Notes under the pieces: generated by a model
Database searches by the model: none
Told to the model about the DNA's origin: nothing
What the model saw: the letters and a program-made list of their open reading frames with translations, nothing else
Shown here: positions 1 through 64,000 of the stretch, one piece after another
Layout: every line of letters starts with the position of its first letter
How positions within the stretch are numbered: the stretch's first letter is position 1
Made by a program: the position numbers and the translations under genes
DNA from: an uncultured Gammaproteobacteria bacterium
GTDB lineage: Bacteria; Pseudomonadota; Gammaproteobacteria; CAWCPV01
NCBI GenBank assembly: GCA_963797555.1
Contig: CAWCPV010000014.1
Span: 288,001 to 352,000, forward strand
Reading direction: 5' to 3'
Length of the DNA stretch: 64,000 nucleotides

Positions 1-285
1 GTATTTACTCAGTAATGACATGTGCTCGCTGCTTTATCCAGCTCGACCCCAGCGCCGACCGCCGCCTCCCGATGCACTGCCCGTGCGCATCCCTACAAGG
101 TTCTCCACGAGCGACTGCTCGCGGGCGACGCCGCGGCCACAGGGATCGCAGAGCACACCCGGGTGAACGTCTTTCGCCAGCTAGGGGGCAAACCTTTGCC
201 GACGCTACTGTCCGCTCCCACAGTAGTCCGGGGCGCCGGGGACGGGGCCGAGCCCGCTTTATCTTGTCCGCAGTGGAGGACGACC

Positions 286-927
286 ATGGCTGTGAAAGGG
301 AACTACTGGATGACCCACGCGCTCTTCGCCTCGCTCGTACTCCTCATGCTGCCCAGCCTGGCCGACGGTTCGGGGACAGCCGTGACGATGCCGCGGGGCC
401 TCGCCAAGGCAACGTTCGCCGGGGGTTGTTTCTGGTGCATGCAGCCGCCCTTCGACAAGGTGAAGGGAGTCGTGTCCACGACCGCGGGCTACACCGGCGG
501 GCATACGCCGCAGCCCACTTACGAGCAGGTATCGGCCGGAGGGACGGGCCACGTGGAGGCCGTTCAGGTGGTTTACGATCCAGCGCAGGTCAGCTACGCG
601 AACCTACTCGAGGTCTTCTGGCACAACGTCGACCCAATCGACGCGGCAGGCCAGTTCTGCGACAAAGGCAGCCAGTACCGCTCAATCATCTTCTATTACA
701 ATGACGAGCAGAAGCGCTTGGCCGAGGCATCCAAGGCAGCTCTGGAAAGCTCCGGTCGATTCAGTCAGCCCGTCGTGACGGAGATCCGGCCCGCCGCCGA
801 ATTCTATCCCGCCGAGGACTACCACCAGGACTATTACCGGAAGAATCCTCTGCGTTATAAGTTCTATCGCTTCGCCTGCGGACGGGACGCACGCCTGCAG
901 ACGCTCTGGGGCAGCTCAAAGGAGTAG
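286..927 (+). CDS. msrA: Peptide methionine sulfoxide reductase MsrA, probably exported
   Basis: FAGGCFWC catalytic motif, GYTGG, GTGHVEAV, FYPAEDYHQDYY. ATG at 286 follows GGAGGA; hydrophobic N-terminus. Confidence 0.93.
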   Translation: MAVKGNYWMTHALFASLVLLMLPSLADGSGTAVTMPRGLAKATFAGGCFWCMQPPFDKVKGVVSTTAGYTGGHTPQPTYEQVSAGGTGHVEAVQVVYDPAQVSYANLLEVFWHNVDPIDAAGQFCDKGSQYRSIIFYYNDEQKRLAEASKAALESSGRFSQPVVTEIRPAAEFYPAEDYHQDYYRKNPLRYKFYRFACGRDARLQTLWGSSKE

Positions 928-1087
928 GCGGGGTGGGATCGGGCGGGGCCAAGTCTTCTGCGATTGGCGCATGACTGGCGGCTTCGCTGAGGGCGCCGGC
1001 TTCGTGCCGATTTGATCCGCATCCAGGCTGCGTGCTACAAGACCGGTTCACGCATCCCGGCCTTGATACCCCAATAGGACACCAGTC

Positions 1088-1789
1088 ATGAGCACGCATT
1101 GGGAGACCGTGCCCGTCGAGGACGGCGACATGCGCTGTTACGTTGCATCTTCGGCTGGGCCCGCCCCTGCGCCCGGGGTCGTCGTGTGCATGCATGCACC
1201 GGGAGTGGATCCTTTCATCCAGGACATCGTGGGACGGCTCGGCAAGGCGGGCTTCGCTGCCATCGCGCCCGACCTGTACCACCGTGATCCCGCTACGGAC
1301 GACGATCCTCTCATCCGCATGGGCAGGCTCCGCGACCATCTCATCCTGCGGGACCTGAGCGCTGCAACCAGCTACCTCCGATGCCTGCCCCAGGTGGACC
1401 GGAAACGGGTCGGGAGTGTCGGCTTCTGCATGGGAGGCCGCATCGCGTACCTCCACGCGGCTTCGGACCCAGGGCTGGGGATCGCGGTGGTGTTTTATGG
1501 CGGCAATATCCTGGTGTCCTGGGGCGACGGTCCCAGCCCATTCGAGCGGACCGCGGACATTGCCTGCCCGGTGTTGGGTTTGTTCGGCCAAGAGGACAGG
1601 AACCCGAGCCCCGCGGACGTGACCAGGATCGACGCGGAGCTCACGCGCCTTGGCAAGCCGCACGAGTTCCACAGCTACGCCGGTGCGGGTCACGCGTTCT
1701 TGAACTTTACACGGCCCAGCTATCGGCCGGAGGCCGCGGCCGACGCTTGGGAAAAGTGCCTGAGTGCCCTGCTGCGGTATCTCGACTAG
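1088..1789 (+). CDS. Dienelactone hydrolase family protein
   Basis: GFCMGG nucleophile motif, APDLYHR, YAGAGHAF. Confidence 0.9.
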   Translation: MSTHWETVPVEDGDMRCYVASSAGPAPAPGVVVCMHAPGVDPFIQDIVGRLGKAGFAAIAPDLYHRDPATDDDPLIRMGRLRDHLILRDLSAATSYLRCLPQVDRKRVGSVGFCMGGRIAYLHAASDPGLGIAVVFYGGNILVSWGDGPSPFERTADIACPVLGLFGQEDRNPSPADVTRIDAELTRLGKPHEFHSYAGAGHAFLNFTRPSYRPEAAADAWEKCLSALLRYLD

Positions 1790-1870
1790 GGCTGGAAGCG
1801 GGAACCGCATCGAGCACTAGAGACACCATGGTTCTCCTTAGTTTAGAAGGCATAGAGGGCGAGAGTCGCG

Positions 1871-2269
1871 ATGAGAGAGAATCCGGAGCTGTGCAGATAC
1901 GTCGCTTACGCCATCGTGGTCGCAGGTTTCATGCTGTCCTTCGCGCAAGCCATCGTGCCTCAGCTGGGGATGACGGGCTACAGGTTGGCGTTCGGCATCT
2001 TCGCCTGGGCGGTCGTCCCATACGTTGTCTACCTGTTCCTCACGGACATCGTGCACGGCTTCGCCTTGCTCGTGCCCGGAACGCTGATGTTGGCCATCAA
2101 CGCCGTGATCGCCTGGAGTGGGCGGTTCGGTCCGGATCATCCTGCCGTTGGCACACTGTTGCAGTCGGTCCCGGTGTGGCTAACCTTCGTGGTTCTTCCC
2201 CTCGGAGTGCTGGCCGGACGCCTGCTATCGCTGGCCATCGCCGACGGCAAGCCCCCCTTGGAGCACTAA
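1871..2269 (+). CDS. Hypothetical membrane protein (about 4 TM)
   Basis: 132-aa ORF with four hydrophobic stretches; fills the gap between neighbours. Confidence 0.6.
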   Translation: MRENPELCRYVAYAIVVAGFMLSFAQAIVPQLGMTGYRLAFGIFAWAVVPYVVYLFLTDIVHGFALLVPGTLMLAINAVIAWSGRFGPDHPAVGTLLQSVPVWLTFVVLPLGVLAGRLLSLAIADGKPPLEH

Positions 2270-2318
2270 CAGGCTCGCGCGCCTCCGGGAGCCCCGTTGG
2301 GTTCCGCTTGGCCGGTCC

Positions 2319-2789
2319 TCAAGCGCCGGTCTTCAAGGCCTCCAGCACCTTGGCAGGGTGCTCCTCGGCGTTGGCCACCCTCTTCCAGTGCCTGCGGACC
2401 TTTCCGTCCGGGCCCACCCATACCGTGGAGCGGATGATGCCCATCGTCTTCTTCCCGTACATAGTCTTCTCTCCATATGCACCGTAATGCGCCATCACCG
2501 TCTTGTCGGGGTCGCAGAGCAGGGTGAAGGGCAGGTCGTATTTGGTCGCAAACTTGGAATGGGACGCGTCGTCATCGGGGGAGACCCCGAGCACCATGGC
2601 GTCGAGCGACTGGATCTCCTGCCACAGGTCGCGGAATCCGCACGCCTCCTTGGTGCATCCAGGCGTGTCGTCCTTCGGATAGAAGTAAAGGACTACGTTC
2701 TTGCCACGCAGGTCCTTGAGTGAGACCTTGTTGCCGTGGCTATCCTGCAAGGTGAACAGCGGTGCGGGCTTGCCTTCTTCGATCGCCAT
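2319..2789 (-). CDS. bcp: Peroxiredoxin Bcp/PrxQ
   Basis: VLYFYPKDDTPGCTKEACGFRD; start MAIEEGKPAP after AAGGAGG. Confidence 0.93.
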   Translation of the reverse strand: MAIEEGKPAPLFTLQDSHGNKVSLKDLRGKNVVLYFYPKDDTPGCTKEACGFRDLWQEIQSLDAMVLGVSPDDDASHSKFATKYDLPFTLLCDPDKTVMAHYGAYGEKTMYGKKTMGIIRSTVWVGPDGKVRRHWKRVANAEEHPAKVLEALKTGA

Positions 2790-2953
2790 GGTACCCTCCT
2801 TGATGCGGACGAACAGGCTGCGGCTGCAAGTCGAAGACGCCTTCCGCGGATGATCGGGGAGGCGGCCTGAAGCTTGCGGCCCCATTGTAAGACTGATGCG
2901 GGCGTGCCGGGCCGCGTGGGGCGGGACGCACGGCCGGCTGGGAGCTGCCGGCC

Positions 2954-4108
2954 CTAGCGACTCCGGCTCACACTCCCCCAGAGCAAACGAAGATAGTTGC
3001 GTGCACTGCAGACCATGGTCCGATATGTGGCCTCTCCCGCGATGATCCGCGCCATGGCCTCGCACAGCGAAGGTCCGCAGCGCCTGAACAGCCACCCGGA
3101 GGCGCGCGGGTAATCGTAAAGCAGTTGCCCAAGCCACCGCGCGATGCGCACCTCCGACAAGATTTCGCGGTCGACCGCTCGGCAATAAGCGTGCGCGGTC
3201 GCTTCGGGATGCAGCCCAGACGTCAAAAGCGCCTCGCCGGCGAGCTGGCCGCTTTGGCGCGCGTAACTGATCCCCTCCCACAGGACCGGATCCACGAGGC
3301 CGGCAGCGTCTCCGGCGAGCAACACCCGGCCGCGAGCCACCTGGGTTCGTGCCCGGCCCGGCAGCACGTGGCCGTGGCGTTCGATGCGCTGGATGTCGCT
3401 CACGCGCAGGCGATCGAGGTAACCCTGGATGAGCCGGCGACACCCGAGCGGCCCGGCGCGGACCCGCAGAATTCCGACCGAGAGATGGTCGCGTTTCGGA
3501 AAAACCCAGGCGTAGCCGGCGGACAGCAGCTCGAAATCGAACCGGGCCGAATCCCGGAAGCGGTCCAGCGTATTCGCTCCGACGTAGACCTCGCACTCGC
3601 AGGCGGGCAGCATGGGAATCCTCCCCGCTGGGCCGAAGTGGCGCGCCACCCTACTCCCGGCGCCGTCGCAGCCTAGCACGAAGCGCGCGGCCACCGAGCC
3701 GCGGTCTGTCCTGACCTTCACCGTCTCCGGCTCTTCGTCCAAGCCCTCGACCGTGCAGGGAGAGAGCACCTCGGCGCCCGCCTCCACCGCCTGGAGCAGG
3801 AGGCGGTGGTCGAGCGCGGCGCGCATGGTCATATGGATGAGGGGTATGTCCTCGGTGATCCGATGGTGCAGCCCGGAGCGCAGGAAGCGGAGGTCCGCCT
3901 GTCGGCATTCCAGCTCCACCGCGGAGCCCAGCTCGAAGGGGATCTGCCGGGCGGCGCGCCGGACGAGACCGCCACCACAAGTCTTGTAGCGGGGTAGGCG
4001 CGCGCGCTCGATGACACATACGCGAGCGCCTCCGCGAGAAAGCGCATACGCCGCCGCGGACCCGGCCGGACCGGCGCCTACGACGGCGACATCAAAGATG
4101 CGGGAAAT
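2954..4108 (-). CDS. Geranylgeranyl reductase family FAD oxidoreductase
   Basis: Frame extends upstream of the called ORF through FDVAVVGAGPAGS and PRYKTCGGG; also GYAWVFPK and LAGDAAGLVDP. No canonical start found; ATT at 4108 used. Confidence 0.8.
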   Translation of the reverse strand: MSRIFDVAVVGAGPAGSAAAYALSRGGARVCVIERARLPRYKTCGGGLVRRAARQIPFELGSAVELECRQADLRFLRSGLHHRITEDIPLIHMTMRAALDHRLLLQAVEAGAEVLSPCTVEGLDEEPETVKVRTDRGSVAARFVLGCDGAGSRVARHFGPAGRIPMLPACECEVYVGANTLDRFRDSARFDFELLSAGYAWVFPKRDHLSVGILRVRAGPLGCRRLIQGYLDRLRVSDIQRIERHGHVLPGRARTQVARGRVLLAGDAAGLVDPVLWEGISYARQSGQLAGEALLTSGLHPEATAHAYCRAVDREILSEVRIARWLGQLLYDYPRASGWLFRRCGPSLCEAMARIIAGEATYRTMVCSARNYLRLLWGSVSRSR

Positions 4109-4216
4109 AGCTGCGGTCCGCGAATATACTCTCAGAGCGTGTGAAGAGACACGGTGCGCGGTTAGAGCCGCTCCTGCGCAATTGCTTTTTCGGCTGCAGT
4201 ATCCTCTGCCTTACGT

Positions 4217-5631
4217 CATCCCATTACACACAACTTGATGACAATCGTGTAACATCCTGACATAACGTCACAAGATGGGGTGTCGGGATGAGCTGGGCGG
4301 CGGAGGAATTTAGGGGCATCGATTTGGGCGACAAGCGGCTGGGCAAGCGGGCCGTGTTGCTTGCCGAGCGGCTGGCGGAGAAGCCGAGCGCGAGCATTCC
4401 CGGAGCGTGTGGGGGCTGGGCCGAGACCCAGGGAGCTTACCGGTTTTTTGCCCACGACGAGATGGACTGGCGGGACATCCTGGAGCCGCACTGGCAGTGT
4501 TCTGCGGCCCGGATGCGGGAGCACGAAATCGTGCTGTGCATCCAAGACACCACGGAGGTGGACTTCAACGGGCAGGACATCGCTGGCCTGGGGCCGTTGA
4601 GCTATGAGGCGCAACGCGGTATGTACCTGCATCCGACGTATGCCGTGACGCTCGCGCGCGAGCCCTTGGGCGTGCTGGATGCGTGGATGTGGGCACGCGA
4701 GCCGAAGGACGCCGAAGGCCCTCGGGGAGGTGTTCTGGAAAGCACCCGCTGGGTGGAGGGCTATGAGCGCATGGCAGAGCTGGCGTCCGAACTTCCACAG
4801 ACCCGCCTGGTGTATGTAGCCGACCGGGAGGCTGACATCGTAGCCCTGATGGCCAAAGCGCGCGACCTGGGGCAGCCGGCCGACTGGTTGGTCCGCTCCC
4901 GGCACAACCGTGCGCTGCCCGAGGGCGGCAAGCTGTGGGAGGAGGTGACCCGAGGCGAATGCCTGGGCGGGATACGCTTCACGATGCCGTCGCGCCACGG
5001 ACAAAAAGCGCGGCAAGTCTGCCAACAGGTGTGGGCGAGGCGTGTGAAGCTCTCCGACGGCAAGGGGGGTCGGTTGGAGGCCACCTGCATCGTGGCCCGG
5101 GAAGTGGACGCGCCAGCAGGCGTGAAGCCCGTCGAATGGCGCCTGCTCACCAACCGTGAGGCCGCCAGCTTGGAGGCGGCGGCCGAGCTCATCGACTGGT
5201 ATCGCGCCCGCTGGGAGATTGAACTCTTCTTCCACGTGCTGAAGAACGCCTGCCGCGTGGAGGCGTTGCAGCTCAGCACCATGGAACGCCTGGAACGGGC
5301 GCTGGCGCTATTCATGGTGGTCGCCTGGCGCATCGCCCGGCTGATGCGCCTGGGGCGCACCTGTCCGGACTTGGAGGCCGAGTGGTTGTTCGAGCGCGAG
5401 GAGTGGGAGGCAGCCTTCCTCCTGAACAAGAAACGCCCACCGAAGACGCCACCCCGACTGAACCAAGTGGTGCATCTCATCGCCAGGCTCGGCGGCTTCC
5501 TGGGGCGCAAGGGCGACGGCGAGCCCGGCGTGAAAACCCTCTGGCAAGGGCTCACGCGCGTCATGGACTTCGCGGCAGGACTGCACTACGCGCGTGAGGC
5601 TCAAGTCCTTTGAGTTGTGTGTAATGGGATG
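4217..5631 (+). mobile_element. Complete IS4-family (IS50/Tn5-like) insertion sequence, 1415 bp
   Basis: Perfect 19-bp terminal inverted repeats CATCCCATTACACACAACT / AGTTGTGTGTAATGGGATG; 9-bp target duplication GCCTTACGT at 4208-4216 and 5632-5640. Confidence 0.95.
4288..5613 (+). CDS. IS4-family DDE transposase
   Basis: WAAEEF..DLGDKRL N-terminus, IQDTT, VADREAD, WYRARWEIELFFHVLK, LGGFLGRKGDGEPGVKTLWQG. Confidence 0.95.
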   Translation: MSWAAEEFRGIDLGDKRLGKRAVLLAERLAEKPSASIPGACGGWAETQGAYRFFAHDEMDWRDILEPHWQCSAARMREHEIVLCIQDTTEVDFNGQDIAGLGPLSYEAQRGMYLHPTYAVTLAREPLGVLDAWMWAREPKDAEGPRGGVLESTRWVEGYERMAELASELPQTRLVYVADREADIVALMAKARDLGQPADWLVRSRHNRALPEGGKLWEEVTRGECLGGIRFTMPSRHGQKARQVCQQVWARRVKLSDGKGGRLEATCIVAREVDAPAGVKPVEWRLLTNREAASLEAAAELIDWYRARWEIELFFHVLKNACRVEALQLSTMERLERALALFMVVAWRIARLMRLGRTCPDLEAEWLFEREEWEAAFLLNKKRPPKTPPRLNQVVHLIARLGGFLGRKGDGEPGVKTLWQGLTRVMDFAAGLHYAREAQVL

Positions 5632-5669
5632 GCCTTACGTCGGTACGGCGAAAAATTCATGAGATCTCA

Positions 5670-5788
5670 GTGCTTGCAAAGCAATCGTCGCGAGGGGACG
5701 CCAAAAAGGGCGTAACGTACATGGACTTACGTCCATGCACCGCGCAACGTCGCTATCGGGACACGCCAGCAGATTTATTCACGAACTG
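5670..5788 (+). repeat. Degenerate, internally deleted copy of the MITE family
   Basis: Shares AATCGTCGCGA and CACCGCGCAACG.CGCTATCGGGACACG..CAGATTTATTCAC with the 31287 copy. Confidence 0.7.
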
Positions 5789-5821
5789 TTCGGTATCCCG
5801 CTTTCCCGAAGCGGACGGCGA

Positions 5822-6487
5822 TCAAAGCCCACATGGGGCACCTGCCTCAATGTGGTGCATCTTCTCACCGCGTGACATCCGGTAGAAGCGCCGCAGTTCC
5901 CGCATTAGATGAGGGTGCTCCGGATCGCCGCCGTAGTGCGTCTCCAATGCCTGGCAGTAACGGGCGGCGAGCCGGTTGGCTTCGTGATAGCGGTGGCGCT
6001 CGCTGTCGTCCAGGCCGGCGCGAAGACGCATGTCCTCGAACAGAACGCGCCGGAGAGGGCGGAGGGCCACGCTTCCCTGCTGGCGCTGGAGCAGCGCCGC
6101 CGTGGCCACGAATTTGTCCACTTCGGCCACGAGTTCCATCTCCAGCGGGGTGATCCGGCGTTGAAACCCAGCATTCCAGGCCAGGTAGAGAAAATGGCTT
6201 ACCCCTTCCAGCGCGAACCAATAATCCTGCAGGTTGCCCGCATGGAGGGACTCCGCCGGATCGTCCCGCTTGAGGCGAGCCAGCACTGCGCGGTGCAGGA
6301 ACAGGCTCACATCCAGACTATCCTCGGTCTGGGCGACCAATAGCCGTTCCGGGCAGTGGCGCGGGGATGTCTGCGGAGCCAATTGGCAGGCCAGGTCCGG
6401 GTCCTCCAAGAGGAAGTCTTCGACCCGATGAGGGGTGCTGACGTCGTAAATACGCTCCAACTCGGACTGTAGCTCGTTCAGCTTCAT
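5822..6487 (-). CDS. Conserved hypothetical protein
   Basis: MKLNELQSELERIYD start; motifs LEGVSHFLY and LEMELVAEVDKF; 10 bp downstream of partner gene. Confidence 0.7.
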   Translation of the reverse strand: MKLNELQSELERIYDVSTPHRVEDFLLEDPDLACQLAPQTSPRHCPERLLVAQTEDSLDVSLFLHRAVLARLKRDDPAESLHAGNLQDYWFALEGVSHFLYLAWNAGFQRRITPLEMELVAEVDKFVATAALLQRQQGSVALRPLRRVLFEDMRLRAGLDDSERHRYHEANRLAARYCQALETHYGGDPEHPHLMRELRRFYRMSRGEKMHHIEAGAPCGL

Positions 6488-6497
6488 TGAGCGAGAT

Positions 6498-7127
6498 TCA
6501 GTGTGCCCGCGCGAATCGACCGGGCGTAATTCCCAGGCGCCGCAGCTTACGCTCCAGCCGCACGCTCCCCGTCTTGGACCAGATTTCGTACAGGCGCAGG
6601 ACGTCGCCATCGTCCGCCCCGAAGGAGGTCTCGCCCACCTCTGCCAGCACATCCACGAAGCTCGTAAACTCCCGCGAGAGCTGGCGAAAGACGCCGGCGA
6701 GCGACTGCTCTCTCACGGATCCCTGGGCGGTGTCGCAGAGATAGCCATAGGCCCTGCCTCCCATGGCGATGTAGTAGTCAACGTCCACCAGACGCCGCCG
6801 GCGCCGGAAGAATCCCGAAAACAGTCCGGAGACGAACAGTGCGACGTTGCCCAGACGCCGGAGCACCAGCTTGCGCTCGCTCTCCGAGGACGCACCTGCG
6901 GCCTCTGCATAGAGATCCGCGACGGCCCGGAGGCTCAGGCGGTGCTGGGTGGCGTCGAACAGCCGCTCGGAGCGGGAGAACTCGGTCAGCAGGTTTGTGA
7001 GGTACCAGACCGTAGTGTCCTCGGCGTCCACCTGCTGGCTCCGGATGGCTTGGTTGACCGAGTCGTAAAAGAAGGACCTAAGGCTGGATTCGGTCAATGG
7101 TTTGTGGCGGTGCTGGGCTAAGGTCAT
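6498..7127 (-). CDS. Conserved hypothetical protein, paralog of 40089-40787
   Basis: YLTNLL..FSRSERL, RRLGNVALFVSGLF, VDVDYYIAMGGRAY. Confidence 0.75.
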   Translation of the reverse strand: MTLAQHRHKPLTESSLRSFFYDSVNQAIRSQQVDAEDTTVWYLTNLLTEFSRSERLFDATQHRLSLRAVADLYAEAAGASSESERKLVLRRLGNVALFVSGLFSGFFRRRRRLVDVDYYIAMGGRAYGYLCDTAQGSVREQSLAGVFRQLSREFTSFVDVLAEVGETSFGADDGDVLRLYEIWSKTGSVRLERKLRRLGITPGRFARAH

Positions 7128-7439
7128 GAGCGGCACCCTCATGGCTGAATGCCTTCTTCCGAATAGACCAAAAGCGCCGGCCTGTCAAGAAAAAGCCCGC
7201 TTAGCATCAGGCATCCGTTCCTCATACTGGCGAGGAAGTTCTGCCGAGACCGTCCAGCAGAGCTATCGAGGCCCCGTGGCCGATCGATTTTGCGGGCCAC
7301 GCGCGCCGGGACGGCCGGCGCCTTGGCCGCTCTACCGCCCGCAGCAACTGCGCAGCTCTGGCGCAGTGAGCGGAAGTTACTCGCCTGAGGAGCGGCCAGA
7401 GCCCGGCCGAAACGTTGTGGGCCCAGGCTCGCGCTCCGG

Positions 7440-7743
7440 CATCCGCGCAATGCCGCGGTCGAGGCCTGCCGCAGCCAAGGCCGCTCGGCCTGGAAGCGCA
7501 CGGTGGGCTACCACCGGCGCAGCACTGCCGAGACCGCCATGTTCCGCTATAAACAGATCCTCGGCCCCTGTCTCACCGCCCGGCTGCCGCAGACCCAGAT
7601 CACCGAGGCCTACGTCGGGGTGTCCGTTCTCAACCGCATGAACAGGCTCGGTCTGCCCAAACGCACCACATAGGGCAGAAATGCCCGTCCTGAGCCCCAC
7701 AGCGCATTTAATGCGCCCATAAATTTATTTGATCTACAACGCC
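7440..7743 (+). pseudogene. IS5-family (IS903-like) transposase C-terminal remnant with degenerate right end
   Basis: Translates HPRNAAV..WKRTVGYHRRSTAETAMFRYKQILG..LNRMNRLGLP, stop at 7673; ends ..ATCTACAACGCC. Confidence 0.8.
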
Positions 7744-7818
7744 GATCTCTGTCGCAGGCTCTCAGTCCTCACAGGAAGGGAAATGCCCATGATCAACCAA
7801 CCAGAAGCACGCGTTCGC

Positions 7819-9134
7819 ATGTCGAGGATGTTGAGGGCGGCGGGGACTCGGCCTTGCGCTGCTCGCCTTCGGCCGGGCGAACGCCGGCGGACTGCTGCTC
7901 TATGAGGTCGGCACGGCCGACGTGGGCCTCGCCTCGGCGGGCTACAGCGCGCGCGCCCAGGATGCCTCGACGGTGCTGACCAATCCGGCGGGCATGACGC
8001 GCCTCGAAGGCACCCAAGTGCTGGCCGGCGCGCAGCTTCTCCACGGCGATCTGGGATTCTCGATCGGCTCGGGCACATCCCCGGAGCTGGGCGGTAACGA
8101 TGGCGGCAACCCGGTGGGGTGGTTCCCGGGCGGCAGCTTCTTCACCACCCGCAACGTCTCTCCGGGAGCTCACGCTGGGGTTCGGCCTCGCCGGGAACTT
8201 CGGCCTGGCCGAGGAGTACGACTACAACTGGGTAGGCCGCTACGACTCCCAGGAGGCAACGCTGCTCGGCCTGTCGCTCCTGCCTTCCATTGCGTACCGC
8301 GTGAACGACCAGCTCTCTCTCGGCGCGAGCCTTAACGCGATGTACGGGGCGCTCAAACAGCAAGTCGCGGTCAACAACCCGGGCCTGCCCGGCGAGGTGA
8401 TCCCAAGCGAGCCACGTCCCGACAGCCGGCTCGTGCTCGACGACAGGGCGTGGGGGTTCGGCGCCAATGTGGGCCTCCTCTATCAGGTTGGTCCCGCAAC
8501 CCGGCTCGGGCTCACCTACAATTCGCAGGTCAAGCTCGATTTCAGCGCGCAGGCGCAGTTCTCAGGGCTGTCCCCCGGGCTGGAGAACATACTCCGGAAC
8601 CGTGGGCTGCTCGACGCCAACCTCGCTGTCGGCATCGATGTCCCGCAGGGCGTGATGGGGAGCGTCTTCGAGCAACTGAACGACCGCTGGGCGGTGCTGG
8701 GGAGCGTGGGCTGGCAGCAGTGGTCCAAATTCGGCGAGGTCAGCATCGGCGTCGATTCGAATGACCCGCTCAGCCTGACCACGAGTATCGGATTCAAGGA
8801 CACCTGGCACGGGGCGCTGGGTGCTCAATATCGGCTGTCGGAGCCCTGGCTACTGAACTTCGGAATTGCGTACGACTCTGCGTTTCAGAACAATCCCGTC
8901 GTCTCGCCGGTCCTCGCGGCGAACTCCGCCTGGCGTTTCGGCGTGGGCGCCCAGAACCAGGTGAGCAAAACCTTCGACTGGGGGGTCGCGGCCGAGTATA
9001 TTTACGGCGGGACCCTCGACGTTAACACTCACAGCGCGGCACCGGTGGCGCTCGGCGGGCGAGGCGACCTGGTCGGCTCCTACAACAACGCGGGGATTTT
9101 CTTCCTCGCCGCCAATTTCAATTGGAAGTTCTGA
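7819..9134 (+). CDS. OmpP1/FadL-family outer-membrane transporter, frameshifted near 7870 and 8150
   Basis: GGLLLYEVGT..ARAQDASTVLTNPAGMTRL hatch motif in one frame; beta-barrel ending NFNWKF in another. Confidence 0.85.
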
Positions 9135-9531
9135 GCGGCCCCGACTGCGGGTGCCGGCCGGGGCGGCAATGCGTGCGCGGCGGAATCGGTGGCCGTCGGG
9201 AGTGACGATGGGCATGAGTCGATTGCGCAGCCACAGGTACCTCATCCTCCTGCTGACGTTTGTCTGCTTTCTGGTGGTGCGGTCCCTGAACCGAGTTCTG
9301 GTGGGCGGTCCATTGCTGTCCGATATCCTGGTAACCCTGAGTGTGCTCGCCATGTTCTTCGTCGTTCAAGCAGAGACGATGGCGCTTGGTAGCGCTGTGG
9401 TCAGCAGTGGTCGCGGTCACCGTCAGTTGGGGTCAGTACGCCCTGCCGATGCGGGCGGCGCAGGTGCGGGCGAACACTGTCACCTCATGCCAAGCGCGAG
9501 ACCTCAGTCGCCTGGCGCTGCTTCAGAATCA

Positions 9532-9720
9532 AACGTTATAAAGAAATCGTCGCGGCGGGGCGAGTGCGCGGCGCACGGAGCGCAGCGACGAGCGACCGAA
9601 TGGCAGGATAGCCATTCGGCACGTCCGCAGGACGCCCCGAAGGGGTGGTGTACAGGGAGGTACGCCATGACACCGCGCTACGCCGCCATCGGGACGTGCG
9701 GCAGATCCAGTCGCAACCTC
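9532..9720 (+). repeat. MITE family copy with degenerate ends
   Basis: Core GAGCGACCGAATGGCAGGATAGCCATTCGGCACGTCCGCAGGACGCCCCGAAGGGG..TACAGGGAGGTACGCCATGA. Confidence 0.85.
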
Positions 9721-9845
9721 TCGGTCAAGATTGCAGGAAACCGGCACTGGTTCCTTCCGAGGCGCGTTGGTATAGCATAACGGTCCCGCCGCGTGCCACT
9801 CCGGCATGAGTGGGATTCCCACAAACCTTCAGCAGGAGTACGTCG

Positions 9846-10676
9846 ATGATGAGACATGGTTGGCCAGTCCTTGGTGCAGTCGCCGCCGGCTTGCTGTACC
9901 CAATGGCAGGTACGGCCGTCGCCGGGGAGACGCCGCCGGGGCCCACCGCGCAGAGCGCACTCCCCGCGGCCCCGATCAAGCCGGTCAAGGATCCGCGCGC
10001 ACTCGACTTGCTCAAGAAGATGAGCGAACGGCTCGCCGCGGCGAAATCGTTCACGGTCCGCGCTCGCGACATTGTGCCGATGGCCGGGCCCAACGGTCAG
10101 TGGATCAGCCTGATCGGCAGCGTGCATGTAGCGCTGGAACGACCGAACAAGCTGTTGGTGGAGAGAGGCGGCGACCTGACCCCGATGGATTTCTATTACG
10201 ACGGCCGCAGCCTCACGCTGTATGCGCCGGTGGAGAAGCTCTACGCCCAGACCCAGGCTCCCTCCACCATCGACGCCATGCTGCACGGGGCGTTCGACTA
10301 TGCGGAGCACGATTTCCCCTATATCGAGGTGCTGCTGTCCGACCCGTACGCCGCGATGACTCAGGACCTGAACGGCGCCCTCTATGTCGGTGAATCGACC
10401 ATCGACGGCGTCAAAACCGAGCACGTGGCGCTCAGCAGCACGGGAGTCGACTGGGAGATCTGGATCGACGCGCAGGACAACCTGCCGCGCGTGGTGTTCG
10501 CGAAGTACGTCCAGATCGAGAAGGTGCCGACCGTCCTGACGGAAATGTACGACTGGAAGCTGAACCCGCAGATCCCGTCCGCAACGTTCGTATTCGAGAA
10601 GGCGCCAGAGGCGCAGAAAATCGAGTACAAGAGGTCGCCCAAACCGGCGCCGGCCAAGGCGGGAACGGGTCAATGA
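9846..10676 (+). CDS. DUF2092-family periplasmic protein
   Basis: Signal peptide; DPRALDLLKKMSERLAAAKSF, LERPNKL, YYDGRSLT, VDWEIWI. Confidence 0.8.
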   Translation: MMRHGWPVLGAVAAGLLYPMAGTAVAGETPPGPTAQSALPAAPIKPVKDPRALDLLKKMSERLAAAKSFTVRARDIVPMAGPNGQWISLIGSVHVALERPNKLLVERGGDLTPMDFYYDGRSLTLYAPVEKLYAQTQAPSTIDAMLHGAFDYAEHDFPYIEVLLSDPYAAMTQDLNGALYVGESTIDGVKTEHVALSSTGVDWEIWIDAQDNLPRVVFAKYVQIEKVPTVLTEMYDWKLNPQIPSATFVFEKAPEAQKIEYKRSPKPAPAKAGTGQ

Positions 10677-10728
10677 TGCCGCGCAGAGACCAGACCACAC
10701 GACAGCTCAGCCTGAAAGGAGTGCGACG

Positions 10729-11316
10729 ATGAAAGCTATGAAAGATTGGATGCTTGGAGCGGCGCTGACGGCGCTCGGAATGGTCCCGTTGCAGGATGTC
10801 AGCGCGTGGGCGCACTTCGGCGGCGGACGTGGCTCCTGGGGTCACATTGGGGCAGGAGGTGCTACGTGGGGCCATGCCGGCTTCGGTGGTGCAAGCTGGG
10901 GCCACGCCGGGGTGGGAGGCACGACCTGGGGCCATACCGGCGTGGGAGGTACGACCTGGGGCCATACCGACACCTGGGGCACCCACAATACCTTCGTGGG
11001 CGTGCACAATACATACGTCGGCGGCGCCTATCCCGTTGGCGGCTGTTACAATTGCGGGGCTGCGGCTGCCGCCGTGGGCGGTCTGGCGGTAGGAGCCCTT
11101 GCCGGTGCCGCCATCGCCAGTGCCTCCCAGCCATCGACCACGATCGTGGTGCAGCAGCCACCGACCGTGGTGATCGGGACCCAGGTGCCGACCCTGCCCG
11201 GCGGATGCCAGAAGATGACAGTGAACGGCAACCCTTACTATCAGTGCGGAGCGTCCTGGTACCAGCCGGAACTCGGGGCAAGCGGCGTCTACTACCAGGC
11301 CGTGGGCGCACCATAA
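10729..11316 (+). CDS. Secreted Gly/His/Trp-repeat protein with a small Cys-containing C-terminal domain
   Basis: Signal peptide, WGHxGxGGxx repeats, glycine-zipper-like segment, LPGGC..VNGNPYYQCGASWYQP. Confidence 0.75.
   Translation: MKAMKDWMLGAALTALGMVPLQDVSAWAHFGGGRGSWGHIGAGGATWGHAGFGGASWGHAGVGGTTWGHTGVGGTTWGHTDTWGTHNTFVGVHNTYVGGAYPVGGCYNCGAAAAAVGGLAVGALAGAAIASASQPSTTIVVQQPPTVVIGTQVPTLPGGCQKMTVNGNPYYQCGASWYQPELGASGVYYQAVGAP
10807..10986 (+). repeat. 30-bp coding tandem repeat, about 6 units
   Basis: TGGG(G/C)NCAY recurs every 30 nt at 10807, 10837, 10867, 10897, 10927 and 10957. Confidence 0.85.
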
Positions 11317-11575
11317 CCCTTGCCATCGACGCGCGGGCGGCAGCGGCAACGCGGCCCGCGCGGAGACGGCCGCGGAGCAGCGGTTCAGGCATCGGTAAAG
11401 CAGAGTGCGGGTGAGGTACGATTGGGGCGGCACGCACGCCGGTTCGCACCACTCCTCTCGCGGCCGCCTCGATCTCCGCTCGGCGAACCGAAACCGATCA
11501 CGACACTGCACACCTGCCCCTTGGGACGGGCGGACGGCCTCTCGTAGAGTAGCTGCGCGAAGACAAACTTCCCGT

Positions 11576-12347
11576 TTAATGTGCGCGCAGGGATTCGGCA
11601 AGGCTGATCAAATTTTGGGGGCTCACGAGAATGATGCCGTGGCGTGGGGTGTCAATGTCCGCTATGAGCATGAACGCGATGGAGACAACAAGCGTGAGAA
11701 CCAAAAACAGTTTGGCTCCGTCTTTAACGCTTCGCAAACCAAAGCCGACCAACACGTTGCAACAGAAGGCGATCGCCGCCATCAGACCCCATGCCGCAGT
11801 TGGGATTCGATTCCACCAAGCAGCCTGCGTGTATCCCTGTGAGTTCAACACATCGTTCATGCCCGAAACGGCCAGCGCGACAATGGGTGTCGGCTGCGCT
11901 GCGGCGGCATCAGCCCGGACTGCCGACCACAGCCCGGTCTGCAGTTGAGCCGTACGGGCGTTGATCGCCTCGAGCGATCCCCGATCGTGGGCCGGCCCTA
12001 TAGAACAAGATACGTTGATCGAGGTAGTTCCTGAGCAGCGCGCGGATTCTCGCCACATCGGCTGCAGGCAGCAGGTCGGCCCGGACGTATTCCGTACCGA
12101 TCGCGTTGGCCTCTGCCTCCTCGTAGTTCTTGCGTTGGTCGTAGCGCTCTGTGGCCATCGAAAAGCTGAACCCGATGATGAGCCCGAGCAGTGTCAGCGT
12201 TGCGGCCAGGATAAAGCCGAAGTCCTGACGCATCTCCTCGTCCAGGTTGTGATGCCTTCTGAGAAAGGCCCCGAACCGCGCCGAGAGCCACAGCACGATG
12301 AAGGACAGCGCGAAAAGAAGCAATGGGTAATGAGTTACGTCGTCCAT
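11576..12347 (-). CDS. DUF4239/bestrophin-like membrane protein, frameshifted near 12000
   Basis: LTLLGLIIGFSFSMATERYDQRK..EANAIGT in the first frame; IADIDTPRHGII in the second. Confidence 0.75.
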
Positions 12348-12507
12348 ACTCTATCATGAAGAAAACGGGCGCCCCGTGATGAGGCGCTTGCGGAGTCCAG
12401 AACAAATCTGCCCTGCCTTGCCATCCGGCAAATAGTCTGCAGCGTCGACATATGCAGCTTTAGGGCGCCTGCAATCGCTAAGCGGCTGTTGCCGAATTCA
12501 ACCGAAT

Positions 12508-13290
12508 TCAAAAGAAACGCGCCGGCTCCGGCTGGAATATGACCGGCGCAGCACCGTGGAATTTCGGCCGGGAGTGGGTCAGCACAAAGGTTGCGACGTC
12601 GACCGCCTCTTGCGCCGATAGTGTGTTCGGCGGCGCGCCTGCCGGCATGTTGGTCCGCACGAACGCTGCCATCGTGTCGACGCGATGCATACCCGCGCCC
12701 GTGTTAAAGGAGCGAGGTCCCCAGAGTGGCGGTGCGATCGCGGTCCCGCCGCCGTCCGCGCCGTGACAGGCGGCGCAGCGCAGCTTGAAAACGGCGGAGC
12801 CTCGCGTCGCATCGCCGGACTGCGCGGTCTGCACCGGAATCAAGTCGGGCGGCCTGGGTGAACCGACCGGGTCACCTTTCGAGAGTGAGGCGATGTAGGC
12901 GACGATCGCGATCATTTCGCGGCTTTCGTAGGCGGGCGGCTTTCCGTTCATGCTGTAGAGGAAACATTCGGCGACGCGGTCCTGGATCTCGATGAATCGC
13001 TTGGCACGCGCGTTCCATTGCGGGAAGGCGGCGTACGATCCGAGCAGCGCGAGACCATGCGGGTGCATACCGGCGTCGATATGGCAAGAAGCGCACGTCA
13101 GCGATGCGCCGACATTGTGCGGCATCAGAGTGTTCGTCTCCACGAACAGTTGCTTGCCGTATCCGATGAATGCGGCTGCCGAACTCATCGCCGGGGGCTG
13201 AGCCGCAACCGATGCGGTAGTTGATGCTGCCAGTTGCGATGCGATTCCAAGCGAAGTAAAACCTGCGATAAGGAAGATTGCCTTGTTCAT
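12508..13290 (-). CDS. tsdA: Thiosulfate dehydrogenase TsdA-like diheme cytochrome c
   Basis: Signal peptide, CASCH and CAACH, ECFLYSMNG (active-site Cys position), PPLWGPRSFNTGAGM. Confidence 0.78.
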   Translation of the reverse strand: MNKAIFLIAGFTSLGIASQLAASTTASVAAQPPAMSSAAAFIGYGKQLFVETNTLMPHNVGASLTCASCHIDAGMHPHGLALLGSYAAFPQWNARAKRFIEIQDRVAECFLYSMNGKPPAYESREMIAIVAYIASLSKGDPVGSPRPPDLIPVQTAQSGDATRGSAVFKLRCAACHGADGGGTAIAPPLWGPRSFNTGAGMHRVDTMAAFVRTNMPAGAPPNTLSAQEAVDVATFVLTHSRPKFHGAAPVIFQPEPARFF

Positions 13291-13744
13291 TAGCGCGTCA
13301 CTTTGGAAACATGAGCAGCACCTGCGCGCGAATCTGCCAATGCGGCCCGAAATCGGGCGTCACGTTGTAGTGGCGGACAATTGCGTGTTCACGGGCAGCT
13401 TGCCGATGCGGAACAGGCGCGGGATAGACGGAAAAGCGCCGCCGAACTCGGGCACCTGGGCTCCTATCGGCCCGCTCCGGCCCGCTCCGGGTGCGCCGAG
13501 TTTTTCAACCAGCCGACATCCAAGGTCTCGCCGATCGATGCGCGCCTAATCCGCCCCTCTTGCGTCGTCTCCGCCGGCCGCTTCGCCGCCCATGGAGCCC
13601 GTGAAGCGGAACGGCATCGGGCGGTCCTAGTCATCCACCAGCGCGCCGGTGTCGGGCCGTCCTCGACCAAGGCTCTCGGGAATCGATGCGGTCCACGATT
13701 TCCCTCCGCCAATGGAGGGTTCCATTCCTGGGCCGGGGCGGGGG

Positions 13745-14353
13745 TCAGCTTCCGCGAATCGACCATCCCATCATCAGCAGGCCGCTTGCGGCGATCCAGC
13801 TTCCGCCGACCCGCACCGCGATTCGCGCCCAGTGCGCGCGCAGCGTCACGACCAGCGCGGCGACGAGGACGACCAGCACGAACACCCCTGAGGCGAGCCC
13901 CAGGGCGACAACGATCGAGTTTGCAGAAAAGCCCATGCCCGTTCCGTTGAGATAGCCGTGAACGAGCCCGAGCAATGCGCTGAGCGCAGTCATCGCCCGC
14001 AGTGAAAGCTTCGCGTCGGCCAGCAACAATCCGCCCAACACCAGAAACCAGATCGATGCGCCGAGGGTACCGGTGCTGGAGACGGCTGCGGTCAGTCCGC
14101 AAAGAACGCCCAGCAGCCACGCGGCCGGGAGCGTGAAGAGCGCGCGCCGTCCGTAAGGTGCGCCGCGCAGCCCGGCCAGGAGGGCCACCGCGAGTGCGGG
14201 CACCAGATCCTCGGGGCTCATCAGAAAGTGCATCAAGCCGTCGTAGATCGGGCCCATGCCGGTGGCATTGAGATGCGCCTCGGCAGGTCCGCAGGTCAGG
14301 GCGACAGCGAGTGCGACGACGGCGCGCGCCCGCGGTGACATCGCAGTGCTCAC
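13745..14353 (-). CDS. HupE/UreJ-family protein (divergent copy)
   Basis: AEAHL..YDGLMHFLMSPEDL, LVHGYLNG, RVGGSWIAASG; GTGA overlap with upstream gene. Confidence 0.75.
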   Translation of the reverse strand: MSTAMSPRARAVVALAVALTCGPAEAHLNATGMGPIYDGLMHFLMSPEDLVPALAVALLAGLRGAPYGRRALFTLPAAWLLGVLCGLTAAVSSTGTLGASIWFLVLGGLLLADAKLSLRAMTALSALLGLVHGYLNGTGMGFSANSIVVALGLASGVFVLVVLVAALVVTLRAHWARIAVRVGGSWIAASGLLMMGWSIRGS

Positions 14354-14952
14354 GCGACCGCCTTCCACAGGAAGAAAACTCCGCCCGCAGCGACCATCGT
14401 GCCGCTGGCGCGCAAGAGCTTCTGACCCCAGGTCCAGCGGTGGACGGTGCCGATACCGATGCCCAGCGCGTGCAAGCATCCGGTCGCGATCACGAAGCCC
14501 ATGCTGTAGAGCAGCGCGCTCTGGCCTGGCGGCAGCTCGGTTCCATGCGCATGGCCGTGGAAGATGGCGAAGAATCCGACCAGCAGCCCGGCCACGACGA
14601 TGGGCGGGCGCACTTCGAACGCGACCGCCGCGCCGAGCAGAATGGCCGAAGCGGCGATGCCGTACTCGACGCCGGGGATCGGCACACCCAGAAAGCCGAG
14701 CATGCCGCCCATTGCCATGACCAGCGGAAACGCCACCGGCAACATCCAGATGGCGGGGGCGCCGAGCTGCGCACCCCACAGTCCAACGGCGACCATCGCG
14801 AGCACGTGGTCCAGGCCGGAGATCGGATGCAGAAATCCGGTCAGAAAGCCGTACGCTTCGCCCTTCAACACATGCGCGCAGGCGGTCTGCGCCCAAAGCG
14901 TCGCCAGCAAGGCTACCGCTTGCGCCGACCGATGCTGAAGTCTTGTGTTCAT
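14350..14952 (-). CDS. HupE/UreJ-family Ni/Co transporter
   Basis: GFLHPISGLDHVLAMVAVGLW and FAIFHGHAHGTELP; ATGA overlap. Confidence 0.9.
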   Translation of the reverse strand: MNTRLQHRSAQAVALLATLWAQTACAHVLKGEAYGFLTGFLHPISGLDHVLAMVAVGLWGAQLGAPAIWMLPVAFPLVMAMGGMLGFLGVPIPGVEYGIAASAILLGAAVAFEVRPPIVVAGLLVGFFAIFHGHAHGTELPPGQSALLYSMGFVIATGCLHALGIGIGTVHRWTWGQKLLRASGTMVAAGGVFFLWKAVA

Positions 14953-16022
14953 CGCAATGCTCCGACGAGCAGCGCCACGCGCTGCAGGGTCCAGAATGCG
15001 CCGAGCGCGCCGACCGTGTAACCCGGGAGCACCTGCACCCAGCGCGGCCAATCGATCTCAAGAATCCGGAATGAACGGGCCATGGCCAAAATCAGCGCCA
15101 CGAAGCCCAACTGCCCGATCTCGACGCCGACGTTGAAGGAAAGGAGCGCCGGGGGCAGGTCGGCATGCGGCAGCCCCGCGCTGGTCAGCGCGGTGGCAAA
15201 ACCGAACCCGTGCAGCAGCCCGAAAGCAAACGCCACCACCCACGGATGGCGGATGGTGAAGCTCGTCTCGCCCCGCCACACGCGCACGATCTCCGGCCCG
15301 AGGAAGAGGATGCTCAAGGCGATCGCGGCGTTGAGCGGCAGCGCGGGCGCGCTCGCATAGCCGAGCGTCGCGATGGCGAGCGTGATGCTGTGGGCGAGCG
15401 TGAACGCCGTGATCGTCTTCACCAGCATCCAGCCGTCCTTCACGATCAGCAGCAGGCCCAGCACGAACAGCAGGTGGTCGGCGCCGAACAGGATGTGCCG
15501 GATCCCCTCGACGACATAGGTGCCCATCACCTGCCACCACGACTGCGAGGCGGCAATCTCGACCCACGGGTGCGACGGGCGCGCGATCATCTGCATGGTC
15601 CTGCCGTCGAGCAGCTCGACACGCACCAGCGCATCGGTGATCGTGAGCTGCAGCCCTGCAATGTCAATGCGCTTTCCGGCGAGACCTTCGGGCCCGGCGT
15701 CGATCCAGCGTCGCTCGACGAGGGAATCGGCGAGATCCTGAACCACGGGGTCCTTCAGCTTCCTCACGCCATCGGGCATCTGCAGCACGACGGGCAGCCG
15801 CATGCCCGCGAGCACCGGGGTGCGCCAGAGTACGGAGTACTGCCCGGGCGCCGTCTCCTTGATTTCGAGGTACGCAGGCCGCGACTCGTGCGCGTTCGCT
15901 GCAGGCGCGAACAGCCCCGCCGCGAGCAGCAGGCACGCGAAGAAACCGCGGAACCTGGTCAACCGGCTCACGATGGTGGTGTTTCCGCCGCCGGCGCCGG
16001 GCTGCCTTTGGTGGCCGGACAC
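14949..16022 (-). CDS. HupE/UreJ_2-family membrane protein
   Basis: AHESRPAYLEI, GIRHILFGADHLLFV, ITAFTLAHSITL, FGLLHGFGFA, FNVGVEIGQL. Confidence 0.88.
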   Translation of the reverse strand: MSGHQRQPGAGGGNTTIVSRLTRFRGFFACLLLAAGLFAPAANAHESRPAYLEIKETAPGQYSVLWRTPVLAGMRLPVVLQMPDGVRKLKDPVVQDLADSLVERRWIDAGPEGLAGKRIDIAGLQLTITDALVRVELLDGRTMQMIARPSHPWVEIAASQSWWQVMGTYVVEGIRHILFGADHLLFVLGLLLIVKDGWMLVKTITAFTLAHSITLAIATLGYASAPALPLNAAIALSILFLGPEIVRVWRGETSFTIRHPWVVAFAFGLLHGFGFATALTSAGLPHADLPPALLSFNVGVEIGQLGFVALILAMARSFRILEIDWPRWVQVLPGYTVGALGAFWTLQRVALLVGALR

Positions 16023-16109
16023 GCCTCGTGGCCCCGTGCGGCGGGAGCGGCGGATCCTATGGCGAGCACGAGCGCCGCCGCGCCCACCCGATCCGCTCCT
16101 CGCGGCGGT

Positions 16110-17125
16110 TCATAGCGCTCCCTCGCCCGATGGCGTGGGGACCCGCGTGGGGGCCGGCGGCGTGGGCGGCGCGGGCGAGTTCTTATCGGGGGGCGCGGGC
16201 AACAGCACCGTGTACTTCGCGCGCATCTCTTTGTACGCCTTCTGCCAGGCGAGCGTCTTCTGCTCGCCGAGCCACGCGGTCTTCACGTCCGACTCGATCT
16301 CCTCGAAGGCCGGCACGCGGCCGGGAATCACGGTGTCGACGAAGACCAGGTGCCAGCCGAATCCCGACTCGATCGGCCCCTGCCACGATCCGGGCGTCAG
16401 CTTTTCGACCGCCAGCGCGAACTGCGGCCCGAACTCCTTGCCGAGATACTCGGGCGCGCGGTCGCGGTAGTAGTCCTGGAACATGAACCGATCGGCGAGC
16501 GCGGCGGCGAGCGGCGAGTCCTCGGGCTGGCCGGCGAGCTTCGCGAGCGCCTTCGCCGCATCCTCTCGCGCGCGGGCGCCGCGCCGATCGGGCGAGAAGT
16601 AGAGATGCCGGAAGCTCAGCCGGGGGGGCAGCGCGAACATGGCGCTGTGCTTCTCGAACCAGCTCTTCAGCTCGGCCGTCGTCGGCTCGTGCGCGGCGGC
16701 CACGTCCTCGGCCAGAAACTGCATCTTCTGCGCCATGCGGCGCTTGACGATCTCGTCGTCCTTGTCGAGGCCCATCGCCAGCGCCTCGCGGTAGAGGACC
16801 TCCTCCTGAACCTTGTTCTCGACCAGGTGGCGGAACTCGTCGGGGGTCGGCTGGCGGCGCCACTGCGACTCGAATACATGGTCGAGCTGGCGCAGGTCGT
16901 CGAGCGTGAGCGCGATCTGCTGGGACGACTCGACGCCGCCGGCCGGGCCTGCAGATACACGTACACGGCGAACAGCGCGGCGCCGAGCAGCAGGAAGTGC
17001 AGCAGCGGCTCGCGCAGCCAGCGTCTCGCCCGCTCCCGCAGGAAGCGGGCACGACCGCGACGGATCGTGCCCACTAGAGGCTGCTGCGTCTCGGCGTTCA
17101 TCCGGCTCCGTGCGGTCGAGCTCAT
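16110..17125 (-). CDS. Membrane-anchored parvulin/rotamase-like peptidyl-prolyl isomerase, frameshifted near 16950
   Basis: WLREPLLHFLLLGAALF N-terminus, then EEVLYREALAMGLDKDD and WQGPIESGFGWHLV. Confidence 0.8.
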
Positions 17126-17253
17126 GGGGCCTCGCCGGCTCCCGGCGCCTCGAAGCGCGTTGCATTCTGGGCTCGCGGCGGCACCGCGACCCGCGCGCAG
17201 CGCAAGTCCCGCAACGTCTGCGACCGAAATTCGCCTGCTCGATACTCCTGTCC

Positions 17254-19577
17254 TCACCCTTCCCGCGGTCCCGGAGGGACAGCGCGTGTGGCTGCGCCTC
17301 CTCGCCCTTGCCCAGCGGATTCAGGAATAGCGGCGGCTTGGGCAGGATCTCGTAGTTGGCGTAGCCGAACTCGTTGCTGCGCGCGCCGTAGAACGTGTCG
17401 CCCATCTTGTAGAAGGCGACCTCGAACGGGGTCTCCTGCGAGCATGGTCACGAGCTTGCCGTTCTTGATCGAGTAGGCTTGGGTCATGCCGTGATAGCCG
17501 TTCGCTGCGACGTCGCCGACCTCGCTCGGCTGCGGGACGTTCCGGCCGACGTGCCAGACGGTGCTCTGGCCTTCGCGCTGTAGCTGACCTTGAACTGCTC
17601 GCCCGTCACGTCGTTGCGCACCCAGAGGGCCTTGCCCACGAGCAGCTTCTTGACCTGCGCCTCGTTCAGGGCCGTCGCGCCCTTCTGGTCGAGATCGGCG
17701 ACCGTGAGGCCCGGCTTCGCGCTCTTGCGCGCCTCGGCGCTCGGCGTGTACCAGATCGGCGAACTCCACGCGCGCTCCTGTACCGTGGGCGGCACCACGT
17801 CCGGCGGCGCGATGCCGAGCTGGTGGGCCTGGATGGTCGTCCAGCGCGGCGTCGGGATCTCGAGCACCCGCGCATAGTAGAACGCGTGCAGGCTCGGATC
17901 GAACTCCGGATCGGTCCAGACAGTCTTCAGCTCCACCGCGCCGACGGTGTTGGTGTAGGTGGCGTTGTCGATGTCCACAGTGCTCTGGATCGGCGGCACG
18001 ATGCCCGTCCACTTGTCCGGCTTGCGGTCGCCCGCCCAGACCACGTCGAAGATCTTCTCGAAGCTCTGGCCGTCCTTCGTCCAGCCCTTCACGACCTGGA
18101 TGCGGTCGAGGTTGCCCGAGGTCGGGATCCTTCACCGCCCACACGAGGAAGGTCGGCGCCTTGGACTTCAGCGGCGGCAGGTCGCCGCCCATCGGGACGC
18201 CCTCGGCGTAGCCGGTCTTCACCCAGTCGGGCTGGCCGAACGTCTCGGCCCCGTACTCCCAGCCGCCGAAGAAGCGCACCTTGATGTGCGGGCCGGAGAC
18301 GACGAAGGTCTCCTTGCGGTACATCGCGTCCCAGATCGACGCGCGCGTGTTCTCCTCCGCCCACGCCCCCGTCAGCCCGCCGGGGTTCTCGTAGCGCACG
18401 TCGATGCCCGCGAAATTGTGTCCGGCCATGCGGACCTCCGGGGTTCCGTCCTCCTGCGCGTGCCCGCCGTAGAAGTTGTCCTGGCGGTAGGGGCTACCGG
18501 TGTTGTGCGAGTCGGACGCAGCCTTCGAAGCCGAACTTGTAGGGGTTGTAGCCCCGCACGTCCTGCATCGTGAGCCCGTCCTTCAGGGCCTGGCGCGCAT
18601 AGCTGCCGACGATGCCATCGACGCGACCGGACTCCGCGGGCAGCCCGAGCAGCACGCTCACGATCTCGTAGTTGGCGAACTCGTCGTTGGGCGAGAGCAG
18701 GGGGTGGGTCTCGGACTGCCCCTTGATCTGCTTGATCTCGACCAGCCTCTCGTTGCGGTCGCGCGAGGCCGCCCAGGCCGCGTCGATCGGCCGCCCCAGG
18801 CTGTCGACGTCGGTCGGGTACATCCAGCCGTCTGAGAGGTTCGCGTTGTGCGAGATCGCGAGCAGCTCGTTGCCCGCCTTGCGCTGCACGTCCATCCACT
18901 TCCACAGCTCCTCGGGATGCCAGGAGTCGAGGGCGCTGAACGGCATCTCCGGGACCTTGGCGCAGTCGCGGAAGAAGATGTTGCGGTGCAGGTTGCGATT
19001 GTCGAACTGGGAGGTCCACTCGTAGGAGCAGAAGGCGGTGAACTTGCCGGGCTGGTTGGCCTCGTCGGCGATATCGACGTTCTCCTTCCAGATCGTGCCG
19101 GCCACCTGCGGCGTCATCAGGGCCTTGATGGGCGGGCTGGCCATTATCTTGAGCAGCGCCAGGAAGGCGCGCTGTTGCTGCTCCTTGCTGTTCGGGTCGG
19201 TCATGATCAGGTCCTGGACCTCGGGCATCTTGCTGATCGGCGACCCCGGCGTGTTGGCCTCCTTGGTGACCCCGACGTACTCGGAGTGGTCGGTCACGCC
19301 CATGAAGTCGAGCGGCGTGTCGATCTTGATCTCGTAGCCCAGGGGGTGCTTGATCGGTCTCGCCCTTCGCGTACTTGTAGGCGTCCGCGGGACCGGTGAG
19401 GTGGTTGCCGAACAGCCACGCGTCCACCGACCAGCTAGTGTGGATGTGCGTCTCACCGAAGTACGCGTTGCGCTCCGGGTTGGGCTGCGGCGCCGCGGCG
19501 GGAGCCGGCGCCGGGGCGCCGAGCGTGAGGAGCGCAAGGACGGCTAAGGGCGTTGCGAAAAGGCGTGGAGCGGTCAT
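17254..19577 (-). CDS. DUF3604-domain secreted protein with several frameshifts; 3' end approximate
   Basis: Signal peptide; YFGETHIHTSWSVDA, PLDFMGVTDHSEY, NLHRNIFFR, SHNANLSDG, FYYARVLEIPTPRW, QERAWSSPIWYTP spread across frames. Confidence 0.85.
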
Positions 19578-19754
19578 GGCGACCTCCTAACAACGATGTG
19601 CAGTACTGATTCGAGACCGGTCCGATGCGCCGGGCCCAGTCCTGCGCGGCCCAGCGCGCCTCTTTCTTGCTTGCCGCTTTTTTGTGAACCGCGGGTGCTA
19701 CTTCACTTCGCTTTCCAGCTTGTGCTGCGCCTCGGATCCAATCTCCTCGGTCGC

Positions 19755-20357
19755 TCAGGCGGCGGCCGGCTGCGCTCCTGCCTTGCCCGCCTTGCGGGCG
19801 GCCAGCGCCACGAACACGTACGACCAGCCGTTGAAGATCAGCTCGATGGACACGAACAGTCCGATGACCCAGAGGCCGGACAGGGGCCAGTGAGCGACGA
19901 TCATGCCGCCGAGCAGCACGGATATTGCGCCGGACAGCAGCGGCCAATACCACCCCTGCGCCGACCGAAGCTGGAAGGCCAGTATGATGCGCGATACGCC
20001 GACACCGATCAGCAGACCCGCAAGCACCAGCGTCAGCGTCACCGAGGCGAGGAGCGGGTCGTCGACGATGACCACACCCGCCGCCACGTACAGCACAGCG
20101 ATCAACACGTGCCACAGGATGCTCTTCCAGCCCTTGCAGGAGATCGCCTGGATGAGCTGCGAAACACCGCCCACCACCAGCAGGACCCCGAACAGCAGAA
20201 TGCTGGCGAGGGTCATTTCGAAGGTCATCCAGAGCCCGACGGTGCCGAGCGCCAGCGACAGAATGCCCAGGGCGAGCAGCCAGCCCCAGTGTTTCTGCAG
20301 ATCGCCGAATGGCGTGCCTTGCAGGGCTGCGAAGACGGATTCATTGGTCGCGGACAT
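19755..20357 (-). CDS. HdeD/DUF308-family membrane protein
   Basis: WGWLLALGI start, six hydrophobic segments, WPLSGLWVIGLFVSIELIFNG. Confidence 0.85.
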   Translation of the reverse strand: MSATNESVFAALQGTPFGDLQKHWGWLLALGILSLALGTVGLWMTFEMTLASILLFGVLLVVGGVSQLIQAISCKGWKSILWHVLIAVLYVAAGVVIVDDPLLASVTLTLVLAGLLIGVGVSRIILAFQLRSAQGWYWPLLSGAISVLLGGMIVAHWPLSGLWVIGLFVSIELIFNGWSYVFVALAARKAGKAGAQPAAA

Positions 20358-20555
20358 GATGCGGTTCCCCCTGGATGCTTAGAGTGCTCTACAGGCTACC
20401 GCTCGCTTGCCCTGCGGGCGCGGGTAGACGGTAGTGCGTTAAAGCTAAGCGGCTCCGCTCTGACAGCCTCGTAACTCTCATTGGCTTGTCGTAATCCGTG
20501 CGCGCCAGCCGCCGTTGTAACCTCGCCGAATCGTATTCGGCCTATGCACCGTAAG

Positions 20556-20930
20556 TCAATGTTGGAGGGAAACCGGCGGGAACCGGGGACCCTCCGGCAG
20601 GCAGGCACCCGGCCGACGCCTCGATATCTTGTTGGGAGCTGCCGGAAATCGGGCGGCGGTACGCGTGCATCTCCGGCGCTTTGCAGTCGGCTCATCTGCG
20701 CTGCCACGAACGGCGCGGCGTGGCGCAGCCTGGACCCAGGGATAGATGGTCGGCAGCAGGCCGGCCCAGCCGAGCAGCTTGACCGCCTCCGCCTCCGGGT
20801 GCTTGCGGGCGATGGCGGTCCGCCCGGGCAGTCCGGCGAGCCAGACCCAAAACGCCACGCCCGCAACCACCGCCGGGAACAGCGTGACGAAGGTCAGGTA
20901 ATCCCAGATGTCCAGATCGAACCCGAGCAT
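20556..20930 (-). pseudogene. DUF3302-family protein, apparently truncated after about 70 codons
   Basis: LAGLPGRTAIARKHPEAEAVKLLGWAG, then a non-homologous tail. Confidence 0.6.
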
Positions 20931-21081
20931 GGCGTACCTCCGTCCCAGTGCGCGACGGGCAACAAGGTCAGCGGCCGGCATCCTCTTGCCGGCCACTCAC
21001 GGAGGCTAACGGCGTCAGCGGCCCCCGCGCCGGTTGGTGGCGGCAGGGGCTGCGCTTGTGGTTTGCCCGCTAACGCGACCT

Positions 21082-21429
21082 CTACATCTTCTTTTCGACC
21101 TTTTTCGTCTCGGCCTTCGCTGCCGCCTTGACCTTCGCCCAGTCGGCCTTTAGCCGCTGCCAGAAAGAAGCCGGCGGATCCTTGGTGCAGTCGTCGATGA
21201 TCATCGGGATGACTTTCTCGGTGCCATCGATGTCGATCACCGAGCCCTCGGCCTTGCCCGCCTTAGAGTAGGCCGTGGCCGCATACACCACCTTGGGCTT
21301 GAACTGGTCGTCGACGGCGAGAAACTCCTCGCAGGTCCACTTCGAGACCGGCTTCTTGTTCTCGGCAGCGATGGCCGAGGTCGCGACGGCGATGACGATC
21401 ACCGGAAGGGTGAGTTGCTTGAGCTTCAT
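21082..21429 (-). CDS. hdeA: Acid-activated periplasmic chaperone HdeA-like
   Basis: Signal peptide; KKPVSKWTCEEFLAVDD and IIDDCTKDP resemble the HdeA disulfide motifs. Confidence 0.82.
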   Translation of the reverse strand: MKLKQLTLPVIVIAVATSAIAAENKKPVSKWTCEEFLAVDDQFKPKVVYAATAYSKAGKAEGSVIDIDGTEKVIPMIIDDCTKDPPASFWQRLKADWAKVKAAAKAETKKVEKKM

Positions 21430-21573
21430 CGGAGTCTCTCCGTGGTTGAGTTGAGAAGAATTGCACAGACGAAAATGCACCGGGCGGACTCACGCAGTCA
21501 TGACTGAATGAACGTCGCGGCGAAACTCTGGCGACGTCCTTCATCGTCACCTTCGCCAACCTGCCGATCCAGG

Positions 21574-22098
21574 TCAGTTGATCGGGACCGGCCGCCCACC
21601 GTCCGCCTGCGCCTTGGCGGCGTCCAGCGCTGCCTGCAGCTTCGCTTCCTGCTCGTGGGTCAGCGAGGTCTTGATGACCTTGCCGCCGGTGCCCTGCAGT
21701 TCGGCCAACACCTTGTCGGGCGTGACCTTGCGCACCAACACGAAGAGCAGAGAGCTGCCGTTCTTGAAATTGCCGGCGAGCTCCCTGATGAACTCGTCGC
21801 TGATGCCCGCGTCACTCAGCGCACCGCCGACGGCACCTGCCGCCGCACCGGCCGCCAGGCCGAGCAGCGGGGCGAAGAATATCAGGCCGATCAGGGCACC
21901 CCAGAAGCCCCCGCTCACCGCGCCCATAGCGGTGAGGTTGTGGGCCTGATGCAGCTTCACCTTGCCCTTGCCGTCCTTGACCGCGACGACGGAATCCTCC
22001 AGGTCGACGAGGTACTCCTGCTGCAGCTTGCGCAGCTTGGTACGCACTTCCTCGGCCTTGAACTGATCATCGTAGGCAATTACCACCAGGTCGCTCAT
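21574..22098 (-). CDS. DUF1269-family membrane protein
   Basis: MSDLVVIAYDD, GAVSGGFWGALIGLIF, DAGISDEFI, GGKVIKTSL. Confidence 0.85.
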   Translation of the reverse strand: MSDLVVIAYDDQFKAEEVRTKLRKLQQEYLVDLEDSVVAVKDGKGKVKLHQAHNLTAMGAVSGGFWGALIGLIFFAPLLGLAAGAAAGAVGGALSDAGISDEFIRELAGNFKNGSSLLFVLVRKVTPDKVLAELQGTGGKVIKTSLTHEQEAKLQAALDAAKAQADGGRPVPIN

Positions 22099-22218
22099 GA
22101 GTCGTTTCCTCCGTTCTCGGTCAATTAGACGCAATGAAGGGCTGCTGTGCAAGTCTACAATCGGTTCGGCATGCGCTGGCCTGCCAATCCAAGGCGATGA
22201 GGCGCGCGGCTACTCTGT

Positions 22219-22621
22219 CTAGACGAATTTGCTCACGTGCCACGTATTGCCCTCCTTGCTGAGCCAGAGCCGGGCGGTGATCGGGTGGATGCCCGGCACA
22301 TCCGAGCTGATGCGGTACACGTAAAGGGTCTCAGCGGGAGACAGGGCTTGCGTTTCCAATAGCGTCTGCTTGACCAGCGGCCTGTCCTTGGCCGGCTCTT
22401 TGGCACCGACCGCCTCGATCTGTCGCAGCAATCCTTCGAGCTGCACCCTGGCGCTGCCGCTGGCCAGCTCGACGGCCTGCGCCATGTTTGTCCTCGACGA
22501 AGTAGGCGCGAACGAATTTGCCGGCAATGGTATCGGCGTTCAGCTCCTTGCTGCAAGCCGTCGCAGACACCGCTATTGCCAGGAGGACCAGAGCAGCCGA
22601 TGGGGTGCGCCCAAAGCGCAT
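22219..22621 (-). CDS. Hypothetical lipoprotein, frameshifted near 22490
   Basis: Lipobox-like ATAC-SK; coding continues in a second frame to WHVSKFV. Confidence 0.55.
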
Positions 22622-22653
22622 ACTGCCATCTCCTTCGGGGTTCATGGCTCGTT

Positions 22654-22848
22654 TCACGATCGGCTCTCGATCCGTCCGATGGCTTGCTTGATCTCGTCGA
22701 TCACCAGCCGCCGCGCCTTGGGCTCGTCGATATCAGGCACCTCCCACTCCATGATCTTGAGGAACTTGTCCACCAAGTGCTCGACTTCTTTGTCTAGCTG
22801 CTGTCGGCGCTTTTGCATTTCGATTTCTTCTATCCCGGCCATCGCCAT
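22654..22848 (-). CDS. Small hypothetical protein
   Basis: GGAGG RBS before MAMAGIEEIEM; LVDKFLKIMEWEVPDIDE. Confidence 0.65.
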   Translation of the reverse strand: MAMAGIEEIEMQKRRQQLDKEVEHLVDKFLKIMEWEVPDIDEPKARRLVIDEIKQAIGRIESRS

Positions 22849-22879
22849 GGTCCTCCAGGTTGATGCACCATCTCGTGCG

Positions 22880-23079
22880 GTGCGCTGTTCGGTATCGTCC
22901 ACGATGACGGCATCAATTTGTTTGTCGTCGGCCCCATCGGTGATGTCGTCACGTGTTGCGGCATCATCTCGGAGAAGGACTCGCCGCAGATACCAAGGAA
23001 CGAACCGTTGGCCGTCGTTGGGAGAGTTACCCTGATAGCACGGGGCAGAGGCGATCTCTTGAAGGATTTGCTGGAGCAT
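22880..23079 (-). pseudogene. AIPR-family-like N-terminal fragment (truncated second cassette)
   Basis: FVPWYL...ITDGADDKQIDAV resembles the AIPR N-terminus; starts right after attC with a GGAGG RBS. Confidence 0.6.
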
Positions 23080-23102
23080 GGTCGTCTTCACCTCCATCTT
23101 TG

Positions 23103-23174
23103 GCCCAACGCCGAGGTTCAGGCGCGGGCCGAGCGCGCAGTGCGGGGACCGTCGCCTGGAACCGCTGGTTGGGG
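23103..23174 (-). other. Integron attC recombination site (72 bp)
   Basis: Minus strand reads CCCCAAC-cagc-GGTTCCAGGCG...CGCCTGAACC-tcggc-GTTGGGC: inverse core and core sites, imperfect palindrome with one extra-helical base. Confidence 0.85.
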
Positions 23175-23179
23175 CCTTT

Positions 23180-23734
23180 GCGGTGTACGTTCAATTGCAC
23201 GGATGCATCCTCGAACCACAAGTGCTCGAAACTCCCGACAGGGTTAACGCCGCTATGACGTCGGGCTCCAAGTTCAGCATCGGTGTGTCGCCGTCATGGA
23301 AGTGGAAGCCCCAGTATTTACCCTCGTGTACGATGTCACACCGCGCGTCATAGAGGGCATCTGATGCCTGCTCTCAGAGACATCGGTGTTCTGTCATGAT
23401 GGGCTATGCCAGCACGGAAGATCCTCTGGTCCTCGGCCGAGAGGAACCAACTGAAGAAGTTGCGCACATAAGCTCGGGACCGGCCCTCTGCGTCGTATTT
23501 GTCCGCAAGCTTCGCAATGTTCTCTGCGCAGATCAGCAGGAACAAGAGGCGAAGCCCTTCGTTTGTCTTTCTTATCTGAGGCAGATCATCCGATAGAGAA
23601 ATCAACCTTTGAGTCTGATGCATCATGATCCGGGCCTGGTGCCGTGGATCGCTGAGCGGGAGAGATTCAAGCGGCTCAATGAATGATCGAGCAGCGGCAG
23701 GCAATGGAAAGAACGGTTCAAAGACGGAAGCCAC
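23180..23734 (-). CDS. Integron cassette gene, putative HEPN-domain protein (frameshifted)
   Basis: Lower GC; LLICAENIAK N-terminal helix; second frame gives LYDARCDIVHEG (R-x4-H). Confidence 0.6.
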
Positions 23735-23759
23735 CTATCTACGTCTACCGATCCCATAT

Positions 23760-23800
23760 CAAAAGCCCCAACAGTTAGTGGACCTTAAAGTGCCGTGGTC
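23760..23800 (-). other. Putative attI site
   Basis: Minus strand ACTAACT-GTTGGGG; GTTGGGG (23766-23772) is complementary to the CCCCAAC of the cassette's attC. Confidence 0.55.
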
Positions 23801-24039
23801 AAACACGGTACTTTGCGGCCTTATCCGAAATCACAAGGTGCTCGCCCGAGACCGCAACGGTCGGCACGATTAACTGACAAATCCAATGCATACGTTCACC
23901 GTCGCCCACAGCGGCGAGCCCGCTGAAGGCGCGATAGGCCGGACATTGGGGTCTATCCACACCCTTCTTGGCAGCGGCCTCCTGGGGAACGACTCTGTGG
24001 AGGTGCGGCACCTGAACGAGGCCGGCCCTCATGGAACCC

Positions 24040-24160
24040 TACCCGGAGCCCTCGCCGTTCTGCGTAAGGTCCGCGACGCCATATATGCGCTCGGCACTAA
24101 CGGCGTCCGTACAGAGGAGACGTATGGTCGCTGGATCAACCGGTTCATCCTCTACCACCC
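24040..24160 (+). pseudogene. intI: Integron integrase N-terminal remnant
   Basis: LRKVRDAI....RTEETYGRWINRFILYH matches the IntI N-terminal domain; divergent from the cassettes; catalytic domain absent. Confidence 0.7.
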
Positions 24161-24364
24161 TCCGGTGTCATGTCGGGGCCTCAAGCGATTGCCGGCCGGG
24201 CCCGCCTGTGTCGCCCCCCCCGATAATCAGCCCGCAGGGTGCTGAGAGGCGCACATGAGGGGTCTTGGCGGGCCCGCAGGAGGTGAGCGCTGGACCGCTC
24301 TCACGCCTGGTTCTCCGAACCCTCCGATACTGCGGCGCGCTGCCTCGTGACGCGTCACCACAGC

Positions 24365-24510
24365 TCACGCGACCTTCTCCGCCTCTCCCAGCAGCTCCCG
24401 AATCGCCCCGATGAGCTTCCGGCGCGTGCTCTCCCTCGGCTCGGCGCTATTCAGGATAGCGTAGATTTGCCCGCGCGACACTCCTGAGCGGCGCCCCAGC
24501 TTCGGTGTCG
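24365..24510 (-). pseudogene. Possible HTH protein fragment
   Basis: LGRRSGVSRGQIYAIL resembles an HTH; no clear start. Confidence 0.3.
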
Positions 24511-24851
24511 CGGCGGCGCACGTGCTGCTCGATCTCCGCGAAGCCCTTGCCATGGGCGCCACGAACGGTACCCCCGCGAGCTGTCCGTACCGCTCCCATT
24601 CGGGCGACCCTAGCTAGCGGGGCCGCGCGCTGGCGGTCGAGGCACTCCGAGGGGCAGCAGCGCCGGGAGCACGGTGAAGAACGGAAACGGGGGCAGCCCC
24701 GGCAATGTCCCGGTACTGCAGCGGTGACGCTTACTCTGCCCCGAGTGGCATCCTGCAGGAGGAATCGGCGAGGGGAAGCGAGGGCAGGCTTCGGTAAGCG
24801 AACGCACCGAGATCGGGGGACACCCTGGGCACAGCTTCAGCGGTCAACGGT

Positions 24852-25715
24852 TCATCCCACGGTGCCCATCCATTGCACGAGGGACTCCAATTGATTCCGC
24901 ATGTGCAGCCGCGACAATCGGCAACTGCCGCCGTGACCGGCCAGGACCCACTCGAACTCGAATGACAGGAGCCGCTCGAGGGATCGGGTCTGCTCCGCCC
25001 AGGAATACCAGCAGGCACCTCGAAATGCTGTGAGGCGCTTCTCCGGGAAGCTCCACGCCAACGTATCGCCAGTGAACAGGTACGTGTTCTCAAGCAAGTA
25101 GACGACGCTGCCCTCGGTATGTCCCGGCACTGGAATGGCCTTCCAACCGGTCACGGGATCCGCCGGTCCCGTGCCGCGCAGGAGCTGAGTCGCGAAGGGC
25201 GCGGCATCCGCATCGCGTTCGTGGATCCAGACCTCGGCCTGAAAAGCCCGCGCATACTCGTTTGCATCCGCAACGTCGTCGCGGTGGGTCAGGAACACGT
25301 GCCGAAGCCCCCCGTGCTGAGCGATGAACTCGCTCACCTGCCGGGTCCAGCGCGGCGCATCGATGAGTACGTTGCCCGCCGGTCGCACCGCGAAATAGGA
25401 ATGCGCGCCATAGGAGGTCTTGGCGTTGTAGCCGCAACGGTAGATGCCCGAGGCGATCTCCTCGGGGTAAAGGCCCTTGGGCGGCACTCCTCCCGAAGTG
25501 CGACGCACGGACGCGGTCGGACAGACCAGCACTGCACGCCATGCTGCGTCCGTCTCGGCCTGCGTTGACGGTTGGTGCGCAAATACGGACTGGCCCGCAC
25601 GCCGCACGATGAGGTCGGGCGCGACCGTCCTCGATGCACCGCAATCGATGCAATGCACATCGACGTACCAGTCCCCCTCGGCATTTGCGGGATGACGTTC
25701 AGGACCCGATCTCAC
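24852..25715 (-). CDS. MBL-fold metallo-hydrolase with N-terminal ferredoxin-like domain
   Basis: WYVDVHCIDCGASR..CPTAS; LTHRDDVAD, PGHTEGS, LFTGD, LAGHG. Confidence 0.85.
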   Translation of the reverse strand: MRSGPERHPANAEGDWYVDVHCIDCGASRTVAPDLIVRRAGQSVFAHQPSTQAETDAAWRAVLVCPTASVRRTSGGVPPKGLYPEEIASGIYRCGYNAKTSYGAHSYFAVRPAGNVLIDAPRWTRQVSEFIAQHGGLRHVFLTHRDDVADANEYARAFQAEVWIHERDADAAPFATQLLRGTGPADPVTGWKAIPVPGHTEGSVVYLLENTYLFTGDTLAWSFPEKRLTAFRGACWYSWAEQTRSLERLLSFEFEWVLAGHGGSCRLSRLHMRNQLESLVQWMGTVG

Positions 25716-26016
25716 CAGCGTCTCCGCCTCGGCACCTTTTCACGGTCCTCGCGACAGGCGTACGCACCTACCCGCCTGCAGTGCCGCTGGGTAGGTCGCC
25801 AAAACAGAATACCGACCCGCGCTCCCCGCTCTCTATTTGCTCTACCGCCGGTGCGGGCAGGTCTGGGGATGGCCGGACGCGACCAAGCGGCCTCTGCGAC
25901 TCTGGTCGTCGGCTGAGCGGGCCGGGCTTCTTGCACAGGCGCCGCAGGGCGCAGCCTGCCTCGCATGAAGACAGCCTGTGCAGGGGGAATCCCGGCGGGC
26001 AAGCTGACCCAGGGGA

Positions 26017-27145
26017 TCAGCCGCTCAGGCGCTTTAGCGCTGCACCCCCGTCGAGCACTTTGCGTACGGCATCGGCGGCCGCCGGCAGCGAGTCGTACCG
26101 ACGCAAGTGATGCAACACCAGGGCACCGCCGTAGACGAGACCGTCGTAGATGGGGCCGGCCTTGCCTCCCAAAGCCTCCACACCTGCCTTGGCGGCCACC
26201 TTGGCGAGGGCGTTCATGTCCACCGCGATGGCGATCTCGTCGCCGGGCCGGGCAGCTTTCGGGAGGTCTTCCGGCAGAGGCGCAGCGCGCACCCTCTGCT
26301 CGATCCCCAGTTCCGCCGGATTGGTATCCAAGGTCTGTTCTTCGCCCTTGTCGTGATAGTACACACACCTGCCGACTTGGCGCAGGGACGGGATCACACC
26401 GCCTTCGACGCCGCGCACCAACAGCAAGGAATCGAAATTCACGTGCCGGGCGAGCAGCGCATACAACCGTGGGTAGGGCTTGTGAACGTAGCCGGTGACC
26501 AGGTGGGTCTTGCGGCGGCCGCGCACGGGGCCGGTCATCACTTCGACCGTGGTCAGTGCCGGCCGTTTCACGATCTTGGTGCGCAGCTCGGTGAGCTTGT
26601 GCAGCTTTGGACAGAAGCGGCTCTGATCCACGTAGGCCCAGCCGATGCTCGGGTCGGCCAGCCGATCCGCCGCCTGCCCCGGTGTGAGGTCCACGGGGAT
26701 ACCGGCGGCACGCAGAATCTGCCGGTGCGTTACCCCGAACTTCGGCCCCATCGTCTCGACGCCCTCGCTGAGGGCCGGCACACCCAGTGCGGCCAACACC
26801 GGCGGCAAGAACGGCGAAGCCGGGATCGTGCGGTTGTAGCCGTCGTAAGGATCGGAAATGATCACGACATCATCCACCGCCGCCGTCGCCGTCTCGGTGA
26901 CCTCGCGAATCGCCTCCATCACGCCGATGTTCTCGTCGTCGGTCTCCCGCTTCATGCGCAAGGCGATAAGGAAGATCCCCGCCTGAACGGGATCGGCCAC
27001 TCCGTCCAGAATCATCCGCGTGCCGCGCCTGGCCTCCTCGCGGGAGATGTCTTTGCTCAATTCCGGCCCCGGTGGCGATGCGCTGGATGATCGAGCGCAT
27101 CAGCACCTGGGGGTCGCTCGGCGGGTTCTCGGCTGGGATGCTCAT
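26017..27145 (-). CDS. Anthranilate phosphoribosyltransferase-like (glycosyltransferase family 3/YbiB-like) protein, frameshifted near 27070
   Basis: MRSIIQRIATG continuing as LSKDIS; FLIALRMKRETDDE, DPYDGY, GPKFGVT, RGVEGG. Confidence 0.8.
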
Positions 27146-27164
27146 ATCCGCTCCTGAAAGCTTA

Positions 27165-27273
27165 GAGCTTGTGAAAGACTCGGCAGCGTCGCGTGTGCTG
27201 CGCGCACCATTCCACGAGAAATCGGGCGGCCAATCCGTGCGCCCAGCGCGCTCTGCAAAAAGTCCGCAGACGC
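27165..27273 (+). repeat. Short MITE-family derivative
   Basis: TTA-GAGCTTGTGAA left end; degenerate right end abuts a TCA. Confidence 0.5.
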
Positions 27274-27600
27274 TCAGTCATGCCCTCCGCCCAAGTCGAC
27301 GAAGATATCGCGGCCTTCGAGACGCACCGCATAGATCCGCAAGGGATCCGAGGCCGGCTCTTCCATGGGCTCACCCGTTTGCAGATCGAAGCGGCTGCCG
27401 TGCAGGGGGCACTTCACGTAGCGGCCCCTGAGCGAACCGGTCGAGAGCGACGCATCTTCGTGGGTGCACATGTCGTCGGCGGCGAGAATTTGCCCGCCCA
27501 CGTTGGCCAGCAGGATATGCCCGCCCCCCACCTCGAAACGCCTCATCTTGCCGGGCTCGATATCGTCGATGACGGCAACCTTGACGAACTTCTCGGGCAT
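27274..27600 (-). CDS. Rieske-type [2Fe-2S] ferredoxin
   Basis: CTHE...CPLHGSRFD. Confidence 0.9.
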   Translation of the reverse strand: MPEKFVKVAVIDDIEPGKMRRFEVGGGHILLANVGGQILAADDMCTHEDASLSTGSLRGRYVKCPLHGSRFDLQTGEPMEEPASDPLRIYAVRLEGRDIFVDLGGGHD

Positions 27601-27696
27601 GACGCGCGTGTTTGAAGAGGAGCGCTTACGTCGGGGAAAGGAAAGCTTATCACGGATCCCCGTGCGGGGCTTAACCCACGCGCTTGCACACATCTC

Positions 27697-27791
27697 GTCA
27701 TTCCGTACAGGGAGTGTACGGAATCCGAGGGCAGGATGCCGAGCCATGCCGTCCGCGGCCTCTGGGTTTGCCGATTCCCCGCCGGAATGAC
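27697..27791. repeat. REP-like palindromic element
   Basis: GTCATTCCG...CGGAATGAC outer arms; internal ATTCCGTACA..TGTACGGAAT hairpin. Confidence 0.55.
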
Positions 27792-28174
27792 AGTGGGGAC
27801 CAGGAGTTGTGTGAATGGCATGGGCTTAACCAGGTAGGCCCTGGCCTTTAAGAGCCGCTGCAGGTCTCACCCTGCGATGACTCGCTTCCAACGCCCCGCC
27901 TGACGGATGGGCTGGGCACCGCCGGCATGGCGTCATGAATAACTTGACTTATCATAATCTTCCGATACCCTTGTTGATCGTTACTTCAACGAGGCTGGGT
28001 AACAGGCTGCGATGATACAGTTTTGTCGAATAGTCATCGCCGCTGCGGTGCCGCCTCGATTTGACCGGGATCGGCTGCCCGTCCCGACGGATCGACGGGT
28101 GAGAGCATTCCCCGACGGCGAGGTGCCGGGGAAGCGTTAGGTGAACAGAGATTCCAACGACGGGGTGATACGAG

Positions 28175-29518
28175 ATGAGCACCAGCAAAGGTCAGGCAAG
28201 GTTACTGAGCGTACTGTTAGGCGTGGCGGCGTGGTCCGCATCATGGAACGCGCAGGCGGTCCCAAGTTTCGCGCGCCAGACTGGCTTGCCGTGTCAGGCA
28301 TGCCACACCGTATTCCCGGAGCTGACCGGCTTCGGACGCCTGTTCAAACTCAATGGTTACGTCCTCACCGGGTTGCAACAGATCGAGGCGCCCAGCAGCA
28401 CGGCCTCCAGTGGGCTGAAGCTCAACGAGATTCCGCCCCTGTCAGCGATGTTTCAGGCCGGCTTCACCCATCTCAACCAGAGCCAGCCGGACACTCAGAA
28501 CAACGACGTTCAGTTCCCGCAGCAGTTCAGCCTGTTTTTCGCCGGTGAGATCACGCCGCACATCGGGACCTTCCTGCAGGCTTCATACAGCCAGCCGGAC
28601 GACCATGTCACATGGGACAACACCGATATCCGCTACGCGAACCACGCGCGACTGTACGGCGACACCATCTTCGGCATCACCGGCAACAACAACCCGACCG
28701 TGCAGGATGTCTGGAACTCGACACCGGCCTGGGGCTTCCCTTGGTCGGGATCGGCCACCGCCCCCACCCCTTCGGCTACTGCGCTGGTCGACGGTGCGTT
28801 GGCCGAGGACGTGGCGGGGCTGGGCGGCTACACCTTCCTCGGCCGGCACTTGTACATCGAGGCAACTGGCTACCGTTCGGCTCACATCGGGCAGCCGCAG
28901 CCCACCTCGGCCAGCAACGACACCATCAGCGGTTTGGCGCCGTACTGGCGCTTGGCCTGGCAGCAGGACGTCCCGAACGGCGATCTGGAGGTGGGCACCT
29001 ACGGGCTTTATGCCAGTCTGTATCCCAGCGGGATCTCGGGTCCGACGGACAATTACACCGACGTCGCCGTAGACACCCAGTACCAGTATTACCTGGGCAA
29101 TGAACGAAACGATAACATCTCGGCGCATGCCACCTTCATCCACGAGTACCAAAACCTCAACGGCACGTTTGCGGCGGGAGGAAGCAGCAAACCAAGTGAC
29201 AATCTGAACACGTTCCGGATGGACGGGACCTATCACTTCGGCAGCCACGCCGCACTCACGCTCGGCTACTTCAACGTCAACGGCAGCACGGATTCGGGGC
29301 TTTATGCACCCGAGTCCGTAACGGGCAGCGGCTCCGGTAGTCCCGACAGCAGCGGGTTCGTCGCGCAGGCCGCGTATCTGCCTTGGCAGAACACCAAGTT
29401 CGTGCTCCAGTATCGGGGATATACCAAGTTCAACGGCGGGAACAGCAACTACGACGGCTTCGGGCGTAGCGCCTCGGACAACAATACCCTGTACCTGCTG
29501 GCGTGGCTCGTGTGGTAG
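28175..29518 (+). CDS. cyc2: Cyc2-type fused monoheme cytochrome c / outer-membrane porin (candidate Fe(II) oxidase)
   Basis: Signal peptide, then AVPSFARQTGLPCQACHTVFPELTGFGRLFKLNGY (Cyc2 signature), followed by a beta-barrel ending in an aromatic residue. Confidence 0.85.
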   Translation: MSTSKGQARLLSVLLGVAAWSASWNAQAVPSFARQTGLPCQACHTVFPELTGFGRLFKLNGYVLTGLQQIEAPSSTASSGLKLNEIPPLSAMFQAGFTHLNQSQPDTQNNDVQFPQQFSLFFAGEITPHIGTFLQASYSQPDDHVTWDNTDIRYANHARLYGDTIFGITGNNNPTVQDVWNSTPAWGFPWSGSATAPTPSATALVDGALAEDVAGLGGYTFLGRHLYIEATGYRSAHIGQPQPTSASNDTISGLAPYWRLAWQQDVPNGDLEVGTYGLYASLYPSGISGPTDNYTDVAVDTQYQYYLGNERNDNISAHATFIHEYQNLNGTFAAGGSSKPSDNLNTFRMDGTYHFGSHAALTLGYFNVNGSTDSGLYAPESVTGSGSGSPDSSGFVAQAAYLPWQNTKFVLQYRGYTKFNGGNSNYDGFGRSASDNNTLYLLAWLVW

Positions 29519-29613
29519 CCGTGCAAGCTCGGGGGGCCGGGGAACAGGCCCGTCCCCCTCCTCATAACCTGATATCATGCCGCCTGCGCAGCGGCGAGAA
29601 GGGTCGGTCCGGG

Positions 29614-30387
29614 ATGAAAAGCACATCGAGGGGCGGTGGGCCCCGATTCGTTGGCCTCGCCGCGCTCAGAACTGCCCTGCTAGTCATACTGATCACGCCG
29701 CAAACGCAGCCAGCCCGCGCCGCGGAGGCTGCCGAGGCGTTACAGCAGCGGGTGGAGCAGTTGCAGCGTACGGTGGAGCGCCTCGAACGACAGGTGGGGA
29801 AGCTTCAGCGCACCGTGGAGCAACTCCAGCAACGGGTGCAGAAGCCAGAGAGCCAGGGCGCGGCGTCCCGCTCCGCGCCAGAAGCGCAGCAGCCGATCGA
29901 GGCCGCTTCCCCGTCCGCCGCGGCGCTTACCCCGATGCCTGCCCCAAACCAGCAGGAGCCGCAGGTGCAGCGCCCAACGCCAGCGCCCCACGCGGCATCC
30001 GAGGTTCGCCAGCCGCTCCAAACCGCCTCCCCCTCCACCGGAAAGCTTGCGGCGGCGCCGACCGCGACGGAGCAGAAGCCAGAAATGCACCCCGTGGTGG
30101 CGCCCACCGCGGCATCCGAGGCGCGCCAGCCGGTCCAGACCGCATCCCCTTCCACCGAGGGGCTCACTCTAACGCCTCAGACGAAAGAGCATTGGCGCAC
30201 GCTCCGGGAGGGCATGCCCGATCTCGAAGTGCGTGCGCTGCTGGGCGAGCCGAGCCGGACCTTCAAACTGAGCGGCAACACCGTTTGGTACTACTACTAC
30301 ACGGGCACAGGCGGAGGCTCCGTCATGCTCTCCAAGGGCGGAAAGGTTACGAGCTGGCAGCGTCCGCCTCTCGGCTGGTTGTGGTGA
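29614..30387 (+). CDS. Secreted protein: coiled coil, Pro/Ala repeats, C-terminal SmpA/BamE-like domain
   Basis: QQRVEQLQRTVERLE heptads; three roughly 40-aa repeats; LREGMPDLEVRALLGEP..VWYY. Confidence 0.7.
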   Translation: MKSTSRGGGPRFVGLAALRTALLVILITPQTQPARAAEAAEALQQRVEQLQRTVERLERQVGKLQRTVEQLQQRVQKPESQGAASRSAPEAQQPIEAASPSAAALTPMPAPNQQEPQVQRPTPAPHAASEVRQPLQTASPSTGKLAAAPTATEQKPEMHPVVAPTAASEARQPVQTASPSTEGLTLTPQTKEHWRTLREGMPDLEVRALLGEPSRTFKLSGNTVWYYYYTGTGGGSVMLSKGGKVTSWQRPPLGWLW

Positions 30388-30436
30388 GTCCAACGGCCGG
30401 ATTGTACCAGGGCCACCCTGGGCATCCCCTCCTGGG

Positions 30437-31640
30437 TCAGCCCTCTTCGGGCTCGCGCGGCAGCGGCTCACCAGAAACCGAGTTTCGTCGCGCTGTAGCG
30501 ATCACCCGTGATTTCCATACCAGATAGACCGCTGGAATCACCGCAAGCGTGAGAAGGGCGACACTGACCATACCGCCCACCATGGGTGCCGCGATGCGCC
30601 GCATGACCTCCGATCCGGCCCCGTTCCTTAGCAGAATGGGCAGCAGCGCGGCGACGATCGCCGCCTTGGTCATGGTGACCGGCCGCAACCGCAGCAGCGC
30701 GCCCTCCACCACCGCAGCCTTGACGTCCTCCGGCGTCAGGCCGGCCGCGCCGCGCACCTCCCGCCGCCGCGCCAACGCTCGATCTAGGTAGAGCATCATC
30801 ACCACCCCGATCTCCACCACCACCCCGCCCAAGGCGATGAAGCCGATCGCCGAGGCCACCGAGAGATGGTAGCCGAGCAGGTACATGAGCCCGAAACCGC
30901 CCACCAGCGCGAGCGGCAAGGTCGCTAGGATGATAAGCATCCCCGTCAGGGTGCGGAAGTTGAGATACAGCAGCACCAAGATGAAGGCGAGGGTGAGCGG
31001 CACCACCAGCCACAGCCGCTCCTTCGCCCGCTCCCACTGCTCGTACTGGCCTGACCAGGCGACCGAGTAGCCCGGCAACAGCTCGACCCGGTCCGCCACC
31101 GCCTGTTTCGCCGCGGCCACCGACGATTCCCGGACCATGCTCAGAGACGGGCTCGCACCAAGGCGTCGGCTAACGCCGCGGGCTCGCACCAATGACATGT
31201 CGGTCATCTCGGCGCTGCCGCTCACCTTGTACCTCATCGGCGTTTCTTCCAGAACACCTGGCCCGCGCGCGGGATTGGGTGGCTCAGAGCTTGTGAAGAA
31301 ATCGTCGCGAGCGGCCCGAGAGCAAGGCGTACGGAGCGCAGCGACGAGACATATCAAGTAGATAGGCGAGGAGCGACCGAATGGCAGGACAGCCATTCGG
31401 CACGTCTGCGGGACGCCCCGAAGGGGTGGCGTACAGGGAGGTACGCCATGAACACCGCGCAACGCCGCTATCGGGACACGCACCAGATTTATTCACAAGC
31501 TCTCAGTCAGGTTCATGCCGCCTACTGCGGTGGCGATGACCTCGTGCACGTCTGCGACGTTCAGGCCGAGCCTCACCATTGCCCGGCGATCGGGGGTGAT
31601 CACGATGTATCTGCCCGCCGACAGCCGCTCGGCGATCGCC
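30437..31640 (-). pseudogene. cusA: CusA/CzcA heavy-metal RND pump remnant interrupted by a MITE
   Basis: C-terminal WSGQYE..RLRPVTMT..GSEVMRRIAAPMVGG; separate mid fragment AERLSAGRYIVITPDR..VIATAVGGMNLT at about 31505-31640. Confidence 0.8.
31287..31502 (+). mobile_element. MITE, best-preserved copy (216 bp)
   Basis: Perfect 11-bp TIR GAGCTTGTGAA / TTCACAAGCTC flanked by TCA on both sides; non-coding and hairpin-rich. Confidence 0.85.
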
Positions 31641-31767
31641 GGCCAGAAGCGCGAGTTTCATCGGTTCTCCTCTTCCTGCCGGCGAGTCCGGTCTCTGGCG
31701 CACAAAAAATCAGGGAAGGGATTGCTCCCTTCCCCGAGGCACAACGTCTTAGCGTCTTATGGCGTGT

Positions 31768-34700
31768 TTAGTTGATTGGTGCAGGGAACGGAAACGGCGT
31801 CGCGTTCACATACGCCGACGGCCCCGCTGCGTTGTAGGACTGGACGTGGAAATACCACGACGTGTTGCGTGCTAGGTTGTTCCCCGACGTCCACGTCGTA
31901 AGGTTGGCCCCAACCGTGGCCGTCTGGGTCACCGGCGCGAACCCCGCATTGTTGGCGAGCTGCATCCGGAAGCCCGTCTCGTTGGCGGAGTTGTCGGTCC
32001 AGGTCACCGTACACCTGGCGGTTGCGGTGGTGCCAACCCTGGCGCACGTCACCTGAACGTTGCTGGGAGGCGCCGGCGGGGCCGGTACGACCACCGGGGC
32101 CGAGGTCGCGTAACCCGACTGAGCGCACGCGGCCACGGCCGCCACCCGGTAAACGTAGGTGTTGCCCTTCTGAACCGTCGTGTCGGTGTAGGACACGCCC
32201 CCCACATTGTTTCTTGGCGGGAGATTCGCGATCACGTTCCACGTCGCGCCGCTGTCGGCTGAACGCTGCACGACGAAGCCCGTCTCGTTGGTGGCGTGGT
32301 CCGAAAAGGCCAGGCGAACCGTCGGGTTCGCCGGCGTCTGCAGCGTCGCCGTCAGGCCCGTCGGAGCCGCTGGCACCCCCGCCGTCTGGCTCACACAGAC
32401 CGGGTTCGAGAATCCGGAGACGGCGGTCAACTGAGGATAGGCGGAATTGGGCACCGTGGCGCCCACCGTGTTGGAGGCGAACACCCTGAAATAAGCGGGC
32501 TGGGTGCCGACTGGATTCTGGAACGTCGTCACGTTCGGCAGAACCGTGAAGGTCGTAAGCCCCGTCGTGAAGTTGGCGTCCGTAGCCATCTGGACGGTGA
32601 AGCTCGTCTCGTTGGCGGAGTTGTCCGTCCAGCTCAGGTTCGCGGCCCCGTTGCTCACAGAGCCGCTGAGGTTGGTCGGCGCCTCCGGGGGAGCGACGAT
32701 CGCGAGCGTACGCATCATGTCGTTCTCCTCGTGACCGAGGAGATGGCAGTGCCACACGTGCTCCCAGCCGAAATTGGTCATTTCGTTGGCCACGGTCACC
32801 GGATTCCCGTTCGGGTCCACCCCCGTGAACCCTGTCGTCACACCAGGCGGCTGCGTCGGGTCGAGCAGACGCCAGCTATTGGGAACCTTGAACGGCAGGT
32901 CGAGCGTCTTGGGCCGGATCGCCACGAAAACGTCCTCCAGCGGGTTCATCCGTACCGTGTCCTTCCAGCCCAGCTCGTTGGCATCCGGCTTCCTGATGGC
33001 CCCGTCCCAGCCGACCCGGTTGATCACCTGCACGTGGAACATGTGGAAGTGGATGGCGTGGGTGTCCACGCCATTGTGCGTGATCTTCCAGATCTGAGTG
33101 CCGTCCGCCGCCTCGCCGATCGCAGGGGTGCCGTGCGCGGCCGTCAGCCTGACCAGCTCGGTGGGCGGATCGATGTAGGCCTGAGGGATCGACGTTCGGT
33201 TCTGGATCGTGGTATGCCGGATCTCAATGCCGAGGATGGCGTCCATCCGCCCATAGTCCACCGTGAAGTCCTCGATGATGGACTTCGGCTCCAGCTCCAG
33301 CGTGAGCGGAGCAGTTTGGCCGATGGGAGTGAACGTCAGCGAGGTGCCCTGGATCGTCGAGAAGTTCACCCCGGGCACGTCGGTGGTCGTCGTGCCGTAG
33401 ACCGGATCGTACGCATTCTGCGGAACGATGATCGGCTCCTGGGAGGAGGCGAAGGCGGCCGGCAACGCCGTCTGGAGATCGGACAGGATGGTCGGGTTGA
33501 CGTAGTCCACGCCACCCGTTCCACCACTTCCCCTAACCCGGATCTGCATGAGGGTCCGTATGTTGGGTCCGTAGCCAGGCAGCGTCGAGGGCGCACCGCC
33601 CGTGTCCGTCTGGTCCGGGTCACCCGTGTAGTAGTCGAGCCGCGGGTCCGCTGCCGGGACGGGGGCGGGCGAGTCGTTGTAGAGGATCAGCGTCTTGCCC
33701 GCGAACGGGGAGAAGTCGACGACGACGTCCGCCCGCTGAGCCGGGCCCAAGAGGAGCGCCTTCTCGTTGACGTTGCCGACCACGATGTCTCTACGGTTGT
33801 AGACGTAGTTCACAGGCTGGTTCTTGATCACCACGGGACCCGGCAGGAAGCCGCCCTCGGTGCCGATCTGGATCATGGCCGGACCACGCGTGTCTGGATC
33901 CGGCACGCCGCCGTCGCGATCATCGAAGGTAAATCCGTTCGGGATGCGCGTATACCACCAGGTTGGGAACGGCTTCGCGTGGTCTTGGGTCGAGTTGAAG
34001 GGCACCATCTTGACTTCGGTGCAGTCCGCCTCGTTTACGGGTGTCGTGCCATCGCAGAGCACGGCGCCGGTGGTGCCTGCCGTGGTCGGATGGGTCTTGT
34101 CGGCGGCCACGAACAGCGACAGGTTGAAGAACCGGTCGTTGGCGACGCTGAGGATCCGCAACCGATACGGCTTGGGATCGACCTCGACGTAGGGGTAGGC
34201 GGTGCCGTTGATCACCGGGGTGTCCATGAAGGACTCCGGGCTGCCGGAGGGCGAGACGAGGCGCGCATCGGGCGTGCCGGGGATGGTCGGAGGCTCACCC
34301 GCCGGACATGTCGGGTTGCACATGGGGTTCGCGATTGGCCCGTACACGAGACCCGTAAACGGAGGCCAGAACCAGGGACCATAGTCCCAGCGGCCCATGG
34401 CGTTTGCCCCGGAGATATCGTACGGATTCTGGTTCGGCATATAGACGTGCGGAAACCAGAGCTGACCGAAGCCCCCCCAGTTGGTCGTATCCCAGGTGGG
34501 ATCCTGGGCTTCAAGCTGTGAGTTGAAAGTCCCCACGGCGTTCGTGAATCCTCCGCTGGTGGGGGGCACGAAGGTCTTTTCCTGGATGACCAGGGGAATC
34601 TGGTCGGCGGGGATCGTCCCGTTCCCAACCAGCGTCTGTTCGGTCGGGTCCTGCAAGACGTAGGCCCCGGCCATGCCGACGTAGACGTTGAGGCGCGTGA

Positions 34701-36159
34701 TGCCGAGCGCGTGGTCGTGGTAGAACATCAGCCGGGCGCTCTGCTGATTGGTGTAGTACATCGTCACCGCCCCTGGACCGGGGTCGTTCGTCGCCCCGGG
34801 GACCGAGCATGTCGTCTGCCCCGCGCAGGCCGTGACGGTATTGCCCGCAGCATCGAACCACATATCGGGGACGTTCTGCTCGCTGGCGCCCTTGGGGTAG
34901 GAGGTGGTTTCGCCCGCGGGTGTGTTCCACTGGTGAGGCGTCCCGTCGCTGATCCACGGGGTGGCGCCGCCATGGAGGTGCACGGTGGCGCGGTTCTGGG
35001 TGTACTCTTCCGTCCCCCCGTTGGGACCGGTCCCCACCCCCATGTAGGTGGTATCCGTCGGGATGAAGAGATCGCCGGCACGGTGACCGTTGACCGGCGG
35101 GCCAAAGGGCAGCTCGTTGATGTACTTCACGCGCACTGGCCTTGCCTTCTGCGCGACGATGACGGGTCCCAGGTACTGAATGTTGCTGCCGCCCGGGTCC
35201 GCCGGGTTGTTGACCTGCACGTAGCCCCGCAGTCGGGTGGGCGGCAGGTCCGAGTGCATCTGTTTCGTGTACTCCCGGAACGCGATCTCGTAGTAATCGG
35301 AGCCCGGATAGGTGGTCGTGTCCGGGACCGCAATCGGCAGAGACTGCCCGAGGTTGTTTGGGGTATTCAATTGCGGCAGGGAGTCCACGAACTTCCGCAT
35401 GCCGCCCGAGATGGTGGTGGTCGTGGTGCCGGTGTCGACGGTGGCCGCAATGGAGTACGTCCGAGTCTGCGAAAAGATTGGGAAGCCTGGGTCTACGCCG
35501 AGGGTAATCGTCCCACTCACCGAAGGCGCCGCGGGGGCCGGGTAGCTGAGGACGTCGGCACCGGATCCTGCATCGTCGACGGGGACACCTTCCCCGTAGA
35601 AGGCGATCACGTCACCCTGCTGCACGGGGACGCCCCCCGGCACTTGGAACACCGCCACTTCCGAGGCACCAGCCACAGTCGGGCTCGGCACTGTGAGCAG
35701 CCCGCTTTGATACACAACCGTGTATTGGTTCGCGGTGCCGGTAGGCCGCAGCACATAGGCATAGAAACTGCCATTCGTGTTAGTGCCGTCTCCGGCCGAT
35801 GGCGTCGGACTCCCCCCCGTCGTCGCCTGATTCCATGTGGAAAAGCTCTGGAGTGTGCCAGCGGGCAGCACCGCCGTGGGAATGACCACCAATACCGGGG
35901 CGAGCGGTGGTTGGCCGCTGAGCGGAGGGTAGTCGGTGGCATATTGGCGGTCGGCGTTCACCGCATTCCCGACCGTATTGAGCACCGGCGTGGAGGCGAC
36001 CACCGGGAGTGGGCTGTCGGCATAGTTGGGGTAAACGCCGAAATAATCCGGCGTCTGACCAGGCCCTGGCACTGCGGAAACCGTTACCGCTGCGGCGAGC
36101 CCAGCGGCACCAGCGAGCAGCGCCACCCGTCCCTGTAACGAGCGTCTGTGCCTGTTCAT
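31768..36159 (-). CDS. Large secreted multicopper oxidase with C-terminal FN3 domains (MofA/OmpB-like)
   Basis: All four Cu motifs: VHLHGG, MFYHDH, HAIHFHMFH, WHCHLLGHEENDM; signal peptide; three WTDNSANET-type FN3 repeats. Confidence 0.9.
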   Translation of the reverse strand: MNRHRRSLQGRVALLAGAAGLAAAVTVSAVPGPGQTPDYFGVYPNYADSPLPVVASTPVLNTVGNAVNADRQYATDYPPLSGQPPLAPVLVVIPTAVLPAGTLQSFSTWNQATTGGSPTPSAGDGTNTNGSFYAYVLRPTGTANQYTVVYQSGLLTVPSPTVAGASEVAVFQVPGGVPVQQGDVIAFYGEGVPVDDAGSGADVLSYPAPAAPSVSGTITLGVDPGFPIFSQTRTYSIAATVDTGTTTTTISGGMRKFVDSLPQLNTPNNLGQSLPIAVPDTTTYPGSDYYEIAFREYTKQMHSDLPPTRLRGYVQVNNPADPGGSNIQYLGPVIVAQKARPVRVKYINELPFGPPVNGHRAGDLFIPTDTTYMGVGTGPNGGTEEYTQNRATVHLHGGATPWISDGTPHQWNTPAGETTSYPKGASEQNVPDMWFDAAGNTVTACAGQTTCSVPGATNDPGPGAVTMYYTNQQSARLMFYHDHALGITRLNVYVGMAGAYVLQDPTEQTLVGNGTIPADQIPLVIQEKTFVPPTSGGFTNAVGTFNSQLEAQDPTWDTTNWGGFGQLWFPHVYMPNQNPYDISGANAMGRWDYGPWFWPPFTGLVYGPIANPMCNPTCPAGEPPTIPGTPDARLVSPSGSPESFMDTPVINGTAYPYVEVDPKPYRLRILSVANDRFFNLSLFVAADKTHPTTAGTTGAVLCDGTTPVNEADCTEVKMVPFNSTQDHAKPFPTWWYTRIPNGFTFDDRDGGVPDPDTRGPAMIQIGTEGGFLPGPVVIKNQPVNYVYNRRDIVVGNVNEKALLLGPAQRADVVVDFSPFAGKTLILYNDSPAPVPAADPRLDYYTGDPDQTDTGGAPSTLPGYGPNIRTLMQIRVRGSGGTGGVDYVNPTILSDLQTALPAAFASSQEPIIVPQNAYDPVYGTTTTDVPGVNFSTIQGTSLTFTPIGQTAPLTLELEPKSIIEDFTVDYGRMDAILGIEIRHTTIQNRTSIPQAYIDPPTELVRLTAAHGTPAIGEAADGTQIWKITHNGVDTHAIHFHMFHVQVINRVGWDGAIRKPDANELGWKDTVRMNPLEDVFVAIRPKTLDLPFKVPNSWRLLDPTQPPGVTTGFTGVDPNGNPVTVANEMTNFGWEHVWHCHLLGHEENDMMRTLAIVAPPEAPTNLSGSVSNGAANLSWTDNSANETSFTVQMATDANFTTGLTTFTVLPNVTTFQNPVGTQPAYFRVFASNTVGATVPNSAYPQLTAVSGFSNPVCVSQTAGVPAAPTGLTATLQTPANPTVRLAFSDHATNETGFVVQRSADSGATWNVIANLPPRNNVGGVSYTDTTVQKGNTYVYRVAAVAACAQSGYATSAPVVVPAPPAPPSNVQVTCARVGTTATARCTVTWTDNSANETGFRMQLANNAGFAPVTQTATVGANLTTWTSGNNLARNTSWYFHVQSYNAAGPSAYVNATPFPFPAPIN

Positions 36160-36506
36160 TTGCTTTTCCCTCCCGCTTTGGTGCCATGGGGCGCTGCGGC
36201 ACCCTCCGCTGCGGCACCCTCCCCTGCGGCACGAGCCGCGGCGGCACGACGGGCTGCGGCCTTCCTATCAGCCGCTGTAATGCACTTCGCTCCCCGCGCC
36301 ATACCCAGGCAGCGGGTCCAGGTGACGTTGCCGCGTCCTTTGAAGTGTTCATTCCAGTGGCCGTTGTCCTTGGTCGCCGGCTGCGCCACCTGGCCTGTGC
36401 CCCAAGGCTGCGCCGCTTGGCCTGGTGCCCAGACAAAGACAGCGATCAACGCGGTTTGCGTCAGTAGCAATCGGGTGCGTTTGTTCATTTTCATTCCCTC
36501 CGCCAC
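36156..36506 (-). CDS. Small secreted Ala/Arg-rich protein coupled to the multicopper oxidase
   Basis: Hydrophobic leader; ITAADRKAAARRAAAARAA; ATGA overlap with the oxidase start. Confidence 0.6.
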   Translation of the reverse strand: MAEGMKMNKRTRLLLTQTALIAVFVWAPGQAAQPWGTGQVAQPATKDNGHWNEHFKGRGNVTWTRCLGMARGAKCITAADRKAAARRAAAARAAGEGAAAEGAAAPHGTKAGGKSK

Positions 36507-36551
36507 AAAACAGGCAACCCTTGTGTTAACGACTCCCCACCGGGGGCAGCG

Positions 36552-36595
36552 ATTGTCCTTTGAACGCGTGCTGTTGTCAAGATCCTGACGTCAGG
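36552..36595 (-). promoter_or_regulatory. Sigma70-like promoter with upstream palindrome
   Basis: TTGACA-17 nt-GACAAT on the minus strand; perfect palindrome CCTGACGTCAGG at 36584-36595. Confidence 0.5.
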
Positions 36596-36907
36596 CTATG
36601 AATCCGCCCTCGAAGGCAAGGAAACTTCGCCTGTTCCATGTTGAGAGGAAAGCCTCACCGCCACGGGAAGATCCCGCCCTCCGGGCGAATGTGCTGGCCG
36701 TCCGTGATCGGGCAATTGACCGCAAAGGACTATCGGCTTTCCAGGGTTATAATCGGCTGACCGACTTCTGTCATCCCAATCTCCCACAAAGTCTTGGCAG
36801 TTTTCCGGAAAAGTAGGATGCACCAGCGGGCGGCCCCGGGATCTGCAGGGGCGGACGTGGTCCACTTCACCGCCGTTGTCCGGATTGTGACGCAGTCCTG
36901 ACGTGTC

Positions 36908-37552
36908 ATGGCCGCCCGGGACGAATCGTGGATCGAGAACTCTGACGTACTGTCGCTCTTTCCGACCCTGGTCTGGCAGATCCAGCTTAGGGCCGAGCGC
37001 CACGAGCCCATAGACGCGGCGATCCTCGGGGCCCTGCGTGATCTCCGGCGTTCTTCTCCGACACTCGCACCGGGAGAGGCATGGCAGTCGGGTCAAACGC
37101 TGCACGACCGGACGGAACTGGCCGGTCTGATCGCATGCATCGACGACAGCGTCAGGCGCATCCTGCGATTTCTGAAGATCGGTTATCACGCGGTCCAGAT
37201 CACAGGCTGCTGGGCCAACGTAAGCACGAAGGGCGCATCCCACGGCATACATAGCCATCCGAACAACTTCCTGAGCGGTGTCTATTACGTGCAGACGCAG
37301 ACGGGCGCGGACACCATAAACTTTCACGACCCCAGACCACAGACAAGCATCCTCCGGCCCGCCGTGACCGAGCTGACGGCTCATAACACGGACCAGGTCG
37401 TGGTGCGCGTGAGGAACGGCACCCTTCTGCTATTCCCCTCCTACCTGCCGCACTCGGTTTCACCGAACCTAAGCGAGGGGGAGAGAATCAGCGTCAGCTT
37501 CAACGTGATGTTCTCCTCGTTTGCCGAGACCCTCGGCAAGCCCTTGTGGTAA
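36908..37552 (+). CDS. 2OG-Fe(II) oxygenase family protein (TIGR02466-like)
   Basis: LFPT, WANV..HGIHSHPNNFLSGVYY, FPSYLPHSV, RISVSFN. Confidence 0.85.
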   Translation: MAARDESWIENSDVLSLFPTLVWQIQLRAERHEPIDAAILGALRDLRRSSPTLAPGEAWQSGQTLHDRTELAGLIACIDDSVRRILRFLKIGYHAVQITGCWANVSTKGASHGIHSHPNNFLSGVYYVQTQTGADTINFHDPRPQTSILRPAVTELTAHNTDQVVVRVRNGTLLLFPSYLPHSVSPNLSEGERISVSFNVMFSSFAETLGKPLW

Positions 37553-37758
37553 AGAGAGCAGCCTGACGGCGTGCGGTCAGCGCGTATCGATTAGGCTCAG
37601 CCAGGCTGTCTCAGAGCTTGCGAATGAACCCGCCGCGTCCCCTCAGCGGCGCAACTCTCCCCCTCGCCGCTTGGCGAGGCACCTCCCCCCCTGGGGCTGT
37701 TTACTCCCGCTGCGACAGGAGTCACTATGCGCCTGCACGGCTTCGGGAGCGCAGCATC

Positions 37759-38454
37759 ATGTCCATGTCCGACCACCGGCTCGACCCCGCCGAGCGCATG
37801 ATCCGCGACATCAGGCGCGAGGTGGACCTTACCCGAAAGCTCATCGGGAAGGATGCCCTGGACCCGCGGGTCATGGCCGCCATGCGGGACGTCCCCCGCC
37901 ACGAGTTCGTATCGCCGGCCGACGGATACCTGGCATACACCAACGCACCGGTGCCCATCGGGCATGGACAAACCGTCTCTCAACCCTACATCGTGGCGCT
38001 CATGAGCGACCTGTTGGCGCCGCAGATGGAGGATGTCATCCTCGAAATCGGAACCGGCTCCGGATACCAGGCCGCCATATTGTCGCGGCTGGTCCGACGG
38101 GTTTACAGCATCGAACGCATCGAAGAGCTGGCCGACGCGGCCGCCGAGCGCCTCTCCCGCCTCGGCTACAGCAACGTAGAGGTCAGGACCGGCGACGGCT
38201 ACTTTGGCTGGGCGGAGCACGCCCCCTTCGACGGCATCATCGTGACGGCCGCTGCACCCCACGTACCCCGACCCCTCATCGAGCAGCTCAAGGCCGGGGC
38301 GCGCCTCGTCATCCCGGTGAACACGCTTTTTTTCAGCCAGACTCTGGCTGTGGTGGGGAGGGCGGAGGACGGCAGCGTACAACGCCGGGACGTGCTCGAC
38401 GTGGCTTTCGTGCCGCTAACCGGTCCCGCGCACGACCGGCCGGCCAGCGTATGA
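37759..38454 (+). CDS. pcm: Protein-L-isoaspartate O-methyltransferase
   Basis: VPRHEFV, GQTVSQPYIVA, LEIGTGSGYQAA, APFDGIIVTAAA. Confidence 0.93.
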   Translation: MSMSDHRLDPAERMIRDIRREVDLTRKLIGKDALDPRVMAAMRDVPRHEFVSPADGYLAYTNAPVPIGHGQTVSQPYIVALMSDLLAPQMEDVILEIGTGSGYQAAILSRLVRRVYSIERIEELADAAAERLSRLGYSNVEVRTGDGYFGWAEHAPFDGIIVTAAAPHVPRPLIEQLKAGARLVIPVNTLFFSQTLAVVGRAEDGSVQRRDVLDVAFVPLTGPAHDRPASV

Positions 38455-38678
38455 GGCGCTGATGGCCACGCCGCGCAGCACAGGGTCCGGTACAGCACCG
38501 CACTCGCCGCGGCGGCCCGAAGGCGAGAACCGAAGCCGCTGGGGAGCCGCCCATAGGCGTGAACGAATGCGAAGCCTGGCACACGGGTGGCTGTCTGGCG
38601 GGAAGGAGGGCCGGTCGCGCTGGCGGTGACATGAACCCCTTCCCCGCCCCTACGACCCGGACCTCCTGGTCGCGGACA

Positions 38679-40013
38679 TCAGTGATTCCCACGTGGCCGT
38701 GCACCGGCCCGCACCGCTCCTCGCCGTTGCGGGCGAGGCTCGGGACTACGTGTACCAGAAGCGCACCGGCCCTTCGGAGCCTGAGGCGGCTGGCGGGCCA
38801 TCGACAGCAACGCCAAGGCAGCAAGCGCCGTCACACCGGCAGCGCTCAGGAACGCCGTCCCCATGCCCCAGTGCTGCCAGAGCAGTCCGAAAAGCACACC
38901 GCCGGGAAGCGCCATCACCCCACTCACCAGATGATACAGGCCGTATGCCGTCGCCTTCTGGTCAGGAGGCGCGAAGTCACCGATGAGCGCCCGCTCGGCC
39001 GGCTCGGTCACGGCGAGCGCAGCAGCATAGGCCAGGAACAGGCTCCAGACCAAGAGGATGCCGTCGACAGCCAGCGCCAAACGAACCAGCACGAGGATGC
39101 GCAGCCCCCATCCGATGACCACCACGGGCAGGCGGCCGAATCGGTCAGATGCAGTGCCCGCCGGCAGGGTCACCAGCGCCTTGGCGACGTGGGCCGCGGC
39201 CCAGATGAGCGGAACCCACACTACGGCCAACCCCTGGGCCTGCGCCCACAGGACCAGAAAGACCTCGGGCGTGGTGCCCAGGGCAAGCCCGGCAGCGGCC
39301 ACGATCAGCCCGCGCAGCCGCACGTCCAGACTGCGCCAGCGTAACGCCGCGCGCTCGCCGGAAGCGTCCGGCGGGGCTGATGGCAGCGCGAGGAGCAGAA
39401 GGAAAACGACCAGGGCGCCGGGAATGACGGAGAGGAGAAAGACAGTCGGCATTCCCACACCCTCCTGGAGCAAGCAGAAGGCGAACAGGGGTCCGACGAC
39501 GGCGCCGACGTGGTCCATGGCACGGTGGAAGCCGAAGGCGCGTCCGCGGATCGCCGCAGGTACCGCCGCCGCAATCAGGGCGTCTCGAGGAGACGTACGC
39601 AGGCCCTTGCCGGCGCGATCGATGAAGCGCAGCGCGAGCACCCAGCCCCAGCCGAGCGCCATGCCGATGAGCGGCCGCGCCGCGTTGGAAGCGCCGTATC
39701 CCCCCACGACCAGCCCCTTCGGGCTCCAGCCGCGGTCGGCGAGCCGACCGGACACCAGCTTGAGCACGCTGGCAGTCGCCTCGGCCACCCCTTCCACCAG
39801 CCCCACCACGGCCGGTCCGGCCCCCAGGGTCGCAGTGAGGAACAGCGGCAACAGCGGGACGATCATCTCGCTGGCCGCATCGTTCAGCAGCGACACCGCA
39901 CCCAACAGGACGACCGTGCGCGGAAGGAAGCTGCGGTGGCCAGAATGGCTCAAGGATGAGCCGGCGGGTGGTCGGGGAGAAACCCGATCAGGCCGCGGGA
40001 TAGGTTTGATCAC
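38679..40013 (-). CDS. MFS transporter
   Basis: LGAVSLLNDAASEM, RAGKGLRTSPRDALI, GFHRAMDHVGA; about 12 TM. Confidence 0.88.
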   Translation of the reverse strand: MIKPIPRPDRVSPRPPAGSSLSHSGHRSFLPRTVVLLGAVSLLNDAASEMIVPLLPLFLTATLGAGPAVVGLVEGVAEATASVLKLVSGRLADRGWSPKGLVVGGYGASNAARPLIGMALGWGWVLALRFIDRAGKGLRTSPRDALIAAAVPAAIRGRAFGFHRAMDHVGAVVGPLFAFCLLQEGVGMPTVFLLSVIPGALVVFLLLLALPSAPPDASGERAALRWRSLDVRLRGLIVAAAGLALGTTPEVFLVLWAQAQGLAVVWVPLIWAAAHVAKALVTLPAGTASDRFGRLPVVVIGWGLRILVLVRLALAVDGILLVWSLFLAYAAALAVTEPAERALIGDFAPPDQKATAYGLYHLVSGVMALPGGVLFGLLWQHWGMGTAFLSAAGVTALAALALLSMARQPPQAPKGRCASGTRSPEPRPQRRGAVRAGARPRGNH

Positions 40014-40088
40014 AGCCGGACGGACCAGCCGCGCCGAGCCGCCGCCGGCTGCGCGCGACCCGTCACAGGAATGTGGAGAACGGCCGCA

Positions 40089-40787
40089 TCATGCTGGGAA
40101 CAGATAGGTTTCGGACATGCGGTTCAAGGCGGCCCGATAGTAGTCGAACATCAGCGCCAGCCGCAGGAACACCTCATCCAAGCGGAACTCTCGGGCCAGA
40201 GGATGACGGCCGGCCTCTTGGAAGTGGCTGCGCCCGAAGTCGACGAAGTGATGCGCGTCGACCGGCCGCCTGCCGTAACGGTGACGGTGCTCGATCCAGC
40301 GGGGGAACATGCCGGTCAGGAACAGTGCATAGTTCCCCACGTGGGAGTGGATGAGAAACCGCCGCCGAGCGTCCGCGCCGCGTGCCTCGGCAATCAGGTC
40401 GACCAGATAGCCATAAGTGGTGCGGTCGTGGGGATCTACACGGTACAGCCGCTCGGTCCGGGAGAAGAGAGCAAGCAGATTGGCCAGGTAGCTGATGAGC
40501 CTGCGGTCCAGAGAACCCCGCTGCTCCCGCAGGGTCCGGCGCAGGAGCACGTTGAACAGCAGGAACGGTGAGATATCCAACAGCAGGCGGGTCCGGTCGC
40601 ACACCTTGTGGAAAAGGTAATCGCTCGACAGCATCGACTCCAGAGTGGTCGGCAGCCGATCGATGACCTGGGCAATCTCCGCGTAGGACTCACCGGGTCT
40701 GGGGAAGCTCTCCAGGATAAACCGCAGGTCTCGATCTCCGAGCCGGCTGATCTCGGTGACCGCGAAGTCAGGTAGAGCGCTGGTCAT
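40089..40787 (-). CDS. Conserved hypothetical protein, paralog of 6498-7127
   Basis: YLANLLALFSRTERL, HVGNYALFLTGMFP. Confidence 0.75.
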   Translation of the reverse strand: MTSALPDFAVTEISRLGDRDLRFILESFPRPGESYAEIAQVIDRLPTTLESMLSSDYLFHKVCDRTRLLLDISPFLLFNVLLRRTLREQRGSLDRRLISYLANLLALFSRTERLYRVDPHDRTTYGYLVDLIAEARGADARRRFLIHSHVGNYALFLTGMFPRWIEHRHRYGRRPVDAHHFVDFGRSHFQEAGRHPLAREFRLDEVFLRLALMFDYYRAALNRMSETYLFPA

Positions 40788-40799
40788 GAATGCTCAAGT

Positions 40800-41423
40800 C
40801 TATGCACCGCCCCTCGGACCGCCCGTCCCGGCCGGCGTTGCTCGACGCGCCATCCGCAGGTCTCCGGCGGGCCGCGGTAACGGCACGCCGCTCTTGCCTT
40901 CGGCCAATGCCTTGAGGTTGGCGAGGCCCTTCTCGTAGTCCTCCCCGATCCAGCGCGGCAGCACCAGGCCCAAGAAGCGGGCCGCGAGATCATCACCGAA
41001 CTCGGTGTCGAATGCCCAGGTCACCCTCGTCCCACCACCCAGCGTTTGCAGATCGTAACTGGCGGTCGCGGTGCCGTGCGGCCCGAAGTCCAGCTTCATC
41101 ACGACCCGGCGGCCGACCTCGCTTGCCACGATCTCCAAGCTTCCGGAGCCGACATTGGGATTGTCCCTGGCCCATGTCATCCGGGCGCCGACCCCTGACT
41201 CTGGGCCCGCGAAGGTGTAATGGGTCTGGGGGTCCATGCGGGCCCAGGGTGACCACCGGTTGAAGGCACGCGGATCGTTGATGAGGGCAAACACCCTGTC
41301 CGATGGGGCCTCGATGGCAGCGCTCCGATCGACGTGCACGCGGCCGGGCAAGAGCAGCGCCACCGCGACCAGAACCAGTGCGCCGGCGACGAGCGTTCCG
41401 AGAAGCTTCTTCAGAATCCTCAT
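40800..41423 (-). CDS. SRPBCC/polyketide cyclase-family protein
   Basis: N-terminal anchor; FNRWSPW, GPESGVGARMTW, DYEKGLANLK. Confidence 0.85.
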   Translation of the reverse strand: MRILKKLLGTLVAGALVLVAVALLLPGRVHVDRSAAIEAPSDRVFALINDPRAFNRWSPWARMDPQTHYTFAGPESGVGARMTWARDNPNVGSGSLEIVASEVGRRVVMKLDFGPHGTATASYDLQTLGGGTRVTWAFDTEFGDDLAARFLGLVLPRWIGEDYEKGLANLKALAEGKSGVPLPRPAGDLRMARRATPAGTGGPRGGA

Positions 41424-41759
41424 CGATGCACCCCTTCGTCCTCGGAGTCATCCAGCCCATGCAGAGTGTAGGCCGGGTCGGCGGTTTTCTCCATGCGCTT
41501 GGCAGAACTTGACGGCAATGACAGTGTGGCGGTCAGGGACCGGCCGACGGCGGCCGTTGCCGCCAGCCCCACCACCACTTCGAGTACCCGCGCAGCATGC
41601 TGCGGGCGGGGTCATCGCCCATGAGTACGACTGGACACCGAACGGCGCTCGATGATCCCCGGTCTCCTCGTGTGGTCCTCAGCCAATGACTGTGCCCGGC
41701 CAGAGCGACGACAGATTCAGAGGCCTGTCCGGGTTTCACCGGCGTAACGTTCCATATGA

Positions 41760-41832
41760 CGCGTAATCCACTGTCGCATAAAACGTTCCCTGGAGAATCC
41801 ACAGATGCTGTGGATAAGGCTGGGGAAATCGG
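41760..41832. promoter_or_regulatory. Cluster of DnaA-box-like sites
   Basis: Perfect TGTGGATAA at 41809-41817 plus imperfect TAATCCACT, GAATCCACA and TGGGGAAAT. Confidence 0.45.
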
Positions 41833-42096
41833 CTGAGTAAGGCATCGGCAAGGGCACCCCAGAGGCCGTTCGGCTCCCTGACCAGCAGAGCGCCACATCC
41901 CCACTAAAGGTCGTAATAACAGCCCAGTACAGAACACATCTCAGAGAGATTAGGGGCATGCTGGGCGCGCCCGTGTGTCCCGTATCCTCGGCGCTCGACC
42001 CGGGAACAAGTGCTCCGGGGAAGGCTGCACGCCCCCGGCCGTGTCGTGGCGCCGGATCACTCACGCAATAGCCGAACGCCGGGTCCCGCCTGCGCT

Positions 42097-44754
42097 CTAC
42101 GCAACGCTCGCCGTGGGCGCCGATGAAGGCGCCGCGGTCAGCTCGCCGATCAGTGCCGTGGGCCGGCGCGCTAGCCCAGCGGCCAGCGACACGGTCAGGG
42201 AGGCGAGGTAAGGAATGGACTGGATGAGCAGGACCAAAATCCAGAGCAGCAGGTCCGGCGTGTCGGAGCCTTGTTGAATGGCGACGGCGGCGGCGGCGAA
42301 CCACAGCGCCCCCATGATCAGGGTCTCCTCGCGGGCCGAACGGAGTGCCTGGAGCAGCGCGTGCGATTTCGCCAGCTTCGGAGTACGGAAGAACGGCTTG
42401 TCTCGGGTGGCGAAGCCGTTGAGAATCGCCTTCGCGATGGTATGAGACAACGACAAGCCCGCGAAAGCCGCAGCGAGGGTCTGGGCGACGGTGGCGGAAA
42501 CCCGGCTGCGGTAAAGATAGACCAGCTTACCGGTCTTGAATACGAAAAGCGCCAGCGGCAGCGCCGAGAACATCACCAGGGGTGGGTCGACATGCTTGGG
42601 CATCAGCACCATCCCCACCGACCAGCAGAGCGCAGCCAAGTTGAACAGCAGGTTGATGCTGTCCGCTATCCACGGGAGCCAGCCCGCGACGAAGTGATAG
42701 CGCTGCCCCAAGCTGAGCCGCGTGTGTCTCCCAGCCAACAGAGCGCCGGCGTGTCGGCGCAGGATCTGCACCGCGCCGTAGGCCCACCGGAATCGTTGCT
42801 TCTGGAAGTCGACGTAGGTGTCCGGCATCAGCCCTTTGCCGTAGCTCTGCGGGATATAGGTGGCCTCGTAGCCTTGTTCGAAGATGCGCAGGCCCAGCTC
42901 GGCGTCCTCGGTGATGCACCATTCGGCCCATCCGCCGACCTCCACCAGGATGGACTTACGCACCATGGTCATGGTGCCGTGCTGGATGATAGCGTTCCTC
43001 TCGTTGCGGGTGATCATCCCGATATAGAAGAAGCCCCGATATTCCGCGTAGCACATGGCCTTGAACAGGCTCGCCTGCGCGTCCCGATAATCCTGGGGCG
43101 CCTGCACGATAGCGATGCGGGGCTTGGAGAACTGAGGCGCCAAGTCTCGAAGCCAGGCCGGGTCCACGACGTAGTCGCTGTCGATGACGGCGATGACCGC
43201 GGCGTCCGGGTCGGTGCGGGCCAGGGCATAGTTCAGTGCACCGGCCTTGAAGCCCGCCAGTGGAGTCACGTGGAAGAACCGAAAGCGGGCCCCCAACTTC
43301 CGGCAATGCGCCTCCACCGGCTCCCATACCCGAGGGTCCTCGGTGTTGTTGTCCACCACGATGACCTCGTACCGCGGGTAGTCGAGCCGCGCGAGAGCAT
43401 TCAGGGTCTCTATGACCATATCGGGCGGCTCGTTGTAAGCAGGCACGTGGACGGACGCCATGGGCAGATCTTCATCTGGAACACGCAGGGGTACGAACGC
43501 TCGACGCAATCCTGTGAGCCACAGCGCCTCGGCCCATTCGTGCGCCTCGGCCAACAGCACCACTACCACCCCGATCATTCCCAGGATCAGCAGCCCGCCG
43601 ACGATGACGGTGCTCACGGTGAGATACTGCTGCGTGTAGTCGTAAACGATCCACACCGCGGCCGTGGCCGCTGCGTAGGCGACCACCGCAAGAAAGCTAC
43701 GCCCGCGCTTGCGCAACGTCCGGCTATCCACGAGCAGGAGCGCGAAGGTGATCGCGGCGACCACGACCGAGATGATGGCCAGCACGCGCCACTCGGGCAC
43801 CCGGACGATGGGCTCCGAGAAGGTGAACTTGGGTTTCCTGTTCACGTCGTAGACGCCCCAGTAGGCACCCACGGAACCCTCGGTAACCCGTTTCCACGGC
43901 TGATCGAATGCTTCCATGATGTAGTAGACGTAATGCTCCTGAACGGCGCGCGCCAGGAAACGCCGCAGAAAGATGGCCTCGTTGGACTCGGAGGCGACCG
44001 CCGAGCGCCGCGTCCGGCCGTTGCTGGGCCAACCCACCTCGCCGATGACGATAGGCTTCCCCGGGAATACGGTCTTGAGTTGGTTCATCCGCTGCACCAC
44101 GTAATCCACCGCCTCGTCCAGGGCCACCCCTTCCCAGTAAGGCAGCATGTGGACGGTCACGTAGTCGACGTGTTTGGCAAGCTCCGGGTGGTGTATCCAG
44201 ACGTGCCAGGGCTCGGCGGTGCTCACCGGGATAGGGAGCGCATCGCGCACTTCGTCCAGGTATTTGCCCAACTGCTCGACCGTGAGTTCTCCGCGCAGCA
44301 CGGCCTCGTTGCCGACGATGATGCGAACGACGTTACGGGAATTCTCGCGGGCTACGCGGATGAGCTTTTGGATCTCGGCCTCGCTCTTCTTCGCGTCCGC
44401 GTCTACCCAGCCTCCTAGGGCCACGTTGATCCCATACTTGCGCGCGAGCGCCGGGATCTGGGCCAGAGTCCCCTCCACCGTATAGCTGCGCACCGCATGG
44501 GTCTTCCCTGCCAGGAGCGCCAAATCCGCATCGATCTGGTCGATGCTCGGCAGGATATGCTCGACAGGCGTCTGCCCGACCCGCATCGGCGAAAACGAGA
44601 ACCCCTGGATGCGGTCGGGCCACGGCGGCTCATCCTCCGGCTGGTTGAGCATGGCCCAGACGCTGATGGTGACCGCAGCGATCGCCACCCCGATCAGGAC
44701 ATTCACGCCGCTGACTCTAGTTTTCCGGCTGGGGGTTCTGAAAGACATCGACAT
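42097..44754 (-). CDS. ndvB: NdvB-like GH17-GT2 fusion, periplasmic (cyclic) beta-glucan synthase
   Basis: GH17 part: IVGNEAVLR, IGEVGWPS, EAFDQPWK. GT2 part: VPAYNEP, FKAGALN, IDSDY, ITEDAELG, QRFRWAYG. Confidence 0.85.
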   Translation of the reverse strand: MSMSFRTPSRKTRVSGVNVLIGVAIAAVTISVWAMLNQPEDEPPWPDRIQGFSFSPMRVGQTPVEHILPSIDQIDADLALLAGKTHAVRSYTVEGTLAQIPALARKYGINVALGGWVDADAKKSEAEIQKLIRVARENSRNVVRIIVGNEAVLRGELTVEQLGKYLDEVRDALPIPVSTAEPWHVWIHHPELAKHVDYVTVHMLPYWEGVALDEAVDYVVQRMNQLKTVFPGKPIVIGEVGWPSNGRTRRSAVASESNEAIFLRRFLARAVQEHYVYYIMEAFDQPWKRVTEGSVGAYWGVYDVNRKPKFTFSEPIVRVPEWRVLAIISVVVAAITFALLLVDSRTLRKRGRSFLAVVAYAAATAAVWIVYDYTQQYLTVSTVIVGGLLILGMIGVVVVLLAEAHEWAEALWLTGLRRAFVPLRVPDEDLPMASVHVPAYNEPPDMVIETLNALARLDYPRYEVIVVDNNTEDPRVWEPVEAHCRKLGARFRFFHVTPLAGFKAGALNYALARTDPDAAVIAVIDSDYVVDPAWLRDLAPQFSKPRIAIVQAPQDYRDAQASLFKAMCYAEYRGFFYIGMITRNERNAIIQHGTMTMVRKSILVEVGGWAEWCITEDAELGLRIFEQGYEATYIPQSYGKGLMPDTYVDFQKQRFRWAYGAVQILRRHAGALLAGRHTRLSLGQRYHFVAGWLPWIADSINLLFNLAALCWSVGMVLMPKHVDPPLVMFSALPLALFVFKTGKLVYLYRSRVSATVAQTLAAAFAGLSLSHTIAKAILNGFATRDKPFFRTPKLAKSHALLQALRSAREETLIMGALWFAAAAVAIQQGSDTPDLLLWILVLLIQSIPYLASLTVSLAAGLARRPTALIGELTAAPSSAPTASVA

Positions 44755-45228
44755 TCCGAGACAGAGAGCTTGTGCATGAAGCTGCTGCGCGTCCCGACGC
44801 GGCATCGCCCCGTGCTGGCGCCTCGCCTACCGAGTGACGCGTATCGTCGCTGCGCCCCGTGTGTGCTCCCGGGTCGCTCACGGCGATGTCTTCACATGTT
44901 CGGAGAGGCGCCGTCGGGGATGGCAGGGATCAGGACAACGGTGTTAACGGTTGCGCGAGGCTCGGGGGTCGCTTGCAGCGAAAAAGTCCACGCCTGGACG
45001 GGACCTCTGGCTGCGTTCCAGCGCTAGAAGCTTAACATCACACTCCGCCGAATCCAAACCGACCGCTGCTCCTGTCGCACGGTTCAGCGGGCCGGCGGAA
45101 GTCGGGCACCTGAGACCGGGTTAATCCACAGCCTGGCTGGGAGCCACCCGATGTACGCGGCGCCGACCTGCCGCGCCACCAGCCGACCCGTCGGCGGGCA
45201 GCGTGCACCATGGCGCGCACCCACAAAG

Positions 45229-45251
45229 AAAAGGCGGCCCGCAGGCCGCCT
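45229..45251 (-). terminator. Rho-independent terminator of cytochrome copy 1
   Basis: AGGCGGC-loop-GCCGCCT followed by a T-tract on the minus strand. Confidence 0.7.
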
Positions 45252-45317
45252 CGAGTAAGCTCTTCCAGGACACCCCCGCAAGCTCCCGCAGAGGTGTCCC
45301 GTCCCTGCTGGCGCGCG

Positions 45318-48197
45318 TCAGTCGCCGCCGCCGCCGGTGAACGGGTTACCGTGGCAAATGCCGCAACTCACCTGCGTGCCCCTGGTGATGGTGTGACCGC
45401 TCACCTGACGGTCCACCTTGGCCACCGAGAGCACCGTACCCTGACCTTGAGCCCCGTGGCAGGCCGCGCACTTTTGCCTGCCGCTACCGTCGGCCATGTC
45501 CTCGTGCCCGCCGTTGACGAAGCGGACATTGCCGACCGGGTGCATGCCGTGGGGTCCGTCCAGAGTAATCTGGTTATCCATGGCGGTGCCGTGGCAGGTG
45601 GAGCACTCGATGATGACGCCAGTGTGGCCCTGGAGCTGTCCGGCGGTCACGTTGTCGTTCGCCGCGAAGGTGCCGGCCGCGAACGGGTACAGGCCGTTGG
45701 CGGGCTGCGGGTCCACCGGCCACTCGGCGTGGGTGCTGCCGTGGCAAGCCTCGCAGAACACTCCGCCATGGCCGCTCTCACCGGCGTTGCTTCCGTTGAC
45801 GGTGAGCGGTACACCGCCGTTACTGACTCGATACAGCTTCGGGTTGTCAGAACCGCTTTGTCCATTGCCCGGCGTGCCGCTCACGGTATTCTCGGCGAAG
45901 CGCGGGTTGGATGGAACGATGGGTGCCGGTTGGATCGTGGCACAGTCCGTCAGGCTGGTGCAGTTGCCGCTCGCCAAGTAGGCCTGGAGCAGCCGGATCG
46001 TGTCGGTGGCATCGACCGACCAGGCCTTGACCAGGTTGCTGCTCGATACCGCGCCACACTTGCTCGGGTTGATGATGCAGTTGTCGAGCGCGTCGCCCGT
46101 ATGGCACGACCCGCAGCCGGGCTCATTCGCCCACGGCACCCGCGGTGTCGAGGGGGCGGGTTTCGCTCCGTTAGTCAGTTGATAGTAGTCGTTGGCCAGG
46201 CTGAACGACCCGCCGGGCTTGTTCTTGGAGAAGTCGTTGCCCACCTGCTGCATCTGCCCGTGGCAGTCCTGGCACACCACTCCGCCGCTCGCCATCGCGC
46301 CGCGCAGACACTTGGTGCGCGCACCCGGGTGACAGTTGTAGCAGGCGTGGTTCAACGTGCACTCGGTGGTGGACTGGCCCACGCAGTCCGGGTAGTCGTT
46401 GCCCAAGTTGCTGTTTGCGGTGACGGTGGCGTTCCGCGAGGAGGACGTGCGCACCGGCATGATGGGAAACACCGGGTCGTCCGCGACGGCGGTGCCGAAC
46501 CCGGCAGGGAAGGTCTGCGAACCGTGGAAGTTGTGCACCACGCGGGACATGGACTGGTTGTTGGTCTGTCCCGCCAAGCCCGGCAGGACAGAGTTGCCCG
46601 GACCGACCTGCAGCAGGTCCAGCGCCGGAGTGTAGTGGCAGGTCTGGCACACCACCGGATTCGTGGCGATGCCGTTGGAGTCGGTGTTATTCCCGTTGAC
46701 GGGTGACAGCGCGGGGCTGTACGCGTTGGGATCGCCGGAGCCCGGACCGTGATCCTCGTCATGCAGGGTCAGGATGTTGATGTCCGTGGCCCACTCCACG
46801 CTCACTGCGAGCGGTACTGACCCGTACTTGGGGTCGTCGATGGACGTTCTGATCATCGTGCCGAGACCGGCGGCCGTCGTCGCCAAGCCGTTCCCACCGT
46901 CTACCGGCGCGGCATGGCAGTTCTTGCAGTTCGCCTCGCCAGAGATCGGCGTCACGGTATCCAGCGAGGACAGCACCGAATGGCTGCTCTTGTCCCGCGC
47001 CTGGACCCGCATCAGCGGATAGGGGTTGATTCGCCCGGAGTCGTCGATCTCGGCGAGCGGAACCCCTTCCGCGGTGAACCAGTTGACGGTCGCGGTGTAG
47101 CCGAAGCTGCTGCCGAAGTTGGCGGAGAAGAACGGCAAGGTGCCGGTGTACAGCGCCATGCGCTGTGGGTTGTTGGCCGTGTACGCGGCGTCGGTGATGC
47201 TCCGGGGCTGGTTGGGCGGGTTGCAGCCCGTGCTGCCGAGGTTCGACGGCGTGCACGCATAGGGGGTGAGCGTCACGCTCGGCATGCCCTGCTGGTCCAG
47301 CAGCACCGTGCCCTGGGGGTATCCGTCCTTGCCGGCGAGGTAAAGCAGCTCGTTGTCCGGCACCGCCAGCCCCACATCGATGATGTTCAACGCCGCCGGA
47401 TAGAACAGCGCCAGCAAACCCGTCGGATAGAACGGGTCGTAGGCCTTGCGCGCCGTGTCCCAGAAATTGGACTTGAAAACGCCCGTGAAGGTGTAACCCG
47501 TGAAGCTCCGCGGCGGGTTGGGCTGCAAGGCCGGGTCCAGGACCGCGGGGTCGTTGGCGCTGGACGCCGCCGAGTACACGACCTCCACGCTGGAGTCGTC
47601 CAGGAGCTGCGGATGCGAGCCGGTCTGCACCACCTGGGCGTTGATCACGTTGAACGGCGGCAGGATGCTCAGCACCCGCGTGTCCAGGTCGCCGCAGTGC
47701 ATCCCCAGGTCGTTGACGGCGACGACCCTGTACTCCGACTGATTCGTCGGCGTCTGCTCCGGCACCGCCGTGGTCGGCACCGTGCTGTTGTTCGCACTGG
47801 TGGAGTTGATCGACTTGCTGGCGCCACCGCCACCGCCGCCGCCACCACCACCGTTGTTGCTGCAGTTGGCCGGGGCGTTGCTGACGCTCCGCGTGGCCGA
47901 GGAGCTGCCGGACTCGGCGCGCACCTTGCATGGCACCGGGCTCGGGTTGCTCTTGGTGAACGTCCAACTGCCCCTCCTGCTCGCGGTGGTGGTCCCGATC
48001 ACCACGAGATCGCCGGTATACTTGACCGTCACCGTGGCGCGGCTCGCTGCCCCGCTGCCGCTCACCGTGAGCGTATGGCTGCTGTTGCTCCAGCTCGCAC
48101 TACTGATAGTGAAGGCCGCCCAGGCGTTCCCCGCGAATGCCAGGGCGAGCAGGGAGCCGGCGAGCACCGGCCATCTCAGGCTGTTCCGTTGTTGCAT
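45318..48197 (-). CDS. Secreted multiheme cytochrome c with 9 CxxCH (copy 1)
   Basis: Signal peptide, poly-Gly linker, NDLGMHCGD domain; CKNCH, CQTCH, CYNCH, CQDCH, CGSCH, CEACH, CSTCH, CAACH, CGICH. Confidence 0.92.
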   Translation of the reverse strand: MQQRNSLRWPVLAGSLLALAFAGNAWAAFTISSASWSNSSHTLTVSGSGAASRATVTVKYTGDLVVIGTTTASRRGSWTFTKSNPSPVPCKVRAESGSSSATRSVSNAPANCSNNGGGGGGGGGGASKSINSTSANNSTVPTTAVPEQTPTNQSEYRVVAVNDLGMHCGDLDTRVLSILPPFNVINAQVVQTGSHPQLLDDSSVEVVYSAASSANDPAVLDPALQPNPPRSFTGYTFTGVFKSNFWDTARKAYDPFYPTGLLALFYPAALNIIDVGLAVPDNELLYLAGKDGYPQGTVLLDQQGMPSVTLTPYACTPSNLGSTGCNPPNQPRSITDAAYTANNPQRMALYTGTLPFFSANFGSSFGYTATVNWFTAEGVPLAEIDDSGRINPYPLMRVQARDKSSHSVLSSLDTVTPISGEANCKNCHAAPVDGGNGLATTAAGLGTMIRTSIDDPKYGSVPLAVSVEWATDINILTLHDEDHGPGSGDPNAYSPALSPVNGNNTDSNGIATNPVVCQTCHYTPALDLLQVGPGNSVLPGLAGQTNNQSMSRVVHNFHGSQTFPAGFGTAVADDPVFPIMPVRTSSSRNATVTANSNLGNDYPDCVGQSTTECTLNHACYNCHPGARTKCLRGAMASGGVVCQDCHGQMQQVGNDFSKNKPGGSFSLANDYYQLTNGAKPAPSTPRVPWANEPGCGSCHTGDALDNCIINPSKCGAVSSSNLVKAWSVDATDTIRLLQAYLASGNCTSLTDCATIQPAPIVPSNPRFAENTVSGTPGNGQSGSDNPKLYRVSNGGVPLTVNGSNAGESGHGGVFCEACHGSTHAEWPVDPQPANGLYPFAAGTFAANDNVTAGQLQGHTGVIIECSTCHGTAMDNQITLDGPHGMHPVGNVRFVNGGHEDMADGSGRQKCAACHGAQGQGTVLSVAKVDRQVSGHTITRGTQVSCGICHGNPFTGGGGD

Positions 48198-48214
48198 GTG
48201 CTCCTCCTTCCTGT

Positions 48215-48566
48215 CTTGGGTCGAAGCGTGGCAGCGGGTGGGAGTTGAGCCGCCCGCCGTCGCCGATCTGCGTCAGCGGGACTCCCTCTGCGGAGAACCA
48301 GTCGACGTTGTTCGCGACGTAGCCGAAGGACTGACCGAAGTTCGCGGAAAAGCGATGGTGGTCCCGATCACGACAAGATCGCCGGTATAGTTGGCGGTCA
48401 GCGCGGCGCGGCTCGCTGCCACGCTGCCGCTCACCGTGAGCGTATGGCCGCTGTTGCTCCAGCTCGCACTACCGATGCTGATAGTCGCCCAGGCGTTCCC
48501 CGCGAACGCCAGGGCGAGCAGCGAGCCGGCGAGCACCGGCCATCTCAGGCTGTTCCGCTGTTGCAT
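48215..48566 (-). pseudogene. Internally deleted third copy of the multiheme cytochrome
   Basis: Near-identical N-terminus, then a jump to an out-of-frame internal piece (FSANFGQSFGY..WFSAEGVPL). Confidence 0.8.
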
Positions 48567-48697
48567 GTGCTCCTCCTCCATGTCTTCGCGACCCCTCGCA
48601 CCGAAGCCAACGGCAGCGTTTGCGTCAGGATTGGTCCGCGAATCCCCGCCCGATGAGTGACGAGCCCACCGTGGAGCACTCCCGGAACGGGAATGCA

Positions 48698-48732
48698 AGT
48701 GTATAACCCAGACAACTTAAGGCAATATTAAC
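48698..48732 (-). promoter_or_regulatory. Putative promoter with TTAAT-N6-TTAAG direct repeat
   Basis: Minus strand GTTAATATTGCCTTAAG...TATACACTT; conserved at 52759-52794. Confidence 0.55.
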
Positions 48733-49093
48733 AACGCTGTGCCCCGCCGCCCTGGGCCGCCTGCGAGGCGGGCTGACCCACGGGACTCGTGCGGGGCGGG
48801 CGACACTGTTCGTCGCGCGAATGCGCGATCATTCATTCGCAGCGGCGCCCGATCCGGATCATGGTCGTCCAAGCTTCCAGCAGGGGTAATGGAAGAAGGA
48901 TGGCGGCTGGCTTCACATCGGCTTCAACCGACTTGGCCAAAGGAAAACTCGTGGAGACATCAAGTCGCCAGATGGTACGAACGACGTTACGTTAGCTCTC
49001 TCGGGCCACCTGGATGAGCGTTCGGACCTCGGCCTGGGTGTTCTTCGCATCCGCGTGGGCTCGCGAAACGTGGGCCACGGCGCACCAACAAAG

Positions 49094-49117
49094 AAAAAGG
49101 CGGCCCGCAGGCCGCCT
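49094..49117 (-). terminator. Rho-independent terminator of cytochrome copy 2
   Basis: Same hairpin as 45229-45251. Confidence 0.7.
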
Positions 49118-49211
49118 CGAGTAAGCTTCTCGTAGACACCTCCCCACATCCCCGCCGGGTCGTCCGACGGGGCCTGGTCCATTGGGGCGGCGTCCGTGCC
49201 GCCTCAACAGG

Positions 49212-52200
49212 CTACTGGTTCGCGCAGGTGCTGGTCCAGTAGCTCGTGTTATGACACACGGCGCAGCCTATGGGGTGACCCTTGGCCACGGTCTGCCCGC
49301 TGAAGGTGCGGTTTGCCAGCACGCGCGAGAGTGGGGTTCCGCAACTGGTGCTCCGGCTCGTGCCGCCGTGGCAGGCCTGGCAGTACGTGGTGTAGTTGGT
49401 GTTGGTGCTGCTGCCATTCACGCTGCGGTGGACGCTGCTGCTCGACCAGGGCGTGCTGGTCGCCGCGATCGGGTGCAGACCGTGCGGGCCGCCAAGCGTG
49501 CTGCCGAGGCTGGCCGAGCCGTGGCAGGTGGAGCAGTCGGCGATGAAACCGCTGTGGCCCTGCAACTGGTTGGCCGTCACGTTGTCGTTGGCGTTCGGAT
49601 TGGCGTTCGGCCACTCCGCATGCGTGCTGCCGTGGCAGGCTTCGCAGAAGATGCCGCTGTGCCCGCTCTGGCCTCCGCCGGTGGTGGCCTGGCCCCCGAC
49701 GCTCACCCGGTACAGCTTGGGATTGCTGCTGGCGGTGACGTCTTCGGCGAAGCGCTTGTTGGTGGGCACGATCGGCGTGGCCTTGGTGTCACCGGTCCGA
49801 TAGGCCTGGCGCAGACGCAGCGCGTCCTTGTACCCGTTGGTATCGCGGTTGTTGACCACAGTCCCCGTCGTACCGGCGAGGTTGCTGACCGCATCACCCG
49901 TGTGGCACGAGCCGCACGAAGGCTCGTTCGCCCAGGGCACGCGCGGCGTGTTGGCGTTGGTGTAGAAGTCGCCTGCCAGGATAAAGCTGCCGCCTGGCTT
50001 GTTCCGCGAGAAGTCGTTGCCGACCTGGGTCATGCCGCCGTGGCAATCCGAGCACAGCATGTTGCCGTTGAACATGGCACCGCGCAGGCATTTGGTGCGT
50101 TTGCCCGGATGGCACTGGTAGCAACTCTGATCGAGTGCCGCCAGACGCGCCGCCTGGTTGGTGATGGTGCCATCCGCCGCCTGCACCGGCGCCGGGATGG
50201 GCGGGAACAGGCTCGTCAACTGCCCGTGGTGGTTGTGCATGACACGCGACATGGACTGGTTGTTGGACTGCTGGCGGCCGTTGACGTCGTTCGGACCGAC
50301 CTGGGCCAAGTCGAGCGCCGGGGTGTAGTGGCAGGTCTGGCAAACCACCGGCCTGAAGGACGTTGCTCCTGCCGTCGGGAAGTCCTCCGTCGTTCCCGTG
50401 ATCAGGGACGTCCCATTACGCATGTCATGCAGCTTGAGGATGTTGTGGTCCGAGGCCCACTCGACGCTGACCGCGGATGGTACGTCGTTCCCGCTCGGAT
50501 CATTGATCGAGACTTGGGGGCTAGTGATCCCCACGGCCGTCGTCGCGGAGCCATTGCCGCCGTCCGCCGACGCCGCATGACAGCCTTGGCAGTTGGCCTC
50601 GCCGGAGATGGGGGTCACGGTGTCGATCGTGGCCAATACCGTATTGCCCTGCTTCGCCTGGACGCGCATCAGCGGATAGGGGTTCTCGCGCCCGAAGTCG
50701 TCGAAGGTAGAAAGCGGAATGCCCTCAGCCGCGAACCAGTTCACAGTTGCCGTGTACCCGAACGAGAAGTTCGGGAAGAACTGGATGTCGCTGTCGAACC
50801 GGGCAAAGGCCTGCGGGTCGTTGCTGGTGTACGGGCCCTGGATGCCCGGCATGGACTGCTGGGCGACCTGGAGGGTCGGCAGCAGGGCGGAGTCAGGCAC
50901 CGGGAGCCCCGTATCCGCTCCGATGGCCGGAGGCGTGATGTCAGTCGGGTAGAACGGATTGTAAGCCCCGGCGTTGAGGGTGTCCCAGAAGTTGGTCTTG
51001 TAGACGCCCTGGGAAGTGACGGAGCTCAGGACATTGCTCTGCGAGAGCACCGGGTCGTTGGGGTTAGAGACCGCCGAGTAAGCCACGCTCACGCCCGAGG
51101 GGTTGAGCGTCGGGGTGGCGCCCTTCTGCACCACCTGCGCATGCAGGACGTTGTACGGCGGCAGGATGCTCGCAATGCGCGTATCCAGGTCACCGCAGTG
51201 CATGCCGAGGTCATTGATGGCAAGCACGCTATACGTGGTGTTGGGCACCTGCGCCTGCTGCGGGACCGTCGATTGCGGGCAGCCGTCCTGGCTGGTGGAG
51301 TTGATGGACGTGTTCGGCTTGGCCGGGTTGGCGCAGGCCGTCGCCTGGCCCGTGCTGGCGCTCGCAATGTTCGAGTACCCGCTCAGGTTACCGGCCGCAT
51401 CCGTCGCCCGGGTACGATACCGGTAGGTGGTGTTCGCCGTCAGGCCGGTATCGTTGTACGTTGTCCCCGTCGGGGTCGCAATCTGGGCGAAGTTGGTGCA
51501 GCTCCCGCCCTGGCAGCGCTCGACACGGTAGCCGGTGACGCCCACGGCATCCGTGGAAGCCGTCCAGCTCAGGTTGATCTGGCTCGCGCCCGCTGCCGTT
51601 GCCGCGAGGTTGCTCGGCGCCGTAGGCGGCGTCGTGTCCGCGGTCTGCTGGGTGGTGGCGCTCGCAATGTTCGAGTACCCGCTCAGGTTACCGGCCGCAT
51701 CCGTCGCCCGTACCCGATAGCGGTAGGTGGTGTTTGCTGTCAGCGCCGTGTTGTTATAGGAGGTGCCGGTCGGGGTCGCAATCTGGGCGAAGTTGGTGCA
51801 GCTCCCGCCTTGGCAGCGCTCGACACGGTAGCCGGTGACGCCCACGTTATCCGTCGAGGCGGTCCAGCTCAGATTGATCTGGCTCGTGCTCGCTGCCGTT
51901 GCCGACAGGCTGCTCGGAGCGGTCGGCGGCGTGGTGTCCGCCGTCCCGATGTTCACCGTGAGGGCCAACGTGATCGAGATGCCAACGTTGCCCGCGGCGT
52001 CATAGGCTTTGGCCGTCCAGTTGTGGGTGCCGTTGGCGGCGCTCGTGATCCCCCAAGCGTAGCTGTACGGCGAGCTGGTGTCGGTCACCACCAGGCTCGC
52101 ACCGTCGTAGAACTCAACCCGCGTCACGCCCACGTTGTCGGAGGCATTGGCCGAGATGGTCACGGTCTGGGCGGTCGTGTAGCTCGGACCGGCTGGGGAG

Positions 52201-52623
52201 GCACTGATGGAGGCCGTGGGCGGCGTGGTGTCTCCTCCGCCTCCTCCACCTCCTCCTCCCTCCTCCTCTCCTCCGCCGCCATTGTCGCTACAATTGGACG
52301 GGGCGCCGCTGACGGCCCGCGTCGCGGAGGAGCCGCCGGACTCGGCGCGCACGTGGCAGGGCACCGGGCTTACGTTGCCCTGGAGGAACGTCCAGGTCCC
52401 GGACTGCTTCGCCGTCGTGGTGCCGATGACCGGTACGATCCCCGGAATACTTCAGGGTCACCGTGGCACCGCCCGCCGCTCCGCTACCCAACACGTAGAG
52501 CCGCTGCGAGGTCTGCCAGGTCGCACTACTGATGCTGATAGCCGCCCAGGCGTTCCCCGCGAACACCAAGCCGAGCAACGAGCCGGCGAGAGCCGGCCAT
52601 CTCAGGCTGTTCCGCTTTTTCAT
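49212..52623 (-). CDS. Secreted multiheme cytochrome c with 9 CxxCH plus Ig-like and two FN3 domains (copy 2); frameshifts at about 52380-52445
   Basis: MKKRNSLRWPALAG start at 52623; SDNVGVTRVEFY Ig domain; two WTASTD.VGVTGY FN3 domains; nine CxxCH motifs. Confidence 0.88.
51355..51940 (-). repeat. Tandem 300-bp duplication encoding two FN3 domains
   Basis: GCTCGCAATGTTCGAGTACCCGCTCAGGTTACCGGCCGCATCCG at 51360 and 51660. Confidence 0.9.
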
Positions 52624-52758
52624 GTGCTCCTCCTCCTCCGTGTCTTCGCTACTTCTAGCCCCGAGGCCAACGGCAGCGTTTGCACCGCGATTGGTCGGCG
52701 AATCCCCGCCCGATGATGAGTGACCAGCCACCGCGAACAATCCGGAAACGGGAATGTA

Positions 52759-52794
52759 AAGTGTATAGCCCACAAAAATTAAGGCAACATTAAC
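52759..52794 (-). promoter_or_regulatory. Putative promoter with TTAAT-N6-TTAAT direct repeat
   Basis: Minus strand GTTAATGTTGCCTTAAT...TATACACTT. Confidence 0.55.
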
Positions 52795-53289
52795 AAAGCT
52801 CAACCCGCCGTACTGGCCGGAGTGGTACGGGTCCGAGAGATCATCCGCGAGGGAGAGTTCGAGGTCGTACCGTTTCCCCGAGTTTTTCCCGGTCCGAAAA
52901 CGGCGAGATCGGCCGCACCGTGTCCGGCGATGACTCCTCGGATCATGTGCCGCGCCGAGACGCGACCGGCGTGTGCACGCGTAGCGCCCGCAGCACCACT
53001 CCCCGCAGTAGGATTCCGTGAGATGCGAGCGCGAGGTGCCGCGACTGAATTGGCAGGGCGGCAAGCGCTAAGCCAGCTCAGGGCGCACCCACAGCGCCGG
53101 CGCTGGCCAACCCATGCGCCTTGCGCCCCGACTTGCGGGTGGACGCGCTGGCGGAAAAACCGGGTGCGACCTACACTCGCTATGCGGACGGCGGTGGGCC
53201 GGGAATGCTCTCACTCGTAGCTCGTGGAGAATTGGTCGTGAGCGGCCCGAAGGTTAGGCGGGCGGCGACGTGACATGTTCAGCAGATGG

Positions 53290-53424
53290 GTGAGGAGCGA
53301 TCGAGTGGCAGGATAGCCATTCGGCACGTCCGCGGGACGCCCCGAAGGGGTAGCGTACAGGGAGGTACGCCATGACCGCCGCGCACGCCCGCTATCGGGA
53401 GGCGGAGCACTCCTTCACAAACCT
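53290..53424 (+). repeat. MITE family copy lacking its left end
   Basis: Same core; right end TTCACAAACCT followed by TCA. Confidence 0.8.
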
Positions 53425-53466
53425 TCAGCCGTGCATACCAAAGGGACAGACGGGCTAGCGCCGACC

Positions 53467-54531
53467 ATGCTAGACAGTGAAGAGGTTCAGATTGCGGGTG
53501 CCGGGCCGGCTGGGCTGGCGGCGGCCATTACGCTGGCGCGCGCCGGGCGGCGGGTGGTGGTGCACGAAGCGGCCAAAGAGGTCGGCCACCGATTCCGGCG
53601 CGACCTGCAGGGGATCGAGAACTGGAGCACCGAGGCCGACGTGCTGGACGCGCTGGGTGATCTCGGCGTGACGACGGGCTTCCGGTACATGCCCTGCCGG
53701 CGCGGTACGGTATTCGATGCCTGGGGTGAACCTCATGCGGTTGTGAGTGAACGGCCGCTATTCTACTTGGTGGAGAGGGGGCCGAGAGCGGGCAGCTTGG
53801 ACACTGCTCTCCTGGGGCAAGCGCTCGCGACCGGGGTCGATGTCCGGTTCAACAGCCGCATCCGCCCGCTCCCCGGAGCGGCCGTGATGGCGACCGGTCC
53901 GCAATCAGTGGATGCGATTGCGGTCGGGTATCACTTCGAAACCGACATGCCGAGCGGTTTCTGGGCCATCTGCGACAATCGGTTGGCTCCCGGAGGCTAT
54001 GCATACCTCCTGGTAATGGAGGGCTGGGGCACGGTCAAGACCTGTATGTTTTCTGGATTCGGTCGCCATCGAGAGTATGCGCGCCGCACCGTCGAGGCGT
54101 TTCAGCGGCTCGTCGGGGTGACGCTACACAATCCGCGGCGACACGGAGGAATCGGGAGCTTCGGTCTGACGGAGCCGCGCGCAGGGGCGGCGCAACGGGT
54201 AGCTGGAGAGCAGGCGGGAGCGCAGGATGCTATGTGGGGCTTCGGCATACGCTCGGCGATTCTTTCCGGCTTGCTGGCCGCGCGCAGTCTGCTGGAACAT
54301 GTGGAGTACCGCGACCTCTGGCGCCGCGACCTCGAGCCCCTGCTGCGGACATCCGCCTTCAACCGCGCCGCGTACAGCTTGCTGGGCAATCGGGGGTACC
54401 GGTGGTGTCTGCGCCGACAGGCGGGTCGGGACGCGGGGACTTTCCTGCGGCGTCATCGCGGGCCGTCCCGGTTGAAGTGGTGGATGGCTCCGCTGGTGTG
54501 GGGTTTTCGGCGTCTGAAATCTCGTGCGTAA
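53467..54531 (+). CDS. NAD(P)/FAD-dependent oxidoreductase (geranylgeranyl reductase-like)
   Basis: IAGAGPAGLAAA, APGGYAYLL, GEQAGAQD..WGFGIR. Confidence 0.8.
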   Translation: MLDSEEVQIAGAGPAGLAAAITLARAGRRVVVHEAAKEVGHRFRRDLQGIENWSTEADVLDALGDLGVTTGFRYMPCRRGTVFDAWGEPHAVVSERPLFYLVERGPRAGSLDTALLGQALATGVDVRFNSRIRPLPGAAVMATGPQSVDAIAVGYHFETDMPSGFWAICDNRLAPGGYAYLLVMEGWGTVKTCMFSGFGRHREYARRTVEAFQRLVGVTLHNPRRHGGIGSFGLTEPRAGAAQRVAGEQAGAQDAMWGFGIRSAILSGLLAARSLLEHVEYRDLWRRDLEPLLRTSAFNRAAYSLLGNRGYRWCLRRQAGRDAGTFLRRHRGPSRLKWWMAPLVWGFRRLKSRA

Positions 54532-54773
54532 GTCTGCTGCGCGTCCCCGCGAAGGCGCCCGCCAGCAAACGACGCCCGGCGCGCCCAGGGGAGAGGGTGC
54601 GAGTGGTTTACAGCGTCGTTCTGGACCACGGGGCGTTGTGAGTGTCTCTGCCCGAAAATCTGGCGCAGGCCGGATTGCCGAGCCAGAGCCTCACCTACAG
54701 CGGACAGCAACAACGGCGGCAGTTTGAGGCCGTCCCACCACTTTCCCTGCCGCGGTGCTTCAGGAGCCGTTGC

Positions 54774-55301
54774 CTAGTGTTCGGCGGGCGGCTTGCATGG
54801 CGCGAAAAAGCCTGGATCGCGCAGGGCCTCCTGGCACTTTGCGGCGGTAGCCAGGACTGGCGCGCGGTGGCGCACATCGGCGTGCTCCTGGGTATCCAGG
54901 TCCAGGAGCTGGCGCGCCGCCGAGCAGGGCTGCGAAGCTTCGCACTCCCTGCCTTTCCCACACACCTTGCCGACTAGCTCCGAGCACGCAACATCGGGGT
55001 TGATCTCGGTGACCTCAGACGGAGCCACCGGGCGCTGGGATTCCAGCAGCCCCTTATTGGGGACCATCACGCCGGAGCGGATGGTGATGATGGAGCCGTC
55101 TTCGAGGCGGTGGACACCGTCCCAGAGCTGGGTGGCGTTGCCGCGCGAATCCAGCGCCGTCGCCCGGTTGGTCCTCGGGTCCACCTGCAATCGCGTTCCG
55201 TCCTGCAGGTGGGTCTCGTATGCGTAGCCAGCCGGCGCCAACCAGGCGGTCATCGACAACGCCATCGCGGCAAGGCAACGGAAATGGGAGAAGGCGGCCA
55301 T
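54774..55301 (-). CDS. Secreted hypothetical protein with Cys-rich C-terminus
   Basis: Signal peptide; LWDGVHRLEDGS; six Cys in the C-terminal half. Confidence 0.6.
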   Translation of the reverse strand: MAAFSHFRCLAAMALSMTAWLAPAGYAYETHLQDGTRLQVDPRTNRATALDSRGNATQLWDGVHRLEDGSIITIRSGVMVPNKGLLESQRPVAPSEVTEINPDVACSELVGKVCGKGRECEASQPCSAARQLLDLDTQEHADVRHRAPVLATAAKCQEALRDPGFFAPCKPPAEH

Positions 55302-55544
55302 GGACGAATTTCCCTGCAAATGCTCCGGGTGAGCGGCGCCTTCTAAGATACCGGTGCCGCGAAGCGCTGAAAAGTGCCCGGCGCAGAGTTCGAGCCCCGC
55401 GCAGTCCGATTGCAATTCGCGCGCGCCGTGTCTTCCCGGAGCAGTGGACCCGAGGCCGATGTTGCGAACCGTGCGACTCCCCTTGGGCTTGGCTGGATAT
55501 GTGCTAGACTGCGCAGAGCGCGCGGCGGCAAAGGGGCTTCTGCC

Positions 55545-56450
55545 ATGAGAATAACATTCTACGGTGTGCGTGGTTCGATCCCGGCCCCAGGTGCCCACAC
55601 GGTGAAATATGGGGGCAACACCGCGTGCGTTTTCATTCAGTTCGACGGCGGAAAGCACCTGATCCTGGACGCGGGGACGGGGATCCGCATGCTGGGTCCA
55701 CGGCTGATGACGTCCAGGGACCGCATCAACGTGTACTTGAGCCATGTCCACTGGGACCACATTCAGGGGTTCCCATTTTTTGCTCCCATCTACCAACCCG
55801 GGCGGCAAATCCGCGTGTATCCGAACGCCGTCGACGGATTTACCACGATGGTGGCACTCCTCGGCCAGATGGACGGCGCCAGCTTTCCGGTGCATCGCAA
55901 AGACCTCCCTTCCGACATGCAGTGCGTCGTGGGCCGGGGGTGCGACGTATTGACGGCCGACGGCATCCAGGTCGCCACCCGCTCGCTGAACCATCCCGGC
56001 GGCGGCCGTGCCTTCCGCATCGAGCAGGACGGCGTCTCGTGCGCCTACGTTACCGACAACGAGCTGGAGCCGCCCTATCCTGTAAGCACCCGGCACGAGG
56101 AGTGGGTCGACTTCTGCAAGGGGGCCGATGTCCTCATCCACGATGCCCAATATGTGGAGGCCGATATGCCGCGCAAGCACGGCTGGGGGCATTCGGTGGT
56201 GTCGCAGGTGTGGCGCCTGGCCCTCGATGCGGGTGTGGGCAGCCTCGTCCTGTTTCACCACGACCCTGACCGGTCGGACCGGGAGCTGGACCAGATCCAG
56301 ACACAGAGCGAGACATTCTTCAGTAAGCAGGGGTCCCCTACGCGGGTGATGTGCGCGTGGGAAGGCTTGGTCTTGGACTTGAGGCCGCGCCGGGGACGGG
56401 TACGAGGCGCGTCGGTCGTCGTGACCGACGTGGGCAGCGAGGCCTACTAG
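55545..56450 (+). CDS. MBL-fold metallo-hydrolase
   Basis: FYGVRGSIP, YGGNTAC, SHVHWDHIQG, GWGHS, LFHHDP. Confidence 0.9.
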   Translation: MRITFYGVRGSIPAPGAHTVKYGGNTACVFIQFDGGKHLILDAGTGIRMLGPRLMTSRDRINVYLSHVHWDHIQGFPFFAPIYQPGRQIRVYPNAVDGFTTMVALLGQMDGASFPVHRKDLPSDMQCVVGRGCDVLTADGIQVATRSLNHPGGGRAFRIEQDGVSCAYVTDNELEPPYPVSTRHEEWVDFCKGADVLIHDAQYVEADMPRKHGWGHSVVSQVWRLALDAGVGSLVLFHHDPDRSDRELDQIQTQSETFFSKQGSPTRVMCAWEGLVLDLRPRRGRVRGASVVVTDVGSEAY

Positions 56451-56471
56451 TCAATCTCCAGCCGGGGCTCA

Positions 56472-56703
56472 GAGCTTGTGAAGAGTGAAGAAATCGTCAC
56501 GAGCGGTCCTGGAACATGGCGCACGGAGCCCAGCGGCAAGACATGTCCCGTATCCCGCAGATTTAAGCGTGGAGCGGCCGAATGGCAGGACAGCCATTCG
56601 GCACGTCCGCAGGACGCCCCGAAGGGGTGGCGAACAGGGAGGCACGCCATGACCGCCGCACCACGCCGCTATCGGGACGCGCAGCAAATTCCTTCACATG
56701 CTC
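56472..56703 (+). mobile_element. MITE (232 bp)
   Basis: TCA-GAGCTTGTGAA...TTCACATGCTC-TCA; the right TCA is the proS stop codon. Confidence 0.85.
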
Positions 56704-58416
56704 TCAGGCGGGTGCCATCTGGGCCTTCAGAAAGTCCACCACCCCCGTTATCGGTATATCGCGGCTGTCCCCGTCCGTACGCGGCTTGTACTCCAGAGTA
56801 GCGGCATCGAGGCCGCGCTCGCTCAGGACCAAGCGATGCGGTAAGCCGATGAGGTCCAGGTCCGCAAACATGACCCCCGGCCGCTCGCGGCGGTCGTCGA
56901 ACAGCACCTCGATACCGGCGTCCAGGATCTCGCCGTAAAGCTTCTCCGCGGCCTCCGCGAGTCGTATGGACTTGTGCATGTTGATGGGGACCAAGCCGAC
57001 GTGAAACGGCGCGATCGGCTGCGGCCAGATGATGCCGCGGCTGTCGTGGTTCTGCTCGATGGCGGCGGCCACGATGCGCGAAACGCCGATGCCGTAGCAC
57101 CCCATGGTCATGACAATGCTCTGGCCGTTCTCGTCCAGGCAGGTCGCGCCCATGGCGCGGCTATATTTGTGGCCGAGCTGGAAGATGTGCCCCACTTCGA
57201 TACCCCGCCGGAGGACCAGATTGCCCTCGCCGTCCGGACTCGGATCTCCCTCGGCGACCTTGCGCAGGTCGGCGGTCCGTGCCTCCGGCAGGTCCCGGCC
57301 CCAGTTGACGCCGCGCAGATGTCGGCCATTCACGTTGGCCCCGCAAACGAAGTCGGCCAAGTGGGCGGCTCCGCGATCCACAACGACCGGGACGGGGATC
57401 CCCACCGGTCCCAGGGAGCCCGGATCGCAGCCCACCGCCGCCCCGACCGCCTCCGCCGTGGCAAAAGTCAGGGGCTTGGAGACCTCTTCCAACCTCTCGG
57501 CCTTGGCCGGATTCAGCTCGTGATCACCCCGCAGGACGAGAGCAACGACACCGTCGTCGTGGCCGCGAACGAGCAGGGTCTTGACACACCGCGACGGGGG
57601 GACGCCGAGGAAACGACAGACTTCCTCGATGGTATGCTGCCCGGGCGTCTCCACCGGCTGCAGGCTCTCGCCGGGAGGCGGGCGCTTCGCCGGGGGCGGC
57701 AGGGCTTCCGCCAGCTCCACGTTGGCCGCATAGTCGCTGGCGTCGCTGAAAGCGATAGCGTCTTCGCCGGAGTCGGCGAGGACGTGGAACTCGTGTGAGA
57801 GGCTGCCCCCGATGTTGCCGGTGTCTGCCAGCACAGCCCGGAAATGCAGCCCGGTGCGGGTGAAGATGCGGCTGTACGCCTCGTATATTTGCCGATAGGT
57901 CTCGTCCAGCGACCCCTGATCCAGATGAAAGGAGTAAGCGTCTTTCATCAGGAACTCGCGCGCCCGCATGACCCCGAAACGGGGGCGGATCTCGTCGCGG
58001 AACTTGGTCTGGATCTGGTAGAAATTGGCGGGGAGCTGACGGTAGCTCCGAATCTCGTGACGGATGAGGTCGGTGATGACCTCCTCGTGGGTCGGGCCCA
58101 GACAGAAGCTGCGGTCGTGGCGGTCCTTGAGTCGCAGCAGTTCCGGACCGTACTGGTCCCAGCGCCCGGACTCCTGCCACAGCTCCGCCGGCTGAACCAT
58201 GGGCATCAGGAGCTCCTGTGCCCCGGCGCGGTTCATCTCCTCGCGCACAATGGCTTCCACCTTGCGCAACACGCGCAGACCCAGCGGTAACCAGTTGTAC
58301 ACGCCTGCGGCGAGCTTGCGGATCATGCCCGCGCGCAGCATCAACTGGTGACTGACGATGTCGGCGTCGCCCGGCGTCTCCTTCAGCGTCGCCAGCAGTA
58401 TACGAGAGGTGCGCAT
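56704..58416 (-). CDS. proS: Proline--tRNA ligase
   Basis: [55 protein letters not shown]. Confidence 0.98.
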
Positions 58417-58565
58417 CTCTGCTCCAAAAGGTTCGTATTCCCGAGCGCAGGGTATCGTCGTCCCGCCGACGACGCTGGCGGTCGTCCCGCGGTCAAGCGT
58501 TCTGTCCGCGCGGCGACGCGACCGGGCGGAAAGCAGGGGCAGGCCGGGCGGCCCCTGCCTCGACC

Positions 58566-59756
58566 TCAGTCATGGACCGTGACCGCGCGCGAAAAACGCT
58601 CCAGTGCCGCGTCGAGGTTCTCCATGCTGGTCGCAAAGGACAGGCGCAGGTGTCCGGGGGCACCGAACGCCGAGCCGGGTACGGGAGCGACCCCTCGCGC
58701 GATGAGATGTTCAGTCAGCTCGATGTCGTTGGAGACGCCGGGGAGCGCCGCCATCACTTCCCGCACGTGCGGGAACGCGTAGAAAGTGCCTTGCCCAGGC
58801 AGACAATGCACGCCCGGGATGCGATTGAGCCCCGCGACCAGTCGATCGTGACGCCGATGGAATGCCTGACACATCGTGTGCACCATGCTCTGGTCGCCGC
58901 TCAAGGCCGCCTGCGCGGCCACCTGCGCGATAGATGTGGGGTTGGAAGTGCTTTGGGACTGGATGTTCTTCATCGCCGCGATGAGGTCCTTTGGGCCTGC
59001 GGCATAGCCGATGCGCCAACCGGTCATGGCGTAGGCCTTGGAGACCCCGTTCAGCACCACGGTGCGCTCAGCGAGGTCGGGGCACGCGTTCACGATGTTG
59101 CAGAAGGGTTCGGTGCCCCACCAGATGTGCTCGTAAATGTCGTCGCTCACCACGACCACTGCCGGATACCGCCTCAGAACGTCGCCGAGCGCCGCCAGCT
59201 CGTCACGAGTGTAGGCAGCGCCGGTGGGGTTCGACGGGCTGTTGATGACCACGAGGCGGGTGAGCGAGGTGATGGAGGCGTCGAGTTGCTCGGGGGTGAT
59301 CTTGAAGCCCCGCTCCATGGAGCCGGCGATGACGACGGGGATGCCGTCCGCGAGCTGAACCATGTCCGGATATGAGGTCCAGTACGGGGCCGGAATGATG
59401 GCCTCTTCACCCCGGTCGAGCAGCGCTTGGACCAGATTGTAGAATGCGTGCTTGGCCCCCACGGACACCACGATTTGGTCCAGCCCGTAATGCAGGTCGT
59501 TCTCGCGGGCGAACTTCTCGCGAACGGCGGCCTTGAGGGCCGGGATGCCGTCCACGGCGGTGTACTTCGTGAACCCCTCGTGTATCGCCTGGACTGCTGC
59601 CGCCTTCACGTGGTCCGGGGTGTCGAAGTCCGGCTCGCCGGCTCCCAAGTCGAGGACATCCTCTCCCGATGCCCGCAGTGCCTTCACCCGCGCGCTCAGG
59701 CTCAGGGTCGGTGAGGGCTTGATGCGGTGCACGCGCGTGGCGAGTCGAATGTCCAA
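58566..59756 (-). CDS. PLP-dependent class I (aspartate) aminotransferase
   Basis: [40 protein letters not shown]; TTG start inferred. Confidence 0.92.
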
Positions 59757-59823
59757 GGGGCCTCCGGAGGGTGCGCTCGAAGTGCGTGCTACTATACTGT
59801 AACCCAGTAGCCCCCGCATCCCC

Positions 59824-61848
59824 ATGGCGTTCAGCCTTCACCTCGAGGCCCATTTTCAGCCCAGCGGGGATCAGCCCCAGGCCATCCGCGAGCTGGTGGA
59901 GGGACTGGACGCCGGCGAGGCATCCCTCACGCTCCTCGGCGTAACGGGGTCGGGCAAGACCTTCACTATCGCCAACGTCATTCAGGCCCTGCAACGGGCC
60001 ACGCTGATCCTGGCTCCCAATAAGACGTTGGCCGCTCAGCTCTACGGCGAGTTCCGGGGGTTCTTTCCGCACAACGCGGTCGAGTATTTCGTCTCCTATT
60101 ACGACTATTACCAACCCGAGGCGTACGTTCCCTCCACCGATACTTACATCGAGAAAGACGCCTCTATCAACGAGCACATCGAACAGATGCGCCTGTCGGC
60201 GACCAAGGCGCTACTCGAACGGCCGGATGCCATCATCGTCGCCACTGTCTCCGCCATCTACGGACTGGGCGATCCGCGCGCCTACCTCAGTATGGTGTTG
60301 CATCTGAAGCGCGGCGATGTCGTCGACCAGCGGCTCATCCTCAGGCGCCTCGCCGAGCTGCAGTACACGCGCAACGACGCAGAGCTGCGCCGCGGCACGT
60401 ATCGGGCACGAGGAGAGGTGATCGACATCTTCCCGGCCGAGTCGGATCGCGAGGCGGTGCGGGTGGAGCTGTTCGACGACGAGATCGAGCAGCTCTCCTA
60501 CTTCGAGCCCCTCACCGGGGAGGTGTTGCGCCGGGTTCCGCGGCTGACCGTCTACCCCAAGAGTCACTACGTCACTCCGCGCCAGACGGTGCTCGATGCG
60601 GTGGAGAAGATCAAGGCGGAGCTGACCGAGCGTCTGACCGAGCTACGCGGCCAAAACAAGCTGGTCGAAGCGCAGCGCTTGGAGCAGCGCACGCGCTTCG
60701 ACGTCGAGATGCTGCTGGAGCTCGGTTACTGCAACGGCATCGAGAACTACTCCCGGCACCTCTCTGGGAGACAAGCCGGGGAGCCCCCGCCCACCCTGTT
60801 CGACTACCTGCCGGAGAAGGCTCTCCTGGTGGTGGACGAGAGCCACGTGACCATCCCCCAGTTGGGCGGTATGTACCGCGGCGACCGCTCCCGCAAGGAG
60901 ACGCTGGTGGAGTACGGGTTCCGATTGCCCTCCGCCTTGGACAATCGCCCGCTGCGTTTCGAAGAGTTCGAGGCACGCTCACCGCAGACGGTATTCGTTT
61001 CCGCGACCCCGGGGCCCTACGAGCTGCAGCGTTCCGGCGGGGTAATCGAACAGCTCGTGCGGCCGACGGGGCTGGTGGACCCCGAGGTCGAGATGCGTGC
61101 CGCCAGCACCCAGGTGGACGACTTGCTGTCCGAAGTGCACCGGCGCGTAGCCGCAAACGAGCGGGTACTGGTCACGACGCTCACCAAGCGCATGGCCGAA
61201 GACCTGACTGAGTATCTCGACGAGCACGGCGTGAAGGTCCGTTACCTGCACTCGGACATCGATACCGTGGAGCGGGTGGAGATCGTCCGGGACCTGCGGC
61301 TTGGCAAGTTCAACGTCTTGGTGGGAATCAACCTGCTGCGCGAGGGTCTCGACCTCCCGGAGGTGTCGCTGGTCGCGGTGCTGGATGCCGACAAGGAGGG
61401 TTTCCTGCGCTCGGAACGCTCTCTGATACAGACCATCGGGCGCGCCGCTCGCAACCTCCACGGCAAGGCGATCCTGTACGCCGACCGCTCCACGGGCTCC
61501 ATCGAGGCCGCGATGCAGGAGACCGAGCGGCGGCGGGGCAAACAGATCGCGCACAACGAGTACCACGGCATCACCCCCATGGGGATCCAGAAGGCAGTCC
61601 AGGACATCATGGAGGGTGCCTACAACGTCGGTCCGGGTGCGCCGCGGCGTGCGGCGCGCGTGGCCGAGCCCCTATCGCCCTATGCCTCACTGCCTCCCGA
61701 AAAGCTCATCCGCACCATCAAGCAGCTCGAGCAGCGAATGTACAAGCACGCCCAGGATCTGGAGTTCGAGGAGGCGGCCCGGTTGCGCGACGAGATCCGC
61801 TGCATCAGGGAGCAGTTCGTGGGGGCTGGGGAGGCGAAGGTCGGTTAG
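59824..61848 (+). CDS. uvrB: Excinuclease ABC subunit B
   Basis: [34 protein letters not shown]-terminal UVR domain. Confidence 0.98.
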
Positions 61849-61932
61849 AGGCCGCTTCGCCTGCCGACGCGTTGCACGCAACACCGCAGCCGTGCTATCT
61901 TTTTCGCCATTCTCAGGCGCATAGCTCATTTC

Positions 61933-62007
61933 AGGCGCGTAGCTCAGTGGTAGAGCACTACCTTGACATGGTAGTGGTCGGTGGTTCGATCCCACTCGCG
62001 CCTACCA
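61933..62007 (+). tRNA. tRNA-Val(GAC)
   Basis: Cloverleaf; anticodon arm CTACC-TTGACAT-GGTAG, GGTTCGATCC, encoded CCA. Confidence 0.96.
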
Positions 62008-62286
62008 GCTTTCAGAGGGTGACAAAGGGTTCGGGGTAATGAGCGGGGAATTTCCCCGCCCGAGTTGTCGACCGACCGGGGGCGTTACCTGTAACGCGCT
62101 ACGGTGCTGTTACGATGCCGCTCTGGCAGCAGCAGACAAAAAGAACCCCGCTCAAGGCAGGGTGAAGGAGGAGAGGGGCGTTACCACCACCCCTATGGCG
62201 CAAGGGGATGCTAGCACGTCGGATGTTACGAAATGCTTACGGCTGACGTACAGGACTGGCCGGGCAATGGAGAACCGTTGTCATTT

Positions 62287-62465
62287 GTGACGGTTCTCGA
62301 CCACCGCAGGGCGCGAATCGACAGGGTGTCGCCGTGGGGTGGCTCAGTCGGGCGATCCGGCCTCGGGCGGTATCAGGGTGCAGGGTCGGCGCCGTCTCGT
62401 CCCCCAGCGCCGCAGGAAGTGGCTCCCTGAGGCCAAAACCCCTGCTCAGGGCGGGGTCCAGGGGG
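62287..62465 (+). repeat. Diverged repeat unit A (partner at 63161-63390)
   Basis: Shared blocks GTGACG.T.CTCGAC, AATCGACA, GGGGTGGCTCA, CCGGCCT, GGTATCAGG, TCGGCGCC, GCTCA.GGCGGGGTCCAGGG. Confidence 0.7.
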
Positions 62466-62587
62466 AGGAGTATCACCCTATATAAGTCAGGCGAGATCGC
62501 GGTGCCTGGGATGTCAGTGTGTCGGGTACCGAGTGGCGGGTCAGCGCCTCCGTGCCAGGCACGGCGGACACACCGGGGATCGTGCGA

Positions 62588-63118
62588 ATGAGTTCCACCA
62601 GAAAGCTTGAAGAAGCGCAGTTCTTTCTCGAACTGCTTGATGCGCTTGACCAGCGTCGGCGGCCACTTACCCACGCGGGAGACACGGCAAAGGAATCCTC
62701 GTATCTGTTCGCAGCAGTACTCAACTCCTTCTATTCGGCTATCGCTATCATGCGCGATGAAGAAGGCGTTGACATTGAAGCATTCGTCGACGCGAACCCG
62801 GAGATCTACGCGAGAGCAAAGGACGGAGGTGAACGCGCCAAGACCGTGCACGTCAAGCATACTGATGCCGCATTCTCCGGCTACATCCCGCCGAAGTTCA
62901 ATGAGGCGGGCGCTGACTTCAGAAACACGCCGCTCCTCATCCAAGAGGCACGCATGGCCAGAAAAGGTGGGCCGGGCGCGATCTTTGGGCCAGATCACTA
63001 CATGTTCATTGAGCTGCACGGCGAGTTGAGGCACGTCACTAAGTTCTGTTACGACCACTTCTACCGCCTTCGGGACTTTCATGCCAAAGCTCAAACCAGG
63101 CCGCAAGCCGTGGCTTAA
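62588..63118 (+). CDS. Orphan protein, possible HEPN-like
   Basis: Lower GC; KLEEAQFFL..YLFAAVLNSFYS helices and RAKTVH (R-x4-H). Confidence 0.55.
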   Translation: MSSTRKLEEAQFFLELLDALDQRRRPLTHAGDTAKESSYLFAAVLNSFYSAIAIMRDEEGVDIEAFVDANPEIYARAKDGGERAKTVHVKHTDAAFSGYIPPKFNEAGADFRNTPLLIQEARMARKGGPGAIFGPDHYMFIELHGELRHVTKFCYDHFYRLRDFHAKAQTRPQAVA

Positions 63119-63160
63119 CCCGCCGCCCAGGGCGGAAATCAGGCCAGCTTTTCTCAAAAC

Positions 63161-63390
63161 GTGACGATCCTCGACTACGGCATGAGCGACAATCGACACG
63201 GTTGGGTGCCCGAGCGCGCGGGGTGGCTCAACCGAGCGACCCGGCCTGGGGTGGTATCAGGTGAAGGGGCGGGAAGATCTCGGCGCCTGGACGGCCAGAC
63301 GCAGCCTCACAGGTGGCAAAACGACAGGATCAGCAGCACTCCCACCAGCGCCGGATGGCCACAGCCCGCTCAAGGCGGGGTCCAGGGTGG
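63161..63390 (+). repeat. Diverged repeat unit B
   Basis: See unit A at 62287-62465. Confidence 0.7.
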
Positions 63391-63417
63391 GCGCTCCGAT
63401 GGTGCGTGGGATGACGT

Positions 63418-63978
63418 ATGAAGCGCGTGGTTAAGTACATTAGAGAGAATCACCAATGGCTATTCTCCGGCATCGGCGCCAGTATATTGCTGGGACTGGG
63501 CGGGTGGCTCGCTTATTATTTCTTCTCCTGGTTGCACACTGAGCCCACTCCGCCAACAGCACCATCTATCCACGGCTCGCCTCCCGTGGCAACTGTGCCA
63601 TCAGGCATACAGGTTACTACTCCCGAACCCTCCCGGAAGGTGACACCACGAACCATTATGGAGCTATTATGGAGCAGATTGATTCGGCGCGACCGATGCA
63701 ACGCGCCGACATAGCAAGGTCTTTTGTGGACGCACCGGTTGTATGGGACTTACTATTTTTCGGCGCCGACGAAATTGACGATCAGCGCGTGCACCTTTCT
63801 TTTTTTCTCGGACCGAACATCCAAACGTAGTTGTTTCGTGTGTGGTGTCGACCGCAGAAGGGAACAAGCTTAGGTTACTCGATAAAAACGCGCCGGTGCG
63901 GGTCAGTGGAACGATAGAGAGCATTGATGAAGCCATCGATGTAATCCGCCTCAAGGATGCCAAAGTAGTGCCACGATG
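63418..63978 (+). CDS. Membrane-anchored orphan protein with possible OB-fold C-terminus (frameshifted)
   Basis: NHQWLFSGIG TM anchor, Pro linker; later frame PVRVSGTIESIDE..IRLKDAKVV. Confidence 0.5.
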
Positions 63979-64000
63979 AATCCGAAAGGCGGTGGGAATG

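What the first reader, a model, noticed from the sequence alone, without database searches (positions are those of the whole stretch)
45200..52800. Tandem array of secreted nonaheme cytochromes, duplicated as whole promoter-gene-terminator units with a variable extension module
Seen: two paralogs, each with signal peptide, small N-terminal beta domain, poly-Gly linker, a heme-free NDLGMHCGDLDTR domain and nine CxxCH motifs. They share about 200 bp of upstream leader and the same terminator hairpin. Copy 2 carries an Ig-like and two FN3 domains inserted at the Gly linker. Established: Ig/FN3 domains act as extracellular stalks or adhesins. Inference: a short and a long-reach form of an extracellular electron-transfer or mineral-binding cytochrome that I cannot match to a characterised family.
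Basis: partly seen in the sequence, partly recalled or inferred. Interest (0 to 1): 0.75.

Follow-up and report, generated by a model that had tools for sequence, protein, structure and literature searches.

The report
Tandem surface-type nonaheme cytochromes, c553o family
Two neighbouring genes and a decayed third copy encode nine-heme cytochromes on Ig-like stalks of different lengths; they belong to the little-studied cytochrome c553o family, whose methanotroph members are found at the cell surface and in the medium.

Summary
The two paralogs are real. Copy 1 is 45318-48197(-), 959 aa. Copy 2 is 49212-52623(-). Each has a Sec signal, a small cap domain, a Gly-rich linker, a heme-free NDLGMHC domain and nine CxxCH. 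Copy 2 adds Big_7 and two FN3 domains.

- Copy 2 carries a one-base frame break at 52430-52432. All 4 related short-read contigs that span the site lack that base.
- A degraded third copy (48273-48566) lies between the genes. The ~175-nt leader is shared by this remnant and copy 2, not by copy 1 directly.
- The genome holds two more paralogs with other N-terminal modules.

The family can be matched. Copy 1 is 41% identical (E 3e-168, all nine hemes) to the 969-aa "cytochrome c5530 (c553o) family protein" of Methylococcus capsulatus Bath, identified as MCA0338 by name and length. MCA0338 is reported as surface-associated and found in culture supernatant.

The family is large: at least 689 species genomes, enriched in SoxB carriers. 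MtrB occurs in only 3 of 23 carriers. No solved structure matches.

Best reading: a secreted, surface-tethered electron-transfer cytochrome (confidence 0.62). It is a new member of a known but poorly characterised kind.

The parts
45231..45252 (-). Terminator-like hairpin after copy 1 (GAGGCGGCC..GGCCGCCTT plus a T-run), inside conserved block 45215-45280
   Evidence: 9 pairs, 7 GC; 45215-45280 vs 49080-49146, 87% over 67 nt, E 4.7e-16
45318..48197 (-). Copy 1 CDS, 959 aa, intact. Signal peptide 48117-48197; cap domain 47862-48116; Gly10 run 47823-47852; NDLGMHC motif 47694-47714; heme-free N-domain about 46923-47780; nine CxxCH from 46914-46928 to 45351-45365
   Evidence: GC3 0.88. 41% identity to M. 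capsulatus Bath c553o-family protein P0392
48205..48566 (-). Degraded third copy. ATG at 48566, signal peptide and about 70 aa of the cap (48352-48586 is 91% nt identical to 47983-48217). Then an out-of-frame internal piece of the N-domain (48205-48351, FSANFG..VDWFSAEGVPL), running into the RBS of copy 1. The ORF stops at 48273
   Evidence: (C14:336205-336351 = window 48205-48351, 60% identity to residues 227-274 of the query). The remnant-copy 1 junction sequence also appears as a loose end of a contig of run X1 (table 7)
48567..48738 (-). Leader upstream of the remnant, and therefore of copy 1. Conserved with the copy 2 leader. Contains a GG-N10-GC sigma-54-like element (TGGGTTATACACTTGCA)
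   Evidence: The motif was read by eye. No sigma-70 consensus here. No Rfam family
49097..49118 (-). Terminator-like hairpin after copy 2, same stem as after copy 1
49212..52623 (-). Copy 2 CDS, about 1136 aa if one base is ignored. Signal peptide and cap 52284-52623, with a frame break at 52430-52432; Gly/Glu linker 52230-52283; Big_7 52011-52220; FN3 units 51652-51945 and 51352-51645; NDLGMHC 51195-51215; heme domain 49215-50645 with nine CxxCH
   Evidence: Frame break: table 4 (4 of 4 spanning contigs of runs X2 and X3 lack one base). AF2 model of the heme domain: pLDDT 81.6, pTM 0.84
52624..52800 (-). Leader upstream of copy 2. 79-81% identical to the remnant leader. The -12-like box reads TTTACA with one extra base

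Best explanation
[quoted passage not shown] Each protein is exported by Sec. This is shown only by the signal peptides and by the need of c-type heme attachment for export.

Inferred steps:
- The proteins are passed to the cell surface or the medium, probably by the type II secretion system.
- The N-terminus (cap domain; a lipid anchor in some relatives) is the attachment end.
- The Gly-rich linker, with or without Ig-like modules (none in copy 1; Big_7 and two FN3 in copy 2), is a stalk that sets the reach.
- The conserved head is the NDLGMHC beta-sandwich domain plus a chain of nine hemes. Each heme probably has two His ligands, so the head moves electrons rather than catalysing chemistry at an open heme.
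- The head therefore exchanges electrons between the envelope and an external partner (mineral, polymer-bound or shuttle). Direction and partner are unknown.
- The NDLGMHC domain is the likely docking or ligand site and may be tied to the heme domain through a conserved Cys pair.

With the two paralogs elsewhere, the genome holds four heads on four different N-terminal stalks. The array changes by tandem duplication (the FN3 pair) and by deletion (the remnant).
For: Homology to a family with localisation data:
- Copy 1 vs the 969-aa 'cytochrome c5530 family protein [M. capsulatus str. Bath]' (P0392): 41% identity over 865 columns, E 3e-168. The N-domain and all nine heme motifs align. The cap domain aligns separately at 43%, E 4e-17.
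- That protein is MCA0338 by name and unique length. MCA0338 is 969 aa; the other family members are 917-1158 aa.
- MCA0338 was found in culture supernatant at all three time points (59 unique peptides, 34% coverage). [quoted passage not shown]
- Other family members (MCA0421, 0423, 2160, 2259) rise 9-14 fold under copper limitation (PMC4831470, Table 1 and supplement).
- Deleting MCA0421 lowers anodic current (PMC6281684, passages).

Architecture of relatives:
- 118 of 120 best relatives carry the motif. 83 of the 118 have N-terminal extensions. Precomputed Pfam domains of the relatives include PKD, Calx-beta, cadherin-like, Big_7 and fn3; FG-GAP and Big_2 in P0236.
- About a dozen start with a lipobox followed by a Gly/Ser linker.
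- 167 of 177 end within 20 aa after heme 9.

Heme ligands: nine non-motif His are invariant or near-invariant in the heme domain. This is enough for nine bis-His hemes.

The head is one unit: of 36 sufficiently long representatives found with the N-domain alone, 34 have exactly nine CxxCH after it.

Genomes:
- All 23 carriers in a class sample have a GspD match at E <= 6e-88. By my conversion of E-values to bits, 21 are above the cut-off, against 275 of 400 overall.
- The window's own genome has GspD beside an OmcA/MtrC-MtrA-MtrB cluster.
- A giant adhesin-like gene lies directly downstream in 4 loci.
Against: - Nothing was measured for these proteins or this organism. The localisation evidence is from a 41%-identical relative.
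- The same supernatant list contains periplasmic proteins such as methanol dehydrogenase (Table 2), so leakage is possible.
- Only 3 of 23 carriers have an MtrB/PioB porin, so no known route across the outer membrane is present in most carriers. One carrier without MtrB (G150) encodes a protein that the exact look-up names from Methylococcus.
- No redox partner gene is conserved next to the gene. The only recurrent neighbour is a QseBC/PmrAB-like two-component system, directly upstream of 15 of 77 genes.
- The N-domain has many invariant polar residues (N, D, M-H-C, D, D, K, N, DD, N). This could mark a catalytic metal site rather than a docking site.
- Heme packing could not be examined.
- Copy 2 is frameshifted as assembled.
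Confidence: 0.62

Rival explanations
1. Periplasmic redox enzyme or electron carrier of sulfur oxidisers. The protein stays in the periplasm, soluble or tethered to the inner face of the outer membrane. The NDLGMHC domain is a catalytic or substrate-binding (metal or sulfur) site. The nine hemes pass electrons to periplasmic carriers. The Ig-like modules are only spacers.
For: - SoxB is present in 17 of 23 carriers against 152 of 400 in the sample. It is present in 12 of the 13 carriers whose match reaches into the N-domain.
- The own genome has SoxB on the same contig.
- MtrB is missing in 20 of 23 carriers.
- The N-domain has a strongly conserved M-H-C and Asp-rich constellation.
- Lipoproteins with Gly or Ser at +2 go by default to the inner leaflet of the outer membrane (textbook knowledge).
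- A 290-aa heptaheme gene lies directly downstream of the C5 paralog.
Against: - The homolog MCA0338 is reported at the surface and in the supernatant.
- Nine conserved distal His leave no obviously open heme.
- PKD, Calx-beta, cadherin-like and FG-GAP modules are typical of extracellular proteins (the generalisation is from general knowledge).
- No hit to any known periplasmic multiheme enzyme family in Pfam, NCBIfam or PDB sequences.
- Methylococcus-type carriers and alphaproteobacterial carriers are not sulfur oxidisers, or are not known to be.
Confidence: 0.2
2. The array is decaying. Copy 2 is a true pseudogene (frameshift after codon 64, so the heme body has no signal peptide), like the remnant. 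Only copy 1 is functional.
For: - The frame break is in the window.
- A clearly degraded third copy lies next to it.
- The paralogs on C5 (3 frame changes) and C10 (1) are also broken as assembled.
- A contig of run X1 identical to the window stops 2 bases before the site, so the same strain's short-read sequence at the site was not seen (table 8).
Against: - All 4 related contigs (2 runs) that span 52430-52432 lack one base there. That restores YSGDRTVIGTT, which aligns without gaps to copy 1 YTGDLVVIGTT.
- Copy 2 keeps all nine heme motifs, the motif domain and GC3 of 0.86.
- An unrelated gene in the window (DUF3604, 17484-19537) is also split.
- The assembly is 84.6% complete in only 20 contigs. 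This pattern fits indel errors; the link to long-read assemblies is my inference.
Confidence: 0.15
3. A divergent OmcA/MtrC-type outer-membrane cytochrome that works as the extracellular cap of the MtrAB conduit of this genome.
For: - Weak Pfam PF22113 hit in copy 2: 32 bits, cut-off 30. Many relatives carry a precomputed PF22113 hit.
- The own genome has MtrA, MtrB and GspD.
- The layout is analogous: a beta domain followed by a heme domain. One distant relative (P0241) has this unit twice.
Against: - No TIGR03507 hit for copy 1 or copy 2, while the genome's true OmcA/MtrC scores 549 bits.
- hhalign probability is 28% over 66 columns.
- Nine hemes, not ten. No lipobox in the window's copies.
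- MtrB is present in only 3 of 23 carriers.
- The genes are not near the Mtr cluster, which is on another contig.
Confidence: 0.05

Closest known systems
Cytochrome c553o family, MCA0338 of Methylococcus capsulatus Bath (annotated 'cytochrome c5530 family protein', 969 aa)
   Same: 41% identity, E 3e-168 over the NDLGMHC domain and all nine hemes. The same N-terminal cap domain (43% identity). SPI signal. An Ig-like module between cap and core. Ends right after heme 9.
   Different: - MCA0338 has one PKD module. Copy 1 has none. Copy 2 has Big_7 and two FN3.
- The host here is an uncultured SoxB- and MtrCAB-bearing gammaproteobacterium, not a methanotroph; no PmoA was found.
- Here the genes form a tandem array with a decayed copy.
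- No expression or localisation data exist for the window's genes.
Cytochrome c553o proper (occ, MCA0423, 1158 aa) and MCA0421, MCA2160, MCA2259
   Same: Same superfamily by annotation (PMC517821, passage). In genomes of the same genus as G150, 1050-1430-aa open frames, several of them clustered, match the family profile over both the N-domain and the heme part at E 1e-40 to 1e-92.
   Different: - Much more distant from the window's proteins than MCA0338, and longer.
- In M. capsulatus they are copper-repressed, and MCA0421 contributes to anodic current. Whether this holds here is unknown.
- The biochemical paper (Bergmann et al. 1999, PMC93468) is not held, so nothing from it was seen.
OmcA/MtrC/MtrF decaheme outer-membrane cytochromes
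   Same: Works-like: secreted multiheme proteins with a beta domain beside a heme domain, some relatives lipid-anchored with a Gly-rich tether. Weak PF22113 similarity.
   Different: Not a member. No TIGR03507 hit, nine hemes, a different N-domain, hhalign 28%, and not linked to MtrB in 20 of 23 carriers.
OcwA, nonaheme surface cytochrome of Thermincola potens
   Same: Nine hemes and a surface terminal reductase role (PMC6703420, seen only as a search listing and abstract start).
   Different: No sequence match in PDB chain sequences by phmmer or by profile. No structural match found (inconclusive). OcwA has no beta N-domain or Ig stalk (recalled, not from a call).

Membership tests
Cytochrome c553o family (M. 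capsulatus MCA0338 branch) | Full-length sequence homology to a named family member | tested here: met
   41% identity over 865 columns, E 3e-168, vs P0392. P0392 is named 'cytochrome c5530 family protein [M. capsulatus str. Bath]' and is 969 aa, which is the length of MCA0338.
Cytochrome c553o family (M. capsulatus MCA0338 branch) | Multiple c-type heme motifs in conserved order (nine CxxCH) after a heme-free domain | tested here: met
   nine CxxCH in copy 1, in copy 2 and in the 966-969-aa Methylococcus proteins, all aligned.
Cytochrome c553o family (M. capsulatus MCA0338 branch) | Sec signal plus N-terminal cap and Ig-like (PKD-type) module | tested here: met
   The cap aligns at E 4e-17. 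P0392 has PKD. Copy 2 has Big_7 and fn3. Copy 1 has the cap only.
Cytochrome c553o family (M. capsulatus MCA0338 branch) | Cell-surface or extracellular location | not testable with these tools
   Known only for MCA0338 and relatives, from the literature.
Cytochrome c553o family (M. capsulatus MCA0338 branch) | Copper-repressed expression | not testable with these tools
   Reported for MCA0421, 0423, 2160 and 2259. MCA0338 does not occur in the two held supplementary files of that paper. No RNA run was listed for the window.
OmcA/MtrC decaheme family (TIGR03507; PF22111/22112/22113) | Match to the family model above its cut-off | tested here: not met
   no TIGR03507 hit. The own-genome MtrC-like protein scores 549 bits. 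Only PF22113 at 32 bits in copy 2. hhalign 28%.
OmcA/MtrC decaheme family (TIGR03507; PF22111/22112/22113) | Ten hemes in two pentaheme domains, and a lipoprotein signal | tested here: not met
   Nine CxxCH and AxA signal peptides.
OmcA/MtrC decaheme family (TIGR03507; PF22111/22112/22113) | Genomic association with the MtrAB porin-cytochrome module | tested here: not met
   MtrB/PioB in 3 of 23 carriers. In the own genome the Mtr cluster is on contig C20 and the window is on C14.
NrfA / OTR / HAO / OcwA-type multiheme enzymes | Sequence or structural similarity to solved members | tested here: inconclusive
   No PDB sequence hit. Foldseek gave only 3 rows, all E >= 7. VIA-wide best Z 4.3 on one helix. 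Structural aligners are weak on heme-defined folds.
NrfA / OTR / HAO / OcwA-type multiheme enzymes | A heme with an open or non-His distal position (catalytic heme) | tested here: inconclusive
   Nine conserved non-motif His are available for nine hemes. Ligand assignment could not be checked on coordinates.
Fibrillar-adhesin-like stalk (Ig-like tandem modules) | Tandem Ig-like/FN3 domains between the anchor end and the functional head | tested here: met
   (Big_7, fn3 twice). (FN3 tandem repeat, 88% nt). (extensions in 83 of 118 relatives).

The most novel reading that the evidence does not exclude
The NDLGMHC domain is a new redox-linked docking or metal-binding module. It would be tied to the heme chain by the conserved Cys pair; the one relative that lacks one Cys lacks both. 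On this reading the c553o-type head is a porin-independent device for extracellular electron exchange. It would be used far beyond methanotrophs, by sulfur oxidisers including chemosynthetic symbionts of clams and tubeworms. Cells would tune its reach by keeping several heads on stalks of different length.
Probability: 0.2. Interest if true: 0.75.

Novelty: new member of a known kind. Interest (0 to 1): 0.48.

Why it matters
In 2004 the c553o family was described as unique to M. capsulatus (PMC517821, passage).

What was found here:
- The head (NDLGMHC domain plus nine hemes) occurs in at least 689 species-representative genomes and in 915 clusters at 50% identity.
- It is frequent in sulfur-oxidising Gamma- and Betaproteobacteria, including lucinid and tubeworm symbionts.
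- Carriers mostly lack an MtrB-type porin.
- There is no Pfam model for the N-domain and no solved structure.

If the surface electron-transfer reading holds, many chemolithotrophs have an unstudied way to exchange electrons with their surroundings.

This locus offers a natural short and long stalk pair for testing whether reach matters. It also shows how such arrays change: module duplication, gene decay and conserved ends.

Tried and rejected
- PDB by sequence: phmmer and a profile gave only noise.
- Structure:
  - Whole-core AF2 model (pLDDT 62.6, pTM 0.75): Foldseek nothing at E <= 0.001. VIA-wide best Z 4.2, generic Ig/p53-like sandwich for the N-domain.
  - Heme-domain model (pLDDT 81.6): Foldseek 3 rows at E >= 7. 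VIA-wide best Z 4.3 on one helix.
  - Model coordinates cannot be read, so heme packing and the position of the MHC loop were not examined.
- Rfam on 44800-53400: one chance miRNA row, E 0.36.
- Sigma-70 scan: 1 site, inside copy 2, against 0.9 expected.
- The leader was not found at the C5 or C10 paralogs.
- No RNA holder was listed for the stretch.
- Fused longer forms: none found among proteins of 1680-4795 aa, which is weak evidence.
- Earlier notes of this scan: nothing.
- ESM Atlas on the N-domain: only generic cytochrome clusters with scores <= 0.91.
- Literature:
  - Searches found no paper on this family under multiheme, nonaheme, Calx-beta, PKD, Thiodiazotropha or sulfur-oxidiser terms.
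  - The Ferrigenium 'NHC' (10.64898/2026.01.22.701106, passages) is a different, membrane-anchored protein.
  - Passages of PMC5566968, PMC10734462, PMC11267869 and PMC11748539 do not mention it.
  - The link came from recalling the M. capsulatus surface cytochromes and testing that lead.
  - Bergmann et al. 1999 could not be read.
- MtrC membership was rejected (see Membership tests).
- hhalign to the genome's 918-aa multiheme protein gave 92% probability, but only over hemes 6-9. I take this as generic.
- One search failed on a reference with stop codons. It was repeated without that reference.

Full report
WHAT IS IN THE SEQUENCE

On the minus strand lie two large genes. Copy 1 (45318-48197, 959 aa) is one open frame. 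From the N-terminus it reads:
- a signal peptide ending AWA|A;
- an 85-aa cap domain with two Cys, which gives only sub-threshold Ig-like Pfam hints;
- a run of 10 Gly;
- a heme-free domain of about 270 aa that starts with NDLGMHCGDLDTR;
- nine CxxCH.

Copy 2 has the same parts. Between its Gly/Glu linker and the core it also has a Big_7 domain (61 bits) and two fn3 stretches (70.6 bits). The two FN3 units are themselves an 88% identical tandem repeat at the DNA level. Both genes end in the same hairpin plus T-run, inside a 67-nt block that is 87% identical.

First, copy 2 is not open from its start codon. The ATG at 52623 and the first 64 codons are in a different frame from the 1050-aa body. 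The span 49212-52623 is 3n+1 bases long.
- I laid contigs of four public runs on 51800-53000. All four related contigs that span 52430-52432 (two in X2, two in X3) lack one base there (table 4).
- Without that base the protein reads YSGDRTVIGTT, which aligns without gaps to copy 1 YTGDLVVIGTT.
- A contig of X1 identical to the window stops two bases short of the site, so the same strain was not seen at that position.
- The two paralogs elsewhere in the genome are also broken as assembled: three frame changes on C5 and one on C10. So is an unrelated DUF3604 gene in the window.
- The assembly is 84.6% complete in only 20 contigs.
- I therefore think an assembly indel is more likely than a pseudogene (about 0.7 to 0.3). 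This is not settled.

Second, a degraded third copy sits between the genes.
- Positions 48352-48586 are 91% identical to the first 235 nt of copy 1 including its RBS.
- After about 70 codons the reading jumps, out of frame, to a short piece of the end of the N-domain (48205-48351, 60% aa identity to copy 1). It then runs straight into the RBS of copy 1.

Third, the shared leader is shared by this remnant and copy 2: about 175 nt, 79-81% identical. Copy 1 resembles the others for only about 20 nt upstream of its ATG. No terminator-like site was found between the remnant and copy 1. Copy 1 is therefore probably transcribed from the remnant's leader; this is an inference. The leader occurs nowhere else in the genome and matches no Rfam family.

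At the 5' edge of the conserved block the remnant leader reads TGGGTTATACACTTGCA, which is a GG-N10-GC sigma-54-type pattern. In copy 2 the second box is TTTACA with one extra base. The assignment is unproven. Larsen and Karlsen mark putative sigma-54 promoters in the M. capsulatus cytochrome clusters (PMC4831470, figure legend passage).

The gene bodies are old paralogs: 44% aa identity and 67-69% nt. The ends are more alike at 77-91% nt. This fits duplication of whole units followed by conservation or conversion at the ends.

THE FAMILY

The core finds more than 3316 proteins at E <= 0.001 among 8000 scored candidates. Typical hits are about 45% identical over 99% of the query.
- 118 of the 120 best hits carry the ND[LIVM]G[LIVM]HC motif, and nearly all have nine CxxCH.
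- 35 of the 118 are minimal: signal peptide, then core. The other 83 have 130-590 aa before the motif.
- The precomputed Pfam domains of the hits include PKD, Calx-beta, cadherin-like, Big_7 and fn3.
- About a dozen start with a lipobox followed by a Gly/Ser run. 28 of the 118 have the same cap domain.
- 167 of 177 proteins with nine or more CxxCH end within 20 aa of the last heme motif.

The N-domain alone, searched against 1.84 billion representatives, finds 915 clusters at E <= 0.001 and 366 at E <= 1e-10. Of 36 hits long enough to judge, 34 have exactly nine CxxCH after the motif. N-domain and heme chain are therefore one unit.

One distant relative (P0241) has the unit twice, each time with seven hemes, two of them CX4CH.

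By record titles they include Thiobacillus, Gallionellaceae, Rhodocyclaceae, Chromatiales, Sedimenticolaceae, Thiohalobacter, many Ca. Thiodiazotropha, tubeworm endosymbionts, Hyphomicrobiales and Acidobacteriota.

CONSERVED RESIDUES

In the heme domain nine His outside the motifs are invariant or nearly so. That is enough to give each heme a second His.

Outside the heme motifs two Cys are conserved. One is in the motif (C38). The other is in CHPGxxTxCLRGAM (C500). Of 96 aligned full sequences, 95 have both and one (P0236) has neither. This is a single co-loss. It is consistent with a disulfide or a shared site and no more than that.

The N-domain also keeps N, D, M, H, two D, K, N, DD and N. 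This could be a Ca or other metal site, or a docking surface.

STRUCTURE

The whole core folded poorly (pLDDT 62.6). The N-domain is a beta sandwich with only generic Ig/p53-like matches (best Z 4.2).

The heme domain of copy 2, folded with a more diverse alignment, gave pLDDT 81.6 and pTM 0.84. It has no match in the PDB: Foldseek gave 3 rows at E >= 7, and VIA-wide gave best Z 4.3 on one helix. PDB sequences give nothing either. These negatives do not show a new fold, because aligners do badly on heme-defined folds.

WHICH KNOWN FAMILY

The proteins are not OmcA/MtrC.
- There is no TIGR03507 hit, while the genome's own MtrC scores 549 bits.
- hhalign probability is 28%.
- They have nine hemes, not ten.

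I recalled the surface cytochromes of Methylococcus capsulatus and tested that lead.
- In an even sample of the window's class, 24 of 401 genomes including the window's own have a match at E <= 1e-30.
- One carrier, G150, has two PmoA genes.
- In G150's family, 17 of 61 genomes match, including 8 of 8 in its genus. Each genome of that genus has one strong 966-969-aa member plus several weaker, longer ones that are often clustered.
- Exact look-up of five of these 966-969-aa proteins placed them in one 90% cluster. That cluster includes 'cytochrome c5530 family protein [Methylococcus capsulatus str. Bath]', 969 aa.
- In the supplement of Indrelid et al. 2014, MCA0338 is the only c553o-family protein of 969 aa. 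The others are 917, 1062, 1069, 1107 and 1158 aa.
- Copy 1 aligns to this protein at 41% identity over 865 columns (E 3e-168), with the N-domain and all nine hemes. The cap aligns at 43%.
- The Bath protein has one PKD module where copy 2 has Big_7 and two FN3.

WHAT THE LITERATURE SAYS ABOUT THAT FAMILY (only what I saw)

- Ward et al. 2004 (PMC517821, one passage) list six members and call the family unique to M. capsulatus.
- Indrelid et al. 2014 (PMC4257694, passages, Table 2 and supplement rows) predict MCA0338, MCA0423 and MCA2160 to be extracellular T2SS substrates.
  - They found MCA0338 in culture supernatant at all three time points (59 peptides, 34% coverage).
  - They cite Karlsen et al. 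2008 for its peripheral attachment to the surface.
  - The same table lists some periplasmic proteins, so leakage cannot be excluded.
- Larsen and Karlsen (PMC4831470, passages and a supplement table) report 9-14 fold induction of MCA0421, 0423, 2160 and 2259 under copper limitation.
- Tanaka et al. 2018 (PMC6281684, passages) show that deleting MCA0421 lowers anodic current.
- Bergmann et al. 1999 and Karlsen et al. 2008 were not available.

GENOMIC ASSOCIATIONS

The sample tallies below include four genomes flagged as unpublished: G037, G115, G260 and G270. None of them is a carrier.
- GspD scores above its cut-off in 275 of 400 genomes. All 23 carriers other than the window's genome have a match at E <= 6e-88. 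By my conversion of E-values to bits, 21 are above the cut-off.
- MtrB/PioB is present in only 3 of 23 carriers. It is absent from G150, which encodes a protein named from Methylococcus. Lack of MtrB therefore does not argue against a surface location, but the route of electrons across the outer membrane is unknown.
- SoxB (E <= 1e-60) is present in 17 of 23 carriers against 152 of 400 overall. It is present in 12 of the 13 carriers whose match includes the N-domain. Relatives are not independent, so this is a tendency and not a test.
- Neighbours: a QseBC/PmrAB-like two-component system (all matches below the NCBIfam cut-offs) lies directly upstream of 15 of 77 family genes. A giant adhesin-like gene lies directly downstream in 4 loci. 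Otherwise nothing is conserved.

THE HOST GENOME

The host is an uncultured gammaproteobacterium. Its UvrB is 79-87% identical to MAG proteins; the nearest names include Thiohalomonadaceae and Thiohalobacteraceae. It has SoxB and no PmoA.

On contig C20 a cluster encodes GspD, an OmcA/MtrC lipoprotein, a 918-aa multiheme protein, MtrA and MtrB. These are followed by a PdsA-like diheme protein and an FccB-like flavoprotein.

The genome has four family paralogs with four different N-termini:
- C10: signal peptide, Pro6, core;
- copy 1: signal peptide, cap, Gly10, core;
- C5: signal peptide, PKD-like domain (23 bits, below cut-off), Big_7 (64 bits), core;
- copy 2: signal peptide, cap, linker, Big_7, FN3, FN3, core.

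VERDICT

The interpretation as a secreted electron-transfer cytochrome with a short and a long stalk is the best-supported reading, mainly through homology to MCA0338. The statement that no characterised family matches is wrong.

Still unknown: direction, partner, the role of the NDLGMHC domain and the true state of copy 2.

This is a new member of a known but poorly characterised kind. The main added value is the breadth of the family outside methanotrophs and the graded stalks in one genome.

Noticed in passing
window 31768-36159 (-): 1463-aa ORF with only a weak multicopper-oxidase hit (Cu-oxidase_2, E 2e-6). Possibly a large MofA/OmpB-like oxidase.
   Followed up: no
window 17484-19537 (-): A DUF3604 gene is split into at least two frames: profile positions 40-328 and 474-591 lie in separate ORFs. 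This looks like the same kind of frame break as in copy 2.
   Followed up: partly
window 4288-5613 (+) and 30437-31483 (-): A Tn5-type transposase, and an AcrB C-terminal fragment covering only profile positions 825-1019 of 1021.
   Followed up: no
window 12508-13290 (-): A SoxA/TsdA-type diheme cytochrome c. Together with SoxB on the same contig it points to sulfur oxidation.
   Followed up: no
window 42097-44805 (-): A 902-aa fusion of a GH17-like domain and a GT2 glycosyltransferase (glucan-synthase-like), directly downstream of copy 1.
   Followed up: no
L090 (G000:C20:12000-31000): A complete Mtr-type module: GspD, an OmcA/MtrC decaheme lipoprotein, a 918-aa multiheme protein with a CarboxypepD_reg domain, MtrA/DmsE and MtrB. 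Next to it lie a PdsA-like diheme cytochrome and an FccB-like flavoprotein.
   Followed up: partly
L094 (G000:C5:8000-25000): A 290-aa heptaheme cytochrome lies directly downstream of the C5 paralog. An octaheme protein fused to HEAT/TPR repeats lies 5 kb away.
   Followed up: no
L095 (G000:C10:77000-95000): A Crp/Fnr-family regulator lies directly upstream of the C10 paralog, on the same strand.
   Followed up: no
protein P0241 (900 aa): A distant relative with the unit (short NDLGMHC domain plus seven hemes, two of them CX4CH) repeated twice, and a 179-aa C-terminal domain of no known family.
   Followed up: partly
G097, G206, G257, G312, G339, G382: In these genomes the family profile matches only from about position 245 onward, that is the heme part, in ORFs of 583-707 aa. 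This may be a sister group with a different or no N-domain. Four of the six lack SoxB.
   Followed up: no
window 52430-52432; L085 and L087 frame-change sites: The frame changes do not lie in long homopolymers. They lie in short GC-rich palindromic contexts: ACCGGT, CCCGGCC, GAGCTC. This may reflect systematic basecalling errors at modified motifs, which is speculation.
   Followed up: partly
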